DNA from: Escherichia coli
GTDB taxonomy: Bacteria > Pseudomonadota > Gammaproteobacteria > Enterobacterales > Enterobacteriaceae
Strand: one strand, 5' to 3'
Assembly (NCBI RefSeq): GCF_002854065.1
Contig: NZ_CP024147.1
DNA length: 64,000 nucleotides
The position numbers were made by a program, and so were the translations under genes. Shown piece after piece: positions 1 through 64,000 of the stretch. The notes under the pieces are model-generated. The model saw nothing but the letters and a program-made list of their open reading frames with translations. It made no database searches and was not told where the DNA came from. Each line of letters opens with the position of its first letter. The first letter of the stretch is position 1.

Positions 1-290
1 CCCTGCACACGTACGCGCTCGGTATAACGCACCAGATGAGGCGAACTGTAGACGCCCACTTTGTACCCTGCCGCCATCAGAATCGACTCCAGCGTACGGC
101 ATGTGGTGCCTTTGCCATTCGTACCCGCAACGGTAAACACAAATGGCGCTGGTTTCAGAACGCCAAGACGCGCCGCGACCTGGCTCACGCGCTCAAGGCC
201 GAGATCGATAGTTTTACTGTGCAGGTTTTCCAGATAAGAAAGCCACGAAGCCAGAGGCGACGCGGCTTGAGGAGTGCGTTTGATAATCAT
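1..290 (-). CDS. folC: Folylpolyglutamate/dihydrofolate synthase FolC, N-terminal part (gene runs off the left edge)
   Basis: Not in ORF track because it is cut by the window edge. Reverse complement from ATG at 288-290 reads MIIKRTPQAASPLASW...FTVAGTNGKGTTC (Mur-ligase type P-loop). It lies directly downstream of accD as in E. coli. Confidence 0.9.
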   Translation of the reverse strand, partial: MIIKRTPQAASPLASWLSYLENLHSKTIDLGLERVSQVAARLGVLKPAPFVFTVAGTNGKGTTCRTLESILMAAGYKVGVYSSPHLVRYTERVRVQ

Positions 291-359
291 GGTATCCGCT
301 GATTCGTTACGGTGAGAATAGCAAAAGGGCAGAGCCAGTGGCCCTGCCCTTATCAGTTA

Positions 360-1274
360 TCAGGCCTCAGGTTCCTGATCCGGTACCGGGGGTACCACTA
401 CGCCTTCACGCGGCGCTTCAGGATTCGGCGCTGGCAGATTCATCAACTTCGCCAGAATGCTCGCCAGTTTCAGGCGCATTTCCGGACGACGGACGATCAT
501 GTCGATCGCGCCTTTCTCGATCAGGAATTCACTGCGCTGGAATCCTGGCGGCAGTTTTTCGCGAACGGTCTGTTCGATAACACGCGGACCGGCAAAGCCG
601 ATTAACGCTTTCGGTTCAGCGATGTTGAGATCGCCCAGCATGGCGAAACTTGCAGAAACACCGCCCATCGTCGGGTCGGTCAGCACGGAGATGTACGGCA
701 AGCCGCGCTCCTGCATTTTTGCCAGTGCCGCAGAAGTTTTCGCCATCTGCATCAGCGACATCAGTGCTTCCTGCATACGTGCGCCACCAGAGGCGGAGAA
801 GCAGATCAGCGGGCAGTTATCTTCCAGCGCCTGCTCAACGGCACGCACGAAACGTGCACCCACAACAGACCCCATTGAACCGCCCATAAAGGCGAACTCG
901 AATGCCGCAGCGACAACCGGCATTCCATACAGAGTGCCTTTCATCACCACCAGCGCATCTTTTTCGCCGGTTTCTTTCTGCGCAGATGCCAGACGGTCTT
1001 TATACTTCTTGGAGTCACGAAACTTCAGCACATCTTTCGGCTCAAGCTCGCTACCCAGCTCCACAAGGCTTCCTTCATCTAACAGGCTATGCAGGCGATT
1101 ACGCGCTGTCATACGCATGTGATGGTCACACTTCGGACAGACCTCAAGATTACGTTCCAGCTCAGCGCGGTATAAAACCTGACCGCAGCTATCACACTTA
1201 GTCCACACCCCTTCAGGAATGCTCGCCTTGCGGGTGGGAGTAATGTTGCTTTTAATTCGTTCAATCCAGCTCAT
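360..1274 (-). CDS. accD: Acetyl-CoA carboxylase carboxyltransferase beta subunit
   Basis: Track ORF 360..1358. Start trimmed to the internal Met giving [16 protein letters not shown]... (304 aa). Zn-ribbon CDSC...CPKC is present, followed by the carboxyltransferase body. Confidence 0.96.
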
Positions 1275-1429
1275 TAGGGACCTTTCTGTCTGAACCTGGT
1301 TCGATGCCAGTTTTATCTTTGGGGACGCATAATGCCATTTTTGCCCCCAACAGACCATGAATGTTGCACATTAAAACATAACAGCCCGAAACTTTGGATA
1401 AAAAAGTGGTCGAACCGCGGAGTTACTTT

Positions 1430-2089
1430 TTATTTTGCGGCGCGTGCCGCAGCGCGTTTGTGACGGATTATTTCGATGACGCCCGGCAAAATAGAAACCA
1501 CAATAATCCCGACGATCAGCAGCTTAAGGTTATCCTGAACCATCGGGATTGTACCGAAGAAATAGCCTGCGTAGGTAAAAAGCAGTACCCACAACAGTGC
1601 GCCGATCACGTTATAAGCGGCGAAATGACGGTACGACATGTGGCCCATTCCCGCAACAAACGGGGCGAACGTTCTGACGATCGGCACAAAACGGGCGAGA
1701 ATAATCGTTTTGCCGCCATGTTTCTCATAAAACTGATGGGTTTTGTCGAGATAACTGCGACGGAAAATTTTCGAATTGGGATTACTGAATAACTTTTCAC
1801 CGAACAACCGCCCGATAGTGTAATTGACCGCGTCACCCACAATCGCGGCGATCAGCATCAGCACCACCATCATATGGACGTTGAGATCGTTGGTTTCCAG
1901 TGATGCCAACGCTCCGGCAACAAACAGCAATGAATCACCCGGTAAAAACGGCGTTACCACCAGACCGGTTTCACAGAACAAAATTAAGAACAAAATGGCA
2001 TAAACCCAGACGCCGTACTCCGCGACCAGCTCTGCCAGATGCACGTCAATGTGCAGGATAAAATCGATGAGGAAATAAATCAGGTCCAT
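1430..2089 (-). CDS. dedA: DedA-family inner membrane protein
   Basis: 219-aa [25 protein letters not shown]..., multi-TM, position between accD and truA. Confidence 0.94.
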
Positions 2090-2171
2090 ATTTGCCTATG
2101 CCTTGTACTCGTCATCTTTCAGGCTGTAACTACGTTGGCTACAGCCTGAAATGTTCCGAGCATTATTCTCG

Positions 2172-2984
2172 TTAGTCCGCCAGAAATAGCGGGCCCATTG
2201 GCGGTTTTGGAAGATCATACCGGTCAGGGTAATCCACCGCGACCAGATACAGCCCTTCCGCTTTTGCCGTTGCTGCCGCCAGCGTTCTGTCCTTTGCCGC
2301 CAGCAACTCTGCTATCCAGCTCTCCGGCTGGTTGTGGGCACCGACTTCCATCAGGCTGCCGACAATATTCCTGACCATATGATGTACAAAGGCATTCGCT
2401 TTGATATCAACCACCACATAAGGACCGTGACGCGTGACATTAATATGCATAACGTTGCGCCACGGGGTTCGGGACTGGCACTGCACCGCACGGAACGAGG
2501 TGAAATCATTCTCGCCCAGCAAGCACTGCGCAGCCCGATGCATCCGTTCAGCGTCCAGCGGTTCGTAAAAATGGGTTACCCCTTTACTCAGTACCGCCGG
2601 GCGCAGCCGATGATTGTAGATGATGTAGCGATAACGGCGAGCCGTGGCGCTAAATCGGGCATGAAAATCATCAGGTACAGCTTTAACCCAACGCACGGCG
2701 ATGTCACCAGGTAAATTCGCATTTACGCCCAACGTCCACGCAGCGTCTTTGCGCTGCGCGGTAGTTTCGAAATGCACAACCTGCCCGGTACCGTGTACCC
2801 CTGCGTCAGTACGCCCGGCGCAGAAGACGGTGATGGGTTCGTTCGCCACCTGGGAGAGCGCCTTTTCCAGCTTCTCCTGCACACTGCGGACTTCATTCTG
2901 CCGTTGCCAGCCGTAATACTTACTGCCGTCGTACTCAATGCCCAGCGCAATTTTATAAACTGGCGGTTGTTGCTGGTCGGACAT
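2172..2984 (-). CDS. truA: tRNA pseudouridine(38-40) synthase
   Basis: 270-aa ORF with the GRTDAGVHG catalytic-Asp motif. Its start overlaps the usg stop. Confidence 0.96.
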
Positions 2985-3997
2985 TAGTACAGATACTCCT
3001 GCACCAGTTTCTCGGCGATTTTTACTGCCATCAGCGCGCCGCCAAAGCGAACGTTATCGGCCACCGACCAGAACTGGACTTGCTCCGGCATACCGTAGTC
3101 ATTACGCACGCAGCCAACAGAAAGATGCGGCGTACCCGAAGCATCACCTACCTGAGTTGGGAATTCGTTCTCTTCAGAGAGCACAATATCTTCCCCTTGA
3201 ACAAACGCATCACGCGCTTCTTCTGCTGCCAGTGGACGCAGAGCTTCAAAGTTGACCATCTGGGCATGACCGTAGAATACCGGTGCCTGGACGACGCTTG
3301 CCGAAATCATCAGTCCTTCGTCCTGCAGGATTTTGCGTACTTCGTCAACGATACGACGTTCTTCACGCACGCTACCTTCGCTATCCGGCAGTAACGGCAG
3401 CATGTTGAACGCCAGCTGACGCCCGAAGAAATCTTCTTCGTCAATCGGAATGCCGTTGAGCAATTTCGCACTCTGCCCCGCTAACGCATCGACCGCTTTT
3501 TTGCCCTGGGCGGAGGCTGAAATCAGGCTGGTAACACTGATACGCGACAAACCGCCCTGATCGATTAACGGTTTCAGTGCCGCCAGCAGCTGGCTGGTCA
3601 GACTGTCTGGTACGGCGATGACATTCCGGTTGCGGTAATCGGTCAGTACAAACGGGTTTACTTCCGGCACCACCAGCGGTACGTCGGGTTCGAGAGCAAA
3701 CAATCCGCTGCTGTCGATCACCAGGCAACCTGAGTTGGTCGCTTCTTCAACCCAGGCAGCGGTAGCTTCTTTGCCTGCGACAAAAAATGCCAGCTGCGCC
3801 TGCGTCCAGTCGAATTCAGCAGCATCCTGCACGGTGATTGTCTTACCACCAAAGCGCAGTTGTTCGCCTGCGCTTTCGTTACGTGCCAGTGCATAAATTT
3901 CCCCAACCGGGAACTGACGTTCAGCCAGCGTTTCAAGCAGGGCTTCGCCCACAGCGCCAGTTGCGCCCAGGACGGCAATGTTCCAGCCTTCAGACAT
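2984..3997 (-). CDS. usg: USG-1 protein, aspartate-semialdehyde dehydrogenase-like
   Basis: 337-aa ORF with an N-terminal Rossmann motif (VLGATGAVG); synteny pdxB-usg-truA. Confidence 0.93.
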
Positions 3998-4062
3998 GGT
4001 GGTTTACTCCAGAAATAGCAAAGCTCCCTGCCAATGTTACAGCAGAGAGCATGAAGAAGAGA

Positions 4063-5199
4063 TTAACGTGCCGGATGATGAACGGCGTTAAAACCCAGTT
4101 TACACAGCAATGATGCCGCACTGGCGTCATCACAAATTACATACAGAGATGACCATTCACGGCGCTCAAGATAGTTTTTGCGCAGTTTATCGAACTCACC
4201 CGGTATCCCGGCGACTTTACGCAGCGGTGCGTCATCGCGGCGCACATCATACACCAAATGCACCAGCCTTTTCAGCGTCGGTTGATCGAGCGGGCCATGC
4301 AGCGTAATGCGACCAAACTCTGGCGCGGGTAGTAATGTATCCAGCGCAACGTGCTGTTCATGCCCAATAAACTTGCTATAGGCTTCAAACACTTGCGTAG
4401 TACCGCGTGCTTTACCTTCCAGGGTATAGCCTGCAATATGCGGCGTGCCGATATCCACTTTTGTCAGCAATTCCACATTAAGTTCCGGTTCGCCTTCCCA
4501 GACATCCAGCACTACGCTTAACTTCTGGCCTTCATTCAGGCAGGTCAGCAACGCAGTATTATCGACGACTGCGCCACGGCAGGCGTTAATCAGAATCGCT
4601 CCCGGCTTCAGGCTACGGATCAGTTTTTCATCCGCCAGATGCAGCGTTTTGTACGGCCCGTCTTTGAAGAGTGGCGTATGGAAAGTCAGAATATCCGCGC
4701 GCTGAACTAACTCATCCAGCGAGCGGAAATCACCCTCATCCCCACGGTCGGCGCGAGGCGGATCGCAAAGTAAGGTTTTAATCCCTAACGCATCCAGTCG
4801 TGCCTGTAAACGCCGACCAACGTTACCAACGCCCACGATCCCCACGGTACGCTCGTGCAGTGAAAATCCATCGCGTTCGGCAAGCATCAGCAGGGAGGAG
4901 AAAACATATTCCACCACCGCAATCGCATTACAGCCAGGTGCAGCGGAAAAACCAATTCCCGCCTGCTTTAACCATGCTTCATCGACATGGTCGGTCCCCG
5001 CAGTGGCAGTGCCAACAAATTTAATGGGTTTTCCTGCCAGCAAAGATTCATTCACTTTCGTGACCGAACGCACCATCAGCGCATCCGCGTCTGCCAGTTG
5101 AGCGACGGGGATTGGACGCCCGGGAACCGCGATCACCTCACCCAAACGGCTAAATAAGTCGCGGGCATAAGGCATATTTTCATCAACAAGGATTTTCAC
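4063..5199 (-). CDS. pdxB: Erythronate-4-phosphate dehydrogenase
   Basis: 378-aa [19 protein letters not shown]..., D-2-hydroxyacid dehydrogenase fold (GIVGVGNVG). Confidence 0.95.
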
Positions 5200-5297
5200 G
5201 TTTGTGTTACCTGTATGAGACGAGAGTTAACCGGACAAGTGTGCCATAATCTCGCGGCCAGGCATACTTGCGAAGATTTCAGGTATAAGGATACGTA

Positions 5298-7471
<2,174 letters not shown>

Positions 7472-7690
7472 TTACTCCAGAATGCAGCGCAAGGCGAGGA
7501 GTATCCCCGTCTCATCTCTCTGGTTTCAGGGTTACGGTGCGTTGGCAGGAATTAACGCGTACGTCTTTTCAGAAGGAAATCGACAAAGCGGGAAGTTTGC
7601 CTGGTACAGGCGGCGATTGTCAATGATGTGAAAAAGGGAACCATCAGGTTCCCTTTGGCGTTAGTGCCGGAGGCCGCATTGGCGCGTAAC

Positions 7691-7726
7691 GTCGGATGCG
7701 ACGCTGGCGCGTCTTATCCGACCTAC
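7691..7726. repeat. REP (repetitive extragenic palindrome) element downstream of fabB
   Basis: gtcggatgcgacgctggcgcgtcttatccgacctac matches the E. coli REP consensus (GCCGGATGCGGCG...CTTATCCGGCCTAC). Confidence 0.8.
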
Positions 7727-7742
7727 TCCGGCCTACTGCGAA

Positions 7743-8963
7743 TTAATCTTTCAGCTTGCGCATTACCAGCGTGGCGTTGGTGCCGCCGAAGCCGAAGCTG
7801 TTAGACATAACAGTGGTCAGTTCGCGATCGGTCGTTTCGGTCACGATGTTCAGACCCGCAGCCTGCTCGTCCAGCTCTTCAATGTTGATGCTCGGGGCGA
7901 TAAAGCCGTGTTCCAGCATCAGCAGAGAGTAGATAGCTTCCTGTACGCCAGCAGCGCCCAGAGAGTGACCGGTCATGGCTTTGGTTGCAGAAATCGCCGG
8001 GCTCTTATCGCCGAACACTTCACGGATAGCTGCCAGCTCTTTCACGTCGCCAACCGGAGTCGAAGTACCGTGGGAGTTCAGGTAATCGATTGGGGTATCA
8101 ACGCCATGCATCGCCATCTTCATGCAGCGTACTGCGCCTTCGCCAGACGGAGCAACCATGTCTGCGCCATCAGACGTTGCGCCGTAGCCAACGATTTCAG
8201 CATAGATATGAGCACCACGCGCCAGCGCGTGTTCCAGCTCTTCAACCACCACCATACCGCCGCCGCCAGCGATAACGAAACCGTCACGGTGAGCATCGTA
8301 AGTACGGGAGGCTTTTTCCGGGGTGTCGTTGTATTTAGTAGACAGCGCACCCATTGCGTCGAATTCGCAAGCCATTTCCCAGCACAGCTCTTCGCCGCCG
8401 CCAGCAAACACGATGTCCTGTTTGCCCAGTTGGATCTGCTCTACTGCGTTACCGATACAGTGTGCGGAAGTCGCACACGCGGAGCTGATGGAGTAGTTAA
8501 CGCCATGAATTTTAAACGGGGTGGCGAGGCAGGCAGAAACGCCGGATGCCATCGCTTTGGTGACCACATATGGGCCAACCGCTTTCAGGCCGCGCGGACC
8601 GCGCATTGCGTCAGCGCCGAACACCTGGAAACGCGGGGAGCCGCCGCCGGAACCTGCAATCAGGCCAACGCGCGGATTATTCTGGTAAGCTTCCGGGGAG
8701 AGGCCCGCATCAGCGATTGCCTGCTCCATAGAAAGGAATGCATAAATGGATGCGTCGCTCATAAAGCGCACAACTTTGCGGTCAATGAGGCCAGTGGTAT
8801 CCAGTTTTACGTTGCCCCAGACGTGGCTACGCATGCCGGAATCCTTCAGCTCCTGAGAGAAAGTGATCCCTGAACGTCCTTCACGCAGAGATGCCAGGAC
8901 TTCCTGCTGGTTATTACCGATGCTGGAAACAATGCCCAGGCCAGTAATCACTGCACGTTTCAT
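7743..8963 (-). CDS. fabB: 3-oxoacyl-ACP synthase I (KAS I)
   Basis: 406-aa [25 protein letters not shown]... with the active-site region [12 protein letters not shown]. Confidence 0.97.
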
Positions 8964-9010
8964 TCAATACCTCTGTAAGTCGCACATAGAGTAAGTTTCG
9001 AATGCACAAT

Positions 9011-9045
9011 AGCGTACACTTGTACGCCGAACAAGTCCGATCAGC
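9011..9045 (-). promoter_or_regulatory. fabB control region: FabR palindrome (9011-9028) adjacent to FadR operator (9029-9045)
   Basis: agcgtacacttgtacgcc is a near-perfect palindrome sharing AGCGTACAC with the fabA FabR box. On the minus strand ctgatcggacttgttc matches the FadR site of fabA. The region lies 48-82 nt upstream of the fabB ATG. Confidence 0.7.
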
Positions 9046-9055
9046 CAATTAATAG

Positions 9056-11128
<2,073 letters not shown>

Positions 11129-11141
11129 CCAGCTTTGGCAT

Positions 11142-11242
<101 letters not shown>

Positions 11243-11248
11243 CGCAAC

Positions 11249-11527
11249 TTACTGCTGTGACGCCTGCTGAAACAGGTTTTCCCACATATCGGTCACCAGC
11301 GCCTGGTCACGCGGCGACAATTCACCAGCACCAATGGCTTTTTCCAGACTCTGGCTAACGGTCGTATGCACCGCCTGAGCGGAGTGGTCATCACCACTTT
11401 CCAGTTCTGCGATGGCTAATGTCAGGTGGCCACGCAAATACCCACTGGCAAACAACTCATCATCACTGGCATGGTCAACCATACCGTCGATTAATGCCAG
11501 AATGCGTGATTCAAACTCCGCGATCAT
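11249..11527 (-). CDS. yfcL: YfcL (DUF2462-type small protein)
   Basis: 92-aa [20 protein letters not shown]...; synteny with epmC. Confidence 0.88.
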
Positions 11528-11560
11528 CTTCTTTCCTCATTGTAAAACGTGGCGCTGGCT

Positions 11561-12109
11561 TCAGTTGAGCGCTTCCGGCCACGGGAACTGTTCCGCCGTA
11601 AGTTCCGGCGTGTGATAATAATTTTGTAGTGCTTTAATGAAACGTGCCGGGCGTTCCGGAATGCCATTTGTTAGATAATCCATCACCTGCGCATGTACTC
11701 GCCGTTGAAACACCACGCGGTCCGGTTCGAAGTCGCCTTCCAGATTGTCGCAACTGACGTTAAACGGATATCCAGCCGCCACGCAGAACAACCAGTCGAG
11801 CGCCTGCGGCTTCACTTCAACATCTTCAAACTGGCTTTGCGTTTGGGCATCGCGTCCGTCCGGGCAATACCAGTAGCCGAAATCAACCAGCTCACGGCGC
11901 GCTTTTCCGGCAATACACCAGTGCGAAATCTCATGAATTGCGCTGGCATAAAAGCCATGAGCAAAGACGATTCGGTTATACGGTACTTCCGCATCAGCAG
12001 GAAGATAGATCGGTTCGTCGTCGCCTTTAATCAGACGGGTATTAAAATCATCGGCAAAGCAGCTATTAAAAATTTCAATCAACTGCTCATAGTGGTGTGT
12101 ACTGTTCAT
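11561..12109 (-). CDS. epmC: Elongation factor P hydroxylase
   Basis: 182-aa ORF with the HEISHW metal-binding type motif; synteny yfcA-epmC-yfcL. Confidence 0.9.
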   Translation of the reverse strand: MNSTHHYEQLIEIFNSCFADDFNTRLIKGDDEPIYLPADAEVPYNRIVFAHGFYASAIHEISHWCIAGKARRELVDFGYWYCPDGRDAQTQSQFEDVEVKPQALDWLFCVAAGYPFNVSCDNLEGDFEPDRVVFQRRVHAQVMDYLTNGIPERPARFIKALQNYYHTPELTAEQFPWPEALN

Positions 12110-12918
12110 TAGTTCATCCCCAACCAGTGGAGGATCTCCTGTCCGTGGCTATCATAAAGTAATTTGGCACTCATCACCGCCGAGACGATAACGATCATCG
12201 GGCGGATCAGTTTTTGTCCTTTGCTCAACACCAGTCTTGAACCCATGCGCGCGCCGAGGAACTGCCCCACCAGCATCACAAAGCCCGTCGCCCAAATCAC
12301 TTTGCCGCCGAGAATAAACAGCAGTAAGCCGCCGATGTTTGACGTTGCGTTGAGCAATTTGGCGTGAGCCGTGGCTTTGGCGAGGTTAAATCCGCACAGC
12401 GTAACAAAGGCCAGCGCGTAAAACGATCCGGCTGCCGGACCAAAGAATCCGTCGTAAAAACCGACGCAGCCACCGGCAATTAACGCGAAGGGTAAACCGT
12501 ACATCCGGCGCTGGCGGTCTTCTTCACCCAGCTTTGGCATCAGCAAGAAATAGAGGCCGATACAAATCACCAGAATAGGCAAAATCTGCCTCAAGACATC
12601 AGCCTGAACGTATTGCACCAGCAGCGCGCCGCTCATTGAGCCGACAAAGGTCATGGCGATATTGAGTTTCTGATCGCTTAAACTAACCACTTTGCGGCGA
12701 ATAAAGTAGATAGTGGCGGAAATAGAGCCGCCGCAGGCTTGCAGTTTATTGGTTGCCAGCGCATTAGCGGGAGACATCCCCGCCGCCATCAATGCCGGAA
12801 TGGTGAGTAACCCACCGCCACCGGCAATCGAGTCGATAAATCCCGCCAGCATGGCGACAAAAAAGAGAACTCCCAGCAACAGCGGGGAAACCATAAACAG
12901 GCTATTAAACGTTTCCAT
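12109..12918 (-). CDS. yfcA: TauE/SafE-family membrane protein YfcA
   Basis: 269-aa polytopic ORF; start/stop overlaps with mepA and epmC indicate an operon. Confidence 0.9.
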   Translation of the reverse strand: METFNSLFMVSPLLLGVLFFVAMLAGFIDSIAGGGGLLTIPALMAAGMSPANALATNKLQACGGSISATIYFIRRKVVSLSDQKLNIAMTFVGSMSGALLVQYVQADVLRQILPILVICIGLYFLLMPKLGEEDRQRRMYGLPFALIAGGCVGFYDGFFGPAAGSFYALAFVTLCGFNLAKATAHAKLLNATSNIGGLLLFILGGKVIWATGFVMLVGQFLGARMGSRLVLSKGQKLIRPMIVIVSAVMSAKLLYDSHGQEILHWLGMN

Positions 12919-13742
12919 TAGATCACGTGCTCATCCAGTAGCGCCTGGCAGGAAGGCGGCAACGGAGGCGGTGTCTTCTTCTCAGGCTTTGTTGTTCCCG
13001 GTTTTGGAGGTTCAAACCAGCTTTGCAGTTCTGCCCCGCAACCATCGCCTGATGGCGGTAAAGGTTGATCTTCACACTCCAGACTATCGGCAGGGCAACG
13101 TAATCGTACATGCATATGCGCGCGATGCTGGAACCAGGGTCGCACTTTGCGCAACCAGTCGCGATCGGTGCCCGCATCAAGGCAAAGTTGTTGTTTAATC
13201 GCCGGATTAACAAAAATGCGCGTGACGTCTTTGTCCTGGGCGGCGAGTTTGATCAAGCTGAAAATTTCCGGCTTCCACAGCGTGGGGACAACGCGTTTAC
13301 CGTCGCGGGATACTAAGTCCAGTGCTTGCGGGCGCAAGAGCTGCGCGGAGGTCCAGCGAGTTTTCGGCAGTTGCAGAAAGATATCGACATCCAGTCCGGT
13401 CTGGTGGCTGGCATGACCGCCGTTGAAACGCCCACCAGCGGGCATCCCCATATCGCCAATCAGCACCGTACCCATGCCCAGATTGCTCACCTGGCTACTC
13501 AGACGCTGGATAAACATCACCAGGTCCGGGTGACCGAAATAGCGACGCTGATCGGTACGCATGACCTGATAATGTTCGGACTGTATCGGCAGCGTGTCAG
13601 CGCCGACGATACAGCCATTAGAAAAACTGCCTATCGATTGTGCGCTACCCAGCACAGGTTGGGTTATTTTTTGCCACGGCGTCGCTGCCAGGCTGGCGCT
13701 ACTGGCAAGCAGGGCCAGCAGCGCAATCGCGGTTTTGTTCAT
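12918..13742 (-). CDS. mepA: Penicillin-insensitive murein DD-endopeptidase
   Basis: 274-aa ORF with a signal peptide ([19 protein letters not shown]) and the HxH region [12 protein letters not shown]. Confidence 0.94.
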
Positions 13743-13745
13743 TTT

Positions 13746-14831
13746 TTACCAGCGTGGAATATCAGTCTTCACATCGGCATTTTGCGCCCGCTGCCGTAGC
13801 AGGTGATCCATTAAAACGATCGCCAGCATCGCTTCAGCGATCGGCACCGCGCGGATCCCGACACAGGGATCGTGACGGCCTTTGGTGATCATCTCAACTT
13901 CTTCGCCAAAGCGGTTAATGGTGCGCCCCGGCACGGTAATGCTGGAAGTCGGTTTCAGCGCCATATGGGCAATGATTTGCTGGCCGCTGCTGATACCGCC
14001 AAGAATACCGCCCGCATGGTTGCTCTGGAAACCGTCTTTGGTGATTTCGTCGCGGTTCTGGCTGCCACGCAGCGCTACGACGTCAAAACCATCACCAATT
14101 TCCACACCTTTCACCGCGTTAATGCTCATTAGCGCATGGGCGATGTCGGCATCCAGGCGATCAAAAACTGGCTCACCAAGCCCGGCAGGAACGCCACTGA
14201 CAACAACGGTGACTTTCGCACCAATAGAGTCGCCCTCTTTTTTCAGCGCGCGCATCAGTTCATCTAACGCGTCGATTTTGTCCGGGTCCGGGCAGAAGAA
14301 CGGATTTTGCTCGACCTGCGACCAGTCTTTGATTTCCAGCGGAATGTCGCCCATCTGGGTCAGGCAGCCGCGAATTTCGATGCCAAATTTCTTGGCGAGA
14401 TATTTTTTGGCAATCGCTCCTGCCGCAACACGCATGGCAGTTTCACGAGCGGAAGAGCGCCCGCCGCCGCGATAATCACGCAGACCGTATTTTTGTTCGT
14501 AGGTGTAATCAGCATGGCCTGGGCGGAAAACATCTTTAATTGCGCTGTAATCCTGAGAACGCTGATCAGTGTTTTCGATCAACAAACCGATGCTGGTGCC
14601 GGTAGTAACACCTTCAAAAACACCGGAGAGAATTTTGACCTGATCCGGTTCGCGGCGCTGGGTGGTATAGCGCGATGTCCCAGGGCGACGACGGTCGAGG
14701 TCATGTTGCAGGTCCGCTTCTGTTAGCGGAATGCCTGGCGGAACACCATCGACGATGCAGCCGAGCGCCAGCCCGTGCGATTCGCCGAAGGTGGTTACGC
14801 GAAAGAGTTGTCCAATTGTGTTTCCAGCCAT
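13746..14831 (-). CDS. aroC: Chorismate synthase
   Basis: Track ORF 13746..14834 (MMAGNT...). Second Met taken as start, giving [20 protein letters not shown] (361 aa). Confidence 0.96.
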
Positions 14832-14865
14832 CACGGCTCCGTTATTGTTGTGTTTGCGTGTTTAC

Positions 14866-15798
14866 TTAATCTTTATAAATCGCGAAATGTTCACGGGCCG
14901 CCAGCAGCTGCTCTTTGGTGAGCATAAACACACCATCGCCGCCGTTATCAAACTCCAGCCAGGTGAACGGAACATCCGGATATTGTTCCATAAGATGTAC
15001 CATGCTGTTGCCGACTTCACAAATCAGCACACCATCATCAGCAAGGTAATCTGCCGCGTTACCGAGAATGCGACGCGTCAGTTTCAGGCCGTCGGTGCCA
15101 GATGCCAGGCCCAGTTCCGGCTCGTGGCGGTATTCATTTGGCAGGTCGGACATATCTTCCGCATCGACATACGGCGGGTTAGTGACGATCAGGTCGTACT
15201 GCACTTTCGGCAAATCACGGAACAGATCGGAACGAATCGGGATGACATTGTGGATCAGACCGTGTTCTTCGATGTTCTGTTCGGCAACCGCCAGCGCGTC
15301 GGGAGAGATATCTACCGCATCGACTTCTGCTTCCGGGAAGGCATAAGCACAGGCAATGGCAATGCAGCCGCTACCGGTACACATATCTAAAATATGCTGC
15401 GGTTGCTTGCTGATTAGCCCGGCAAATTTATTGTTGATCAGTTCACCAATCGGCGAGCGCGGCACCAGCACGCGTTCATCGACGTAAAATTCATGACCGC
15501 AGAACCAGGCTTTATTGGTCAGGTAAGCCACCGGAATGCGTTCGTTGACGCGGCGGATCACGCGCTCAACAATACGGTGTTTTTCGCTGGAGGTCAGACG
15601 CGCGGTGCGCATATCTTCCGGAATATCCAGCGGCAGGTAGAGCGACGGCAACACCAATTGTACCGCTTCATCCCACGGGTTATCGGTGCCGTGACCGTAC
15701 CAGATATTTGCCGCGCTGAAGCGGCTAACCGACCAGCGCAACATGTCCTGAATGGTTTGCAGCTCATTAACTGCTTCATCAACGAAAATTTTATCCAC
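14866..15798 (-). CDS. prmB: Ribosomal protein uL3 glutamine N5-methyltransferase
   Basis: Track ORF is 428 aa. Start trimmed to GTG at 15796-15798, giving (M)[19 protein letters not shown]... (310 aa). Has SAM motif [10 protein letters not shown] and catalytic NPPY. Confidence 0.93.
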
Positions 15799-15963
15799 GT
15801 ATTCCTCCAGGGCATGATCGCAATAATTTCGGCGGCTAGTTTGCCATGAAGATGACGATAAATCAGCATTCACGCGCGGTGAGTGAGGAAAAATACGTTT
15901 AAAACGATCGATTGCGCTACGAGTCGGGTAAACTGTAGGAAAATTAGAAATAGAGACGCATAA

Positions 15964-16515
15964 ATGAAAAAGAAAACAACACTTAGCGAGGAGGACCAGG
16001 CTCTGTTTCGCCAGTTGATGGCGGGGACTCGCAAGATTAAGCAGGACACCATTGTCCATCGGCCGCAGCGTAAAAAAGTCAGCGAAGTGCCCGTCAAACG
16101 GTTGATTCAGGAGCAGGTTGACGCCAGTCACTATTTCTCTGACGAATTTCAACCGTTATTAAATGCTGATGGCCCGGTGAAGTATGTACGCCCTGGTGTA
16201 GACCATTTTGAGGCGAAAAAGCTGCGCCGCGGCGATTATTCACCTGAGCTTTTCCTCGATTTACATGGTTTGACGCAAATGCAGGCCAAGCAGGAGCTGG
16301 GCGCGTTGATTGCCGCCTGCCGCCGTGAACATGTGTTTTGCGCTTGCGTAATGCACGGGCACGGGAAGCATATTTTAAAACAGCAAACGCCGCTGTGGCT
16401 GGCGCAACATCCGCATGTAATGGCATTTCACCAGGCGCCGAAAGAGTACGGCGGAGATGCAGCGTTGTTAGTGTTGATTGAAGTGGAAGAGTGGCTACCG
16501 CCGGAGTTGCCGTGA
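15964..16515 (+). CDS. smrB: Smr-domain ribosome-rescue endonuclease
   Basis: 183-aa [24 protein letters not shown]... with a C-terminal Smr domain ([11 protein letters not shown]...HGHG). Confidence 0.92.
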
Positions 16516-16584
16516 ATTGTTGAGCGCATTGCGCCAGGAGCGGGGAATGGCAGGGTCGAAGACCCTGCCTGGTGGTTCTAAGGG

Positions 16585-17430
16585 CTACAACTCATTCAGT
16601 ATGTACTGGAACCGGCAAGTAGAATCGATTGGCTGCATACTGCTGGTATCAACACGCACGACCATATCGTGTAACTGCTTGTCCGTTATAGGGTGTCGAC
16701 TTGGCGTGACCGTGACTTCCGCCTTATCACATCCCGACGCAGTAAAAGTTATCATCTGTGCAACCCAGCGGCAGTAACCACCGGCTTCATCCATCTGCGA
16801 ACTGTCGCACAATTTGCCATCTTTCATTAAATACGTTGAAAGCGTTTTCTCAACCACACTGCCCGTTGACTGCAGGGTGAGTAGTTTTGACTTACTGACA
16901 AAATTCTCACTCCATGAAACATCAAAAGGTTGAACAGAAACAGTCGGGCAAAGCGTGCCGTAACCATTCGGCCCCTGATACTTCACCCCCCCCCTCTGCG
17001 GGGTATTCTGGACGGTATCATTGACGACTACTAGCCACGGGCAAAAAAACTCATCTTCAATCTCCACAGCAACGCTCACTTCAAACGTCATCGAACCACA
17101 GTCCCATGAAGAAGGTAAACCTGGACATAATGCTCTATCGAGATTCTGTTTGTAACTCTTCAATTTAACTGTCGGTGCAGGAGGTGGCCCATTCCAGCTG
17201 GTATTTTGTAGATAGTCGCCAGTGCGAAACACACTAGTAGACTGATATTCTCCATTGTAGACTCCCGAAGGCATCATGATTTTCAGGCTATATGAAATGG
17301 TAGCTGATATATCATGACCAATGCCGTAGTAAGTGGTAACACTATGCACGGCAGCGAGACCTTCTGTAGCAGAAATAAGTATTATCAGAGCGTACAACCA
17401 TCGTAGTATTTTCATGTTAAATGTACTCAA
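16585..17430 (-). CDS. yfcO: YfcO, fimbrial-operon protein (DUF2544-type, probable tip adhesin-like)
   Basis: 281-aa ORF. The start may be the internal Met (MKILRWLYALIILIS, signal-like) at 17415. It is the last gene of the yfc operon. Confidence 0.8.
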   Translation of the reverse strand: MSTFNMKILRWLYALIILISATEGLAAVHSVTTYYGIGHDISATISYSLKIMMPSGVYNGEYQSTSVFRTGDYLQNTSWNGPPPAPTVKLKSYKQNLDRALCPGLPSSWDCGSMTFEVSVAVEIEDEFFCPWLVVVNDTVQNTPQRGGVKYQGPNGYGTLCPTVSVQPFDVSWSENFVSKSKLLTLQSTGSVVEKTLSTYLMKDGKLCDSSQMDEAGGYCRWVAQMITFTASGCDKAEVTVTPSRHPITDKQLHDMVVRVDTSSMQPIDSTCRFQYILNEL

Positions 17431-17956
17431 ATGTCGCAGTTAAAGAGGCGGTAAAATCACCGATCGTCACATCGCGACCGCTTTTCGCCTGGATCCAGGC
17501 TTTGAAATTAATCTCATTGTTACCGTTGATAAGCGCAAAGGTCGCCCCGGTGGGGTTGTTAATATCCACCCGTGTTCCGTCGAGCGTTTCCATTCCTATC
17601 CCCACGCCCTGCGCGGTGGAAGTGTCATCGACTGCCAGAAAACCCGGCTGACCGCTGTCTTCGGTGCCGCTCAGCGTGACTTTGACTTTGTATCCCGCCG
17701 GCCCTTTGCAGTCTTTCAGCTTAAACACAACCGGCAGGTGCGCGGACTGTCCGGCTACCATCAAATCCCGGTTGCTGACGGTGGGAAAATGGATTTCTGC
17801 CAGATTGGCACCATCCACCACCAGCGTGCAGGATTTACTCAGCAGGTTGCCGTAAAAATGCAGGTTGTTGTCCACGGCGAAAGTGTCTGTGCTGGCGGTC
17901 AGCAGCAGGCCCGCTAACAGCGCGTAACTGGGCGAATAAGTGCGTTCTGTTTTCAT
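17417..17956 (-). CDS. yfcP: Fimbrial-like subunit YfcP
   Basis: 179-aa ORF with a signal peptide, Cys pair and a C-terminal beta-strand ending F-E-Y-I, typical of type-1-like pilins. Confidence 0.88.
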   Translation of the reverse strand: MKTERTYSPSYALLAGLLLTASTDTFAVDNNLHFYGNLLSKSCTLVVDGANLAEIHFPTVSNRDLMVAGQSAHLPVVFKLKDCKGPAGYKVKVTLSGTEDSGQPGFLAVDDTSTAQGVGIGMETLDGTRVDINNPTGATFALINGNNEINFKAWIQAKSGRDVTIGDFTASLTATFEYI

Positions 17957-18441
17957 TGGTAATCCACCCGTAACGTTGCGTAAGCAGAAAAAGTCGTGTC
18001 CGTCAGCACCGCGTCAGCCGCTTTTACCGGCACCGCCTCCAGCTTCGGCTTCTGGCTAAAATCGGTGGCGTTAATGGAAAGCGGCTCGTTGAGCTTAAAA
18101 CGCTGACCGTCGTGCTGAAGCTCAATTCCGAAACCGGGCACACTCGTCTCAATAGCAGAGTCGTTGTAGGAGGTTGCGGTCCCCGTCCAGGTGAGCGTCA
18201 TATTCCACTCAGGATCGCGGACATCAGAGTCGCAACTCAGTTCGTAGTCCACTTTCTGACGACCGTAATTGCCGTCAATGCTGTCGATAATGAGATCGCG
18301 AAACTGCACTTCGATGGTTTGCCCGCCGCTGATGCTACATGCGGGCGGTGACATCAGCGTACCGTGGAATGTGATGTCCTCGTCGGTGGCCAGAGCCGAG
18401 CCCCAGCATGCGCACAGTAAAATAAGCGTGAGTTTTTTCAT
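17953..18441 (-). CDS. yfcQ: Fimbrial-like subunit YfcQ
   Basis: 162-aa ORF with a signal peptide and pilin C-terminus (ATLRVDYQ); 4-nt overlaps with its neighbours. Confidence 0.88.
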   Translation of the reverse strand: MKKLTLILLCACWGSALATDEDITFHGTLMSPPACSISGGQTIEVQFRDLIIDSIDGNYGRQKVDYELSCDSDVRDPEWNMTLTWTGTATSYNDSAIETSVPGFGIELQHDGQRFKLNEPLSINATDFSQKPKLEAVPVKAADAVLTDTTFSAYATLRVDYQ

Positions 18442-18935
18442 TGGTAATCAACCACCATGGTCAGACTGGCGTTAAATTCCGACGGCGTTAACTGCACCCC
18501 GCTCTGCTTTACCGGTACCGCTTTCAGCTGTGGCTGGGTGTTAAAGTTGAAAGGCGTCCAGGTATTTTCACCGACCGCAAACAGGGAATTATCGGCAGCG
18601 TTTTCAATCCGCACTCCCAGGCCAGCGATATTCGTGCTGAGAACCGTTTCTCCGTTGATAACGGCGGTATTGCCTTTAAGCTGCATTTGTAAGTCATCGC
18701 TGGCCTTATCGCCGCAGCTCAGGGTGTATTTCGCATCCTGTCGGTAATTGGTGCCATTAATCTTATTGATGAACACATTGCCAAATTCCACCGCGCTTCC
18801 CTTCACGGAACACGGCGGCGGTGCATCCACTAACACGCGCAGAGTTAACTCCACGGTTTTACTGCCAGCCATAACAGGGAAACTACAGAGACTGAATACC
18901 AGAAACCCCGCGCCCGCTAAAAACTTGTGACTCAT
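18438..18935 (-). CDS. yfcR: Fimbrial-like subunit YfcR
   Basis: 165-aa ORF with a signal peptide and pilin C-terminus (ASLTMVVDYQ). Confidence 0.88.
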   Translation of the reverse strand: MSHKFLAGAGFLVFSLCSFPVMAGSKTVELTLRVLVDAPPPCSVKGSAVEFGNVFINKINGTNYRQDAKYTLSCGDKASDDLQMQLKGNTAVINGETVLSTNIAGLGVRIENAADNSLFAVGENTWTPFNFNTQPQLKAVPVKQSGVQLTPSEFNASLTMVVDYQ

Positions 18936-18950
18936 AAGTTTCTCCCGGCA

Positions 18951-19703
18951 TCAGCCTTTGCGGCTCTGCTCTACATCCACCTGGCAGGTATCGCCGCCAC
19001 ATTTAAAATACAGCGGCATCCGTGCGCCATAGTCGTTAACGTAGGTCAGCACCGGGACGCTATCCATTTTGACTTTTAACGGCACAGAGGTTTTTGGCGA
19101 TATCACCATGGGGGAAAATCCCGCTGCCGGATTGCCATTTTTTTGTGCACTAGCGTTACTGATAACCACGAAGTACGGCGTCGGGTTATTGACAGTAAAC
19201 TCCTGGCCGCTGCGGGTTAAGGTCACCTTATGCTGCCATGGATTTTTCATGCTGACGTTTTCCAGCGCCTTTGGTCGCCAGAACAGCTTGATGCGCGTTT
19301 GCAGCGCAATCTGTAACGTGTTGGGTTTGTTCGATTTCGGCGGGATCTCACGCACGTTGAAATAGAACACGCTCTCGCGGTCGGCAGGCAGCTTGTTGAT
19401 ATCCGGCATGCCCTGTACCTTCACCTGACCGTTCATCATGGAATCGATGCGCTGCACCGGCGGCAGTACCGTCAGCGGCGAGCTAATCTTGTTACCCTGC
19501 TCGTCTTCCATCCAGCTTTGTGCCAGATACGGCATTTTCGGGTCGTTATTGCGCAGCGTGACGCTGATTGATTTATCACTTTCGTTAAAAGTCAGGCGTG
19601 TACGGTCCGGGGTGACAGAGGCCTGTGCTGACAGGCTGGCGGCAGTTATCAGTAACGCCAGCGTCGTTGCGGCCGTTCTGGCAGAACAAAATAGATTCGT
19701 CAT
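18951..19703 (-). CDS. yfcS: Periplasmic fimbrial chaperone (PapD-like)
   Basis: 250-aa ORF with PapD-family features (signal peptide, RLTFNESDKSISVTLRNN, FYFNVREIPP). Confidence 0.92.
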   Translation of the reverse strand: MTNLFCSARTAATTLALLITAASLSAQASVTPDRTRLTFNESDKSISVTLRNNDPKMPYLAQSWMEDEQGNKISSPLTVLPPVQRIDSMMNGQVKVQGMPDINKLPADRESVFYFNVREIPPKSNKPNTLQIALQTRIKLFWRPKALENVSMKNPWQHKVTLTRSGQEFTVNNPTPYFVVISNASAQKNGNPAAGFSPMVISPKTSVPLKVKMDSVPVLTYVNDYGARMPLYFKCGGDTCQVDVEQSRKG

Positions 19704-19725
19704 GGATCATTCCTTAATCACGTTA

Positions 19726-22377
19726 TTAATTGGCGGATACCGATACCGGCGCTTCCGTTGGCATCACCTGCTGGGTCTGCTCCTGGATCACCGGCTTAAT
19801 TTCATTGGGCACCGGGGAAGGTATCGCCCCTGTTTGCTGGCATGGTAGTAACAGGCCATTGAACAGATCGGCTGGCAGCGGGTCAGGCAGATGAATATCG
19901 CAGTGGGCCACACCGCCCCATGAAACGATCATATGCTCGCCAGGTTTGACGCCCGCGAGGTAGACGTTGCCGTCATCGTCAACCAGACCGACGTTCTGCG
20001 CGCTGTCGTTTTTCACTTCCGCGCCAAACGGCGGATAGCTGCCATCCTGCAGACGCAGTACCGCCATCGCTTTTTGCCCGCTGATCACCGAGAACTTACG
20101 GTAGCCAATGGCCCCTTCGGTAAGCGTCGCCTGCACCACGGACTGGGTGGCTTCGGCGTTTTCCGGCAGGTTGTTAAGGTCGATATACGCCTGGTTGCGG
20201 TAGTAGTTGTTGACGTCTGCCACCACGGCCTTACCGAACATATTGGTGTAAACCGCCGCACCGTTTCCTTCCACCGGAACACCGGCCACACCGTCGGCAT
20301 CAATCAGCAGACGCGTGCCGCCCATATTCTGGGTGCGGTGGAGCGCGCCACCCTGCGCGGTGAGCGTCGCCCCGCCCTGGAGTGAAATCCCCGCTGAGGT
20401 GTACTGCCCTTCATGGTAGTTGGCGCTGAGATCCACCTGCGCAAGCGATCCATCGTGGCTGTAATAGCCGTCAACGCTGGAGTGTTTGTCGCTGGTGCCC
20501 ACGTTCAGCTGGTAGTGAGTTGCGTCATCGACACGGCTGAAATACCCCACCTGACTGCTGTCCGAACCGCTGCCATAGTTGCCGTTATAGCTGATGGTGC
20601 TGCTGTCACCCCACGGCATGCTGAGCGATATGTACACACCTTTATCGGCCTGGTTATCATACTCGTAGCGGTATCCGGTCATGGAAATGCTCATGTTGCG
20701 GATACTGCCCAGGTTGAAGTAGTGAGAGAGCATGACGTTGTAGTTGGTCTGCTCGTCGCGATCCCAGTAAGTATGGCGGGTGTAGTTGAGATAAACAGAT
20801 ACACCGGCATCCCTGAAGTTCTGGTTGTAGGTGGCGGTGTACATCTCTTTGTCGTTGCCGGTGCGCACCATTTCGCTGTCGCTGGCATCGAGATACTCGC
20901 TCATGGTCATGAAGTTCTCTTCCGAGAAGCGGTATCCGGCAAAAGTGACGCGGCTGTTCAGTTCATCGAAGTCTTTGGAATAGCTCACGCGAAACGAGTT
21001 ACCGTCCAGTGAACCTTTACCGTAGGCGGTCTCTTTATCCAGACGGGTATGCGAGTGGGTGATATCAAAGGCGACCGCACCAAACACAGACAGATCGCGA
21101 CCGACGCCAAGCGCCGCCGACTGATAGTGTTCATCTGCCAGCGCCCCGCCGTAGAGCGACCAGCCGTTGGCAATCCCCCATGAAGCTTCGCCGCCGGAGA
21201 AGAAACCACCTTCAACATGATGCCCCCACTCCTGCGGGCGGCCCATCATCAGCTTATAGCGCACCTGGCCGGGGCGGGTCAGGAACGGCATCGAGGCGGT
21301 GTTGATGTCATATTCCTGCACCTGGCCGTTCTGTTCTTCAATGCGGATGTGCAGTGTACCGGAGACAGAATCGCCAAGATCCTGGATGCGGAACGGCCCC
21401 GCCGGAACCTGCGTTTCGTAAATCACGCGGCCCATCTGGCTGACGGTCACTTTCGCGGTGGTGTGCGCCACGCCGGAGATATCCGGCGCATAGCCGCGCA
21501 GATTCGGCGGCAACATTTGATCGTCGGTGCTGATACTGCCACCCACGTAGTTAAAGCCGTCGAAAATATCAGAATTAAGGTAGTCTTCGCCAAGGCCAAG
21601 TTTGGCTTTTAGCGACGGTAAGGCTCGCCAGGCGTAGTAGCGGCTCCACTCCCAGTTTTTTTGCGTGTCATCACCGTTGATAACATCGTCATCATTGCTT
21701 TTACTATGCAAATAATCAGTCTGCCAGTCGGCTCGCAGACGCCATGCGCCGAGGTTCACCCCAACCGTCCCGTTGCCGCTAATTTCATTGCTGTCATCCC
21801 CGCCATTTTCTTCATGTCGTGTCTGAGCGGTAATACTGTAGTCAGCAATTAAACCAGATATACCGTCATCCCAGCGTGAAGGCGGATCCCAGTTGATGTC
21901 GGTATATTCAAGGTAAGCCTGGGGTAATGAAATGACTAACGCTGACTGACTCAGGTCAGCTTTAATATCAATGCCTTCCAGTTGACCGGGTTTCAGGCAT
22001 TTGCCGTCGTGGATCCATTGCAGGTTTTTTGCCACATCCTCTTTTAAGCCAAACTGCGCGACCAGTTCAGGCGGCAGGCAGGCATAGGTTTTACTGGCAT
22101 CGTTCTCAGAGGCGTACCAGTAAATATCGTATTCTTCCGTCAGCGGCTGTTTATTTAGTTGAACCTGTAAATTGTATTTCCCAGGCTCGACATAACCCTG
22201 GCTGGAAAATCGCTTCAGATCGATTTTTGTGTCGCCTTTTAACTCCAGAAAACGGGAATCAAACTGAATTTCATCTTCAGCCCAGGCATTGACATAACTC
22301 CCGGACATTGCCAATGCAACGCAGCAGGGAAGTACCCGCAGTCGGAAAAGAGAATGGTCAGGCATACACGTATCCAT
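19726..22377 (-). CDS. yfcU: Outer-membrane fimbrial usher, intact
   Basis: Uninterrupted 883-aa ORF with usher-family sequence throughout (FDSRFLELKG..., PapC-like C-terminus). Confidence 0.92.
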   Translation of the reverse strand: MDTCMPDHSLFRLRVLPCCVALAMSGSYVNAWAEDEIQFDSRFLELKGDTKIDLKRFSSQGYVEPGKYNLQVQLNKQPLTEEYDIYWYASENDASKTYACLPPELVAQFGLKEDVAKNLQWIHDGKCLKPGQLEGIDIKADLSQSALVISLPQAYLEYTDINWDPPSRWDDGISGLIADYSITAQTRHEENGGDDSNEISGNGTVGVNLGAWRLRADWQTDYLHSKSNDDDVINGDDTQKNWEWSRYYAWRALPSLKAKLGLGEDYLNSDIFDGFNYVGGSISTDDQMLPPNLRGYAPDISGVAHTTAKVTVSQMGRVIYETQVPAGPFRIQDLGDSVSGTLHIRIEEQNGQVQEYDINTASMPFLTRPGQVRYKLMMGRPQEWGHHVEGGFFSGGEASWGIANGWSLYGGALADEHYQSAALGVGRDLSVFGAVAFDITHSHTRLDKETAYGKGSLDGNSFRVSYSKDFDELNSRVTFAGYRFSEENFMTMSEYLDASDSEMVRTGNDKEMYTATYNQNFRDAGVSVYLNYTRHTYWDRDEQTNYNVMLSHYFNLGSIRNMSISMTGYRYEYDNQADKGVYISLSMPWGDSSTISYNGNYGSGSDSSQVGYFSRVDDATHYQLNVGTSDKHSSVDGYYSHDGSLAQVDLSANYHEGQYTSAGISLQGGATLTAQGGALHRTQNMGGTRLLIDADGVAGVPVEGNGAAVYTNMFGKAVVADVNNYYRNQAYIDLNNLPENAEATQSVVQATLTEGAIGYRKFSVISGQKAMAVLRLQDGSYPPFGAEVKNDSAQNVGLVDDDGNVYLAGVKPGEHMIVSWGGVAHCDIHLPDPLPADLFNGLLLPCQQTGAIPSPVPNEIKPVIQEQTQQVMPTEAPVSVSAN

Positions 22378-22446
22378 CCGTAATTATTATAATTTGCGCG
22401 AATTCCATTTAAAAACCCCATAGCCCGAAAGCTATGGGGGTATCAC

Positions 22447-23010
22447 TTAGAGATAAGTAATCTGGAAGGTCGTGTTGGCTTCAAAATTACCTAAATCTGG
22501 CGCATCAGCAGCGCCCACCAGCCAGGCTTTAAAGTCCAGCGTCTGCTTCGCTTTGCCTTTGTTGGTCGCCGTATCGTTTACGATTTTCTGTTCGATACCC
22601 GCGCCGCTTTTATAAGAGGTTCCCTGAGCGTCACCAATGGCCAGGCTGACATTGTTAAATGCCGCACCAGTATCGGTATTGTAAATGGTGTAGTAATTGC
22701 CGCTGTTGGTAGAAGACGCGTTACCGGTGAAGGTAGTGGTCATCGTTGTCTGGGTGTCAAACACACAGTCTTGCAGATGGATCTGGAAAGCTTTCGGTGT
22801 AGAAGTCCCGTTGTTTTTCAGGATCCCTGAACCAATGTCACCCATATCAACTTCCAGTTTGTGATCATCAGGAACGATGGAGCACGGGGAATCTTCAATG
22901 GTGCCGTAGAAACGTGCTGTACCATTGTTGCCAGCGGCGATTGTTGAAGTAGAAGCGAACGCACCCATTACCATTGTTGCAGCAATAGCTGTTTTTACAA
23001 ACTTACTCAT
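22447..23010 (-). CDS. yfcV: Major fimbrial subunit of the Yfc fimbriae
   Basis: 187-aa ORF with a signal peptide, Cys pair and pilin C-terminus (ANTTFQITYL); first gene of the operon. Confidence 0.9.
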   Translation of the reverse strand: MSKFVKTAIAATMVMGAFASTSTIAAGNNGTARFYGTIEDSPCSIVPDDHKLEVDMGDIGSGILKNNGTSTPKAFQIHLQDCVFDTQTTMTTTFTGNASSTNSGNYYTIYNTDTGAAFNNVSLAIGDAQGTSYKSGAGIEQKIVNDTATNKGKAKQTLDFKAWLVGAADAPDLGNFEANTTFQITYL

Positions 23011-23198
23011 TATTTGTCCTTAAACCATAAATAATTAAAAATATAAACATTGCAATACATTGATTCAGTCAATAGCAATTATTTATACCCAGCCATTGAA
23101 TAAGCTATCCGATCTAACTAACAAGAAAATAGGTCGCATAAGAAGATATTCTTTGGTGTGGGCGGATGGTGATATTTTGTCTTGGTAATGACTCCAAC

Positions 23199-23702
23199 TT
23201 ATTGATAGTGTTTTATGTTCAGATAATGCCCGATGACTTTGTCATGCAGCTCCACCGATTTTGAGAACGACAGCGACTTCCGTCCCAGCCGTGCCAGGTG
23301 CTGCCTCAGATTCAGGTTATGCCGCTCAATTCGCTGCGTATATCGCTTGCTGATTACGTGCAGCTTTCCCTTCAGGCGGGATTCATACAGCGGCCAGCCA
23401 TCCGTCATCCATATCACCACGTCAAAGGGTGACAGCAGGCTCATAAGACGCCCCAGCGTCGCCATAGTGCGTTCACCGAATACGTGCGCAACAACCGTCT
23501 TCCGGAGCCTGTCATACGCGTAAAACAGCCAGCGCTGGCGCGATTTAGCCCCGACGTATCCCCACTGTTCGTCCATTTCCGCGCAGACGATGACGTCACT
23601 GCCCGGCTGTATGCGCGAGGTTACCGACTGCGGCCTGAGTTTTTTAAATGGCGGAAAATCGTGTTGAGGCCAACGCCCATAATGCGGGCGGTTGCCCGGC
23701 AT
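23199..23702 (-). CDS. insB: IS1 InsB' frame (expressed as InsAB' by -1 frameshifting)
   Basis: 167-aa ORF ...[25 protein letters not shown]...; overlaps the 3' end of insA in the -1 frame. Confidence 0.93.
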
Positions 23703-23896
23703 CCAACGCCATTCATGGCCATATCAATGATTTTCTGGTGCGTACCGGGTTGAGAAGCGGTGTAAGTGAACTGCAGTTGCCATGTTTTACGGCAGTGAGA
23801 GCAGAGATAGCGCTGATGTCCGGCAGTGCTTTTGCCGTTACGCACCACCCCGTCAGTAGCTGAACAGGAGGGACAGCTGATAGAAACAGAAGCCAC
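23621..23896 (-). CDS. insA: IS1 InsA
   Basis: 91-aa [43 protein letters not shown]... Confidence 0.95.
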
Positions 23897-24432
23897 TGGA
23901 GCACCTCAAAAACACCATCATACACTAAATCAGTAAGTTGGCAGCATCACCTTTTGTCTTTATTGTTTCAAATTATATTTACTTAACAGTGAATTAAGGA
24001 CCGCTTAATGTATAGCCAGAATAGAAATATTTTGAGGATTTTCTTATAAAAAAGAAATGAAATGCTTAAAAAAATATCTTACACATAATTTCAATTTATG
24101 AATAACCTGCGCAAAAAAGACAATCTTAGATTAAGTTTGAGATTGTACTTTTTTGAAGTTATACTATTAACACATCACAAATAATATTAAATTAAGACAC
24201 GAAAATATCATTTCTTTTTTATTATTAACTGTTCTATTAGTTTTATAATTTGTAAGAATATATTACAACTTAGTCTCATTTCGTCAGAAATTAATAGGGA
24301 AGCAGAGGAAAAAGTGCGATGAATTCTGTATCGAAGCGTATCAACTCCGTGAAAGGTTTTGAGTGAATATCTTCTATTGCAAAAAGACAAATGCCCGATG
24401 TAAGCTGTACATTGGGCATTTTTTCAAACGAA

Positions 24433-24918
24433 TCAGATAGCTTTCGCCATCTTCAAATTACATGGGCTCATCTGCCAGTTGAACTCGCCTTTTCCGCTTT
24501 CATCAAGCGTTACGCTGGCAATGGCCGAGGTGGTAAACATAGGCGGCGTTTCGCCCGGACATAACTCGGCGACCAGATACCCAACTAACGGTAAGTGGGA
24601 GATAACCAACACCGAAGCAACACCTTCATTGGTCAACGCCTGCAAATAGGCACTGACCAGACCAACATCGCCGCAGGGCGTTAACTCCGGCAGAACTTCT
24701 GCACTGGAAGGCAGGTTCAGACAGTCCCCTACTTCCTCCAATGTTTGCTCGGCTCGCAGGAACGGGCTCACCAGAACGCGTTCGATTTCCACTTTTTGAC
24801 CTTTCAGCCAGTTCGCCATCAGGCGAGATTCGTCACAACCGTTAGTGGTCAGAGGACGAACCGAATCACTGGCGGCATCGAGGGCTGCGTCGCCGTGACG
24901 CATGATAAAAACTTGCAT
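24433..24918 (-). CDS. sixA: Phosphohistidine phosphatase SixA
   Basis: 161-aa ORF MQVFIMRHGDAALDAASDSVRPLT (RHG histidine-phosphatase motif). Confidence 0.95.
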   Translation of the reverse strand: MQVFIMRHGDAALDAASDSVRPLTTNGCDESRLMANWLKGQKVEIERVLVSPFLRAEQTLEEVGDCLNLPSSAEVLPELTPCGDVGLVSAYLQALTNEGVASVLVISHLPLVGYLVAELCPGETPPMFTTSAIASVTLDESGKGEFNWQMSPCNLKMAKAI

Positions 24919-25120
24919 ATTGCACCGCTTTTGTTAACCAGATTCGCCCGTTTTCTTTCATCTGAAACCAGAGAAAGAAAACGGTGGCCGGCATTGTGCC
25001 TTATCCATTCACCGAATGAAACGCTGTTTTTTACCTCAATGGCGTAAGTATAGTCAATATGCGTTTACATTTTAACCAACAATCCGCCATTCAGCGCGGA
25101 TTCATATAGCTTTGACCCTT

Positions 25121-27265
25121 TTAATGAGGGTCAGTTGCACTTGTTTTCCAAAAACTTTCCCCACGCGCCCCCATCTCGACTAAACGCTCGCAAGGGGTAA
25201 AACGTGAACCATACTGCGTGGCCAGTCGTTGCATTATTGCAACCACTTCGCCCGCGCCGAGAGAATCGATATAGCGAAACGGTCCACCGAGAAATGGCGG
25301 AAAACCAATGCCAAATACCGCACCAATATCCCCGTCACGCACGCTACGGATAACCTGCTCATCAACACAACGTACTGCTTCATTCAGCATCAACATCACA
25401 CACCGTTCAGCAACCTGCGGTGCGGAGAGTCGCCCCTGCCCTTGTGCGCCAATGAGCGGGTAAATGGCAGGATCGACCTGTTTTTTGCTTTTACGCCCTT
25501 TCTGACCATAAAGATAGAAACCTCGACCATTTTTTCTGCCTTTGCGATCGTCGTTCAAAATTGAAGAAACAACATTTGCAGGCGCGCTAAAACGTTCTCC
25601 ATAAGCGGCTTCCAGTACAGGAATAATTTTAGTCCCGGTGTCGATTCCTACCTCATCCAAAAGTTGGATTGGACCTACCGGAAAACCAAATTTCACTAGC
25701 GCGGCATCAATGTGCTCTACCCGTTCACCTTCGGTCAGCATGCGGATAGCTTCATTAATGTAAGGCGCTAAGATGCGATTGACGTAAAACCCGGCTTTGT
25801 CACGCACGACGATTGGCGTTTTGCCCTGTTTTTTCGCCAGTTTTACCGTAGTGGCGATGGTTTGCGCCGATGTACCCGCATGAGGAATAATCTCCACCAG
25901 CGGCATTTTTTCCACCGGGCTGAAGTAATGCAGGCCAATAACCTGCTCAGGTCGCGCGGCGTGAGCGGCGATATCACCAATCGGTAAAGATGAAGTATTC
26001 GAAGCAAAGATGGTATGAGCGGCGCAGTTTTGCTCAACTTCCGCCACCATCTGTTGTTTCAATTCGAGATTTTCAAACACCGCTTCAATAATCAGATCGC
26101 GATGGGTAAAGCCGCGATAGTCCGTCGTTCCGGAGATTAATGCCAGCTGTTTGTCACGTTCGCTGGCTTTGAGATGACGACGGCGAACTTTGCCCTCCAG
26201 CTGATCCCAACTGTACTTCAGCGCATGATTTATGCCCTGCGGGTTGATATCTTTAATTCTGACCGGAATCCCCGCTTTACAAGCAGTGACATAAGCAATA
26301 CCGCCGCCCATCAAGCCACCACCTAAAATCCCCACGCTGTTTAATGGCGCAGGCGGCGCATCACTGCCGGGATCTTTCTTCACTTCCGTACTGGCAAAAA
26401 AGAGACTACGCAAAGCTTGCGATTGTGGCGTCATCGCCAGTTCGCCAAACGCCCGTGCTTCAGCGTCATAGCCACTGCTGGTGCCCTGCGCTAATCCCGT
26501 TTCAACAACCTCCAGGATGCGTTCTGTCGCCGGATAATTGCCTTGAGTTTTGTGTTCTGTTTTCTTGCCGACCATTTTGAACAGCAGCGCACGACCTAAC
26601 GGCCCCGCCAGAATACGCTCGCGTACAGGTAGAGGGCGGGAAGATGGACGATCCTGCTTTGCCAGCTCAACAGCGGCTTCCAGCAGAATGGAGTGCGGAA
26701 CAACGTCATCCACCAGCCCCAGCTTTAATGCCTGTTTCGCCCGAAGTTGTTTTCCGGTGAGGATCATCTCTAATGCTGTGCTGACGCCTATCAGACGCGG
26801 TAAACGCTGGGTGCCGCCTGAACCGGGTAACAATCCAAGTTGTACTTCAGGCAAACCGAGCACCGTTTTAGGATCGTCAGTACAAATGCGACCGTGGCAC
26901 GCCAGCGCCAACTCCAGCCCACCACCCAGGCAAGCGCCATGAATAGCCGCGATAACCGGAATGGGCAAAGCATGAATCTCCGCCATCAACTGTTGGCCCT
27001 GCCGCGCCAGAGCTTCCGCTTCTTGCGCCGTTTTGCAGTTGCCGATCATGTTGATGTCTGCGCCAGCAATGAAGTTGTCCGGTTTAGCGGAGACAAACAC
27101 CACGCCTCGCAACTCTTTGTTTTCACGGAGTTGCTTAATAATGGCGCGCACCTGCGAGGCAAACTCCGCCTTCAGGGTATTCATTTTCTCACCCGGTACG
27201 TCGATGGTGATAACGGCAATGTTGTCCAGACGAACATTAAGGGTAAACGCTGATGTCATTTCCAT
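25121..27265 (-). CDS. fadJ: Anaerobic fatty-acid oxidation complex alpha subunit (enoyl-CoA hydratase / 3-hydroxyacyl-CoA dehydrogenase)
   Basis: 714-aa ORF with an N-terminal crotonase fold and a central NAD motif ([13 protein letters not shown]). Confidence 0.96.
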
Positions 27266-28575
27266 TATTCCGCCTCCAGAACCATTGCCGCGCCAAGCCC
27301 ACCGGCAGCACAGGCGGTAACTAAACCAAATCCACCGCCGCGACGGCGAAGTTCATGCAATGTCTGGGTAATCATCCGCGCGCCGGTCGCCGCGAAGGGA
27401 TGCCCGTAAGCAATCGAACCGCCAAGCACGTTAAATTTGCTATCGTCCACTTCGCCAGTGGCATGTGCACGCCCCAGTGCTTCACGAGCAAAACGTTCAC
27501 TACCCAGCAACTGAATATTCGCCAGTGTCTGAGCTGCAAAAGCTTCGTGCATATCGATCAATGTCAGATCGCTCATCGTCAAACCGGCACGCTCCAGCGC
27601 CAGCGGTGTTGACCAGGCTGGACCGAGCAACATGTCCTGCCAGACATCGATAGCGGTAAATGCGTAGCTGCGCAGATATCCCAGCGGTACCAGCCCTAAT
27701 TCTTTCGTCCGGGATTCAGTCATCAGGATCACCGCCGCTGCGCCATCGGTCAGCGGCGTACTGTTCGCCGCCGTTACCGTTCCGTGTTTACGATCAAACG
27801 CCGGACGCAGCTTTGCGTAATCAGCAAGCGAGGAATTACCGCGAATATTGTTGTCTTCAGCGAGCAGTTGTTTATAAGGAGGGATAAAGGCAGTCATCAC
27901 CTCTTCTTTGAGTTTCCCTTCTGACCACGCCTGGGCGGCACGCTGATGCGAACGGTGGGCTAACGCATCTTGCTGTTCACGAGTGATGCCGTAGGTTTTC
28001 GCCATTTGCTCTGCAGTGTCGCCCATCCGCAAGCCGGTAGAATATTCTGCTACCGCAGGTGGTACGGGCATTAAGTCGCGCAAACGCAGGCGAGAGAAGA
28101 GTTTCAGACGCTGACTCATTGTGCGGGCTTTGTTGACATCAACCAGCACGCGCGCCAGTTTTTTACTGACGCCAATTGGCAATACCGAAGAGGAATCTGC
28201 CCCACCGGCAATCCCCGCTCGGATAGTCCCCGCCATCAGGCTTTCTGCGACGTTTGCAACCGCCTGGAAACTGGTAGCGCAAGCGCGGCTGACGCTGTAA
28301 GCATCGGTATGCACATTCATTCCAGTACCGAGAACAATTTCACGCGCAATGTTGGGAGCTTCAGGCATTTGTACGACCTGACCAAAGACCAGTTGTTCAA
28401 TCACTTCGGCGGGGATCTCGCTGCGTGCCAGCAGTTCGCCTACCACCATCATCCCTAAATCAACCGCGGGAATGCCATGAAAAGCCGTCGCCTGGCGGGC
28501 AAAAGGCGTACGTAAACCGCTAACAATGGCGATACGATCGCCCTGCCGGGTAACCAGCGGTAAAACCTGACCCAT
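27265..28575 (-). CDS. fadI: 3-ketoacyl-CoA thiolase (anaerobic beta-oxidation beta subunit)
   Basis: 436-aa thiolase ORF (VSRACATS active-site Cys region); its stop overlaps the fadJ start. Confidence 0.96.
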
Positions 28576-28593
28576 AACACTCCCCTGTAAATA

Positions 28594-28610
28594 AAGTGGT
28601 CTGACCTGAT
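28594..28610 (-). promoter_or_regulatory. Probable FadR operator upstream of fadIJ
   Basis: aagtggtctgacctgat contains the TGGTCnGACCTG core of the FadR consensus, 19 nt upstream of the fadI ATG. fadIJ is a known FadR-repressed operon. Confidence 0.6.
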
Positions 28611-28689
28611 CATAGTCTTAACCATTTTTTTACATTTAGCCAAGCGGAGAAAAGGGAAAGTGGGAGCTATGACACAGAGAGAAAAGAAG

Positions 28690-28730
28690 AAGAGAAAAGA
28701 AAACGCCCCTGCCAGCAATTGACAGGGGCG
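28690..28730 (-). terminator. Intrinsic terminator of yfcZ
   Basis: Stem cgcccctg/caggggcg (28704-28711 / 28723-28730), followed on the minus strand by a long T-rich run. Confidence 0.7.
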
Positions 28731-28747
28731 TACGTACCCGAGAGGAA

Positions 28748-29032
28748 TTAACGCAGACCCAGCTGGAAGATCAGCATTTCAGCTTCGCAGGCAAAAGTGA
28801 AATCGATATCCAGGCGCACACCATCAGACTCTTCAGTGAAAGTCGGGGAGATTTTGCACGGTTCGGATTCCACGCTACGGGCTTTTTCAGTCAGCGCCGC
28901 CAGCGTTTGTTCTGCTTCTGCGCGGTTTGCAAACACGCGGCTGTAAGACGCGGTGCAGTCGGAGTTGTCCATAATGGTGCCAACATCCATACAGCAGCAA
29001 ACCGGGGTTTCATCAGCACTACATTTACTCAT
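28748..29032 (-). CDS. yfcZ: UPF0381 protein YfcZ
   Basis: Track ORF is 102 aa; start trimmed to MSKCSADETPVCCCMDVG... (94 aa). Confidence 0.9.
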   Translation of the reverse strand: MSKCSADETPVCCCMDVGTIMDNSDCTASYSRVFANRAEAEQTLAALTEKARSVESEPCKISPTFTEESDGVRLDIDFTFACEAEMLIFQLGLR

Positions 29033-29277
29033 CGTTGATTTCCTCTGTATGTGCACCCAAGGTGCCAGATAAACGTTGTGGATATTTTACGCTTCCGGAA
29101 AGTGCTGCTCCAGTTGTTAATTCTGCAAAATCGGATAAGTGACCGAAATCACACTTAAAAATGATCTAAAACAAAATTCACCCGAATCCATGAGTGCGAC
29201 ACCTCCAAATTTTGCCAGCTGGATCGCGTTTCTTAGATCATATTTGAAAAAAGATAGAAACATACTTGCAACATTCC

Positions 29278-29318
29278 AGCTGGTCCGACCTATACTCTCG
29301 CCACTGGTCTGATTTCTA
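29278..29318 (+). promoter_or_regulatory. Two FadR operators in the fadL promoter
   Basis: agctggtccgacctata (29278-29294) and cactggtctgatttcta (29302-29318) both match the FadR consensus AnCTGGTCnGAyntnTt. They lie about 90-125 nt upstream of fadL. Confidence 0.75.
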
Positions 29319-29403
29319 AGATGTACCTCAGACCCTACACTTCGCGCTCCTGTTACAGCACGTAACATAGTTTGTATAAAAATAAATCATTGAGGTTATG
29401 GTC

Positions 29404-30744
29404 ATGAGCCAGAAAACCCTGTTTACAAAGTCTGCTCTCGCAGTCGCAGTGGCACTTATCTCCACCCAGGCCTGGTCGGCAGGCTTTCAGTTAAACGAAT
29501 TTTCTTCCTCTGGCCTGGGCCGGGCTTATTCAGGGGAAGGCGCAATTGCCGATGATGCAGGTAACGTCAGCCGTAACCCCGCATTGATTACTATGTTTGA
29601 CCGCCCGACATTTTCTGCGGGTGCGGTTTATATTGACCCGGATGTAAATATCAGCGGAACATCTCCATCTGGTCGTAGCCTGAAAGCCGATAACATCGCG
29701 CCTACGGCATGGGTTCCGAACATGCACTTTGTTGCACCGATTAACGACCAATTTGGTTGGGGCGCTTCTATTACCTCTAACTATGGCCTGGCAACAGAGT
29801 TTAACGATACTTATGCAGGCGGCTCTGTCGGGGGTACAACCGACCTTGAAACCATGAACCTGAACTTAAGCGGTGCGTATCGCTTAAATAATGCATGGAG
29901 CTTTGGTCTTGGTTTCAACGCCGTCTACGCTCGCGCGAAAATTGAACGTTTCGCAGGCGATCTGGGGCAGCTGGTTGCTGGTCAGATTATGCAATCTCCT
30001 GCTGGACAAACTCAGCAAGGGCAAGCATTGGCAGCTACCGCCAACGGTATCGACAGTAATACCAAAATCGCTCATCTGAACGGTAACCAGTGGGGCTTTG
30101 GCTGGAACGCCGGTATCCTGTATGAACTGGATAAAAATAACCGCTATGCACTGACCTACCGTTCTGAAGTGAAAATTGACTTCAAAGGTAACTACAGCAG
30201 CGATCTTAATCGTGCGTTTAATAACTACGGCTTGCCAATTCCTACTGCGACAGGTGGCGCAACGCAGTCAGGTTATCTGACGCTGAACCTGCCTGAAATG
30301 TGGGAAGTGTCGGGTTATAACCGTGTTGATCCGCAGTGGGCGATTCACTATAGCCTTGCTTATACCAGTTGGAGTCAGTTCCAGCAGCTGAAAGCGACCT
30401 CAACCAGTGGCGACACGCTGTTCCAGAAACATGAAGGCTTTAAAGATGCTTACCGCATCGCGTTGGGTACCACTTATTACTACGATGATAACTGGACCTT
30501 CCGTACCGGTATCGCCTTTGATGACAGCCCAGTTCCGGCACAGAATCGTTCTATCTCCATTCCGGACCAGGACCGTTTCTGGCTGAGTGCAGGTACGACT
30601 TACGCATTTAATAAAGATGCTTCAGTCGACGTTGGTGTTTCTTATATGCACGGTCAGAGCGTGAAAATTAACGAAGGCCCATACCAGTTCGAGTCTGAAG
30701 GTAAAGCCTGGCTGTTCGGTACTAACTTTAACTACGCGTTCTGA
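29404..30744 (+). CDS. fadL: Long-chain fatty acid outer-membrane channel
   Basis: Track ORF starts MVMSQK; start taken at [25 protein letters not shown] (signal peptide). Beta-barrel C-terminus ...NFNYAF. Confidence 0.96.
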
Positions 30745-30762
30745 TAACACGCTAGCTTAGTT

Positions 30763-30789
30763 AAAGTCACCTGCATAGCAGGTGGCTTT
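30763..30789 (+). terminator. Hairpin downstream of fadL (probable terminator)
   Basis: aaagtcacctgc-ata-gcaggtggcttt, a 12-bp stem 19 nt after the stop; the T-run is weak. Confidence 0.5.
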
Positions 30790-31110
30790 AACTCCCCCAC
30801 TTCACCGAAAGTAGTTTCCTCATTGCTTGCCTCCTGAGTTTTGCAAACAGCCTGATGGCAGCTTGCCCTTTCAAATCAGTAAGTGGTATCCACAGACAAA
30901 CATGAAGGGAAAGGCATATTTTCAGGCGTTCTGCTCGTCCTTCTCAAAGAGTTTACTTTTTTGAATTTCCAGGATACTCAAACCACCCTGGCTATTGTGC
31001 GCTTATACACGCAAATTAAAGATAGGTTCTAAATAAATGAGCGTTATTTGATAGTCTATTTTATTAGGTAATATATATTTGTAACAAATCAATCAACATG
31101 GAATAAAATC

Positions 31111-32355
31111 ATGCTACCATCTATTTCAATCAACAATACCAGCGCAGCTTACCCAGAATCCATCAATGAAAATAACAATGATGAAGTTAATGGATTAGTA
31201 CAAGAGTTCAAAAGCCTTTTTAATGGTAAGGAAGGAATAAGCACCTGTATTAAACATCTACTTGAGCTTATAAAAAACGCCATACGAGTAAACGACAATC
31301 CTGAAAGAATTAATATCAATAATTCCTCAGTTACTTATATTGATATTGGCTCCAATGTTACAGGCTATATTACTATTGGTATCGACAACCAAGAACCAAT
31401 AGAATTACCTGCGAGTTATAAGGACAAAGAACTCGTCCGTACTATCATTAATGAGAACATAGTTGAGAAGGCTCATGATGATATAAATAATGCTGAATTT
31501 ACTGATGGTGGTATTGATGATCGTAGTGATATTGGCATTGACTCCAATGATACAGACGATATTGATATTGATAATCAAGAACCAATAAAATCACCCGCGA
31601 ACGATGAAAACAAAAAACTCGGCCAAACCCTCATCAATGAAAATGTAGTAGAGAATACTCATGATATCAATAACAAGAAAATGATCTTCAGCGCAATAAA
31701 AGAAATATATAATGGAGATCCTGATTTCATTTTCGATAAAATATCACGTAATCTCATACATACGGTAACGGAATTCGATGAGAGCGGGAAAAGCGAACCA
31801 ACGGACTTATTTACTTGGTACGGTAAAGATAAAAAAGGCGACTCTCTCGCTATTGTAATTAAAAATATAAACGGAAACGATTATTTATCTCTCGGTTACT
31901 ACGATCAGGACAACTACCACATTAAAAGAGGAATTCGTATTAATAGTGATAGTCTCACACAATATTGTAGTGAAAACGCCAGGAATGCTTCAGCGTCGTT
32001 TGAAAGCAATAAAGCTATCATGGCAGAATTATTTGCAACAGGTATAAATCATCAATTTGTAAATGAACTCAACGGGGAAAGACTGAGAGAACCAAACGAA
32101 GTTTTTAAACGTTATGGTCGAGCAATAAGATATGATTTTCAAGTGGACAATGCAAAATATAGACGCAATAATGTAAAAGAAATAGTTTCTACTTTATTCG
32201 ATAACGAAGTTAACACTGACCATTCTCAAAATATATATGTGCACTATAAGAAACTCGAAGGTAAAATTGAAGAAAGGCTTCAAAATTGCCAGACGGAATA
32301 TCAAAATGAAATTAATCAACTATCTGCGTTAGGTGTTAATTTTGATGATATTTAA
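31111..32355 (+). CDS. yfdF: YfdF-like protein of unknown function, AT-rich gene with an internal duplication
   Basis: 414-aa ORF MLPSISINNTSAAYPESINENNND... in the fadL-mlaA gap where yfdF lies in K-12. Asn/Asp/Ile-rich; the gene is visibly AT-rich compared with its neighbours. Confidence 0.8.
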   Translation: MLPSISINNTSAAYPESINENNNDEVNGLVQEFKSLFNGKEGISTCIKHLLELIKNAIRVNDNPERININNSSVTYIDIGSNVTGYITIGIDNQEPIELPASYKDKELVRTIINENIVEKAHDDINNAEFTDGGIDDRSDIGIDSNDTDDIDIDNQEPIKSPANDENKKLGQTLINENVVENTHDINNKKMIFSAIKEIYNGDPDFIFDKISRNLIHTVTEFDESGKSEPTDLFTWYGKDKKGDSLAIVIKNINGNDYLSLGYYDQDNYHIKRGIRINSDSLTQYCSENARNASASFESNKAIMAELFATGINHQFVNELNGERLREPNEVFKRYGRAIRYDFQVDNAKYRRNNVKEIVSTLFDNEVNTDHSQNIYVHYKKLEGKIEERLQNCQTEYQNEINQLSALGVNFDDI

Positions 32356-32494
32356 AATTATTTTTCCAGTTTTTTGATTTTTCAACGACTGAATATCTGA
32401 AATAGTCATGACGAACATCAGTATTTTTACATAATTACGTCCGGGTCATTGTCGGTTTATCTCCTTTTACTTGTGGTAATTGAGGGATAACAAC

Positions 32495-32526
32495 AAAAAA
32501 GGTGAGTATTGCGACTCACCTTTTTT
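32495..32526. terminator. Bidirectional intrinsic terminator between yfdF-like gene and mlaA
   Basis: aaaaaa-ggtgagt-attgcg-actcacc-tttttt: a hairpin flanked by an A-run and a T-run between convergent genes. Confidence 0.8.
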
Positions 32527-32535
32527 ATTTGTTTC

Positions 32536-33291
32536 TTATTCAGAATCGATATCTTTTAAATCATCCTGAATCGCTTGCGCGTTCGGATTTTCCTGCGGTT
32601 TGAGTTCGCCGCCATTAGCGATGAAATCATGACGCTGGAAGTACGCTTCGCGCACCATAATATAAGGATCGGACGACTGACGCAGCAGACCGTCGGAATC
32701 CAACAACTGCGCACGAGTTTCTATCCCTTCAAGCGTCCATTTACCCACAGACATCGGCCAGGTCAGCCAGGATAGAACCGGGTAAAGACCATCCGCCATA
32801 TCACCACCGTCATCACGCAGCGTGAAGCTACCGTAGAACGGTAACTGGACGTACGGGCCATAACCCACGCCATAATGACCAAGCGTACTACCGAAGCGGT
32901 GAGGTTCAGTCCGTTGCAGTTTCGGGTTCGCCATCCCTGCAACATCAATAAAACCACCCATCCCCAAAATGGTGTTCAGGAAAAAGCGGGTAAAGTGGAC
33001 CATCCCCTGATAAGGGTCGCCCTGCAAGAAGTAGTTCACCATCACCGCGGGTTCTTCAAGGTTGCCGGTAAAGTTGCTCAAACCGTTACGCGCCGGTTGC
33101 GGAACATAATCACGCCAGGCGACAGCGACCGGTCGAACAATATACGGGTCTAGTACGTTGAAGTTGAAGTTGTACATGGTGCGGTTGAACCCTTCTAACG
33201 GGTCAGAACGCCCTTGCTGATCTGTACCGGAACTCGCACACCCCACCAGAAGCGTAGTTCCCAGAGCAAGCGCCGACAGGCGAAGCTTCAT
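32536..33291 (-). CDS. mlaA: Outer-membrane lipoprotein MlaA (VacJ)
   Basis: 251-aa ORF with a lipobox (LLVGCAS) and MlaA-family body. Confidence 0.95.
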   Translation of the reverse strand: MKLRLSALALGTTLLVGCASSGTDQQGRSDPLEGFNRTMYNFNFNVLDPYIVRPVAVAWRDYVPQPARNGLSNFTGNLEEPAVMVNYFLQGDPYQGMVHFTRFFLNTILGMGGFIDVAGMANPKLQRTEPHRFGSTLGHYGVGYGPYVQLPFYGSFTLRDDGGDMADGLYPVLSWLTWPMSVGKWTLEGIETRAQLLDSDGLLRQSSDPYIMVREAYFQRHDFIANGGELKPQENPNAQAIQDDLKDIDSE

Positions 33292-33584
33292 AAATGTCTC
33301 CCTGTTTTTTTATGGCTTATGCAGTTTGCCATCCATGACGGAACGATACCGTATCCGCCTGTTTAGGTGTGGGCGATTGTAACAGCACGTCAACTGATGT
33401 CCAGACGCCCTGATTTGCTGATTTGATCATAGCCTGGTAATCGCCGCCCTGTAGGCTACTTGATTCTATGGAAACAGAAAAAGGCAAACGCGGCCTTTTC
33501 TTCATTTTCAGAGTAACTCCCGCCAGTTGCGAGCAAAAAAGCCGCTACGCTTTAGTTATACGTGCTAATTCAAGAGAAGAGACC

Positions 33585-34517
33585 ATGGACAACAACAAAA
33601 TTGATCAACACAGCGACGAAATTGAAGTTGAGAGCGAAGAAAAAGAGCGCGGCAAAAAAATAGAAATAGATGAAGACCGACTCCCCTCCCGGGCGATGGC
33701 AATTCATGAGCATATCCGCCAGGATGGTGAAAAAGAGCTGGAACGCGACGCAATGGCGCTACTGTGGTCAGCCATTGCGGCGGGTCTGTCGATGGGCGCT
33801 TCGCTACTGGCAAAAGGGATATTTCATGTCGAACTGGAAGGCGTGCCGGGCAGCTTCTTGCTGGAGAATCTCGGTTATACCTTTGGTTTTATTATCGTCA
33901 TTATGGCCCGCCAGCAATTATTTACCGAAAACACCGTGACTGCGGTACTACCCGTCATGCAAAAACCGACAATGAGCAACGTTGGCTTACTTATGCGGTT
34001 ATGGGGCGTCGTGCTGCTGGGTAATATTCTCGGGACAGGTATTGCGGCGTGGGCATTTGAATATATGCCAATCTTCAATGAAGAAACTCGCGATGCATTT
34101 GTCAAAATCGGCATGGATGTGATGAAGAACACCCCCAGCGAGATGTTTGCCAACGCGATCATTTCCGGCTGGCTGATCGCCACTATGGTATGGATGTTTC
34201 CTGCAGCGGGTGCGGCAAAGATTGTGGTGATTATATTGATGACCTGGCTTATTGCCCTGGGTGACACCACTCACATCGTTGTCGGTTCTGTTGAAATCCT
34301 CTATCTGGTGTTTAACGGTACGCTGCACTGGAGCGATTTCATCTGGCCCTTCGCACTACCTACTTTAGCGGGGAACATCTGCGGCGGCACCTTTATCTTC
34401 GCGTTAATGAGTCATGCACAGATCCGTAACGACATGAGCAACAAGCGCAAAGCAGAAGCACGCCAAAAAGCAGAACGTGCGGAAAACATTAAGAAAAATG
34501 ATAAAAACCCGGCATAA
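33585..34517 (+). CDS. yfdC: Formate/nitrite transporter-family inner membrane protein YfdC
   Basis: Track ORF is 349 aa; start trimmed to MDNNKIDQHSDEIEVESEEKERG... (310 aa). Polytopic C-terminal two-thirds. Confidence 0.9.
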   Translation: MDNNKIDQHSDEIEVESEEKERGKKIEIDEDRLPSRAMAIHEHIRQDGEKELERDAMALLWSAIAAGLSMGASLLAKGIFHVELEGVPGSFLLENLGYTFGFIIVIMARQQLFTENTVTAVLPVMQKPTMSNVGLLMRLWGVVLLGNILGTGIAAWAFEYMPIFNEETRDAFVKIGMDVMKNTPSEMFANAIISGWLIATMVWMFPAAGAAKIVVIILMTWLIALGDTTHIVVGSVEILYLVFNGTLHWSDFIWPFALPTLAGNICGGTFIFALMSHAQIRNDMSNKRKAEARQKAERAENIKKNDKNPA

Positions 34518-34592
34518 ATGGCGAGGGTTTAAGCAATCGAGCGGCAGCGTACTTACCCCGCAGTCCATTAGCGGGTATACTCATGCCGCATT

Positions 34593-34667
34593 GTCCTCTT
34601 AGTTAAATGGATATAACGAGCCCCTCCTAAGGGCTAATTGCAGGTTCGATTCCTGCAGGGGACACCA
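34593..34667 (+). tRNA. argW: tRNA-Arg (anticodon CCU)
   Basis: GTCCTCTTAGTTAAATGGATATAACGAGCCCCTCCTAAGGGCTAATTGCAGGTTCGATTCCTGCAGGGGACACCA. Acceptor stem pairs; anticodon loop CT-CCT-AA; T-arm GGTTCGATTCC; encoded CCA. Confidence 0.95.
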
Positions 34668-34842
34668 TGCACACCTCTCCTGAAATCTACCATACCCCAC
34701 AAAAAGCCTTTATAATCAGCACATACCCTTACTTATGTTACTCAAATAGTCGCCTTAATTCTCCTCAGGGGAACGTAAATCAAGTCACATTTGGGGGCCT
34801 ATTTAGGGGCACATCTTGGTCAATCTATTGCGAGGCCCCCAG

Positions 34843-36033
34843 ATGCCACTGACAGCTCGACAAGTTGAAACAGCCAAACCCAAAGATAAAATTTATAAGA
34901 TTGCCGATGGTGGTGGGCTCTACCTTCAGGTCAATCCTAACGGCTCAAAGTACTGGCGAATGAAGTACCACTATGCGGGGAAGGAAAAGAAACTATCATT
35001 TGGCACCTATCCAACTATTACATTGGCTGAAGCTCGCAAACGTCGGGATGAAGCCAAGAAAATACATGCCGATGGTAAAGATCCCGGTGAAGTCAAGAAA
35101 GCTGAAAATCTTGAGAAAAACCTTTCCGAAGGAAGAACTTTTGCCGCAATCGCCACCGAGTGGTACAACGCAAAAGTTTCAGGCTGGTCTGCCAGCTACG
35201 CTGATTATGTCGACAGAGCATTCAAAAATAATGTGTTTCCCTACATTGGAAACAGACCCATTAGTGAAATCGAACCTCTTGAACTTCTCGCAGTTCTTCA
35301 GCGTATCGAAAGCCGAGGAGCCTGCGAGCTAGCTAATAAAGTTCGCCAACGATGTGGTGAAGTGTTTCGGTATGCCATTGTTACAGGTCGGGCACGATAC
35401 AATCCAGCTTCTGATCTGGTTATAGCAATGAAAAGCTATAAGCGAACACATTACCCTTTCCTGCTTCCTCCTGAACTACCAGAGTTTTTATACAAACTCG
35501 AAAACTACACCGGCAGTATTGTAACCCGTGAAGCTACAAAATTGTTGATGCTCACAGGGCTGAGAACAGTAGAATTACGTATGGGGGAATGGTGTGAGAT
35601 CGATTTTACCCAAAAGATATGGGAAGTTCCTCCGACCCGGATGAAAATGAGGAAGGAGCATATCGTCCCTCTGTCAGATCAGGCAATCCAGTCTCTGCAA
35701 ATCCTCAAAGAACTGACTGGAAGATACAGATACATCTTTGCCGGAAGAAATGATGTTAACAGGCCTATCAGCGATGCAAGCGTCAATATGGTTTTGAAGA
35801 AGATTGGCTATGACAAAAAAGCTACCGGGCATGGATTTCGTCATACAATGAGTACTGTTCTACACGAGCAAGGATTCAATAGTGCATGGATTGAAATGCA
35901 ACTTGCACATACGGACAAAAACAGCATTCGTGGTACATACAACCATGCTCGTTACCTTGAAGGAAGACGAGAAATGATGCAATGGTACGCTGACTACCTT
36001 GATGCTCTTCGAAAAGAGTCACCAGCTATATAA
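34843..36033 (+). CDS. P4-type tyrosine integrase of the argW island
   Basis: Track ORF 34816..36033; start taken at MPLTARQVETAKPKDKIYKIADGGGLYLQVNPNGSKYWRMKY (typical P4-integrase N-terminus). C-terminal catalytic residues HGFRHT...LAH...Y. Lies 176 nt after the tRNA. Confidence 0.92.
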   Translation: MPLTARQVETAKPKDKIYKIADGGGLYLQVNPNGSKYWRMKYHYAGKEKKLSFGTYPTITLAEARKRRDEAKKIHADGKDPGEVKKAENLEKNLSEGRTFAAIATEWYNAKVSGWSASYADYVDRAFKNNVFPYIGNRPISEIEPLELLAVLQRIESRGACELANKVRQRCGEVFRYAIVTGRARYNPASDLVIAMKSYKRTHYPFLLPPELPEFLYKLENYTGSIVTREATKLLMLTGLRTVELRMGEWCEIDFTQKIWEVPPTRMKMRKEHIVPLSDQAIQSLQILKELTGRYRYIFAGRNDVNRPISDASVNMVLKKIGYDKKATGHGFRHTMSTVLHEQGFNSAWIEMQLAHTDKNSIRGTYNHARYLEGRREMMQWYADYLDALRKESPAI

Positions 36034-36702
36034 TCGCTTGATTTTAAAGGCTGACTTAACGATATCCCCCTGATAGTCATTTATCAGTTATCTAATTATT
36101 AAGTCAGCCATAATCCCCTAAGTATCATTCCTTAATCAGATTCAGCACCTTGTAATACGACCGGTTAATTTAGAAAGAGACGATAGATAAACGCTTATGA
36201 TGAAATACTAAGAAATTACTTCAGGCTCTATTAACTGGAGCTGTAATAGACAATAATTTAAATAACGCAATAGTTATATTTATATCTTAATATAAATTTC
36301 CACTGTATTTAACGTCCAGGGAGCCATCTTGAAAGGATAAAAATTCACATTATCACCATAAAATCACAACGACACCAAAACACATTTCACAACAACACCC
36401 TTGCAATAAACCTGTTTTTAACAAAAAATCAAAGACTGAAAAGAGTTTTGATTCAGAAAACCACATGAGACATGCTTAATATTTTTCAGTTTATCTAAAG
36501 GACGCGTTCATCTTTATTACAAAAATATAAGTACACTGTACTTATTAAACATCCAAAAATCACACCAGTTAATATTTCTTGTATTACTGTAATTTCTGGA
36601 AAAATTTCTTCAAAAAAAAATATAGCATACATATCTTTATATGCTATAAAAGATAAGGCAGATTTATAACATACTTGCCTCAATAGAACTATCTAAGGGT
36701 TT

Positions 36703-36730
36703 GCCTCCACATATAGTGGAGGCTTTTTTT
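36703..36730 (+). terminator. Orphan intrinsic terminator in AT-rich spacer
   Basis: gcctccac-atata-gtggaggc followed by ttttttt. No plus-strand ORF of 60 aa or more lies upstream. Confidence 0.65.
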
Positions 36731-37299
36731 ACCCAATAACAATATTATTCTGACACTTTATTCCTGTAATCAACAGCAAAAGTATCAAACCAGATGATAA
36801 TTATTTTCATATTGAGTTTTATTATTCTTTTATATTGTCAATTCTAATCATAATTTATAATAAATTTTTAATTATTATATTTGCAAAACACAATAATAAT
36901 AAATTTCTCATTTTTAATTGCAAGTAATATACCTATAACATTTCAAGAATAAACTTTCACAGGTGATTATGACCAATGATATTAACGCCGAACCAAAACA
37001 CCTACAAAGTAGTAACCAATAATAGGCATGTAACATTACTTAACACTGGAATTAAATATCATCACGCAATGTAAATATTTATAAATTAACCAGATTACAT
37101 TGACCATTTTGTTCAGTTTTATAATTATTCCAATATAATGATATTCCAGTGTAAGTAGTTCAGGTTAGTTCATTTGAATTTTATAAGTAGACATGACAAG
37201 AAGAAATATGCGTTACTTTTTTATCATTTCTGATCTTATTATCTATAAGTCGATCAAAGAAAGATTGATTACTATGAAATTTGATTCATGGAGTGACAC

Positions 37300-37421
37300 A
37301 TGACAAAGGGGAATATATCTGAAAGAGACTTTGATATCCTGATCAAGCTATCAGGAATACATAGCGAGAAGGCAATTCTTGCTTTGAAAAAATACTATGT
37401 CGATGGGGTCATCAGGAAAAT
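37300..37421 (+). pseudogene. PapB/FocB-like small fimbrial regulator, 5' part (3' part at 38655-38721), split by the IS3-like element
   Basis: ATG at 37300 reads MTKGNISERDFDILIKLSGIHSEKAILALKKYYVDGVIRK. The same frame resumes after the IS (INEEKISIYALETKISSQGNC*). It resembles the PapB core (...MSEMHFFLLIGISSIHSDRVILAMKDYLVGGHSRKE...), recalled from memory. Confidence 0.45.
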
Positions 37422-37451
37422 TGATCCTACCCACGTAATGTGGACACGGCC

Positions 37452-38295
37452 CTAAGCGAGATTATGGTTTTCAAATTGTTCCGGGCTGAGACCGCCACAG
37501 GCACTGTGACGACGCCAGCGATTGTAATCACACTCGATATAATTAAACACCGTTGCCCGCATTATTTCCCGGCTGCTAAAGCGTTCCCCGTGGATACATT
37601 CCACCTTCAGCGAATGAAAGAAGCTTTCCACACAGGCATTGTCATAACAGTAGACTTTCGCACTCATACTGCCACGCAGGTTGTGTCGCTTCAGCAGCGC
37701 CTGATAATCCCCTGAACAGTATTGACCACCACGGTCCGTATGAACAATGACGCTTTCCGGGCGTCTTCTCCGCCACAACGCCATTTGTAGTGCATCACAG
37801 GCCAGTTGTGCTGTCATTCGCGGTGACATCGACCAGCCAATGACGGCGCGTGACCACAGGTCGATGACTACTGCGAGATACAACCAGCCCTCATCGGTAC
37901 GCAAGTACGTGATGTCACCCGCCCACTTCTGGTTCGGGCCTCTGGCGCTGAAGTCCTGCTCCAGCAGATTCTCCAATACGGGCAGGCCATGTGCACGGTA
38001 GCTGACCGGGCTGAACTTTCGCCCGCAGCCCCTGACGACGCAGGCTGGCGGCAATGGTTTTAATATTGAACTCCGGCAGTTCGTCAGCAAGGCGGGGAGC
38101 ACCGTATCGCTGCTTTGCCTCAAAGAATGCCTTATGGACAGCGGCATCGCAGGTGAGCCGAAACTGTTGGCGAAGGCTCATCTGGTGACGACGCCTGAGC
38201 CAGACATACCAGCCGCTGCGGGCAACCCGAAGTACACGACACATCGCTTTGATGCAGAACTCTGCCCGATGATTTTCGATGAAGACATACTTCAT
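37452..38295 (-). pseudogene. IS3-like OrfB (DDE integrase-type transposase), frameshifted
   Basis: Track ORFs 37915..38295 ([30 protein letters not shown]...) and 37452..38147 (...[34 protein letters not shown]...HTDRGGQY...) are in different frames. Confidence 0.88.
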
Positions 38296-38591
38296 TTCAG
38301 GCGATTCGCGAAGTATGTCGCGGCCTTTTGGAGGATGGCCAGTTCCTCAGCCTGCTCCGCCAGTTGTCGTTTAAGGCGGACATTTTCAGCGGCCAGTTCG
38401 CTTTCGCGCTCTGACGAACTCATTTGTTGCTGCTGTTTACTGCGCCAGGCATAAAGCTGAGATTCATAAAGGCTGAGTTCACGGGCTGCGGCGGCCACAC
38501 CGATGCGTTCAGCGAGTTTCAGGGCTTCGTTACGAAATTCAGGCGAATGTTGTTCACGGGGCTTCTTGCTGATTGATACTGGTTTTGTCAT
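38292..38591 (-). CDS. IS3-like OrfA (HTH)
   Basis: 99-aa [55 protein letters not shown]..., close to IS3 OrfA. Confidence 0.9.
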
Positions 38592-38767
38592 GAGTCACCT
38601 CTGGTTGAGAGTTTACTCACTTAGTCCTGTGTCCACTATTGGTGGGTAAGATCAGATCAACGAAGAGAAGATCAGCATATATGCACTAGAAACCAAAATA
38701 TCGAGCCAAGGCAATTGTTAACTTGCGTGGACAGATGCTCGTTATGTATTAAAATCCCATTGCTTAG

Positions 38768-39247
38768 TCACGAAGATAATGATCGTATGGCTTCCTTAAG
38801 GGCTGGTGAGACACGTTGATTAAGTGCTTCATTAGCCCAGTCGGATTGCACGGGTATTCTACGCAATATCACTGTGTTTAAAGCAGCAAACAAACGATGC
38901 AGTAAATGTATAGAACCGGTCGCGATAGCTGTATCCACCCACTGGTCCGCATAGAGCCATGGGGCTGAAAATAAATCAGCCATCGCCTGAGTAGCAACTT
39001 CAATAGACGCTTTTTCTAGGCAAAGAACATCACCCTGATCGCCAAAATTATGCTCAAAGTAAGGCAATCCTTCTATATTCGTGCGAATTAGAGGAAATGG
39101 GCAGCGCCCAATGCTCAGTAAAATATAGGCGTCTATACGCTGATCATCGTCACCCACCTCTGCTGACGGCAGTTTCGCTAGTTGCCCGAGTATCATCCAA
39201 CTGGTTGATTTAGAAATGACCTTTGGGATTTGATCCTCTAAATTCAC
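38768..39247 (-). CDS. Hypothetical 159-aa protein, downstream partner of the nuclease-NTPase gene
   Basis: Track ORF (GTG start) 69 nt after the stop of 39317..40696, same strand. No family recognised. Confidence 0.55.
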   Translation of the reverse strand: MNLEDQIPKVISKSTSWMILGQLAKLPSAEVGDDDQRIDAYILLSIGRCPFPLIRTNIEGLPYFEHNFGDQGDVLCLEKASIEVATQAMADLFSAPWLYADQWVDTAIATGSIHLLHRLFAALNTVILRRIPVQSDWANEALNQRVSPALKEAIRSLSS

Positions 39248-39316
39248 CAGAATACTCTTTGCATCATCCCCGTGTTTAGAAATCCACGCTAATCCATCCT
39301 CAATCTTTAGATTGAC

Positions 39317-41128
39317 TTATTGGTTGTCTGGCATAGCTAAAGTAAACAATCCGTTTTTTATAGGTTCTTTATATGGCTCAATGCTGAGAAGGCCCTGAAT
39401 AATTCCAAAGCTGAAATATCTCTCTTTAGCTGCCATACGGCGTATGGCTTGAGCACCGATCATATCTCCAAGATAAGTGGCGTCTAGCCGTTCGCCAAGC
39501 CAAGCCCCGGCGTCTTGAGGGTCTTGTTCTGCCCGTAAAACCAGTTCATCACAAACAGCATCCGACAGTTCCAGAAGGTAAGCTGCGGGAACTGTCGGCA
39601 CCACAACATCTTCCCATCCTGAAAGGCGAAAAATACGAACTGCCCCCATATGTTTTAACTCATTCACTACACCACGAGCTTCGTCAGAAAGTGCGTCATA
39701 CCGCACGACAAATCCATTCGCTTTAGCAAACATTAATTCTACTGAGTGGGAGTTTGTGTCAGCTAGTGCGCAGCGTGCAAGAACCCGATAATAACGAAGA
39801 AGATCATACTGACTCTCATAGCTCTTTTGCGCAGCATCTATAAGTTCCATACCGGGTGATGGAGGAAGATAGGCGATAAGATCCGTTTTCTGGTATTGAT
39901 GATTGCGCACAATGTCATCATAAATAGTGCGAAGAACCCAAGGCGAGCGGTAGTCATCGGCGTATTCTGCTCCCTGTTGAAAAACTATCCGCTGGTCCGA
40001 GAGAATCTGTTGCGCCAGCTTAAATTCATCTAGGGACATAGGCGATGTTTTAAATACCTTCGACCGGCTACCAATTGCAGACGGAGTTCGTCCGTTTGGA
40101 TTTTTCAGTAACGCGTTGGCATGATAGGTCGTCAGAACAACCACCAGCCTGTTGCCAAAACGTATACCCGCAAGTTCCTCAAGATCAGTAGCCATTTGGG
40201 AGCCTGGTTCAACGTCGTCGATAGCAAGCATAAGCGATGGACCTTCAGTGCAGTTAGACATTCGTCTTAACCAGTTACGTGCATCATTTGAGGTTAAATT
40301 CCATTCAAATTCAGCTGCAAAAAGATTGGCCAGAGCCTGAAATAGTCCTGGTCCGGAACCTCGTAACATCAGGACAGCCAAAAGATCGCTACTTTCCGTT
40401 TTTAGCGAAATTTCACGGAGGCAACTGCTTTTTCCGCTTTGTGCATCACCCTCAATGATAGTGAAAGCTGTACCCATCACAGCAGATTCAATTACAAGAG
40501 ACGTGATTTTGCGAGGAAAAAGTAGGTTGTTGGCAAATGGATGTTCTGAATGCCCAGGCTGATCAGTTATATCAATCAGCAGCCGGGCTGTTTCTTCTCG
40601 CACAGCTGGCACCCAAGCATTAGTTTCTCGCCCCATCAAGGCTTCAATAGCCCAGCGCATGTCAGCCGCCGCCAACTTTGCAGAATTGGCGAGCATCTTG
40701 TTTACCGCTGCCGAGGCATCCTGTCCACCCGACCACTGTTGTCCATTACTTGAGTCATAAACGCGCGTATCTTTACCGTTCGTAACTACAACGAGAGGCG
40801 GACGTGGTGTTAACTGGTTAGCGTAGCTTTAAGCCTGTTCATAATCATCATGGGTCAGTGTCAGGTCTTCACGTTTCAGTTCAATAACCGCAAGTGGTCT
40901 CTCCCGATGAAAGATCAAAACATCCGCTCGCCCGTATTTTTTCCAGTGTGCGGCGCTATCTATTTTGTAAGTTCCATGGCCTAGCCGAACGGTAAAATGG
41001 CGCTGTTCGATAAGATCTTCGCGAGGAATGTTAGGAAATGCTATGTTTAGTGCTGAAGTAAGCCGGCTTTCTAGCTCGGCTTCAGTTCGAACGAGTGGAG
41101 AGCCCGTTTTTGATTGCATACTTTTCAT
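39317..41128 (-). pseudogene. PD-(D/E)xK (HsdR-N/Mrr-like) nuclease domain fused to a STAND/AAA+-like P-loop NTPase, interrupted by one in-frame TAA (40829-40831)
   Basis: Track ORFs 40829..41128 and 39317..40696 are in the same frame. The 44 codons between them are open (SYANQLTPRPPLVVVTNGKDTRVYDSSNGQQWSGGQDASAAVNK). Motifs: D-x12-ELK (GRADVLIFHRERPLAVIELK), Walker A GDAQSGKS (40427-40450), Walker B LMLAIDDVEP. Good RBS (gagga) before the ATG at 41128. Confidence 0.75.
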
Positions 41129-41342
41129 GACAAAGTATCCTCAGATATTAGTCATTGGCTAAGTTTTTATTTCACTTACTACCTTTCCAGATTAATGCGA
41201 AGACGCATAGCATTGGATTAACGGATGTGAAATGGATTATTGACAAGCAAAGTAACTTTTTCCGCATAACTATCAATTGATTAGCTGAAGAAAGGGAATA
41301 TGATTTAGTTCACTCAGGTTTCTCCAGCACGATGTGCAGATG

Positions 41343-41623
41343 CTAAAGCCACGATTAATTCTAAAGCAGATTAATATAACCCTGAAACAGGCAGAGCAGG
41401 AAACGCCTGTATCGGAAGTATGCCGCATGACCGCCCCCGATAACTCACACCGAATGCCAATAGGAATGTCAGCCCCTCGCTCATAGCAGACCTTCGGGCC
41501 TGGCAGCTTAGTGCCAAGAACACTCCCCAGTGGCCTATCGGCAAGTGTAAGCGTACGAATATCGCCTCCGTGCTACACAGTAGACGACTACATTTTCGAC
41601 GCATGAGCAAATCGTGGCTTTAG
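41343..41623. other. GC-rich 281-bp non-coding module bounded by 14-nt perfect inverted repeats (candidate structured RNA or MITE)
   Basis: ctaaagccacgatt (41343-41356) and aatcgtggctttag (41610-41623). Internal hairpins include acaggc-N12-gcctgt, tatcgg-N20-ccgata, gtag-acga-ctac and cagacc-ttcg-ggcctg. Both flanks are AT-rich. Confidence 0.4.
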
Positions 41624-41771
41624 TTGTCTAAAACCAGTGCTTCAACACTTTTTTTTCACCAAACAACGCATCGTAGAAGCACTAGTTGGATTCCACAGGC
41701 TTACGTAAACAAATAGCGCTAACGGCTAAGCTGGTCCATTAGACGCTCAATCATCCTCGCAAGAGGTATAG

Positions 41772-42788
41772 TTACTCGATGCCCAGAACAAATGACATTA
41801 ACAAATCTAGCTTTATTTTCATGTCTGCAGTTGCCGAAGCCGCATTAACCTGCGGCAAGGCAAGCCATCTGTTTACGGCATCGGAGTTGAATCTCTGCTG
41901 CCTTAGGAACGAAGATACCGACGTTTCCCAGGAAAAGATTTCACCCCCACAAAGTTCGACGGGCTGCTGAGAGCAGGCTCGCTGAATAGTCATTCCCAAA
42001 CCGACGTAGCGGAGAAGCTCACGTCGCACATTCTCATCTTTTTGCATGACTGGTGCATCCAGTTTCGGTTTCGGTCCAAAGTACACTCCGGTAGTACCTG
42101 GTTGTAATGTCGGGTCACTGGAAAAATAAACCGGAACTCCCATCAATTTAAATGCCGCTGTCAAAATTTCATAACTAATGTCTGATCGACTCCAACGGCC
42201 CATGTGGGGTGGTACTTTTGGCAAACCGACCAGATCATCGCCACGGCTTACAATCGATACCCCCTCAACTGGCACGGATGGTTGCATTCTGAATACAGCG
42301 TCAGAATCGATTTCCCAGCCAGCTTCGCTTAACAATCGCAAAAAATTACCAGCAGCCACGCACGATGATTCACTCCACTCAACACAACCGATGCGCAGCT
42401 TGTCCCGCTGACCGAACTGTCCTGTTCGAAATAATTCGAGGTATCTGTCGCGATTGGAACTATTAACGGCATATGCATCAATCACAGTAGGCGGTACAGG
42501 TTTACTTGCAGATTCAGGATTTTGTTGAAGCAAATCTGGGCTTATGAAAAACACTATAGCGAAGATCGCCACTGCGCCAGATGCTCTTAACCACCCATTA
42601 AATTTTACTTCAAGGAAACCAGGCAGAACTGCACCAATACATCCGGCAGCCAGAGCCAGAACTATTCGGTAAACTATATATTGATAAGGTGTGGGATTGG
42701 GGGTTGTGATAGTAGTAATGAGTATGGCAACTATCGCCACAACCGCAAAACCATACCTAATGAACTTGTCTGTCCTTACACTGCTCAT
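41772..42788 (-). CDS. Hypothetical membrane protein (three N-terminal TM helices plus ~240-aa soluble domain)
   Basis: 338-aa ORF. Hydrophobic stretches FAVVAIVAILITTITT, IVYRIVLALAAGCIGAVLPGF and ASGAVAIFAIVFFI. No family recognised. Confidence 0.6.
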   Translation of the reverse strand: MSSVRTDKFIRYGFAVVAIVAILITTITTPNPTPYQYIVYRIVLALAAGCIGAVLPGFLEVKFNGWLRASGAVAIFAIVFFISPDLLQQNPESASKPVPPTVIDAYAVNSSNRDRYLELFRTGQFGQRDKLRIGCVEWSESSCVAAGNFLRLLSEAGWEIDSDAVFRMQPSVPVEGVSIVSRGDDLVGLPKVPPHMGRWSRSDISYEILTAAFKLMGVPVYFSSDPTLQPGTTGVYFGPKPKLDAPVMQKDENVRRELLRYVGLGMTIQRACSQQPVELCGGEIFSWETSVSSFLRQQRFNSDAVNRWLALPQVNAASATADMKIKLDLLMSFVLGIE

Positions 42789-43091
42789 TTTAATTTTGAC
42801 ACCTGAATCAAGTCCATAAGTCGAAAATCCCGCATTAAACTGTTCCCCAATGATTAATACAGCTTTATACGCGTAATGAGGCTATTGGCGTTGGTGATGA
42901 GTGTAACTGTCCATTCCTCGCTCAGAGCAACCTTCTGCTCCAAGAGTCAGTCTACAGTGTGCAAAAAACAGACGTTGATCACAATATCGAGTTAATCATT
43001 CGGCCGTTTATCACTCCCATTGAAAAATTTCTCAGTATCCAATATACCAATGTTGAGGGCTTCCCTCTTACATCTCAAAAGGATAACTATC

Positions 43092-43220
43092 ATGGGTCTT
43101 AAACCTGGTCCAAAACCAATTGCTAAATCGACAGGAAAACCAGATCAACGCCGACGAGATAATAAAGATACTCCTGGCAACACTCCGGGACTAAAGCCAA
43201 GTAAGTCCACCGGGAAGTAA
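43092..43220 (+). CDS. Possible 42-aa basic Pro/Lys/Gly-rich peptide with an internal repeat
   Basis: ATG at 43092 preceded by aaggat. Reads MGLKPGPKPIAKSTGKPDQRRRDNKDTPGNTPGLKPSKSTGK; GLKP...KSTGK occurs twice. This is the shorter, ATG-initiated version of track ORF 43020..43220. Confidence 0.3.
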   Translation: MGLKPGPKPIAKSTGKPDQRRRDNKDTPGNTPGLKPSKSTGK

Positions 43221-43256
43221 AAAAATCAGGGTATAAATAAGTTATTTATACCCTGA
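43218..43256 (-). terminator. Intrinsic terminator of the three-gene helicase operon
   Basis: 15-nt perfect inverted repeat tcagggtataaataa/ttatttataccctga, followed on the minus strand by ttttttt. It sits 14 nt after the helicase stop. Confidence 0.85.
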
Positions 43257-43269
43257 CTACATATCCAGT

Positions 43270-45468
43270 CTACTGAAGGTGTTTCTGCAGCCAGGTGCAC
43301 GTTCCTTCTATATCATACGCCTGTGCCCCATACCCTTTAGCAAGCAAAGTCTCTGGTAAATACTCGTCATATTTATCCAGATACTTGTCAGGAACAACTG
43401 CAGCAAGCTCAAACTCTGAAGGTAACCCCGACAATAGCATTTTCTTAAGTACACGCTGGACAGAGGCAACGCCTGAGTCCTCTACCTCTATCACACCTGC
43501 AAATGAACTGGCTTTAAAGCCACAACGTATAAGCAGGGACGTAATTGTATTGACAATTTTATCCCCCATCCACGGGATCACGTAGCAGTTCTGACCACTG
43601 GCAATAAAACAGTCATTGTGTAGATTGTAGCGTTGGAAGTTGTCACTTCCTTCCGCAAAGAGGCTTCTGGCTGCGGCATCAGCATAATCGACTCTCTTGT
43701 TGCCTACCGCGATACGGTAATCATTTTCCCTGTAGATAGCGAGCATCTCCTGGCGAACAACATCATGAACAGACATCCCGCTACCACTGAATAGTGGTGG
43801 CTGACCGCCTTTAGTCGCCTCAACATAGATAACCTTTTTTTCAACCTCGATCTCTGTCACTTTCCAGCGCCGTCCGCCGAAGATGATGTGCTGCTCCGGC
43901 AAAAGTGGGGAGTCTACAGGCACTGTGCCAAGAGTTCGGTTTCCCGTTACAATGCGAAACTCCTCAGGTGTATTGAATACGGCATAAAACGTGTAGTGAT
44001 TAGTCAGCTTCTCCCCCTCAGCCCCGACAACTATTTCACCGCTGGCTAGTTGACTGAGCAGGCCACATGTCCCCATATGTTTAAGCAGACTTTTAAAGTC
44101 ATTTATATCCACATTCCGGAACGGACCTGTCTGGCAAAGTTGTGACCAGAGTTGATCGGCACGAACACCTCCCCATTGCGCAGTAATAGCCAGGATCTGG
44201 TGTAGTAGTGTGGAGTAATGTTTCTGCCGGATATCTGCAGGCTCGAACCAGCGCTTAGAGATCATCAACCTGATCATTGCCATCGCCTGAACCAACTGCA
44301 GCCGTAAATGATCCACAATGCTGCTGGTTGCGGTAAGTTCAGGTTCAGTAATTAACATTCTCAGCACCGATGGGGAATCGCGCCGCCCTGAACGTCCCAT
44401 GCGTTGACGCAGACTGGAAACAGAATGCGGAGGTGTCACTTGTATGACAGACTGCACCTTACCAATATCAATACCCAGCTCCAGCGTCATTGTACAAACA
44501 GCGGTTGTGGGCAAATTCCCTTTCTGCAGTCGGGCTTCAAGCGCCTCACGTAACTCCCTGGCAAGGGAGCCATGATGAGGAAAGAATTCATTAGGAACGA
44601 CATTTGCTTCACACATGTCGCTCAGTATTGCCGCTATGCTTTCAGTACGCTTTCGACTGTTAGCAAAGACCAGGTGGGAATCGCCACGACAGAGCCTGAA
44701 AATATCCGCGCAGACGAGCTGTTCAGCAGAGCTCTGGAGCTCTTCCCCTTTTTCGAGCACCCGCTCAAGATAACCTTTAACCTGAACTTGTAGTGTAGCG
44801 GTGCTATTACTGTCTGTTACCGTTTCACAAGGTAATCTCTTATCCGGACGCAATAATTCTGGCACTTTTTCCAGCTCTCCCAGAGTGGCACTCAACGCGA
44901 CACGGGGAACTGGATTTAACTGGCGTCCCAGCACATGGTCAATTCTATTAAGCAGCGAAAGCAGTTGTATACCACGCTCTGAGCCAATAAAAGCGTGGAA
45001 CTCATCAATAACAATGTATGCCACTGAAGAAAACGCCTGTTTGAGCCAACCCAATGAGTTTATGAGCAAAGACTCAAGTGATTCAGGTGTGATAAGTAAG
45101 ATACCTGACGGGCTTGTCCGTGCTTTATTCTTTTTGCTTTGTGGTACATCCCCGTGCCAGGGCGTCACTTGCATTTCCAGGGCTTCCCCCAGGCTCTCAA
45201 GACGACGGTGCTGATCGTTAATCAATGCCTTCAACGGACTGATATAGATAATGCCAAATCCACCAGTGAGATCTGCAATCGCTGAACAGGCAGGAAGAAA
45301 GAAAGCCTCTGTTTTACCCGCAGCTGTACCTGCACTAATTAGTACATCACGATCACGGGCTAAAATTGCCGGAATAGAGCTCTCCTGCAAGGGCCTTAAT
45401 GATGACCAGCCCTGCTTATAAATCCACTTACGGACACGGGGATCGAGACTATTGTAGGCACTGCTCAT
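43270..45468 (-). CDS. sngC: DEAD/DEAH-box (Lhr-like SF2) helicase, Shango SngC-like
   Basis: 732-aa ORF. Q-motif LRPLQ, motif I AGTAAGKTEA, Ia SPLKALINDQ, II DEFH, III SAT, VI QRMGRSGRR, plus a ~300-aa C-terminal extension. Its ATG overlaps the stop of the upstream ATPase gene (ATGA). Confidence 0.85.
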   Translation of the reverse strand: MSSAYNSLDPRVRKWIYKQGWSSLRPLQESSIPAILARDRDVLISAGTAAGKTEAFFLPACSAIADLTGGFGIIYISPLKALINDQHRRLESLGEALEMQVTPWHGDVPQSKKNKARTSPSGILLITPESLESLLINSLGWLKQAFSSVAYIVIDEFHAFIGSERGIQLLSLLNRIDHVLGRQLNPVPRVALSATLGELEKVPELLRPDKRLPCETVTDSNSTATLQVQVKGYLERVLEKGEELQSSAEQLVCADIFRLCRGDSHLVFANSRKRTESIAAILSDMCEANVVPNEFFPHHGSLARELREALEARLQKGNLPTTAVCTMTLELGIDIGKVQSVIQVTPPHSVSSLRQRMGRSGRRDSPSVLRMLITEPELTATSSIVDHLRLQLVQAMAMIRLMISKRWFEPADIRQKHYSTLLHQILAITAQWGGVRADQLWSQLCQTGPFRNVDINDFKSLLKHMGTCGLLSQLASGEIVVGAEGEKLTNHYTFYAVFNTPEEFRIVTGNRTLGTVPVDSPLLPEQHIIFGGRRWKVTEIEVEKKVIYVEATKGGQPPLFSGSGMSVHDVVRQEMLAIYRENDYRIAVGNKRVDYADAAARSLFAEGSDNFQRYNLHNDCFIASGQNCYVIPWMGDKIVNTITSLLIRCGFKASSFAGVIEVEDSGVASVQRVLKKMLLSGLPSEFELAAVVPDKYLDKYDEYLPETLLAKGYGAQAYDIEGTCTWLQKHLQ

Positions 45469-46781
45469 AGTCTGAAATTCGCCAGGCCATCATCGTCATC
45501 ACTTTCCTCCACAATGGCATCCCCCATATCGCTGGGCTTGTCTTCTTCAATCGCCACCCCCTCAATGAGAGCTTGCCAGTTCATCGTACTGTTTTGTTCC
45601 AGCACAGCCAGCATATCCAGAAAACCTTTTATGGTATTGCGGGGAGTTCGAAAGTAAGCATCTCCGATGGTTTTGCTGCAGTGATGCAGAAACCCGGTCA
45701 GAGCCTCATCTGGCACCAGATAATTTGCGGGATCTCCACCAGCATAAACATGACGAAGATTTTTCAGTAAAATATACAGTTCCTCAGGAGTGAGGCTGGC
45801 AAGATGTAGCGTGGGAGACGAGTAGTCAATCACGCCAGCTTTCTGTGCGAATCGATTTTCTGCCAGACGCGACTGGAGCGCTTCATAGCTGTAGAGCCCC
45901 TTACGTGGATCGAAAAGAAACTCTGGCGTCCCCCCGAGGATAAAACCAATATTTTCGGCGGAGCCTTGCAGGCAGTCATTCAGGATCCGCAAAATTTGTT
46001 CGTAGTTGGCCGTTCTCGCTTGCGTATTATTCAACTTGAAGAGGTTCACCATCTCGTCGAGGCTAACTAAAAGTCCGGCATAGCCTGCCTGACGGACAAA
46101 AAGGCTCATCAACTTCAAAGAGTCATAGAACGAGGCGTCTGAGATAATCGTTCGGACGTCAAGATCATTACGGGCATCAGTTTTTGTGGTGTACTCGCCC
46201 CGCAACCAGCGAATAGCATTGGATTTTAAGGTTTCGTTATCCTGCTCATGCCCGCGCCAGAATGCGTCAATGACCTTCGCAAAGTCATATCCACCCACCA
46301 TATCTGACAAAGCAGCAAGGCGTTTATGAATAACGGATGAGACCTGGGAGCCGTTCGCATCAGCTTCCTTCCTTGCCTCAGTAACAAACCTTTCCACAAC
46401 GCTAAGTAATGCATTGCCATCTGGTTTGTTTCTGGTGGACATATTTTTCATAAGCTCTGAGTAGAGATTACGAGCCTGACCTCCCGATGAGTGAATACGT
46501 CTGTCGGGAGAAAGGTCTGCACTGACCGTGACCAGCTTTTTCTCTAACGCAATAGACCGTACAACACTTAAAAAGAACGTTTTGCCGGAACCATACTCAC
46601 CAATGATAAGTCTGAAGCTTGCCCCGCCATCAGCAATCCGTTCAATATCCTGATGGAGGGCGGTTATCTCATTCACGCGGCCAACCTGGATATGCTGAAT
46701 ACCTATCCTTGGCGTTACTCCCGACTTAAGTGACTGAATAATAGCGTCGCGCTCTTTCACTCTTATACGTGTTACAGACAT
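45465..46781 (-). CDS. sngB: DUF2791/BrxD-like P-loop ATPase, Shango SngB-like
   Basis: 438-aa ORF. Walker A GEYGSGKTF, Walker B GLLVSLDEM, acidic C-terminal tail. Confidence 0.8.
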   Translation of the reverse strand: MSVTRIRVKERDAIIQSLKSGVTPRIGIQHIQVGRVNEITALHQDIERIADGGASFRLIIGEYGSGKTFFLSVVRSIALEKKLVTVSADLSPDRRIHSSGGQARNLYSELMKNMSTRNKPDGNALLSVVERFVTEARKEADANGSQVSSVIHKRLAALSDMVGGYDFAKVIDAFWRGHEQDNETLKSNAIRWLRGEYTTKTDARNDLDVRTIISDASFYDSLKLMSLFVRQAGYAGLLVSLDEMVNLFKLNNTQARTANYEQILRILNDCLQGSAENIGFILGGTPEFLFDPRKGLYSYEALQSRLAENRFAQKAGVIDYSSPTLHLASLTPEELYILLKNLRHVYAGGDPANYLVPDEALTGFLHHCSKTIGDAYFRTPRNTIKGFLDMLAVLEQNSTMNWQALIEGVAIEEDKPSDMGDAIVEESDDDDGLANFRL

Positions 46782-46784
46782 TCA

Positions 46785-49094
46785 CTAACCCTCTAATTCT
46801 TTGGCTATTTCCAGGTCAACCCAAATGTGATCATCAGCATCTTCCAGCACTGGTGCATCAACCACCGCATAGGACCAATCGTTAATCACCTCAAGCGCAC
46901 CGCCGAGCATCAGGTTCCAGTTACTACACAACTCTGTCGCCTCTTTTCTGGACCATTGTTCTTTCTCCAGCAACCTGCGATAAAGTTGGCTATGAGCGGA
47001 GTCAAGCCCCCCTTCCCCGGTTAATGAGGCTGGAGCGCTTTCTGGTTGTTCTGGTTCTTCTTCAGTGAAAATCGAGTTCAGTAATTTACGAACATCATCA
47101 GTGGCAGATTCGTGGCGGGCAAGTACATTGGCATCCAGCGTAAACCCTGCCGTCGACTGATTAGCTGGTACAGATGAAACGAGAGCAGTTTCAGTTACGG
47201 AATGCTGATGGATATTGCTTGATACGGATGAGGGATCCAACCCCAGGCTTGTATAAATCTTCTCAAGCTGTTTGATTTCGGCAGGCGTAATTCTGCCGTC
47301 AGAGCAAGCGACACTAACGATAACCTTACCCACAGCTGATTTTTCCGCTGCACCGAGTAACTCAATCCGGCTTTTCATTCCCGTCATATTCGCCGGGGTA
47401 TGAAGCTGCCACGTTAAATATGCGTGCAGAGAGCGCTTTTCATCATCGCTGAAGCTGACATTGTTGTTGATGGCATTCTCAAGCACTTTCTGTTCGGCTT
47501 GATCGAAAGAATTGTCAATCAAGGCGACTACCGAACCTAATCGGAGCGTCAATACAGCTGTGATAAATTCAGGAGAAGGAGAGAAGCGGCCACTTTCACC
47601 AGCAGGGAATAAAACAAGAACACCATCGACATCTGCTTTTACGTGGTGGTAATAGGGGTCAGGAGCCAGGCAGTACCCCATTTTCTGTGCAAAGGCCTGC
47701 ATCAAGTCGGCCTCTTTTTTGTTGATCTTTGCCGGACAGGTAGCATTCATGTGTGACCAGAAGTCAGCAACTGAAACTACTCCCCCCTTACTGAGGATCG
47801 CGTCATCAGCCCAGCGTTTGAATGCACTTAATATTTTATCTGCGCTTTCGTTAACGATTTCTGAAGGCAGCAACAAAATTGCAACGGTATCATTTGCTGA
47901 AGTGCCTTTTCTACCAAGGTAACGACTGTAAGCATCCAGTTCATCTGTGCATATATCAGCAAGAGTCATAAGCTTCTGAACAGGGCCTTTCAATGCACTT
48001 GGATCAGGCAAGTCAGGAACAGGAAGCCGAATACCTCTCAAACTGGGACTTGCAGGCGTGTAATCTAAACGCAGACGCGCTTTATTCGGCTTCACTACCA
48101 TCCCTTCACCGTATTTAAGGGTGTAACGCCGTTTAAATAGTGCAGCAAATTCTTTCGCACAGCGGCGGGCGGGGGTTCGTAATGAGTATTCAGTATGGTT
48201 TGTCACCCACGTCAGAGCCAGATCCGCTGGAACCGGGGCTCCTGCATCAACTGTCTTTGCCAGGATTAACCTGAACTGCATGCTATTGCTGAACTCTGAA
48301 TCATCGCTGAGAGCTGCTGCAAGATTTTCGTTCGGACGAAGAATGGACATCGCTTCAAGTAACTGGGACGAGTAGTTCCGGAATGATCTGTTTTCATTGA
48401 AAACAGATCTGAGACGGCAGATCTCTTTGAAAAGAGAATAGAACTCATCGTCAGATATATTGCTGTCCCTGCTGTCAACAAGCGCCCGTCTTTCCAGACC
48501 ATACAGATAAATAAAAACGTAACCAATTGGGCAAGAAGTGTCACATCTGTCGCTGGTAAGCCAACTCAGGTACGCGCCACGTGCTTCAGGTGAAAGTGAG
48601 GAATAACTGGGCCAATACCCTAATGAACTATCTTCGTAGATGTAAGATGTGGGGTATATCTTGAGCGTGTCGTCAATTAGCGATGCCTCGCTACTATCAT
48701 CATAATAACCGCCTGAGTTATGCCCGACAGGGTTCATTCGCTGTCCAAGATAGAAGTAGCCGCCGGTAATCTCTACCCCACCGACTGTGATCACCTCCCC
48801 CGGTAAAATCCAGCGAGCCAAAGCACCGGTAGTTTTTGAGAAATTCTGGCGTTGAGTGGCTGTTATACTGTATTCGGCATTCCGCCCGCCACTTAGTGTA
48901 AACGTAGCCAGATTGTCATCTTCGCTGTCCTCGTTGTGCATTACAGACTGATTTTTTTTGTTATTAGCAAGCCATTCTTTAGGTGGTGCTTTCACAGGAG
49001 CGGAAGTATAAGAGCCCGCGGACTTAGTTTTCTTCTTTTTGAAAAAAAGAATATAAATCAAATAAATCGCTACTATAAATATCCATAACTCCAT
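46785..49094 (-). CDS. sngA: Membrane-anchored TerB-domain protein (TerB-N / TerB / TerB-C-like), Shango SngA-like
   Basis: 769-aa ORF. N-terminal TM anchor ELWIFIVAIYLIYILFF followed by KKKK. The C-terminal half has paired TerB-like helices (IDNSFDQAEQKVLENAI...; ACSDGRITPAEIKQLEKIYTSLGL). 3-nt gap to the next gene. Confidence 0.75.
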   Translation of the reverse strand: MELWIFIVAIYLIYILFFKKKKTKSAGSYTSAPVKAPPKEWLANNKKNQSVMHNEDSEDDNLATFTLSGGRNAEYSITATQRQNFSKTTGALARWILPGEVITVGGVEITGGYFYLGQRMNPVGHNSGGYYDDSSEASLIDDTLKIYPTSYIYEDSSLGYWPSYSSLSPEARGAYLSWLTSDRCDTSCPIGYVFIYLYGLERRALVDSRDSNISDDEFYSLFKEICRLRSVFNENRSFRNYSSQLLEAMSILRPNENLAAALSDDSEFSNSMQFRLILAKTVDAGAPVPADLALTWVTNHTEYSLRTPARRCAKEFAALFKRRYTLKYGEGMVVKPNKARLRLDYTPASPSLRGIRLPVPDLPDPSALKGPVQKLMTLADICTDELDAYSRYLGRKGTSANDTVAILLLPSEIVNESADKILSAFKRWADDAILSKGGVVSVADFWSHMNATCPAKINKKEADLMQAFAQKMGYCLAPDPYYHHVKADVDGVLVLFPAGESGRFSPSPEFITAVLTLRLGSVVALIDNSFDQAEQKVLENAINNNVSFSDDEKRSLHAYLTWQLHTPANMTGMKSRIELLGAAEKSAVGKVIVSVACSDGRITPAEIKQLEKIYTSLGLDPSSVSSNIHQHSVTETALVSSVPANQSTAGFTLDANVLARHESATDDVRKLLNSIFTEEEPEQPESAPASLTGEGGLDSAHSQLYRRLLEKEQWSRKEATELCSNWNLMLGGALEVINDWSYAVVDAPVLEDADDHIWVDLEIAKELEG

Positions 49095-49562
49095 GAGGCA
49101 ATAACCTTAAAAATAGCTTTTCACGAACACCGAAAGGATGACGATGGGAAGTGGATTAATCTTAAAATAATACTTCTAAATTACAAAGGTTAAAAGCAAA
49201 TCACAACCTTCCCGAACCTCCGCTTTTCGCTTGCTACGGTCCCTGCCGAGCATGAATCTCGTCTATGCCCAAAAGCGGACATTGATAATTCAGAAACCAT
49301 GGCAGAAGTGTGGTATCAGCCCCTCACCTGATGCCTGCCAGCATCGCACCTCGCTTCATGTCTAACCTCTCTGTTAGCCCGGCAGGGTCAATGGCTCTGT
49401 TGACAATGGTGCTACTTTCCAATACGTTAAGCACAAGGTTAGCGCGACCCGGCAGCTCACGGCCAAAGCGGAATGCAGCGCAGACTTATCAAATCTTTTT
49501 TGGTTAAGTGTCTTTGATTCTTATGATTCGTGAGCACATAGGACAGATAAGAGACTTAAACC

Positions 49563-50135
49563 ATGAAACAAATCCCCACATGCGCTGAAGCAAAAGCCCA
49601 CGCCAAATACCTTTCACGGTCGCTCAATATCAATCTAAGCTACGCCCGGGATGCAGTGGCATTACGTTATAACTACCATAACTGGTCGGAACTCAGCACA
49701 GTATTTGGTCAGCTTAGCTGATAAGTACATGTCGTGCTATGGCCTTGCCAGTCATGAAGAGAAGCGTGTTTTTAGCCAGCTTCTGGCACCATATATCGCA
49801 GAATTGCAAAATGTCATTCATCCTGACCGCCATGTACGGAAAGCTTGATACGTAAGATTGCTGAAGGCCATATTTCCCGGGTATCTGGTAAAGTGATGTC
49901 GGCTGTAATACGTGAATGCGAGGATTTTCCTCCCACGACAGTTAAAGACATCATTGAACTGCTTGAATTTTATGATGAAACGGCCAGCCGGATATTAGCA
50001 GGACACCACCGGCAGATCCCGACCAATAATCCCTTGCTGAAACCCTGGGTATTTGGTGTGCGCTTTTATGCCTATAACCACTTTAATGCCAAGCTGGTCA
50101 CCATCTGTGATCTTCCGCCAACATGCCTCTTCTGA
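49563..50135 (+). pseudogene. Three consecutive short reading frames (frames 0/+1/0) of unknown function, possibly one decayed gene
   Basis: 49563-49721 (MKQIPTCAEAKAHAKYLSRSLNINLSYARDAVALRYNYHNWSELSTVFGQLS*), track ORF 49651..49848 and track ORF 49845..50135 overlap end to end. Confidence 0.3.
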
Positions 50136-50248
50136 ACTCTCCCGACGTCAACAAAACCCCCTCTAATCCCTTATATATCAGGATTTCTTTGTATCCAGAG
50201 GCCAACCGCCTTCACCCCGTATCAAGTTACTTTTGGGGGTATAATTTA

Positions 50249-50689
<441 letters not shown>

Positions 50690-50785
50690 CATGCATCACA
50701 ACAGCTCCTCATAGGCACTCAGTGGTCGATGTTCCACCTGACTGATCTGCTGCCAGAGCGGGGCGTGAGGTTCCGGTACTATCTG

Positions 50786-51100
50786 CTAGCCAGACGACAC
50801 TGAGCAGAGGCGATGTGAGGCCACCAGTTTCTCATTACTGTAGATCCGCAACTCATCGTTCAGCGATATTCGTATCGAGACTGGCTGACCACACAGCATT
50901 TCGGGAACGCTGTACTGATTACCTCCAACTTCGTTATAGCGGGTCCCAGGACACATGGCGGATGTCGAAGTAACTGGTATCGAAGTCTGTATCCGGTAAC
51001 GGCTGCAGATGTTCCTGCTCCAGCGCGAAGCGCTGTTCCGGCGTTTCTTTGAACTGACGAAGCTCCCATTTGTCAGCCACATCGGCTAGCGCCAGCTAAC
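50786..51100 (-). pseudogene. IS21-family IstA C-terminal fragment
   Basis: Track ORF 50786..51082 contains ...YNEVGGNQYSVPEMLCGQPVSIRISLNDELRIYSNEKLVASH, the conserved IstA C-terminal region. No N-terminal HTH or DDE part. Confidence 0.7.
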
Positions 51101-51234
51101 CTATGCGGTACTGGCCTTGGTGCTAACCCGCGTTAAAGCTACCACGTTGATCAGAGCCTCTCTCCCGGAAAGTCATACTGTCTTACATATTAATCACTCA
51201 AAATAGAGTAAATAAAATCGGTAATGACTCCAAC

Positions 51235-51738
51235 TTATTGATAGTGTTTTATGTTCAGATAATGCCCGATGACTTTGTCATGCAGCTCCACCGATTTTGA
51301 GAACGACAGCGACTTCCGTCCCAGCCGTGCCAGGTGCTGCCTCAGATTCAGGTTATGCCGCTCAATTCGCTGCGTATATCGCTTGCTGATTACGTGCAGC
51401 TTTCCCTTCAGGCGGGATTCATACAGCGGCCAGCCATCCGTCATCCATATCACCACGTCAAAGGGTGACAGCAGGCTCATAAGACGCCCCAGCGTCGCCA
51501 TAGTGCGTTCACCGAATACGTGCGCAACAACCGTCTTCCGGAGACTGTCATACGCGTAAAACAGCCAGCGCTGGCGCGATTTAGCCCCGACATAGCCCCA
51601 CTGTTCGTCCATTTCCGCGCAGACGATGACGTCACTGCCCGGCTGTATGCGCGAGGTTACCGACTGCGGCCTGAGTTTTTTAAGTGACGTAAAATCGTGT
51701 TGAGGCCAACGCCCATAATGCGGGCAGTTGCCCGGCAT
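51235..51738 (-). CDS. insB: IS1 InsB' frame
   Basis: 167-aa ORF, near-identical to copy 1. Confidence 0.93.
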
Positions 51739-51932
51739 CCAACGCCATTCATGGCCATATCAATGATTTTCTGGTGCGTACCGGGTTGAGAAGCGGTGTA
51801 AGTGAACTGCAGTTGCCATGTTTTACGGCAGTGAGAGCAGAGATAGCGCTGATGTCCGGCGGTGCTTTTGCCGTTACGCACCACCCCGTCAGTAGCTGAA
51901 CAGGAGGGACAGCTGATAGAAACAGAAGCCAC
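51657..51932 (-). CDS. insA: IS1 InsA
   Basis: 91-aa ORF, one residue different from copy 1 (TILRHL versus TIFRHL). Confidence 0.95.
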
Positions 51933-52145
51933 TGGAGCACCTCAAAAACACCATCATACACTAAATCAGTAAGTTGGCAGCATCACCAATAAAATCATAC
52001 AACTAGAGAGTGATTATAATTGTTATTGAACACTGGTTATCCCATTTTTGTTATATTGATCACAAAACCCTTCTTTTTATGATGATCTAAAAATAAATAT
52101 TAAATATTGTGGTCAGGCCGCTAGACCGCAATAAGAGGAAATATC

Positions 52146-53435
52146 ATGAAAAGAAAAACCATGGGGTGGATTATCGTTTTTCTTCTGTTTATAGTTTACA
52201 TGCTGAACTATATGGATCGTTCTGCATTATCGATTACGGCCCCACTTATCGAAAAAGAGTTAGGCTTTAATGCTGCTGAAATGGGGATAATTTTCAGCGC
52301 ATTTTTCGTTGGTTATGCTTTATTTAACTTCATTGGCGGTTGGGCCAGTGACAAAGTTGGACCCAAAACAGTATTTTTGGTTGCTGCACTGTTGTGGTCT
52401 GTTTTTTGTGGTATGACCGGTCTGGTCACCGGATTATGGACAATGCTTGCCGTACGTGTTTTATTTGGTATGGCAGAGGGCCCGGTTAGTGCAGCAGGAA
52501 ATAAAATTATTAATAACTGGATCTCGCGTAAAGAGTCGGCAACAGCTATCGGTATTTTTAGTGCTGGTTCACCACTTGGTGGCGCTATTTCTGGTCCGGT
52601 CGTTGGCTTGCTGGCAATATCACTTGGCTGGCGTCCGGCGTTTGGGATCATATTTATATTTGGCCTAGTTTGGGTATTACTGTGGTACTTCTTTGTCAGT
52701 GATAAACCGTCAAAAAGTAAACGTCTGGCAGCGGAAGAACGTGTCGATTTCGAAAACCATGACGATATTATTCTAGCCGAAGATGGTAAAGGTACACCTT
52801 CGCTTGGTTATTACATGAAGCAGCCGATGGTATGGGCGACCACGCTGGCATTTTTTAGCTATAACTATATTCTATTTTTCTTTCTTACTTGGTTTCCAAG
52901 CTATTTGAATCATTCATTACACATTGATATTAAAGAAATTAGTATTGCAACTGTTATCCCGTGGTTTATTGGGGCAATTGGCATGGTGTTAGGTGGCGTC
53001 TGCTCTGACTTTATTTATCGTATTACGGGAAATGCCTTACTTTCTCGCCGTTTAATTCTCGGCAGTTGCCTTGCGGGGGCCGCGGTTTGTGTCGCTGTTT
53101 CCGGAACTGTTACCTCTATTGGTAGTGCGATTACGCTGATGTCTGTTTCCTTATTCCTGCTTTATCTAACTGGACCTATTTATTGGGCTGTTATTCAGGA
53201 TGTAGTGCATAAAGATAAAGTAGGTAGCGTAGGCGGTGCGATGCACGGTCTGGCAAATATTTCCGGCATTATTGGTCCATTGGTAACCGGTTTTATTGTC
53301 CAGTTCAGTGGTAAATATGATTACGCATTCTATCTTGCAGGTGCCATAGCAATCATTTCAAGTCTGCTGGTATTCATTTTTGTTAAAAATAAAGGATTGA
53401 AAGTCAATGAAAGTCAAAGCTGTGTACATCAATAA
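52146..53435 (+). CDS. MFS transporter, anion:cation symporter (hexuronate/galactonate ExuT/DgoT-like) type
   Basis: 429-aa ORF with 12-TM-like hydrophobicity and N-terminal MDRSALSITAPLIEKELGF and GGWASDKVGPK motifs typical of the ACS family. Confidence 0.8.
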   Translation: MKRKTMGWIIVFLLFIVYMLNYMDRSALSITAPLIEKELGFNAAEMGIIFSAFFVGYALFNFIGGWASDKVGPKTVFLVAALLWSVFCGMTGLVTGLWTMLAVRVLFGMAEGPVSAAGNKIINNWISRKESATAIGIFSAGSPLGGAISGPVVGLLAISLGWRPAFGIIFIFGLVWVLLWYFFVSDKPSKSKRLAAEERVDFENHDDIILAEDGKGTPSLGYYMKQPMVWATTLAFFSYNYILFFFLTWFPSYLNHSLHIDIKEISIATVIPWFIGAIGMVLGGVCSDFIYRITGNALLSRRLILGSCLAGAAVCVAVSGTVTSIGSAITLMSVSLFLLYLTGPIYWAVIQDVVHKDKVGSVGGAMHGLANISGIIGPLVTGFIVQFSGKYDYAFYLAGAIAIISSLLVFIFVKNKGLKVNESQSCVHQ

Positions 53436-54432
53436 ACCTGGTGAAATTGCTACCCGTCTGGTCGATTATCCAGTAAGAAAAGATAATGAAGTTTTAATTA
53501 AAGTGGATGCAGCGGGAATTTGTGGTTCTGACATCGGTGCATTTCGTGGTACTAACCCACTGGTAACTTATCCGAGAATTATTGGACATGAAGTCACCGG
53601 GATTGTTCTGGAAACCGGTGAGGGGGTACCACAAAATATCAAACAGGGCGACCGGGTTATTGTAGATCCCTATGTTTATTGCGGTCACTGTTATCCATGT
53701 TCTGTAGGTAGAACTAATTGCTGCGAGAACTTAAAAGTCATCGGCGTACATATTGATGGCGCTATGCAAGAAGTGGTTTCGCATCCGGCTCACTTAATTC
53801 ACAAAATTCCTGACAATGTACCGTCAGAGATGGCGCCACTGGCTGAACCCTTAACTATTGCCCTACACGCATTACATCGAGCGCAATTGAAAGCAGGTGA
53901 ACATGTCGTCATTATTGGTGCAGGCGCTATTGGACTTATGGCGGCCCTGAGTTCGTTGAACTATAAAGCAACTCCCATTCTGGTTGATATTGTCGATGAA
54001 CGGTTGCAATACGCGAAATCGCTCGGCGTACCTTATGTAGTAAACTCCGCAAAAGCTAATGTTATTGAGGCAGTGAAAGATATTACACAAGGGACGATGG
54101 CTCAGGTTGTGGTGGAAGCCTCTGGTGCAAATAGCGCAATCAGAAGTACCCTGGATCTGGCCTCATTTGCAGGGCGTATAGCCTATACTGGTTGGCCAAA
54201 GCAGGAAACATCGTTACCAACTAATCTAATTACCTTTAAAGAACTAGATTTACGTGGTTCCCGTACCAGTGCCGGTGAATTTGAAGAAGCCCTGCAAATG
54301 TTATCAACGCTGAATATTAATCCGGCTGATATCGTGAGCAAAGTCGTGACAATAGATGAAGTTCCTGAGGCTGTAAAAGAGTTAGATCAATTTCCGGAAC
54401 GCTATCTGAAAATTAACGTGAAATTCATTTAA
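53407..54432 (+). CDS. Zn-dependent medium-chain alcohol/polyol dehydrogenase
   Basis: 341-aa ORF. Catalytic Zn ligands GICGSD...GHE, structural Zn CGHCYPCSVGRTNCC, NAD motif GAGAIG. Its ATG overlaps the transporter 3' end by 29 nt. Confidence 0.88.
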   Translation: MKVKAVYINKPGEIATRLVDYPVRKDNEVLIKVDAAGICGSDIGAFRGTNPLVTYPRIIGHEVTGIVLETGEGVPQNIKQGDRVIVDPYVYCGHCYPCSVGRTNCCENLKVIGVHIDGAMQEVVSHPAHLIHKIPDNVPSEMAPLAEPLTIALHALHRAQLKAGEHVVIIGAGAIGLMAALSSLNYKATPILVDIVDERLQYAKSLGVPYVVNSAKANVIEAVKDITQGTMAQVVVEASGANSAIRSTLDLASFAGRIAYTGWPKQETSLPTNLITFKELDLRGSRTSAGEFEEALQMLSTLNINPADIVSKVVTIDEVPEAVKELDQFPERYLKINVKFI

Positions 54433-54459
54433 TTATAATTAACAAAAATAAAAAGTCTG

Positions 54460-54488
54460 ACGCGTAGTGTATTCACTACGCGTTTTTT
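54460..54488 (+). terminator. Intrinsic terminator after the dehydrogenase gene
   Basis: acgcgtagtg-tatt-cactacgcgt followed by ttttt. Confidence 0.85.
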
Positions 54489-54975
54489 ATGTGCGCCGTG
54501 ACTGGCGCTGTTCTTCAACTGTGGTGGCTGAAGAACGACTAAGAGGTGAAAGTTCTCCAAACACCCGGTGAGGGGAAATGTTAGCGGAAGGCAAGGATGT
54601 TCATCGCGAGGTGAAATCTGAAGGAAGCCGGATGCAAAATGCTGGCCTGACGAACAGGAAGCGGCTAAGGCGGCACAAATCACCAAAGCCCAATACTCAC
54701 ACGGAACGCGGTGACGTACAGCCGACAGGCATAAGCAGGAAAGTCGTGCGAATTACCCCGGGAGATCTGCCGCTCTGCCAGTGTGCTACCGACGCCGTAG
54801 TAGCGCTGCAAAACCGGCAGCATGAAGGGCCGAACATAATTAACCGTGATTAGGACATCCGAACCCGATGATGATTAATGAAGCATAAACGCAGGCAACT
54901 GCGGCCAGCGGCAGAAGAGACGGACGGCATCCTGAGGTGTACTGGCAATAGCGGACACTACCATTTGTTCTTTTT

Positions 54976-55794
54976 TTAAGCAGCCATCTGATGATATTTT
55001 TCCCTGAAGGCTGCCGGGGAGATATTCCCCAGACGAGAGTGACGACGCTGACGATTGTAGAAAATCTCAATGTATTCCCGTATTACTGAGATGGCCTCAT
55101 CCCGGCTATTAAAACGATAGTGGCTCAGGCTCTCATTTTTCAGCGTTCCCCAGAAGCTTTCCATCGGAGCGTTGTCGTAACAGTTACCTTTACGCGACAT
55201 TGATGTTTTCAGACCAAACTGCTCCTGGATGACCCGGTAATCGTATGCGCAGTACTGTGAACCTCGATCGGAGTGGTGGATTAGCCCGGCAGGTGGGCGC
55301 TGGCTCCTGAGCGCCATAAACATTGCTTTACCTGTCAGCTCTTTTGTCATGCGCTCTCCCATGGCGTAGCCGACAATTTCGCACGTATAAACATCTTTGA
55401 TGCCAGCGAGGTACAACCATCCCTCCTGTGTGGCAACATACGTCAGGTCCGCCACCCAGACCTGATTTGGTACTGTAGGAGCGAACGTCTGGTTCAGCAG
55501 ATTTGGCGCAACTGGCAGATTGTGGCTCGAGTTCGTAGTCGCTCTGAACTTGCGTTTCTGCTTACAGCGTAGCCTTAGCTCCTTACGAAGACGTGCCAGT
55601 CGGTCACGACCAACGATGATGCCATTCTCTGCCAGCTCCGTCTGGAGCCGCCGGGTTCCATATGTTTCGCGAGTGCTGATATGTGCCACCTTAATCTCCA
55701 GTTTTAGCCGCTCATCACTTTGTTTTCTGTCTGAGGGGTCATGCTGTACCCAGTTGTAATAACCGCTCCTGGATACACCAAATACCTGACACAT
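54976..55794 (-). CDS. IS600 OrfB (DDE transposase)
   Basis: 272-aa ORF ...[35 protein letters not shown]...HSDRGSQY...[12 protein letters not shown]... Confidence 0.9.
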
Positions 55795-55829
55795 CGCTTC
55801 AATGGGAAATTGTTGTCGCCATTGTTCGA

Positions 55830-56132
55830 TTAACGCGTATTTTTCAGCGACTCCTGTGCAAAATACGCTGTTGCTTTTTTTAATATATCTCGCTCAAGGC
55901 GAGCTTCATTTAACGCCTTACGCAGTTGCAGAATTTCAGATTCCAGTTCAGCCACCATGCGGGAACCAAGAGTACCGAGCCCTTTTCTGGCGGCGGTAAC
56001 CCATTGTCCTAAAGTGCCTTCAGGAAGAGATAATCGGGAAGCGCCTTCACTGATCGAAAGTTGATTTTCAAGAACCGTTCTGACAGCTTCGGCTTTGAAC
56101 TCTTTAGAGTAACGTTGGGTTTTTCTGCTCAT
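55830..56132 (-). CDS. IS600 OrfA
   Basis: 100-aa ORF MSRKTQRYSKEFKAEAVRTVLENQLSISEGASRLSLPEGTLGQWV... Confidence 0.9.
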   Translation of the reverse strand: MSRKTQRYSKEFKAEAVRTVLENQLSISEGASRLSLPEGTLGQWVTAARKGLGTLGSRMVAELESEILQLRKALNEARLERDILKKATAYFAQESLKNTR

Positions 56133-56196
56133 TATTAGCTCCTTCTGATGCCATTCTATTTCAGGAAGGAGTGTCCGTTAAACTCAGGCTACCTCA

Positions 56197-56849
56197 TCCG
56201 TCAGAGCTGCATGATGGCGGCGTGAGAACCTTAGGCATCCCGACAGTGGTGGATAGGCCTATCCAGCAGGCTATAGCTATAGCGCAACATTTAAGCGCCA
56301 TCGTGGACAAAAGCTTCTCAGACTCTAGGCACGGTTTCCGGCTGGGACGCAACGTATGGCAGGCAGTGCAATAGGCACAGCATTATATACGGGGCAGCAA
56401 ACGGTGGGTGGTGGATATAAATCTGGAGAAGTTCTTCGACCGTGTGGATCACAGACTCCTGATGACGCGTCTGGCCAGTACGATAAAGGACAGGCGGGTG
56501 CTGAGGCTGATACGCCGCTACTTGAAAGAGGAAATAGTCCGGGACGGGCAAAGAGAGAAATGGCAGGAAGGCATGCCGCAGGGCGGCCATTGCTGCATGG
56601 TATCAGGACGTCGTAGAGAACAAACTGAAGCAGAAAGTGAATGAGAAGAAGAGCGCGGTGGCGCGCCCGTGGGAGCAGAAGTTCCTCGGGTACAGTATGA
56701 CATGGCACAAACAGTTGAAGCTGAAAATAGCCCTGACGAGTGTGAACAGGCTGAAGGAGAAAGTGCGCAGTCTGACCACGGGAAACCGGAGCAAATCAGT
56801 GAAAGCGACAATCAATGCCCTGACGCCAGTGCTGCGTGAACCTGTTTAA
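56197..56849 (+). pseudogene. Group II intron reverse transcriptase, heavily decayed
   Basis: Fragments in three frames: GGVRTLGIPTVVDRPIQQA (RT1-2), VVDINLEKFFDRVDHRLLM (RT3), EGMPQGG (RT4), then NEKKSAVARPWEQKFLGYSM... (RT7/thumb). The YADD block is deleted and the N-terminus is missing. Confidence 0.75.
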
Positions 56850-56919
56850 GATTCTGTGTAAATGCCTTTTCTCAGAAGTGACCGTCCTGGCGGTCACCGA
56901 ACTCGATAATAAAGCGGCT

Positions 56920-57772
56920 GAACCTGTACATAGATTTGTGTAATCGCCTGATTTTGATATGTTCAATCCAGCATCATATGAAGGTTAATTTATGGATGAA
57001 AAACAGTTACAGGCTCTGGCTAACGAACTGGCCAAAAACCTCAAAACCTCTGAAGACCTCAGTCAGTTTGATCGGCTGCTGAAAAAGCTCAGCGTTGAAG
57101 CCGCTCTCAATGCTGAGATGACACACCATCTTGGGTATGAGAAAAATCAGCCCAGACTAGGAGCTAACTCCCGCAACGGTTATTCCACAAAGACCGTTAT
57201 CACAGGCGACGGTCCACTGGAACTGCGTACTCCGCGCGATCGTGACGGTACCTTCGAACCACAACTGGTAAAGAAAAATCAGACCCGTATTACCGGGATG
57301 GATAACCAGATCCTCTCGTTGTATGCCAAAGGGATGACCACTCGTGAGATAGCTGCTGCGTTCAAAGAACTGTATGACGCAGATGTTTCACCGGCGCTGA
57401 CAGCCGAAGCTGGCAGGCTAACTGGCCGAATCTTGCCACGTTCTTCGCTTATCCAACGGACATCCGCAAAGTGATCTATACGACGAATGCCATCGAGTCG
57501 CTAAACAGCGTGATCCGCCATGCGATCAAAAAGCGTAAAGTGTTCCCGACAGACGACTCGGTGAAAAAAGTGGTGTGGCTGGCAATCCAGTCTGCGTCCC
57601 AGAAATGGACGATTCCGTTGAAGGACTGGCGAATGGCAACGAGCCGCTTGGAACTGTAAATATCACATAGTTTTTGCGCCAAAATACCGAAGACAGGTGT
57701 TCTACAGAGAGAAGCGTAGAGCAATAGGCTGTATTTTGAGGAAGCTGTGTGAGTGGAAAAGTGTACAGATTC
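56920..57772 (+). mobile_element. IS256-family (IS1414-like) element with internal deletion of the catalytic core
   Basis: Ends gaacctgtaca... and ...tgtacagattc. Track ORF 56992..57474 is the transposase N-terminus (MDEKQLQALANELAKNLKTSEDL...REIAAAFKELYDADVSPAL). Track ORF 57471..57659 is the C-terminal IYTTNAIESLNSVIR... segment. The junction is near 57400-57425. Confidence 0.7.
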
Positions 57773-57903
57773 TGGAAGCTGAATACTGTGCAAATCCCGC
57801 CCCAAATGAGCGCATACGGAAGTGTTCTGCGCTGGTTTTGCCGTACTCCTTCATGGGCCGGTTATTCATATCCGTCAGTAAATCCCAAAAACGTACATTC
57901 AAC
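57773..57903 (-). pseudogene. IS21-family istA remnant, distal piece (continues at 60429)
   Basis: Minus-strand reading LLTDMNNRPMKEYGKTSAEHF resembles the IstA l..lN.rpfk..g.SR..F region. It is contiguous with 60429+ once the IS66-family element and one TSD copy are removed. Confidence 0.5.
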
Positions 57904-57958
57904 GTAAGCATCCGGTGAACTCGCATGGCGCGATCACCGGCGTTATGGCAGGGCGTAT

Positions 57959-59635
57959 TCAGTCCGCCGGATGGCGGTAAGGCAGCAGTTCATCCAGCCG
58001 GGACGCCGTCCATGACGGCAGCTTCTCCAGCACATCTCGCAGCCAGACTACTGGCTCCAGACCGTTCAGCCTCGCCGTGTGCAGCAGCGTCAGCAGCTCC
58101 GCCAGCCGCTCTCCTCCCCGCAGCGAACCCGCGAACAGCCATGACTTCCGCCCCTGCGCCACCGGACGCATCATCTACTCACTCCGGTTGTTGTCCAGCG
58201 GTACCCGTCCGTCATTCAGGTATGTTTCCAGCGCCGGCCAACGCTTCAGGGCATACGTCACCGCACCGTGCAGCCTGCCACCCGGCGCGCTCGTCTTTTC
58301 CGTCGCCCTCAGCCAGCTGTGGAACGCCTCCATCTGCGGCTTCGCGTACCGCCGTCGCCATCGCCATTTCTGCTCTGCCGGACGCTGCCGGATGGTCTGC
58401 TCCAGGATATACAGCGCCCGTATCTGTTTCAGCGCCTCCTTCGCCCCCGGACTGCCGTTCATTCTGTACAGCTCCATGAACTTTCTGCGCACGTGCGCCA
58501 TGCACCCCGCCTCACAGATACCCGGTGCCGCCGGAGGGGCCCCTTCCTGCCCGTCACGGAACAGCGCCCGGTAACCGGCATAACCGTCAGCCACCAGAGT
58601 CCCCGACCACCCGCTCAGCATCTCACACGCATACTGCCCCGCACGCCCCGGACGGCAGTCGTACACCACGATGTCCCGGGCACTGCCCGCCGCACTCACG
58701 TATGCTCACAGGTACCCTTTCCGGACTTTCCCTTTCCGCGTATCCAGTATCTGCAGCGGCGTCTCGTCCGCCTGCAGCACCGGTTGCCTGAGCAGGTCAC
58801 GTTTCAGGGCTGCCGCCAGCGGCGACAGCACCGCCGCCGTCGGCCCGAACCAGTCCGTCAGCGTGCTTTCCGGCAACTGTACCCCTTCACGGGCGTATAT
58901 CTTCTGCTGCCGCTGCAGTGACAGGTGATCCAGCACCTTCGCGGTCACCACCTGCGCCAGCAGACCCGGACCCGGCTGCCCTTTGTCGATGACTGCCGGC
59001 GGCAGCACGGCACTGTGCACCGTGTCGCAGCACGGGCAACTGTACTGCGGTCTCACGGTCCGTTTCACCACGAAGTGTGCCGGTACATACTCCAGCACCT
59101 CATTCACCTCGTCGCGGATATGTCGCATTTCACTTCCGCAGTCCGGACAGGTGCTACCGGTCTCAGGCATGAGTACGGTTTCCTGTCGCGGCAGGTGTGC
59201 CGGCAGGGGGTGACGGGCCGGCTTCTTCCCGGTTTTCTCCTTCACCGGCAGCAGGTCGCTCAGTTGCCGGGTGATATCAGCCTCATCGCTGGCCGCGTCC
59301 TCATCTGCCAGTGGTTTCTGGCTGGCCGGGAGGCGCTCGCTTTTACGCCCGAAGCGCCACTGGTGGGCCAGCTTCAGGGCCTCCTCCAGCTCCCGGATGC
59401 GCTGTTCATATGCGGTTTTTTCTGCCTGCATGGCGGCATTAAGGTCATGGATACGCTGTTCCAGCGTGGTGGTGACGGTATTCAGGTTATGGAGGCGCTG
59501 TTCCAGCGTGGTGTTGACGGTATTCAGGTTATGAAGGCGCTGCTCATATTCGCATGCCTGTGCCGTCAGCAGCGCTGTTGCCAGACGGCGCAGTTCATCG
59601 GGGTTTTGTGTGGTGTTCAGGATGTCATCTGTCAT
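57959..59635 (-). pseudogene. IS66-family TnpC transposase with two in-frame nonsense codons
   Basis: Track ORFs 58706..59635, 58175..58699 and 57959..58174 share one frame. TGA at 58706-58708 (context GYL*AYV, normally GYLW) and TAG at 58175-58177 (context NNRSE*MMRP). Confidence 0.88.
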
Positions 59636-59709
59636 GCAGCCATGATGACAGAGGCGGGCGGGAACATCCTGATAAGAAGCTGCCCGTATTATGATTCTGG
59701 CACAGGAGG

Positions 59710-60048
59710 TTATTCAGTCCACCTCTGCAGGGGGCTGGCAGAGAGACGCAGCCAGTCAACGCCGGCGGTAAGCCAGGCGAACTGTTCCGCCGTGAGCGAC
59801 CAGGTGGTGTCGCCGTCGCGGGGCCAGCGGAAGGCGCCCTGGTGCAGGCGGCGGGTGCAGAGCCAGACGCCGTGGCGGTCCCACATCAGGAGTTTCATGC
59901 GGGTGCGTTTTTTCCCGGTGAAGAGGAAGGCTTCGCCTTCCCGGGGCGGATGCCCGGCGGCCTGAGTGGCGAGTCGCGTCAGGGAGTCGATGCCGGCGCG
60001 TATGTCAGCAGGCTCGCGGACGAGCCAGAGGGAATGAGGGCTCAGCAC
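59710..60048 (-). CDS. IS66-family TnpB (orf2)
   Basis: 112-aa ORF ...VREPADIRAGIDSLTRLA...KLLMWDRHGVWLCTRRLHQGAFRWP..., the conserved IS66 Orf2 signature. Confidence 0.88.
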   Translation of the reverse strand: MLSPHSLWLVREPADIRAGIDSLTRLATQAAGHPPREGEAFLFTGKKRTRMKLLMWDRHGVWLCTRRLHQGAFRWPRDGDTTWSLTAEQFAWLTAGVDWLRLSASPLQRWTE

Positions 60049-60329
60049 AGGTTAAGCTCCCGGATGATGGCGGCGATGCCGGCCGGAGAGGCGGTGACGC
60101 AGACGCACTGAAGTTTCAGGGTGGCAGTGTCACTGACGGAGAGGGTGACCGGCAGGATGGCTGGTCTGTTATCAGCCGGAGCGGGGCCACGGGCGTCGTC
60201 AGCGGAGAAGGCGCGGCAGAGATGCCAGAAAGTTTTGTTGTTGATGCCGTGTTGCCGGGCATACGCGGTCCGGGACATGCCGCTGACGCGCCAGGCGTCG
60301 TAGTGCTGGCGTCGCTGCGCCGGGGTCAT
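60042..60329 (-). CDS. IS66-family TnpA (orf1)
   Basis: 95-aa ORF; first gene of the element; overlaps the tnpB start. Confidence 0.8.
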   Translation of the reverse strand: MTPAQRRQHYDAWRVSGMSRTAYARQHGINNKTFWHLCRAFSADDARGPAPADNRPAILPVTLSVSDTATLKLQCVCVTASPAGIAAIIRELNLC

Positions 60330-60428
60330 TTTTTTGCCATCAGTTTTCTCTCTTTTGCATATAAAGGAAGAACCTGCAGAATGGCGTGGTTCACAACGGC
60401 CGGCAATGCGAGTTCACCGGATGCTTAC

Positions 60429-60800
60429 CATTCAACGTCCTGAGTGCATGGAAGGTTTCATTATGGATACGGGCAAGCAGCTATCTTTCAACGGTGAAAA
60501 CACCGTTTTTTGTGCTTTTGGTTTGCGTGGGTGAACCGGTATGATAACCGTACCATAGTACTCTGCAGGGCCTGGTTACTGTCGTGGATGACAGGAACAT
60601 AGCGCTGCGCTTCTTAGTTTATCGGGGCTGAGCAGCTTCGGTACGTTGCTCAAGTAGGTCAGGCAGTGGCCGTGAGTATTTAACCATGTCATCATACCCT
60701 GACCTTCACACGCTTCAGCGTAGGTATAGTAAGATGCCCCCCCATGGCCACGGAAATTGCCACGCGTATCCCCGGCACAATACCAGAAAATGAAAGAAGC
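60429..60800 (-). pseudogene. IS21-family istA remnant, proximal piece
   Basis: Minus-strand reading ...ASYYTYAEACEGQGMMTWLNTHGHCLTYLSNVPKLLSPDKLRSA... and ...AEYYGTVIIPVHPRKPKAQ... parallels IstA (..F.YFGGVP..lv.DNLksAv / HYgt.i.P.rPr.PkDKa), with stops and frameshifts. Confidence 0.55.
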
Positions 60801-60899
60801 GGAGGGAGGATAGACTTGTTACGCCTTCTGCTCTACATAAAAATTTTCCGGAAGCTGTCAGAAAAGAACTAATGACCTTAGGTACATTCATGGAAACGG

Positions 60900-61447
60900 T
60901 AAAGATTCTCTTACATAACTATTAAATCGACGCTTTATTCTGACGATTATGCGGCGGAAAATCTCTATCGCGTTGCACTCACGTAAACAATTCTCCCTTG
61001 CCATGCTGGATATTGATTATCCTCAAGAAAATTAATAATCGTTATAGACATAATTCCGAGGGTAATACACAGAAAAATTTCTCTTCGATGATTTGTGAGC
61101 ATATTCTCATCAGTGCTTATGTTTTCCTCTATGGTGCCGAAGGATTTATTATTTTGTTTGTCGAAACAGAATTATCACACGCTAAAATCATTCTCGAAAA
61201 TCTACGTAACAAAATGGCTGGTTTGCGTATCCAAGCCTTAGTCAGTGAAAGGTTTTCGGTCACGGACAATATTGGCGTCGACGAATATGATTTTTATCCT
61301 GACTATAACCTATTGATAGAAAGGGAGGGCGTTTTATTACGCCAAAAGTCAGGATCGAAACCGGATAGACGTCTTTCTGCTACTGATGACAAACTGCTGA
61401 TTTTTCGTCATTGTCACGCGAAACCAGTAGATCCGAACCAAGTATGA
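60900..61447 (+). pseudogene. GGDEF-domain (diguanylate cyclase) remnant, N-terminally truncated and decayed
   Basis: DSLT*LLNRRFI...SLAMLDIDY in one frame, then a shift to LKKINNRYRHNSEGNTQK...VFLYGAEGFIILF (track ORF 60998..61447). The GG(D/E)EF site is degenerate (GAEGF). Confidence 0.6.
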
Positions 61448-61494
61448 TATGATAATTCGTCAGATAACTAACGATAAAAGCGAGCGGGAGGCAC

Positions 61495-62166
61495 ATGTTA
61501 ATTCCAGAAATTAAACAGGAAAGGCTCTATCAAAAGATAGCGAATCTTATTATTAAGCTCATCAATGATAATGTCTTTCCGCCAGGTAGTTTTTTACCTC
61601 CAGAGCGTGAGCTGGCGAAACAACTGGGAGTTAGTCGTTCATCGCTGAGAGAAGCTCTTATTGTTCTTGAGATATCTGGCTGGATTATTATTCAGTCTGG
61701 TAATGGGATTATTGTCAGTGATAATAAACACTCTCCAGTCGATTACACTATCGAAGAAATTCTTTATGTCCGTGATTTAGTTGATAGTCATTGTGCCCGA
61801 CTTGCAGCACTGGCTAATAATGAAACAATAATTAATAAAATTGAGTTACTCCATTTCCGAATGGAAAATTCCATTCATGAAAATAATGTGGCTGAATTTT
61901 ATATGCTTGATAAGCAGTTTCATCTGACCATTTCTGAAGCCAGCCATAATAGGGTGTTGTTAGATATGTCACGGATGCTTTGGGAGCAGCGTGTCAATAT
62001 ACCTTATGCTGGGCTGGATAAACGTTCCGGCGATAAGAATGTACTTATCAAACTTAATCAACAGCATAAAGCAATTATTGAGGCGATTCGTGCAGGAAAT
62101 GCAGACAATGCCTTGCAACGGGCACTGCTACATTTGAAGTATGTGCGAGAAATAATTGGTTATTAA
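61495..62166 (+). CDS. GntR/FadR-family transcriptional regulator
   Basis: 223-aa ORF. N-terminal winged HTH (LPPERELAKQLGVSRSSLREALIVLEISGWIIIQSGNG) plus a helical FCD-type C-terminal domain. Confidence 0.88.
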   Translation: MLIPEIKQERLYQKIANLIIKLINDNVFPPGSFLPPERELAKQLGVSRSSLREALIVLEISGWIIIQSGNGIIVSDNKHSPVDYTIEEILYVRDLVDSHCARLAALANNETIINKIELLHFRMENSIHENNVAEFYMLDKQFHLTISEASHNRVLLDMSRMLWEQRVNIPYAGLDKRSGDKNVLIKLNQQHKAIIEAIRAGNADNALQRALLHLKYVREIIGY

Positions 62167-62205
62167 CCTTTTCTGCGCTGAATAAATATACCTCCGGTAT
62201 AGCCG

Positions 62206-62418
62206 TAATGCCGATCAGTTAAGGATCAGTTGACCGATCCAGTGGCTGTGTAAGAATCCGGAAACGCTCACTCGTTTCCGGATTTTTTATGCACATGGGA
62301 CAGGCCCTTGATCTGGTATCCCGTTACGATTCTCTGCGTAACCCACTGACTTCTCTGGGAGATTACCTCGACCCCGAACTCATCTCTCGTTGCCTTGCCG
62401 AATCAGGTACTGTAACAG
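62206..62418 (+). mobile_element. IS4 left-end fragment (terminal repeat plus first ~43 codons of the transposase)
   Basis: taatgccgatcagttaaggatcagttgaccgatccagtggc... followed by [43 protein letters not shown], matching the IS4 transposase N-terminus. Homology stops abruptly after that. Confidence 0.85.
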
Positions 62419-63884
<1,466 letters not shown>

Positions 63885-64000
63885 CCACTACACCTGACCG
63901 GTAGCAGACAAGCCCAGTCCTCCTGTAACAATAAAAGGGGTACCAAGTCGCAACCACCGAAATTTCCGGAATGCACAAATTTTGCGCTCGGCAACCTGTA

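What the first reader, a model, noticed from the sequence alone, without database searches (positions are those of the whole stretch)
41343..41623. GC-rich 281-bp non-coding module bounded by perfect 14-nt inverted repeats between two defence-island genes
The 640-bp gap between the 338-aa membrane gene and the nuclease-NTPase gene is mostly AT-rich. It contains a compositionally distinct GC-rich core flanked by ctaaagccacgatt / aatcgtggctttag. Several local hairpins lie inside. One of them (41489-41504) pairs better on the minus-strand transcript (caggcc-cgaa-ggtctg with a G-U pair) than on the plus strand, where there is an A-C mismatch. This hints at a minus-strand structured RNA co-oriented with the flanking genes. 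The only ORF here (79 aa) looks like noise. Possibilities are a cis-regulatory or guide-like ncRNA belonging to the neighbouring module, or a MITE-like element.
Basis: seen in the sequence. Interest (0 to 1): 0.55.

Follow-up and report, generated by a model that had tools for sequence, protein, structure and literature searches.

The report
Decayed cassette-junction palindrome, not an ncRNA
The "module" is the seam between two independently acquired gene cassettes, and at its centre sits a worn copy of a widespread, unannotated palindromic repeat that separates accessory and defence genes in many Gammaproteobacteria and is linked to a small 200-aa tyrosine recombinase.

Summary
The sequence facts hold. 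There is a perfect 14-nt inverted repeat (IR) at 41343-56 / 41610-23, a GC-rich centre, and no credible ORF.

The 281 bp is not a unit:
- Salmonella, Pectobacterium and a metagenome keep the right arm and the 3' flank of the 338-aa gene. Homology stops at 41465-41491, and none has the left arm.
- Without the IR stem the interior folds like shuffled sequence.
- The flank evolves about as fast as third codon positions, with no covariation.

The centre (41463-41521) is a degenerate copy of a dispersed imperfect palindrome, AAYGTCCGC-TnnTCGCTCATA-GCGGAC ... GTCCGC-TTTGTGCCAGAA-GCGGACRTT.
- It occurs in 2155/5426 E. coli genomes, in plasmids, prophages and the P2 Z/fun hotspot, and in many Enterobacterales and Alteromonadales-type genera.
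- Copies cluster in co-oriented arrays with one to a few genes between them.
- Inter-species homology breaks at the core.
- One empty/filled pair shows an insertion beside a unit.
- A 200-aa Xer/Fim-like tyrosine recombinase sits in such arrays, always co-oriented with the elements.

The window has at least two copies and probably a third. They make the 338-aa gene and the Shango operon separate cassettes.

Best reading: relic of an integron-like recombination site. No ncRNA is supported, and the 281 bp is not a MITE. I found no prior description.

The parts
41343..41356 (.). Left arm of the perfect 14-nt inverted repeat. It lies on the nuclease-gene side of the junction and has no counterpart in other lineages.
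41610..41623 (.). Right arm of the 14-nt inverted repeat. It is part of the 3' flank that travels with the 338-aa gene (Salmonella identical; Pectobacterium CTACCGCCACGATT).
41425..41462 (+). 'Left-arm' extension of junction element A. ATGACCGCCCCCGATAACTCACACCGAATGCCAATAGG corresponds to the family consensus CTGACCTGCTCCCCGTTGATTCACACAGAATGCTGTTAGC.
   Evidence: alignments
41463..41521 (+). Junction element A, found with the sequence-only covariance model R1 (41.4 bits, E = 5.5e-12). Unit T1 is AATGTCAGC-CCCTCGCTCATA-GCAGAC at 41465-41491. A T2 remnant, GCAGC-TTAGTGCCAAGA, lies at 41503-41519 and has lost its 3' stem.
   Evidence: the copy does not fold better than shuffles
41522..41771 (-). 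Non-coding 3' flank of the 338-aa gene. It is inherited with that gene in E. coli, Salmonella, Pectobacterium and one metagenome contig, and evolves at about the synonymous rate.
41772..42788 (-). 338-aa gene of unknown function: the single gene of the cassette between elements A and B.
42908..42977 (+). Junction element B (T1+T2, degenerate), between the 338-aa gene and sngC. Model R1 gives 24.8 bits, E = 8e-7. It is conserved in the Salmonella locus.
43270..49094 (-). Shango operon sngA-sngB-sngC: the cassette between elements C and B.
   Evidence: PADLOC SngA/B/C
49219..49284 (+). Probable junction element C, very degenerate (9.8 bits, E = 0.04). It is on the same strand, 125 nt upstream of the sngA start.
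39317..41128 (-). Neighbouring segment: truncated HsdR_N nuclease gene (40829-41128, 99 aa) plus a 459-aa partner gene (39317-40696).

Best explanation
The 281-bp 'module' is not one element. It is the seam between two gene cassettes of a tRNA-Arg genomic island.

SHOWN
- Everything to the right of about 41477 (plus-strand coordinates) belongs to the 338-aa-gene cassette. That covers the rest of unit T1, the T2 remnant, the 250-nt 3' flank with the right IR arm, and the gene itself.
- Everything to the left belongs to the neighbouring HsdR_N-nuclease segment.
- The seam is a degenerate copy of a dispersed imperfect palindrome of about 75-100 nt. It is built from two inverted, related units. 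T1 is AAYGTCCGC-TnnTCGCTCATA-GCGGAC. T2 is GTCCGC-TTTGTGCCAGAA-GCGGACRTT.
- This palindrome separates cassettes of accessory and defence genes in chromosomal islands, prophages and plasmids of Gammaproteobacteria.
- The window holds at least two co-oriented copies (A and B) and probably a third (C).

INFERRED
- The palindrome is the recombination site of an integron-like cassette-exchange (or cassette-inversion) system. That system would be served by a 200-aa, catalytic-domain-only Xer/Fim-like tyrosine recombinase ('int200').
- Int200 sits inside or at the head of such arrays in other genomes, and would act in trans where absent.
- Exchange happens mainly inside the invariant TCGCTCATAGC of T1, and in some cases at the 3' edge of T2.
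- The window copies have lost their palindromic pairing, and no int200 gene is in the window. Here they are most likely inactive scars.
- The perfect 14-nt IR is a locus-specific accident of what was joined, or a recent local event. It is not a functional stem.
For: The region is a chimera.
- On the gene strand, E. coli, Salmonella (L046) and Pectobacterium (L048) align from the 338-aa stop codon through about 310 nt. Homology ends abruptly right after ...GCTATGAGCGAGGGGCTGACATT.
- The partner of the right IR arm is absent in L046, L048 and L049.

The centre belongs to a dispersed family.
- A 108-nt consensus hits 2155/5426 E. coli genomes on chromosomes and plasmids, median 1 place, maximum 20.
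- It occurs in P2-like phages at the Z/fun hotspot, flanking the cargo.
- It is non-coding in both candidate frames.
- Neighbouring genes are highly diverse, with no single associated family.

Copies form arrays.
- 45 of 120 loci hold extra copies within 8 kb, against 0.6 expected. Most are co-oriented, with one to three ORFs between them.

The core is a breakpoint.
- Homology end-points between loci pile up at the core.
- 12 segments shared between different species are bounded by cores at both ends.
- In 29 one-sided pairs, variable core positions 6-11 go with the left flank and positions 27 onward go with the right flank.

There is direct evidence of insertion.
- The empty sites L108/L082 compared with the filled site L099 show a 1.85-kb insert directly 3' of a T2-like unit. 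The insert carries its own T1+T2 at its end.

There is a recombinase link.
- Int200 is present in 8 element-ascertained loci, always co-oriented, with a unit on each side.
- It heads arrays in E. coli Nissle and WP8-S17.
- In an independent test, 60 loci were fetched through the protein. 27 carry elements, and all 39 primary hits are on the recombinase strand.

Structure.
- The consensus folds as one long imperfect hairpin, -28.8 kcal/mol as DNA, z = -6.9.
- Pair counts favour this fold (4/500 shuffles reach it) over two separate hairpins (365/500).

Window copies.
- A: 41.4 bits. B: 24.8 bits. C: 9.8 bits. All are on the + strand.
Against: - No recombination has been observed. The recombinase link is association only.
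- Int200 was found in only a minority of element loci, and not in the window.
- Int200 relatives at about 55% identity have no detectable elements nearby.
- ORF orientation relative to the element is only weakly biased (73:56 and 83:44), unlike classical integrons.
- Two different exchange points are seen (T1 core in most cases, T2 edge in some). That does not fit one simple crossover model.
- Breakpoints inside a conserved block would also arise from homologous recombination.
- The covariation signal is modest and comes from related sequences.
- Element C is weak (E = 0.04).
- The 14-nt perfect IR remains statistically unusual (1/2000) and is explained only as an accident.
Confidence: 0.6

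Rival explanations
1. The palindrome is a REP/BIME-like or terminator/insulator-type intergenic element kept for an RNA- or DNA-level housekeeping role. The mosaic junctions would arise only because short conserved blocks serve as 'linkers' for homologous recombination (RecA, or relaxed phage Rad52-type recombinases). No dedicated recombinase would be involved.
For: - The elements lie mostly between gene ends.
- Breakpoints fall inside the longest invariant block, as homologous recombination would also give.
- Many loci have no int200 nearby.
- The elements occur in lambdoid and P2-like prophages, where linker-mediated mosaicism is classically proposed (my own knowledge).
Against: - Only 11-27 nt are identical, which is at or below the usual minimum for efficient RecA recombination (my own knowledge).
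- Homologous recombination does not explain how each new cassette comes to carry its own unit.
- It does not explain the empty/filled insertion next to a unit.
- It does not explain the strict co-orientation with int200.
- No terminator-like sites are predicted in the gap.
- Copy number is low, median 1 per E. coli genome, unlike REP.
Confidence: 0.2
2. T2...cargo...T1 units are non-autonomous cassettes bounded by terminal inverted repeats. A trans-acting enzyme transposes or inverts them, as in a mobile insertion cassette or a Fim-type invertible segment. They would not be integron-like circles.
For: - T2 is a diverged inverted copy of T1 (8/12 loop positions complementary).
- Cargo is flanked by T2 on the left and T1 on the right in P2 (L190), L043 and L045.
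- Near-random gene orientation would follow from inversion.
- Int200 has weak similarity to FimB-type invertases.
Against: - The spacer and T2 co-segregate with the right-hand segment from within T1.
- Arrays have a single composite element between cassettes.
- I did not see target-site duplications in the few ends I inspected (not examined systematically).
Confidence: 0.1
3. One reading: a structured non-coding RNA of about 280 nt, transcribed from the minus strand and closed by the 14-bp stem, serves the neighbouring defence genes as a regulator or guide.
For: - The minus strand folds better than shuffles (-107.8 kcal/mol, z = -3.6).
- The IR is unlikely by chance.
- The right two-thirds are retained next to the 338-aa gene in four lineages.
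Against: - The interior without the IR stem gives z = -1.0.
- The left arm is absent elsewhere.
- Flank identity is at or below third-codon-position identity.
- The covariation term is -0.06.
- There are no Rfam hits.
- No promoter-like site is found on the minus strand, and no terminator-like site at all.
- The 338-aa gene occurs without this flank in Paraburkholderia and Caballeronia.
Confidence: 0.07
4. The 281-bp segment bounded by the 14-nt IR is itself a MITE.
For: Terminal inverted repeats and MITE-like size.
Against: - Exactly one copy in each of 235 E. coli genomes, always at the same locus.
- No other copy in plasmids, phages, IMG/VR or metagenomes apart from this locus.
- The two halves have different evolutionary histories.
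Confidence: 0.03

Closest known systems
Integron attC sites and gene-cassette arrays
   Same: - Imperfect-palindrome sites of about 60-100 nt separate single-gene or few-gene cassettes in co-oriented arrays.
- Cassettes are shared between species and bounded by the sites.
- A tyrosine recombinase gene lies at or in the array.
- Cargo is typical of cassettes (GNAT, glyoxalase, LysE, PIN, defence genes).
- The consensus folds as one long hairpin with conserved mismatches.
   Different: - The sequence is strongly conserved, whereas attC conserves structure only.
- The ends do not fit RYYYAAC/GTTRRRY.
- The main exchange point lies in the 5' unit, not at the 3' GTT.
- The recombinase is 200 aa, co-oriented, and itself flanked by sites. 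It is not a roughly 320-aa IntI transcribed divergently.
- ORF orientation is almost unbiased.
- Hosts are Enterobacterales prophages and islands.
pdif / Xer-site modules of Acinetobacter plasmids, and IMEX elements
   Same: - Short conserved recombination sites of about 30 bp, with inverted arms around an asymmetric centre, flank modules carrying accessory or TA genes in either orientation.
- The recombinase need not be adjacent.
   Different: - The sequence is unrelated to dif/cer/psi as I remember them.
- Sites flanking a cassette here are mostly direct, not alternating.
- A second, inverted unit (T2) accompanies the core.
- A dedicated small recombinase is associated.
REP/BIME, ERIC and other enterobacterial intergenic palindromes; MITEs
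   Same: Dispersed, intergenic, palindromic, unannotated, and often at the 3' ends of genes.
   Different: - Low copy number (median 1 per E. coli genome).
- Confined to mobile or variable DNA.
- Conserved across orders.
- Coincides with homology breakpoints.
- Associated with a tyrosine recombinase, not a RAYT.
- The 281-bp region itself is single-copy.
Retron msr-msd non-coding RNA
   Same: A non-coding region of about 250 nt closed by inverted repeats in a defence island.
   Different: No reverse transcriptase among the eight neighbouring ORFs scanned (39317-49094, plus 37452-38147 and 38768-39247) by Pfam or PADLOC. The IR is not conserved.

Membership tests
Dispersed T1/T2 junction palindrome (family defined here) | Core AATGTCNGNNNNTCGCTCATAGC followed by GRAC; match to the family sequence model | tested here: met
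   Exact match at 41465-41487. Model R1 gives 41.4 bits, E = 5.5e-12 at 41463-41521.
Dispersed T1/T2 junction palindrome (family defined here) | Further co-oriented copies nearby, with genes in between | tested here: met
   B at 42908-42977 (E = 8e-7) and probably C at 49219-49284 (E = 0.04), all on the + strand.
Dispersed T1/T2 junction palindrome (family defined here) | Homology to other genomes breaks at the core | tested here: met
   The E. coli, Salmonella and Pectobacterium alignment ends right after the core.
Dispersed T1/T2 junction palindrome (family defined here) | Long imperfect hairpin (a-d and b-c pairing) | tested here: not met
   The consensus folds at -28.8 kcal/mol, z = -6.9. 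Window copies A and B give z = +0.4 and +0.85, and the 3' stem of T2 is lost in A. These are degenerate copies.
Integron attC site | R''/R' boxes RYYYAAC ... GTTRRRY at the ends | tested here: not met
   Family ends are TGTTAGCAAY-GTCCGC ... GCGGAC-RTTGCTAACA. The consensus boxes are from my own knowledge.
Integron attC site | Adjacent IntI-type integrase (about 320 aa, integron-specific insertion) | tested here: not met
   The associated recombinase is 200 aa. It scores 19.6 bits against the integron-integrase model, whose cut-off is 265.
Integron attC site | Arrays of cassettes each ending in a site | tested here: met
MITE (for the 281-bp unit) | Many dispersed copies of the whole unit in one genome | tested here: not met
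   One place per genome in 235 genomes.
Retron ncRNA | Adjacent reverse transcriptase | tested here: not met
   No RVT or retron hit among the eight neighbouring ORFs scanned.
Any Rfam RNA family | Covariance-model match | tested here: not met
   Nothing relevant at E <= 10 in 40600-42400. Nothing at E <= 1 for well-formed copies in L142.
REP/BIME | High copy number on the chromosome; RAYT association | tested here: not met
   Median 1 place per E. coli genome. Neighbouring genes show no IS200-like family in the top lists.
Xer (dif/pdif) site | Binding and cleavage by XerC/XerD | not testable with these tools
   The 11-8-11 architecture is compatible, but the sequence does not resemble dif/cer as I remember them.

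The most novel reading that the evidence does not exclude
T1/T2 palindromes together with the 200-aa tyrosine recombinase form a previously unrecognised integron-like cassette capture, exchange or inversion system of Gammaproteobacteria. It would operate in prophages (including the P2 Z/fun hotspot), plasmids and tRNA-linked islands. It would be one of the ways whole defence systems such as Shango are moved between islands.
Probability: 0.4. Interest if true: 0.85.

Novelty: new variant of a known kind. Interest (0 to 1): 0.6.

Why it matters
If the inference holds, three things follow.
- There would be a concrete, sequence-searchable marker for cassette boundaries in enterobacterial defence islands, prophage hotspots and plasmids.
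- There would be a candidate enzyme for the so far unexplained modular turnover of defence genes at such hotspots.
- Guilt-by-association prediction would get sharper, because each inter-element interval is one functional unit. Here that means the 338-aa gene alone, Shango alone, and the HsdR_N + 459-aa pair.

For the window itself the practical message is negative. There is no evidence for a regulatory or guide RNA, so the locus should not be annotated as one.

Tried and rejected
- Rfam at permissive thresholds: only chance-level hits.
- Coding test of the conserved core. The minus-frame 'MSEERTLL...' ORFs are 3-69 aa with no ribosome-binding site. The plus frame '...MSAPRS*' is open for only 6-60 codons. 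The core is not coding.
- Retron idea: no reverse transcriptase.
- Search for a constant neighbouring gene: none. Neighbours are diverse accessory genes.
- Homologous 3' flanks in large collections. A 25-base pattern gave 0 hits in genome contigs. It gave only E. coli-identical copies in metagenomes. A shorter pattern gave only chance hits in IMG/VR.
- Upstream regions of nuclease homologues (L186, L187): not alignable to the left part of the gap.
- Test of whether flanking IRs are a structural family feature: they are not.
- Literature searches by sequence words, protein accessions and key words: no description found. The prophage sRNA svsR (PMC12803456) is a different, C0293-like RNA at the 3' end of cI.
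- Resemblances recalled from memory but not tested, so not used: the f1 origin hairpin, lambda boxA (CGCTCTTA), the ERIC consensus, the R388 nic site, and the Tn3 inverted repeat.
- One script failed on a MAFFT temporary-directory problem. One pairwise-identity script had a poor control. The flank identities quoted come from the MAFFT alignment instead.

Full report
**Observation**

The window is E. coli. The 643-bp gap 41129-41771 lies between a 99-aa ORF (40829-41128, minus strand) and a 338-aa ORF (41772-42788, minus strand).
- The 14-nt inverted repeat is perfect at 41343-41356 and 41610-41623.
- GC rises to 0.57 in the centre.
- A perfect IR of this length occurs in 1 of 2000 shuffles of the gap.
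- The 79-aa ORF has no family hit.

On the minus strand upstream lie SngA, SngB and SngC (Shango; PADLOC E-values 1e-103 to 1e-277). The island starts at tRNA-Arg(CCT) 34593-34667, next to an ORF I take to be the island integrase (34816-36033; not scanned, but the O26 record annotates a tyrosine recombinase between torI and this region).

**The 281 bp is not a unit**

The whole gap is present once, at 99% identity or more, in 235 of 5426 complete E. coli genomes. It is unannotated. So it is not a multicopy MITE.

Homologues of the 338-aa protein form a small family (27 clusters). I fetched their contigs.
- On the gene strand, E. coli, Salmonella and Pectobacterium (and, over a shorter stretch, metagenome contig L049) align from the stop codon through about 310 nt.
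- This stretch includes the right IR arm.
- Homology ends abruptly right after GCTATGAGCGAGGGGCTGACATT, which is plus-strand 41465-41487.
- None of these lineages has a sequence complementary to the right arm.
- Paraburkholderia and Caballeronia homologues lack the flank altogether.

**No sign of a constrained RNA**

- Flank identity is 0.86, 0.66 and 0.62 for E. coli against Salmonella, Pectobacterium and L049. Third-codon-position identity in the adjacent gene is 0.92, 0.77 and 0.70.
- RNAalifold gives a covariation term of -0.06.
- The minus-strand fold is good only because of the IR stem: z = -3.6 with the arms and -1.0 without.
- Rfam gives nothing.

**What sits in the centre**

A distant BLAST against plasmids picked up a block of about 70 nt in Pantoea, Serratia and Klebsiella plasmids, in unrelated contexts. 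The pattern AATGTCNGNNNNTCGCTCATAGC then found:
- 37 IMG/VR contigs;
The genera include Pantoea, Erwinia, Serratia, Yersinia, Enterobacter, Citrobacter, Raoultella, Rheinheimera, Pseudoalteromonas, Arsukibacterium, Paraglaciecola and Thalassotalea.

A 108-nt consensus hits 2155/5426 E. coli genomes, on chromosomes and plasmids, with median 1 and maximum 20 places per genome.

The universal part is a hairpin unit, T1: AAYGTCCGC-TnnTCGCTCATA-GCGGAC.
- It is often followed after 16-20 nt by T2, a diverged inverted copy: GTCCGC-TTTGTGCCAGAA-GCGGACRTT.
- Solitary T2 units also exist.
- The core is not coding.
- The consensus folds as a single long imperfect hairpin, -28.8 kcal/mol as DNA, z = -6.9.
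- Pair counts favour that fold (covariation score reached by 4/500 shuffles) over two independent hairpins (365/500). The evidence is modest.

**Behaviour of the family**

1. Clustering. 45 of 120 loci have further copies within 8 kb, against 0.6 expected. Most are co-oriented and 0.5-5 kb apart, with one to three ORFs between them. Ca. Pantoea deserta L142 has three consecutive ORF-plus-element units.
2. No constant neighbour. Neighbouring genes include GNAT, MFS, LysR, hydrolases, PIN, UmuDC, glyoxalase and others.
3. Breakpoints.
   - All-against-all BLAST end-points pile up at the core.
   - Twelve segments shared between different species are bounded by cores at both ends. One example is 2.8 kb at 85% identity between Pantoea L082 and Leclercia L108.
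   - In 17 pairs sharing only the left flank and 12 sharing only the right flank, variable core positions 6-11 follow the left flank and positions 27 onward follow the right flank. The exchange point therefore lies in or next to the invariant TCGCTCATAGC.
   - A minority of pairs switch after T2 instead.
4. An empty/filled pair. L108 and L082 have a lone T2-like unit. Yersinia L099 has 1.85 kb inserted directly 3' of ...GGACGT, and the insert ends in its own T1+T2.
5. In P2-like phages the cargo of the Z/fun hotspot, between tail-fibre assembly and gpFI, is flanked by T2 and by left arm + T1.

**A recombinase**

The gene next to the empty site encodes a 200-aa tyrosine recombinase ('int200').
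- It is catalytic-domain-only and weakly similar to XerA/XerC and FimB-type invertases. It is below every curated cut-off.
- It occurs in 8 of the element-ascertained loci at 87% identity across genera. It is always co-oriented, with a T1 45-65 nt upstream and a T2-like unit about 20 nt after the stop.
- It occurs in 885/5426 E. coli genomes.
- In Nissle 1917 and strain WP8-S17 it is followed by arrays of co-oriented elements between single genes.
- As an independent test I fetched 60 IMG/VR loci through the protein alone. 27 contain elements. All 39 primary model hits are on the recombinase strand. The 7 minus-strand hits are palindromic echoes at the same coordinates.
- Relatives at about 55% identity have no detectable elements.
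- The window has no int200.

**Back to the window**

The sequence-only model finds three copies, all on the + strand:
- A at 41463-41521 (41.4 bits);
- B at 42908-42977 (24.8 bits; also present in Salmonella);
- probably C at 49219-49284 (9.8 bits, E = 0.04), 125 nt upstream of sngA.

The 338-aa gene is therefore one cassette (A to B) and the Shango operon another (B to C). The truncated HsdR_N nuclease with its 459-aa partner lies beyond A. That is a two-gene module also seen next to an island integrase in L186 and next to a small recombinase in L187.

Copies A and B no longer fold as palindromes (z = +0.4 and +0.85), so they look like inactive scars. The 14-nt IR joins one arm from each cassette and is best treated as a local accident, although it stays statistically odd.

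**Comparison with known systems, and novelty**

Functionally this looks most like integron attC arrays or Xer-site (pdif) modules. It fails the defining tests for attC (end boxes, IntI), REP, MITE, retron and any Rfam family (see the membership table). I found no description in the searchable literature. That library is incomplete, so prior description cannot be excluded.

**Verdict**

- The ncRNA interpretation is not supported.
- The region is a decayed cassette junction belonging to an apparently undescribed, recombinase-associated family of junction palindromes.
- That it is a junction relic is well supported.
- That the family is a recombination site for int200 is an inference, at about 50%.

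Noticed in passing
L082:1426-2028; L191:7001-7603 (E. coli Nissle 1917); L043:6090-6692: A 200-aa catalytic-domain-only tyrosine recombinase, annotated 'site-specific integrase'. It is about 87% identical across Pantoea, Yersinia, Leclercia, Buttiauxella and E. coli, and occurs in 885/5426 E. coli genomes. It sits inside co-oriented arrays of the junction palindrome.
   Followed up: partly
L190 (NC_070905.1, P2-like phage) 2436-2472 and 4001-4070: The cargo of the classical P2 Z/fun hotspot, between tail-fibre assembly and gpFI, is flanked by a T2 unit on one side and left arm + T1 on the other.
   Followed up: partly
window 41772-42788 (minus strand): The 338-aa protein has no Pfam or PADLOC hit and a small family. 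Only the C-terminal ~240 aa are shared with 288-aa homologues, and the N-terminus is swapped. It recurs in defence contexts: after Shango, and next to AbiJ-, SIR2- or AAA_15-type genes and P4-type integrases.
   Followed up: partly
window 39317-41128 (minus strand); L186:3292-5657; L187:4001-6477: An HsdR_N-domain nuclease (~306-316 aa) and an unannotated ~476-529-aa partner form a recurrent overlapping two-gene module, a candidate defence system. In the window the nuclease is cut to 99 aa. In O26:H11 11368 an IS3 element interrupts it.
   Followed up: partly
window 43270-49094 (minus strand): A complete Shango system (SngA 769 aa with TerB domains, SngB, SngC). It is syntenic with the 338-aa gene in Salmonella (L046).
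   Followed up: no
L006, L022, L028 (IMG/VR): A junction element lies about 130 nt upstream of a sequence ending in the tmRNA 3' end (GGTTCAACTCCCGCCAGCTCCACCA). That places it at the border of an ssrA-integrated element.
   Followed up: no
L009, L013, L027: The element lies 9-15 nt after the stop codon of a lambda-P-type replication gene, at the start of the mosaic nin-like region of lambdoid prophages.
   Followed up: no
window 19498-19536 (+): A weak T2-like match (10.7 bits, E = 0.02) inside a long ORF. Probably chance.
   Followed up: no
L046 (Salmonella) ~7310, 7444-7483, 8549-8629: Downstream of the 338-aa gene, Salmonella has two tandem element copies and then another after an AbiGi gene. 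Every gene there is separated by an element.
   Followed up: partly

What the first reader, a model, noticed from the sequence alone, without database searches (positions are those of the whole stretch)
43218..49094. Intact TerB / DUF2791-ATPase / DEAD-box helicase operon (Shango-type anti-phage system) in the argW island
Three co-directional genes are packed as one transcription unit, with a 3-nt gap, then an ATGA stop/start overlap, then a strong terminator 14 nt after the last stop. Gene 1 (769 aa) has an N-terminal membrane anchor and TerB-like helical modules. Gene 2 (438 aa) is a P-loop ATPase (GEYGSGKTF / LLVSLDEM) of the DUF2791/BrxD-like kind. Gene 3 (732 aa) is an SF2 helicase with all motifs intact (AGTAAGKT, DEFH, SAT, QRMGRSGRR). 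This gene content and order is what I recall for the Shango system (sngABC) named in the 2022 defence-system screens, whose mechanism is still unknown. All three genes are uninterrupted although surrounded by decayed mobile DNA, which suggests current selection. The membrane anchor on the TerB protein hints at envelope-linked sensing coupled to a cytoplasmic ATPase-helicase effector.
Basis: partly seen in the sequence, partly recalled or inferred. Interest (0 to 1): 0.85.

Follow-up and report, generated by a model that had tools for sequence, protein, structure and literature searches.

The report
Known Shango anti-phage operon (sngABC)
This is an intact copy of Shango, a three-gene anti-phage defence system already tested in E. 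coli, and it is present in about 8% of complete E. coli genomes, so the find is correct but ordinary.

Summary
Three co-directional minus-strand ORFs of 769, 438 and 732 aa occupy 49094..43270. They are separated by a 3-nt gap and then an ATGA overlap, and a hairpin with a T7 tract follows the last stop.

All three proteins match the PADLOC models SngA (6.5e-103), SngB (1.3e-187) and SngC (7.1e-277). Pfam finds TerB_N/TerB/TerB_C, BrxC_BrxD (PF10923) and DEAD+Helicase_C.

The proteins are 93.5%, 98.7% and 97.0% identical, over the 399 residues available for each, to the Shango that Millman et al. 2022 cloned from E. coli KTE113 and marked as verified. The full operon occurs in 442 of 5,426 complete E. 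coli genomes. The finding is therefore already known.

Modest additions from this work:
- The A-B-C order holds in 68 of 69 loci across about 10 phyla.
- All three genes are under purifying selection (dN/dS 0.03-0.20).
- SngA evolves fastest and SngB slowest.
- SngA's N-terminal signal-anchor helix is kept by position, not sequence, in about two thirds of family representatives, with the bulk of the protein cytoplasmic.
- The 6.3-kb cassette also sits in a tRNA-Phe island.

The mechanism is still unpublished. The best inference is a membrane-tethered SngA that positions a BrxD-like AAA+ loader and an Lhr/BrxHI-like DExH helicase on incoming phage DNA.

The parts
46785..49094 (-). sngA: 769-aa protein with TerB_N, TerB and TerB_C domains and an N-terminal signal-anchor helix
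   Evidence: ORF. PADLOC SngA 6.5e-103. Pfam TerB_N at residues 98-309, TerB at 519-624 and TerB_C at 644-768. 93.5% identical to KTE113 SngA over 399 aa.
49041..49091 (-). Codons 2-18 of sngA: hydrophobic helix ELWIFIVAIYLIYILFF, followed by KKKK, implying an N-out/C-in anchor
   Evidence: Kyte-Doolittle 17-mer score of 2.43 at residue 2. The AF2 model predicts a helix at residues 3-19. A helix is present in 97 of 150 family representatives, with mean net charge +2.3 in the 12 residues after it.
48168..48803 (-). TerB_N domain of SngA (residues 98-309), part of the fastest-diverging stretch of the protein (residues 1-310)
   Evidence: Pfam PF13208 7.4e-50. dN is highest in residues 1-310.
46791..47165 (-). 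TerB_C domain of SngA (residues 644-768). Residues 699-759 are modelled with an H-beta-H-H-beta-beta topology, which looks like a winged helix
45465..46781 (-). sngB: 438-aa BrxD-family (PF10923) AAA+ ATPase with Walker A GEYGSGKTF (residues 61-69) and Walker B LLVSLDEM (residues 237-244)
   Evidence: PADLOC SngB 1.3e-187, compared with BrxD 1.1e-43. Pfam BrxC_BrxD 2e-151. 98.7% identical to KTE113 SngB. Mean column identity of 75% across phyla.
43270..45468 (-). sngC: 732-aa SF2 DExH helicase of the Lhr/BrxHI type, with motifs I, II, III and VI intact
   Evidence: PADLOC SngC 7.1e-277; the BrxHI model matches full length at 3.4e-115. Pfam DEAD plus Helicase_C. A family profile hits Lhr 5v9x at 1.2e-49. 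97.0% identical to KTE113 SngC.
43218..43258 (-). Intrinsic terminator-like hairpin plus T7 tract after sngC
   Evidence: 16 pairs, a 3-nt loop, then TTTTTTT.
49095..49232 (-). 138 bp upstream of sngA that travel with the cassette, presumed to hold the promoter and RBS
   Evidence: Homology with the tRNA-Phe island copy in strain AR435 ends at window position 49232. The region lies inside the native-promoter insert cloned by Millman et al., which corresponds to window 49563 down to about 42864. No convincing sigma-70 consensus was found there.
42958..49232 (-). The 6.3-kb mobile Shango cassette shared between the argW island and a tRNA-Phe island
   Evidence: blastn of L082 against the window gives a single 6276-bp block at 96.7% identity, with unrelated flanks on both sides.

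Best explanation
Shown: this is an intact Shango (SngABC) anti-phage defence operon. It is an allele of the system from E. coli KTE113 that Millman et al. 2022 cloned with its native promoter and marked as verified. It is carried on a 6.3-kb cassette inside the argW integrative island. My confidence in this identity is about 0.97.

Inferred mechanism (my confidence about 0.3). SngA is held at the cytoplasmic face of the inner membrane by a single N-terminal signal-anchor helix. Its TerB_N/TerB/TerB_C body faces the cytoplasm. It is the fast-evolving, specificity-bearing part, and it recognises a phage-derived or injection-associated cue near the DNA entry site. SngB is a BrxD-type ORC/Cdc6-like AAA+ ATPase. 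It oligomerises and loads or activates SngC, as has been proposed for the tightly linked BrxD-BrxHI pair of type 2 BREX. SngC is an Lhr/Ski2-like DExH translocase whose C-terminal half aligns with that of BrxHI. It then acts on the incoming or replicating phage DNA and blocks early genome establishment.

No nuclease, protease, NADase or pore-forming domain was detected in any of the three proteins. Interference therefore probably comes from ATP-driven DNA remodelling, possibly handing the DNA to host nucleases, rather than from a dedicated toxic effector.
For: Identity: ORF layout and junctions. The PADLOC SngA, SngB and SngC models are the top hit for each protein. Pfam domains. 93.5%, 98.7% and 97.0% identity with the KTE113 proteins, the same lengths, and 95% identity in the upstream DNA. 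RefSeq annotation of identical loci.

Family behaviour: A-B-C colinear in 68 of 69 loci from about 10 phyla, with a -4 B-C overlap in 45 of 68. dN/dS 0.03-0.20.

Mechanism: anchor helix followed by a basic cluster in all 104 full-length enterobacterial homologues and in 97 of 150 representatives of 50%-identity clusters, although sequence homology only starts near residue 90. Rate order SngA > SngC > SngB, from mean column identities of 34%, 60% and 75% and from dN. SngB matches BrxD and SngC matches BrxHI over its full length. BrxD is classified as an ORC/Cdc6 AAA+ ATPase and BrxD-BrxHI as a linked dyad with a proposed loader role (PMC12839542). SngC's nearest solved relative is Lhr. A winged-helix-like module is present in the SngA model. 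[quoted passage not shown]
Against: No experiment addresses the mechanism, and the 2025-2026 literature still calls the role of TerB in defence unclear.

The anchor is missing from the actinobacterial and cyanobacterial loci and from about a third of representatives, although some of those may be mis-called starts. Membrane tethering therefore cannot be essential to the core reaction.

No solved relative exists for SngA or SngB by sequence, so the ORC/Cdc6 classification is borrowed from a computational paper about BrxD.

This exact allele has not been tested, and it differs from the KTE113 SngA at 26 of the first 399 residues.
Confidence: 0.85

Rival explanations
1. Shango acts by abortive infection. 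SngB and SngC sense phage DNA, and membrane-anchored SngA is the effector that damages the membrane or arrests the cell.
For: SngA has a conserved membrane helix. Other TerB-containing systems work with membrane effectors: Bunzi's TerB protein has transmembrane helices, and Dionysus pairs a TerB protein with a pore-forming toxin.
Against: SngA has only one hydrophobic helix, with 1-2 residues outside the membrane, and no pore-forming or lipid-binding domain was detected. SngA is the fastest-evolving component, which fits a sensor better than an effector. Actinobacterial and cyanobacterial Shango loci lack the helix. [quoted passage not shown]
Confidence: 0.12
2. SngB and SngC do not block the phage themselves. 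They unwind or expose phage DNA so that host nucleases such as RecBCD destroy it, and SngA only regulates them.
For: No nuclease domain is present in the operon. SngC is related to the Lhr, MrfA and Hel308-type repair helicases, which work alongside other enzymes.
Against: There is no direct evidence. The system works after transfer between hosts (E. coli and P. aeruginosa), but those experiments did not vary the host nuclease background.
Confidence: 0.2
3. The genes are a remnant of a type 2 BREX/Pgl system (brxD plus brxHI) fused to an unrelated TerB gene.
For: SngB hits BrxD (1.1e-43) and SngC hits BrxHI (3.4e-115).
Against: The Sng models score far higher: 622 against 148 bits for SngB, and 919 against 384 bits for SngC. 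The NCBIfam BREX_BrxD score of 145.9 is below its cutoff of 350. No PglX, PglZ, BrxC or PglW is found among the neighbours. The same three-gene unit recurs in 68 of 69 loci.
Confidence: 0.01
4. The operon is a tellurite or metal stress-response (Ter) module rather than a defence system.
For: RefSeq names some copies 'tellurite resistance TerB family protein', and the Pfam TerB domain hits.
Against: The TerB domain hit is weak (29 bits), and no terZ, terA, terC, terD or terE genes are present. A near-identical operon was verified as anti-phage. It sits in mobile tRNA islands that carry other defence-like genes.
Confidence: 0.02
5. This particular copy is a silent or inactive relic despite its intact reading frames.
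For: The island around it is decaying. About 380 complete E. coli genomes keep only a stub of sngC. No clear sigma-70 promoter was found upstream.
Against: All catalytic motifs are intact. dN/dS is 0.1-0.2 even against the 97% allele. The upstream 138 bp are conserved with the cassette, and the upstream region is 95% identical to the promoter-bearing insert that worked in Millman et al..
Confidence: 0.04

Closest known systems
Shango (SngABC) of E. coli KTE113, system SG206 in Millman et al. 2022 (bioRxiv 10.1101/2022.05.11.491447)
   Same: Same three genes, the same order and the same protein lengths (769, 438 and 732 aa). 93.5%, 98.7% and 97.0% amino-acid identity over the 399 residues available for each protein. 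The native upstream region is 95% identical, and the cloned 6.7-kb insert maps to window 49563 down to about 42864.
   Different: Allelic differences only, mostly in SngA (26 of 399 residues). The genomic island of KTE113 was not examined.
Shango of P. aeruginosa PA14 (PA14_RS11735-45; Johnson et al. 2023, PMC10250203)
   Same: The same TerB-like protein, ATPase and DEAD/DEAH helicase operon. It has been shown to reduce plating of several phage families 10-100-fold.
   Different: It lies in a core defence hotspot (cDHS1) rather than a tRNA island. Its sequence was not compared here.
BrxD-BrxHI dyad of type 2 BREX (Pgl)
   Same: SngB belongs to Pfam PF10923 BrxC_BrxD, and the BrxHI model aligns to SngC over its full length. 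In both systems the ATPase and the helicase are an adjacent, tightly linked pair.
   Different: No methyltransferase, PglZ, BrxC or PglW is present, so there is no self/non-self marking module. A TerB_N/TerB/TerB_C protein is the third partner instead. The NCBIfam BrxD score is below its cutoff.
Lhr / Lhr-Core helicases (PDB 5v9x, 7lhl) and MrfA/YprA (6znp)
   Same: They are the nearest solved relatives of the SngC motor domains (1.2e-49 with a family profile). A weak WH_Lhr hit is also present.
   Different: The scores for the NCBIfam helicase families related to Lhr are far below their cutoffs (230 against 850, and 102 against 1496). The C-terminal half of SngC has no match to any solved structure by sequence.
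Other TerB-containing defence systems: Bunzi (BnzA) and Dionysus (DinB)
   Same: They contain a TerB domain, are associated with the membrane, and have been proposed to carry out 'membrane surveillance'.
   Different: Their partners are membrane or pore-forming proteins, not an ATPase-helicase pair. SngA also carries TerB_N and TerB_C domains.

Membership tests
Shango (SngABC) | SngA: a TerB-domain protein that matches the SngA profile | tested here: met
   PADLOC SngA 6.5e-103, 344 bits, covering residues 40-768. Pfam TerB_N, TerB and TerB_C all score above their cutoffs.
Shango (SngABC) | SngB: an ATPase that matches the SngB profile better than BrxD | tested here: met
   SngB 1.3e-187 (622 bits, full length) against BrxD 1.1e-43 (148 bits).
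Shango (SngABC) | SngC: a helicase that matches the SngC profile better than BrxHI or other defence helicases | tested here: met
   SngC 7.1e-277 (919 bits) against BrxHI 3.4e-115 (384 bits).
Shango (SngABC) | Three adjacent, co-directional genes in the order A-B-C | tested here: met
   for the window. The same order is found in 68 of 69 loci with enough downstream DNA.
Shango (SngABC) | Catalytic motifs intact: Walker A and B in SngB, and helicase motifs I, II, III and VI in SngC | tested here: met
   These residues are also invariant in the cross-phylum alignments A3 and A4.
Shango (SngABC) | Confers resistance to phage | not testable with these tools
   Shown for the 93-99% identical KTE113 operon and for the PA14 operon, but not for this allele.
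BREX type 2 (Pgl) | Core genes pglX, pglZ and brxC plus pglW next to brxD and brxHI | tested here: not met
   None is found among the flanking ORFs or in the RefSeq annotation of the identical locus. The BrxD equivalog score of 145.9 is below its cutoff of 350.
Tellurite resistance (ter) operon | A short TerB protein encoded alongside terZ, terA, terC, terD and terE | tested here: not met
   SngA is a 769-aa multidomain protein whose TerB domain scores only 29 bits. There are no ter genes in the neighbourhood.
Lhr / ligase-associated DExH repair helicases | Score above the NCBIfam equivalog cutoff | tested here: not met
   TIGR04121 scores 230.6 against a cutoff of 850, and PRK09751 scores 101.7 against 1496.

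The most novel reading that the evidence does not exclude
The N-terminal signal-anchor of SngA is conserved by position and charge pattern, but not by sequence, across many phyla. Neither Shango paper mentions it in the text that could be searched. It could mean that Shango is a membrane-face surveillance machine. In that reading, the fast-evolving part of SngA (the linker plus TerB_N) detects the phage DNA-injection event, and the SngB loader places the SngC helicase on DNA as it enters. That would be a defence acting at the point of genome entry without a nuclease or any DNA modification.
Probability: 0.25. Interest if true: 0.55.

Novelty: already known. Interest (0 to 1): 0.15.

Why it matters
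For genome annotation, this is a straightforward and correct call of a published defence system. It marks the argW island of this strain as a defence island.

The scientific value lies only in the open question of how Shango works. Four features documented here could help design the experiments that would solve it:
- The anchor helix is widespread in the family.
- Evolutionary rate is asymmetric: SngA is variable and SngB is nearly frozen.
- No recognisable effector domain is present.
- SngB and SngC are homologous to the BrxD-BrxHI pair of type 2 BREX.

Solving Shango would probably also explain what BrxD and BrxHI do in type 2 BREX.

Tried and rejected
1. Sequence searches of SngA and SngB against the PDB found no relatives. 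This held for the single sequences and for a 27-sequence SngB profile.

3. The Anantharaman, Iyer and Aravind 2012 Ter paper, which first predicted TerB-associated defence modules, is not held in the library, so its domain predictions could not be cited.

4. A conserved acidic-hydrophobic motif (DDxLATF, SngA residues 59-65) looked like a candidate interaction motif. It occurs in only 14 of 151 family representatives, against 5 in shuffled controls, so it is limited to one clade.

5. The 338-aa membrane protein at 41772..42788 was considered as a fourth component. It has no family hits and recurs in none of the 80 other loci, and Millman's functional insert excludes it.

6. The promoter scan found no convincing sigma-70 site in the 138-bp upstream region. 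The only matches overlap the start codon.

7. The BREX-remnant, ter-operon and Lhr-orthologue readings were each rejected on scores and gene context.

8. No structure prediction was run for SngC or SngB, and no multimer prediction is available, so the SngA-SngB-SngC interactions are untested.


Full report
OBSERVATION. The window carries three tightly packed minus-strand ORFs: 49094..46785 (769 aa), 46781..45465 (438 aa) and 45468..43270 (732 aa). The first junction reads TAG-TGA-ATG, a 3-nt gap. The second reads ATGA, a 4-nt overlap. A 15-16-bp hairpin at 43258..43224, followed by seven T residues, begins 11-13 nt after the sngC stop codon. tRNA-Arg(CCT), which is argW, lies at 34593-34667 and is followed by a tyrosine integrase at 34816-36033. 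Upstream of it the window is colinear with the fadJ-fadI-fadL-mlaA-yfdC region of E. coli AMSCJX02.

WHAT IT IS.
- Pfam: SngA has TerB_N (7.4e-50), TerB_C (3.1e-27) and TerB (1.1e-06). The second protein matches PF10923 BrxC_BrxD (2e-151). The third matches DEAD (2.9e-32) and Helicase_C (1.7e-15).
- PADLOC: the top hits are SngA (6.5e-103), SngB (1.3e-187, full length) and SngC (7.1e-277, full length). The next-best hits are BrxD (1.1e-43) and BrxHI (3.4e-115).
- NCBIfam: no equivalog reaches its cutoff.

Millman et al. 2022 list one verified Shango, SG206 from E. coli KTE113. Its proteins are 769, 438 and 732 aa long. Over the 399 residues printed for each, the window proteins are 93.5%, 98.7% and 97.0% identical to them. 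The first 399 nt of their 6.7-kb insert align to window 49563-49166 with 380 identities. This operon is therefore an allele of the experimentally validated E. coli Shango. Johnson et al. 2023 independently validated Shango from P. aeruginosa PA14, reporting a 10-100-fold drop in efficiency of plating and strong protection in liquid culture.

HOW COMMON. The full operon, at 80% coverage or more, is present in 442 of 5,426 complete E. coli genomes. It falls into two main allele groups, at about 99.8% and about 97% identity. About 380 further genomes keep only a 150-900-bp 3' stub of sngC, and CFT073 is one of them. The exact SngA sequence belongs to a 90%-identity cluster with 1,855 member sequences. 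The SngA family is large, with 1,796 clusters at 50% identity scoring E <= 1e-30.

FAMILY ANATOMY. A scan of one genome per species returned 80 loci. They come from the Gamma-, Alpha-, Delta- and Epsilonproteobacteria, Chlorobi, Bacteroidota, Balneolales, Spirochaetes, Chloroflexi, Actinobacteria, Cyanobacteria and Ignavibacteriae. Of the 69 loci with at least 3.6 kb downstream of sngA, 68 have sngA, sngB and sngC colinear. The one exception has a split sngA. The sngB-sngC overlap is -4 in 45 of 68 loci, and the sngA-sngB gap is 3-4 nt in 37. The 338-aa ORF downstream in the window never recurs in these loci.

Conservation is strongly asymmetric. Mean column identity across phyla is 34% for SngA, 60% for SngC and 75% for SngB.

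Pairwise Nei-Gojobori estimates show purifying selection on all three genes. Against the 97% E. coli allele, dN/dS is 0.20, 0.11 and 0.12 for sngA, sngB and sngC. Against Enterobacter it is 0.11, 0.025 and 0.067. SngA has 3-7 times the dN of SngB, and its changes are concentrated in residues 1-310. It also marks SngA as the likely specificity-bearing component.

THE MEMBRANE ANCHOR. SngA starts with a 17-residue hydrophobic helix followed by KKKK. The AF2 model predicts a helix at residues 3-19, followed by a low-confidence stretch of about 150 residues. The helix is present in all 104 full-length enterobacterial homologues. It is present in 97 of 150 family representatives, and in 84 of them it starts within the first 13 residues. 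Sequence homology in these proteins only begins near residue 90. The 12 residues after the helix carry a mean net charge of +2.3. By the positive-inside rule, which is established knowledge, this gives an N-out/C-in signal anchor with essentially nothing in the periplasm. The protein is tethered to the membrane, but it is not a periplasmic sensor. The helix is absent from the Nonomuraea and cyanobacterial loci, so it is common but not universal.

MECHANISM. What is shown is a defence operon that needs only these three genes. This follows from Millman's insert, which ends before the next ORF.

The rest is inferred. None of the three proteins has a detectable nuclease, toxin or modification domain. 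SngB and SngC are homologues of the BrxD-BrxHI dyad of type 2 BREX. A 2026 comparative study classifies BrxD as an ORC/Cdc6-type AAA+ ATPase. It describes BrxHI as a Ski2-like helicase with a wHTH, a HAS barrel and an Lhr-CTD-like domain, and it proposes a loader-helicase relationship between the two (PMC12839542). Combining this with the anchor and the rate asymmetry, I propose three steps. Membrane-tethered SngA senses an infection cue. SngB then loads or activates SngC. SngC acts on the incoming or early phage DNA. My probability for this model is about 0.3.

There are two mechanistic rivals. [quoted passage not shown] The other is hand-off of unwound DNA to host nucleases (0.2). The literature up to 2025-2026 still describes TerB-based defence as mechanistically unclear.

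COMPARISON AND NOVELTY. Every testable membership criterion for Shango is met. Membership of type 2 BREX, the ter operon and the Lhr orthologues was tested and is not met. The system is already known, is detected by standard tools, and is common. I score interest at 0.15. What remains of interest is the unsolved mechanism, and the anchor and rate observations may help to address it.

CONTEXT. The same 6.3-kb cassette, window 42958-49232, occurs at 96.7% identity in a tRNA-Phe island of strain AR435 with unrelated flanks. It therefore moves as a module between tRNA integration hotspots. An E. coli study also notes SngABC in islands that carry the ApsAB anti-plasmid system.

Noticed in passing
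window 38768-41128 (-): A 786-aa gene combining an HsdR_N (PD-(D/E)xK-like) domain with a P-loop. It is intact in E. coli AMSCJX02 (WP_000839828.1). In the window it carries two C>T nonsense mutations, at codon 100 and near codon 550, among only 5 SNPs. It is therefore a fresh pseudogene here, split into ORFs of 99, 459 and 159 aa. It has only weak PADLOC hits to methyltransferase N-terminal regions. It may be an uncharacterised defence gene adjacent to Shango.
   Followed up: partly
window 41772-42788 (-): A 338-aa ORF with hydrophobic N-terminal segments and no Pfam, PADLOC or NCBIfam hit. It lies directly downstream of sngC, is annotated as hypothetical in RefSeq, and is not found next to Shango in any of the 80 other loci.
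   Followed up: partly
window 42958-49232, compared with L082 (E. coli AR435, tRNA-Phe island): The Shango cassette is shared at 96.7% identity between the argW island and a tRNA-Phe (yqgA-side) island, with sharp homology breaks 138 bp upstream of sngA and 312 bp downstream of sngC. This indicates module-level transfer between islands. In AR435 the neighbours include a PAPS reductase and an IbrB-like gene pair.
   Followed up: partly
window 43270-44160 region, seen in other E. coli genomes: About 380 complete E. coli genomes, including CFT073, retain only a 150-900-bp 3' stub of sngC, often next to an IS3 element. Shango has therefore been deleted repeatedly, leaving a scar.
   Followed up: no
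window 51220-51987: An IS1 copy (insA and insB ORFs at 51235..51932) is inserted here relative to the otherwise 99-99.9% identical AMSCJX02 island.
   Followed up: no
window 49564-50135 (+): Divergent from sngA there is a short ATG-initiated ORF starting near 49564, read by eye from the sequence as MKQIPTCAEAKAHAKYL... It is followed by a 96-aa ORF at 49845-50135 with no family hit. The two may be halves of a frameshifted gene. The start of Millman's insert coincides with this ATG.
   Followed up: no
window 36001-37000, 31001-32000 and 58001-60000: Composition outliers. GC is 28.6% just after the island integrase and 33.6% at 31-32 kb. GC is 62-66% at 58-60 kb, which corresponds to a frameshifted IS66-family tnpC in the AMSCJX02 annotation.
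   Followed up: no
SngA residues 59-65 (window about 48900-48920, -): An acidic-hydrophobic motif, DDxLATF, lies in the otherwise disordered linker between the anchor and TerB_N. It is nearly invariant in Enterobacterales and present in several gammaproteobacterial clades, but occurs in only 14 of 151 family representatives. It could be a clade-specific interaction motif.
   Followed up: partly

What the first reader, a model, noticed from the sequence alone, without database searches (positions are those of the whole stretch)
43092..43220. Possible 42-aa lysine/proline-rich repeat peptide divergent from the membrane-protein gene
An ATG with an acceptable Shine-Dalgarno (aaggat) opens MGLKPGPKPIAKSTGKPDQRRRDNKDTPGNTPGLKPSKSTGK. 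The unit GLKP..KSTGK is repeated at both ends. The ORF ends right at the palindromic terminator shared with the helicase operon. It is highly basic and probably disordered. It could be a small DNA/RNA-binding or regulatory peptide, or a chance ORF.
Basis: seen in the sequence. Interest (0 to 1): 0.3.

Follow-up and report, generated by a model that had tools for sequence, protein, structure and literature searches.

The report
Widespread unannotated 42-residue mobile-element protein
The 42-codon reading frame is a real, very strongly conserved small protein gene of an unnamed family that plasmids, genomic islands and integrons have spread across several bacterial phyla, and nothing is known about what it does.

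Summary
The ORF at 43092..43220 (+) is where the finding says it is. It has an ATG, an AGGA 8 nt upstream and a TAA that abuts the hairpin ending the convergent Shango helicase gene.

It is not a chance ORF. In 86 distinct alleles from alpha-, beta- and gamma-proteobacteria, Leptospira and Bacteroidota, variation sits almost entirely at third codon positions (column entropy 8.3/6.6/47.6; mean pS 0.71 against pN 0.075). The start codon, Shine-Dalgarno and length (40-47 aa) are conserved, and the sequence upstream of the ATG is unrelated between lineages.

RefSeq annotates a 107-aa "hypothetical protein" over this ORF in other E. coli islands. That call is an over-extension into the promoter and 5' UTR.

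The gene has no conserved neighbour. Shango is linked to it only in some Enterobacterales. It travels as a single-gene unit, with its own promoter and stem-loops in gammaproteobacteria and as an attC-bounded integron cassette in betaproteobacteria. It is in 869 of 5,426 complete E. coli genomes and 1,424 of 72,556 plasmids, and is almost absent from phages.

Pfam, NCBIfam, PADLOC, PHROGs, PDB and the literature gave no significant match.

Function is unknown. My inferred best guess is a disordered polycationic peptide that binds a universally conserved host nucleic-acid machine.

The parts
42958..43019 (+). Conserved upstream part of the enteric module. It contains an inverted repeat, with consensus CTCACA-N5/6-TGAG. 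Its left edge is the homology breakpoint with other E. coli island types.
   Evidence: Alignments A1 and A5. Homology among Enterobacterales alleles in unrelated contexts begins about 135-150 nt before the ATG. No function was tested.
43020..43048 (+). Promoter-like site: -35 TTGAAA (43020-43025), a 17-nt spacer, and -10 TATACC (43043-43048).
   Evidence: Read from the sequence. TTGA of the -35 and TATA of the -10 are conserved columns in A5 and A4. The consensus scan did not list it because the -10 lacks the final T. This is an inference, not a mapped start site.
43055..43067 (+). 5'-UTR stem-loop GAGGG-CUU-CCCUC, at or near the predicted 5' end of the transcript.
   Evidence: It folds in the MFE and centroid structures. 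An equivalent hairpin lies 31-44 nt before the ATG in 37 of 86 alleles. There are 16 distinct sequences with stems of 5-8 bp that change on both sides.
43079..43084 (+). Shine-Dalgarno sequence AAGGAT.
   Evidence: An SD-like tetramer lies 4-20 nt upstream in 82 of 86 alleles.
43092..43220 (+). Coding sequence of the 42-aa protein MGLKPGPKPIAKSTGKPDQRRRDNKDTPGNTPGLKPSKSTGK (stop codon included).
43224..43258 (.). Perfect palindromic stem-loop. It acts as the intrinsic terminator for the minus-strand sngC gene, using the T-run at 43219-43225. It forms the 3' stem-loop of the small gene's transcript.
   Evidence: The same hairpin, with compensating changes, follows the ORF in enteric alleles that lack Shango.

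Best explanation
**Shown.** 43092..43220 (+) is a genuine protein-coding gene that is probably transcribed on its own.
- It belongs to an unnamed family of 40-47-aa proteins with the consensus M-x-[LI]-KPGPKPIAKSTGKPDQRRRDNK-x-TPGNTP-x-LKPSKS, followed by a lysine-rich tail.
- The family is under very strong purifying selection and is spread across bacterial phyla.
- It moves as a single-gene unit. In gammaproteobacteria the unit is promoter, 5' stem-loop, SD, ORF and 3' stem-loop, about 330 bp. In betaproteobacteria it is a promoterless integron cassette bounded by attC.
- The units sit in variable cargo regions of plasmids, genomic islands and integron arrays, often beside anti-phage genes. 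In this window the neighbour is Shango.
- The 107-aa 'hypothetical protein' that RefSeq annotates over it in other E. coli islands is an artefactual 5' extension. In this window a 1-nt indel in the 5' UTR closes that frame and leaves the true gene intact.

**Inferred (about 0.3 probability for this step).** The 4.4-kDa peptide has a net charge of +8, is rich in Pro, Gly and Lys, and is largely unstructured. Nearly every one of its first 36 positions is fixed, it has no co-transferred partner, and it works in hosts from several phyla. I therefore propose that it acts in trans by docking in an extended conformation on a universally conserved polyanionic host machine. The ribosome or rRNA is my first guess, and DNA or RNA polymerase the second. 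Through that contact it would modulate the host to the benefit of the element that carries it.
For: **Coding signal.**
- Column entropy by codon position is 8.3/6.6/47.6 over 36 codons in 85 alleles. Mean pairwise pS is 0.71 against pN 0.075. Window versus ESY001 shows 8 synonymous and 0 nonsynonymous changes.
- GC3 ranges from 6 to 83% and tracks host locus GC (rho 0.48, p 1e-5), while GC1+2 stays at 51-61%.
- The other five frames are open in only 0-15 of 86 alleles.

**Start site.**
- 84 alleles start with ATG and one with GTG. An SD-like tetramer is present in 82 of 86.
- The in-frame open stretch upstream has a median of 9 codons.
- The N-terminal extensions of database proteins are mutually unrelated.

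**Breadth.**
They include alpha-, beta- and gamma-proteobacteria, Leptospira and Bacteroidota at 83-100% identity.
- There are 176 clusters at 50% identity among 1.84 billion representatives. All are 164 aa or shorter, and none is embedded in a larger domain protein.
- The module is in 869 of 5,426 complete E. coli genomes and 1,424 of 72,556 plasmids. It is in 1 of 50,697 phage records and 25 of 2.9 million viral contigs.

**Autonomy.**
- The 145 nearest neighbour ORFs from 78 loci fall into 120 Pfam families, none with more than 4 members.
- All-against-all clustering of ORFs from 80 loci found no shared neighbour.
- Shango is adjacent in only 6 of 80 loci.
- attC-bounded cassettes are seen in L046, L047, L049, L050, L054, L065, L066, L067 and L073.
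- The enteric module has defined boundaries.

**Physical character.** pI 10.8, GRAVY -1.64, longest hydrophobic run 2 residues. AlphaFold2 predicts only a helix at residues 19-25.

**Position-specific invariance.** M1 K4 P5 G6 P7 K8 I10 A11 T14 G15 D18 R20 R22 D23 N24 K25 T27 N30 K35 are invariant.
Against: - There is no direct evidence of transcription, translation or any phenotype.
- The target is entirely inferred. No sequence similarity links the peptide to any ribosome-, DNA- or RNA-binding protein.
- Frequent defence-gene neighbours could mean a role in phage or mobile-element conflict rather than general host modulation.
- The promoter is a consensus reading only, and the scan did not call it.
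- The neighbour survey used crude ORF calls and has no background control.
- Some non-proteobacterial hits are metagenome-assembled genomes on short contigs, which could be mis-binned.
Confidence: 0.8

Rival explanations
1. The ORF is the 3' remnant of a longer gene. On this view the 107-aa hypothetical protein annotated in other E. coli islands was truncated at its 5' end and frameshifted in this window, so the ORF is a pseudogene fragment.
For: In ESY001 and S88 the same 42 residues form the C-terminus of an annotated 107-aa CDS. In the window, homology begins only at about 42958, and a 1-nt indel just upstream of the ATG breaks that frame.
Against: - The 65 upstream residues have no counterpart outside a narrow enteric clade. 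Upstream extensions in Vibrio, Pseudomonas, Xanthomonas and others are unrelated.
- The median in-frame open stretch upstream is 9 codons.
- Indels that are not multiples of three occur between the hairpin and the SD.
- Window versus ESY001 differences upstream of the ATG are mostly nonsynonymous in that frame, by my reading of the alignment. Downstream they are all synonymous.
- The upstream stretch reads as promoter plus 5' UTR.
Confidence: 0.02
2. It is a chance ORF in an intergenic spacer.
For: Short ORFs are abundant here: 69 of at least 30 aa overlap 6.5 kb. RefSeq annotates nothing at this position in genomes carrying the window-type allele.
Against: Third-position-only variation, a conserved start, SD and stop, and cross-phylum conservation at 83-100% amino-acid identity with saturated synonymous sites.
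Confidence: 0.01
3. It is a fourth, overlooked component or regulator of the adjacent Shango (SngABC) anti-phage system.
For: - It is convergent with sngC and shares its terminator hairpin.
- The same pairing is seen in Kluyvera, Atlantibacter, Buttiauxella, Photorhabdus and Dryocola. In Enterobacter the helicase gene lies 3.2 kb away.
- The pairing also occurs on Klebsiella and Salmonella IncF plasmids.
Against: - Only 6 of 80 species loci have Shango within 10 kb. All six are Enterobacterales with near-identical SngB (93-97%), so they amount to one linkage by descent.
- Most alleles sit in unrelated contexts.
- Shango is described as a three-gene system, and it protected when those three genes with their native promoter and flanking region were cloned from P. 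aeruginosa PA14 (10.1101/2022.11.11.516204). I did not check the PA14 locus for the small gene.
Confidence: 0.05
4. It is a stand-alone player in conflict between phages and mobile elements, either a minimal defence or anti-defence factor or a regulator of island cargo. On this view it is not a general modulator of the host.
For: - Nearest neighbours include SngC (4 loci), DarG (2), Ppl (2), GajB, a SAVED effector, HerA, a type IIG restriction-modification enzyme and several PDC candidates.
- Other contexts include AbiJ, AAA_13, a BrxR with E2/ThiF/JAB island, and SIR2.
- It occurs as an integron cassette, a format recalled from recent literature (not read here) as carrying defence genes.
- It is almost absent from phages.
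Against: Guilt by association only, with no background control. Cargo hotspots collect many unrelated genes. A 42-aa unstructured peptide has no recognisable sensor or effector domain, and no PADLOC model matches it.
Confidence: 0.2
5. Conservation reflects a nucleic-acid element, such as a small RNA, a recombination site or a cis-acting leader peptide, rather than a trans-acting protein.
For: Structured elements flank the ORF: a 5' hairpin, a 3' palindrome, and attC in cassette forms.
Against: - Synonymous sites are saturated while the amino acids are fixed.
- No Rfam family matches the region.
- No co-oriented downstream gene exists here. The next gene is convergent, and a stem-loop directly follows the stop.
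- Conservation covers the whole peptide from Met1, not only a C-terminal arrest motif.
Confidence: 0.02
6. It is a small toxin (type I toxin-antitoxin style), a cationic antimicrobial-like peptide, or a generic hydrophilin-type stress protectant.
For: - Small size, a self-contained transcription unit and carriage on mobile elements.
- Next to RelE/ParE toxin-antitoxin loci on two small plasmids.
- 14% Gly and strong hydrophilicity fit hydrophilin criteria (the criteria are recalled from memory).
- A divergent paralogue lies beside a plasmid heat-resistance locus.
Against: - No hydrophobic segment (longest run is 2 residues) and no signal peptide.
- No conserved export or immunity neighbour.
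- It is tolerated as a solitary promoterless cassette.
- Position-specific invariance argues against a purely compositional protectant.
Confidence: 0.1

Closest known systems
Integron gene cassettes of unknown function (ORFan cassettes)
   Same: In at least 9 betaproteobacterial alleles the gene is a promoterless single ORF. It is bounded 5' by a GTTAGAA-type core remnant and 3' by an attC hairpin (TTCTAAC ... GTTAGGC). One Vibrio vulnificus allele lies inside a superintegron-like array.
   Different: The window copy and other gammaproteobacterial copies carry their own promoter-like site and perfect-palindrome stem-loops, with no attC cores. No integron integrase was looked for or seen next to the cassette forms examined. 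L047 sits in an integrase and relaxase island. The degree of cross-phylum conservation struck me as high for a cassette ORF, but I made no comparison.
Shango anti-phage system (SngA TerB-domain protein, SngB ATPase, SngC helicase)
   Same: It is the immediate convergent neighbour in the window. PADLOC E-values are SngC 7e-277, SngB 1e-187 and SngA 6e-103. The terminator hairpin is shared.
   Different: Shango is defined as three genes. The small gene occurs without Shango in 74 of 80 species loci.
Small basic ribosome-associated proteins of bacteria (for example Sra/RpsV, 45 aa, and RMF, 55 aa); comparison from memory only
   Same: Similar size, strong positive charge, lack of a globular fold, and action (for those proteins) by binding a universally conserved machine without a dedicated partner gene.
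   Different: No detectable sequence similarity: the exhaustive phmmer search found only the family itself. Those proteins are chromosomal, lineage-restricted and stress-regulated, whereas this gene is cargo on mobile elements across phyla. Ribosome binding is untested here.
Proline-rich cationic peptides that bind the ribosomal exit tunnel or DnaK (oncocin, Bac7, apidaecin); comparison from memory only
   Same: Short, cationic, proline-rich, extended and unstructured.
   Different: Those are secreted eukaryotic host-defence peptides with PRP repeats. This peptide is made inside bacteria, has no signal sequence and lacks PRP repeats.

Membership tests
Unnamed KPGPKPIAKSTGKPD small-protein family (database entries such as A0A377EA34_ECOLX and WP_000523570.1, all labelled 'hypothetical') | Consensus M-x-[LI]KPGPKPIAKSTGKPDQRRRDNKxTPGNTPxLKPSKS from residue 1, with a total length of 40-47 aa | tested here: met
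   The window peptide has all 19 invariant positions of alignment A2. The exact sequence is in public collections on at least 1000 contigs.
Unnamed KPGPKPIAKSTGKPD small-protein family | Own ATG preceded by a Shine-Dalgarno sequence, with the frame under purifying selection | tested here: met
Shango system component | Consistent co-occurrence with SngA, SngB and SngC across taxa | tested here: not met
   6 of 80 species loci, all Enterobacterales. No PADLOC model matches the peptide.
Integron gene cassette | 3' attC site with R''/R' cores and an imperfect hairpin, a 5' boundary at GTTRRRY, and no promoter of its own | tested here: not met
   The window copy has a promoter-like site and a perfect palindrome without cores. 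The feature is met by betaproteobacterial relatives L046, L047, L049, L050, L054, L065, L066, L067 and L073.
Integron gene cassette | Location in an array next to an integron integrase (intI) and attI | not tested
   No intI search was run. L091 looks like a superintegron array. L047 is in an island with a P4-type integrase and a relaxase.
C-terminal part of the 107-aa RefSeq protein WP_001564033.1 / WP_015953064.1 | The N-terminal 65 residues are conserved and in frame in homologues | tested here: not met
Type I toxin-antitoxin small toxin | Hydrophobic membrane-spanning helix | tested here: not met
   GRAVY -1.64 and a longest hydrophobic run of 2 residues.
Type I toxin-antitoxin small toxin | Overlapping or adjacent antisense RNA antitoxin | not testable with these tools
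   This needs transcript mapping. There is no Rfam hit in 42700-43400.
Leader peptide / regulatory upstream ORF | A co-oriented downstream gene whose expression the peptide controls | tested here: not met
   The stop is followed by a stem-loop and then a convergent gene. Neighbours vary in identity and orientation.
AT-hook DNA-binding motif | R-G-R-P core (criterion recalled from memory) | tested here: not met
   No RGRP in the sequence and no Pfam hit at E<=10.

The most novel reading that the evidence does not exclude
The peptide is a previously unrecognised, host-range-independent effector of mobile elements. On this reading it is a 4.4-kDa extended polycation that plugs into a universally conserved site, such as a ribosomal or RNA-polymerase channel or a DNA-processing machine. 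That contact would tune translation, transcription or DNA transactions. Because the effect would work in almost any bacterium, integrons, plasmids and islands have spread the gene across phyla.
Probability: 0.25. Interest if true: 0.85.

Novelty: categorically new. Interest (0 to 1): 0.66.

Why it matters
Small proteins are systematically missed by genome annotation, and this case shows how. RefSeq gives no annotation for the window-type allele, which is the best match in 246 complete E. coli records. It annotates the other common allele only because an accidental upstream open frame makes the ORF look 107 aa long.

The family combines near-invariant sequence across several phyla with single-gene mobility, including integron cassettes. 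It has high prevalence in clinically relevant plasmids, with 1,009 Klebsiella records. It has no known relative.

Such constraint on an unstructured 42-mer with no partner gene implies a precise contact with something shared by very different bacteria. Identifying that contact could reveal a new way in which mobile elements manipulate hosts.

The peptide is short enough to synthesise, so the question is directly testable.

As a genetic object (cargo gene or cassette) it is ordinary. What has no precedent that I could find is the protein family.

Tried and rejected
- **Pseudogene remnant of the 107-aa CDS.** This was my first reading. I rejected it once homologues showed that only the 42 residues are shared.
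- **Shango accessory gene.** tblastn of SngA, SngB and SngC against all loci gave 6 of 80.
- **A conserved partner gene.** All-against-all clustering of 4,197 ORFs from 80 loci and Pfam and PADLOC scans of the 145 nearest neighbours found none.
- **Family assignment.** Pfam, NCBIfam and PADLOC returned nothing. PHROGs gave only E=0.05-0.1 to phrog_6555, which has unknown function. The PDB profile search returned nothing. The exhaustive phmmer search found no larger protein carrying the motif.
- **Literature.** Searches on sequence strings and accessions returned nothing.
- **Rfam.** Nothing on the locus.
- **Structure.** The AlphaFold2 single-sequence model has one short helix and no fold worth searching, so no fold search was run.
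- **attC detection.** My first two automatic detectors were too strict. A folding-based check plus inspection recovered the cassettes.
- **Antisense or shifted frames as the true coding frame.** Rejected.

Full report
**1. The observation**

- The ORF is exactly as described. The ATG is at 43092, there are 42 codons, and the TAA is at 43218-43220. AAGGAT lies at 43079-43084.
- The stop abuts a 16-pair palindrome at 43224-43258. Its T-run lies on the minus strand, so by consensus it terminates the convergent helicase gene at 43270..45468.
- The three genes at 43270..49094 (-) are a Shango anti-phage system. PADLOC E-values are SngC 7e-277, SngB 1e-187 and SngA 6e-103. Shango is described as a three-gene system comprising a TerB-domain protein, an ATPase and a helicase (10.1101/2022.05.11.491447 and 10.1101/2022.11.11.516204).
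- The window is an E. coli genomic island next to a tRNA-Arg gene and yfdC.
- An ORF of this size means nothing on its own, because 69 ORFs of at least 30 aa overlap the surrounding 6.5 kb.

**2. A false lead and its resolution**

In other E. coli islands (ESY001, S88) RefSeq annotates a 107-aa hypothetical protein whose last 42 residues are this peptide. In the window, homology to those islands begins only at about 42958, and a 1-nt indel just before the ATG breaks the long frame. This looked like a truncated, frameshifted pseudogene.

A search with the 107-aa protein changed the reading. It returned 149 proteins from Vibrio, Pseudomonas, Xanthomonas, Klebsiella, Raoultella and many metagenomes. 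They share only the 42-residue segment, which always begins at its methionine, and their upstream or downstream extensions are mutually unrelated. Most of these proteins are about 60 aa or longer. I take this to mean that mainly accidentally extended versions were called as genes.

Further points against the long ORF:
- Across 86 distinct alleles, the in-frame open stretch upstream of the ATG has a median of 9 codons.
- Indels that are not multiples of three separate the upstream hairpin from the SD.
- The 107-aa call is therefore an over-extension into the promoter and 5' UTR.
- RefSeq annotates nothing at the window-type allele, and annotates the long ORF at the allele that is 92% identical.

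**3. It is a real gene under strong constraint**

The 80 best loci come from:
- Gammaproteobacteria: Enterobacterales, Vibrionales, Alteromonadales, Pseudomonadales, Xanthomonadales.
- Betaproteobacteria: Burkholderiales, Neisseria.
- Alphaproteobacteria: Rhizobiales, Rhodobacterales, Caulobacterales, Sphingomonadales.
- Leptospira, and Bacteroidota metagenome-assembled genomes.

All are 83-100% identical to the window peptide.

| Measure | Result |
|---|---|
| Start codon among 86 distinct nucleotide alleles | 84 ATG, 1 GTG, 1 disrupted |
| SD-like tetramer 4-20 nt upstream | 82 of 86 |
| Length | 40-47 aa in nearly all |
| Column entropy at codon positions 1/2/3 | 8.3 / 6.6 / 47.6 |
| Mean pairwise pS against pN | 0.71 (saturated) against 0.075 |
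| Window versus ESY001, codons 2-36 | 8 synonymous, 0 nonsynonymous |
| GC3 range, and correlation with locus GC | 6-83%, rho 0.48 |
| GC1+2 range | 51-61% |
| Other five frames open | 0-15 of 86 alleles |

This is the signature of a translated protein that has resided and ameliorated in many lineages.

**4. The family is self-contained**

- An exhaustive phmmer search of 1.84 billion cluster representatives found 176 hits. All are 164 aa or shorter and all belong to the same family, apart from chance extensions and one tandem duplicate.
- Pfam, NCBIfam and PADLOC gave no match. PHROGs gave only a non-significant hit, and a PDB profile search gave nothing.
- No paper in the held library contains the sequence or its accessions.
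- Public databases hold the exact sequence only as a 'hypothetical' or 'uncharacterized' protein.

**5. Genomic behaviour**

*No conserved neighbour.*
- Clustering 4,197 ORFs from 80 loci found no shared flanking gene.
- The 145 nearest ORFs hit 120 different Pfam families, none with more than 4 members.
- Shango is adjacent in 6 of 80 loci. All six are Enterobacterales with 93-97% identical SngB, so they represent one inherited linkage.
- Many neighbours are defence genes, including DarG, Ppl, GajB, a SAVED effector, HerA and a type IIG restriction-modification enzyme. Others are toxin-antitoxin loci, integrases and relaxases.

*Prevalence.*
- It is on 1,424 of 72,556 plasmids, of which 1,009 are Klebsiella, mostly IncF. 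These include 5.6-7 kb plasmids, where one copy is annotated as WP_000523570.1.
- It is nearly absent from phages: 1 of 50,697 records and 25 of 2.9 million viral contigs.

*Two packaging forms.*
- **Enterics and Vibrio-like lineages.** The unit is about 330 bp. It has a -35 TTGAAA and a -10 TATAnn, a short 5' stem-loop (GAGRG-loop-CYCTC, in 37 of 86 alleles, with 16 distinct stems that change on both sides), the SD, the ORF and a 3' stem-loop. In the window these elements lie at 43020-43048, 43055-43067, 43079-43084, 43092-43220 and 43224-43258.
- **Betaproteobacteria.** In at least nine alleles the ORF is a promoterless integron-type cassette. A GTTAGAA core remnant lies 50-60 nt before the ATG, and an attC hairpin (TTCTAAC ... 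GTTAGGC) follows the stop. A Vibrio vulnificus copy lies within a superintegron-like array.

**6. What it most likely does**

The shown steps end at section 5. What follows is inference.

- The peptide is 4.4 kDa with pI 10.8, net charge about +8, 17% Pro, 14% Gly and GRAVY -1.64. It has no hydrophobic segment.
- AlphaFold2 predicts one short helix at residues 19-25 (DQRRRDN) and coil elsewhere.
- Nineteen of the first 36 positions are invariant, including Gly, Pro, Asp, Asn and Thr. This argues for a specific extended interface rather than generic charge.
- The gene moves alone and is nearly identical in distant phyla, so its partner must already be present and conserved in all those hosts.
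- The combination of polycation, extended shape and universal partner points to a nucleic-acid machine. The ribosome or rRNA is my first guess, then DNA or RNA polymerase. I put about 0.3 on this.
- The main alternative, about 0.2, is a role in phage or mobile-element conflict, suggested by the defence-rich neighbourhoods.
- I consider toxin, bacteriocin-like and hydrophilin roles less likely (about 0.1 together). A leader-peptide or RNA/DNA-element role is very unlikely (0.02).

**7. Comparison with what is known**

As a genetic object it is an ordinary cargo gene or integron cassette. As a protein it belongs to no described family. The nearest analogies are small basic ribosome-associated proteins and proline-rich cationic peptides. 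They rest only on size and composition, are recalled from memory and are untested here. It is not a Shango component by the co-occurrence test.

**8. Verdict**

- The family is new in the sense of having no known relatives and no literature.
- Interest is moderately high (0.66). The reasons are extreme conservation of an unstructured 42-mer, spread across phyla as a single gene, high prevalence in clinical plasmids, systematic mis-annotation or non-annotation, and easy experimental access.
- The score is tempered by the complete lack of functional data.

Noticed in passing
window 43270-49094 (-): A complete Shango anti-phage system. PADLOC E-values are SngC 7e-277, SngB 1e-187 and SngA 6e-103. 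The same block, together with the small gene, also occurs on Klebsiella and Salmonella IncF plasmids (L096, L098).
   Followed up: partly
L002 5939-6262 and L003 5939-6262; E. coli genomes: RefSeq annotates a 107-aa hypothetical protein (WP_001564033.1, WP_015953064.1) over the small gene in the allele that is 92% identical. It annotates nothing over the window-type allele. The long call is an artefact of an accidentally open upstream frame.
   Followed up: yes
window 43055-43067; equivalent positions in 37 of 86 alleles: A short stem-loop (GAGRG-loop-CYCTC) lies 31-44 nt before the ATG. Its stems change on both sides between lineages. It could be a stabilising structure at the 5' end of the mRNA or a palindromic operator.
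   Followed up: partly
window 42958-43019; alignment A5: A conserved stretch upstream of the -35 in enteric alleles contains an inverted repeat (CTCACA..TGAG). Its left edge coincides with the recombination breakpoint between E. coli island types.
   Followed up: no
L019 9679-9828 (-) and the equivalent positions in L020-L023, L027, L030, L038, L040, L057: In the Vibrio-type block a second small ORF is transcribed divergently from the peptide gene (49 aa, MDRITSGPRRLSVEEIQELRRDMKESSAWGKAELKRRRDAKNQKN...). It is conserved across Vibrio, Photobacterium, Shewanella and Dickeya. Function unknown.
   Followed up: no
L097 6001-6132: A divergent paralogue, WP_004218042.1 (MGIKPGPKPIAESTGKEDKRRRVTPENKPKHPGLKEHDHKKGE), sits on Klebsiella IncFIB plasmids next to htpX, psiE and clpK of a heat-resistance locus. 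Many Klebsiella plasmids carry two family members.
   Followed up: partly
L004 about 6313-6432: In three genomes of 5.6-5.7 Mb sampled (for example CFSAN027346), an IS66-family insertion truncates the small gene after codon 39 and replaces Shango.
   Followed up: no
L018 10001-10126 and 12769-12894; P0166: Celerinatantimonas yamalensis carries two copies 2.7 kb apart. One metagenomic protein (P0166) is a tandem fusion of two copies.
   Followed up: no
window 38768-41128 (-): The gene for an HsdR N-terminal-domain protein is a single 786-aa CDS in strain AMSCJX02 (L001). In the window it carries 5 substitutions, two of which create stop codons, so it is probably a pseudogene here.
   Followed up: partly
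L017 10001-10126: The second copy in Escherichia ruysiae has its ATG shifted out of frame by 1 nt and carries a P5L change. It is the only apparently decayed allele among the 86.
   Followed up: no
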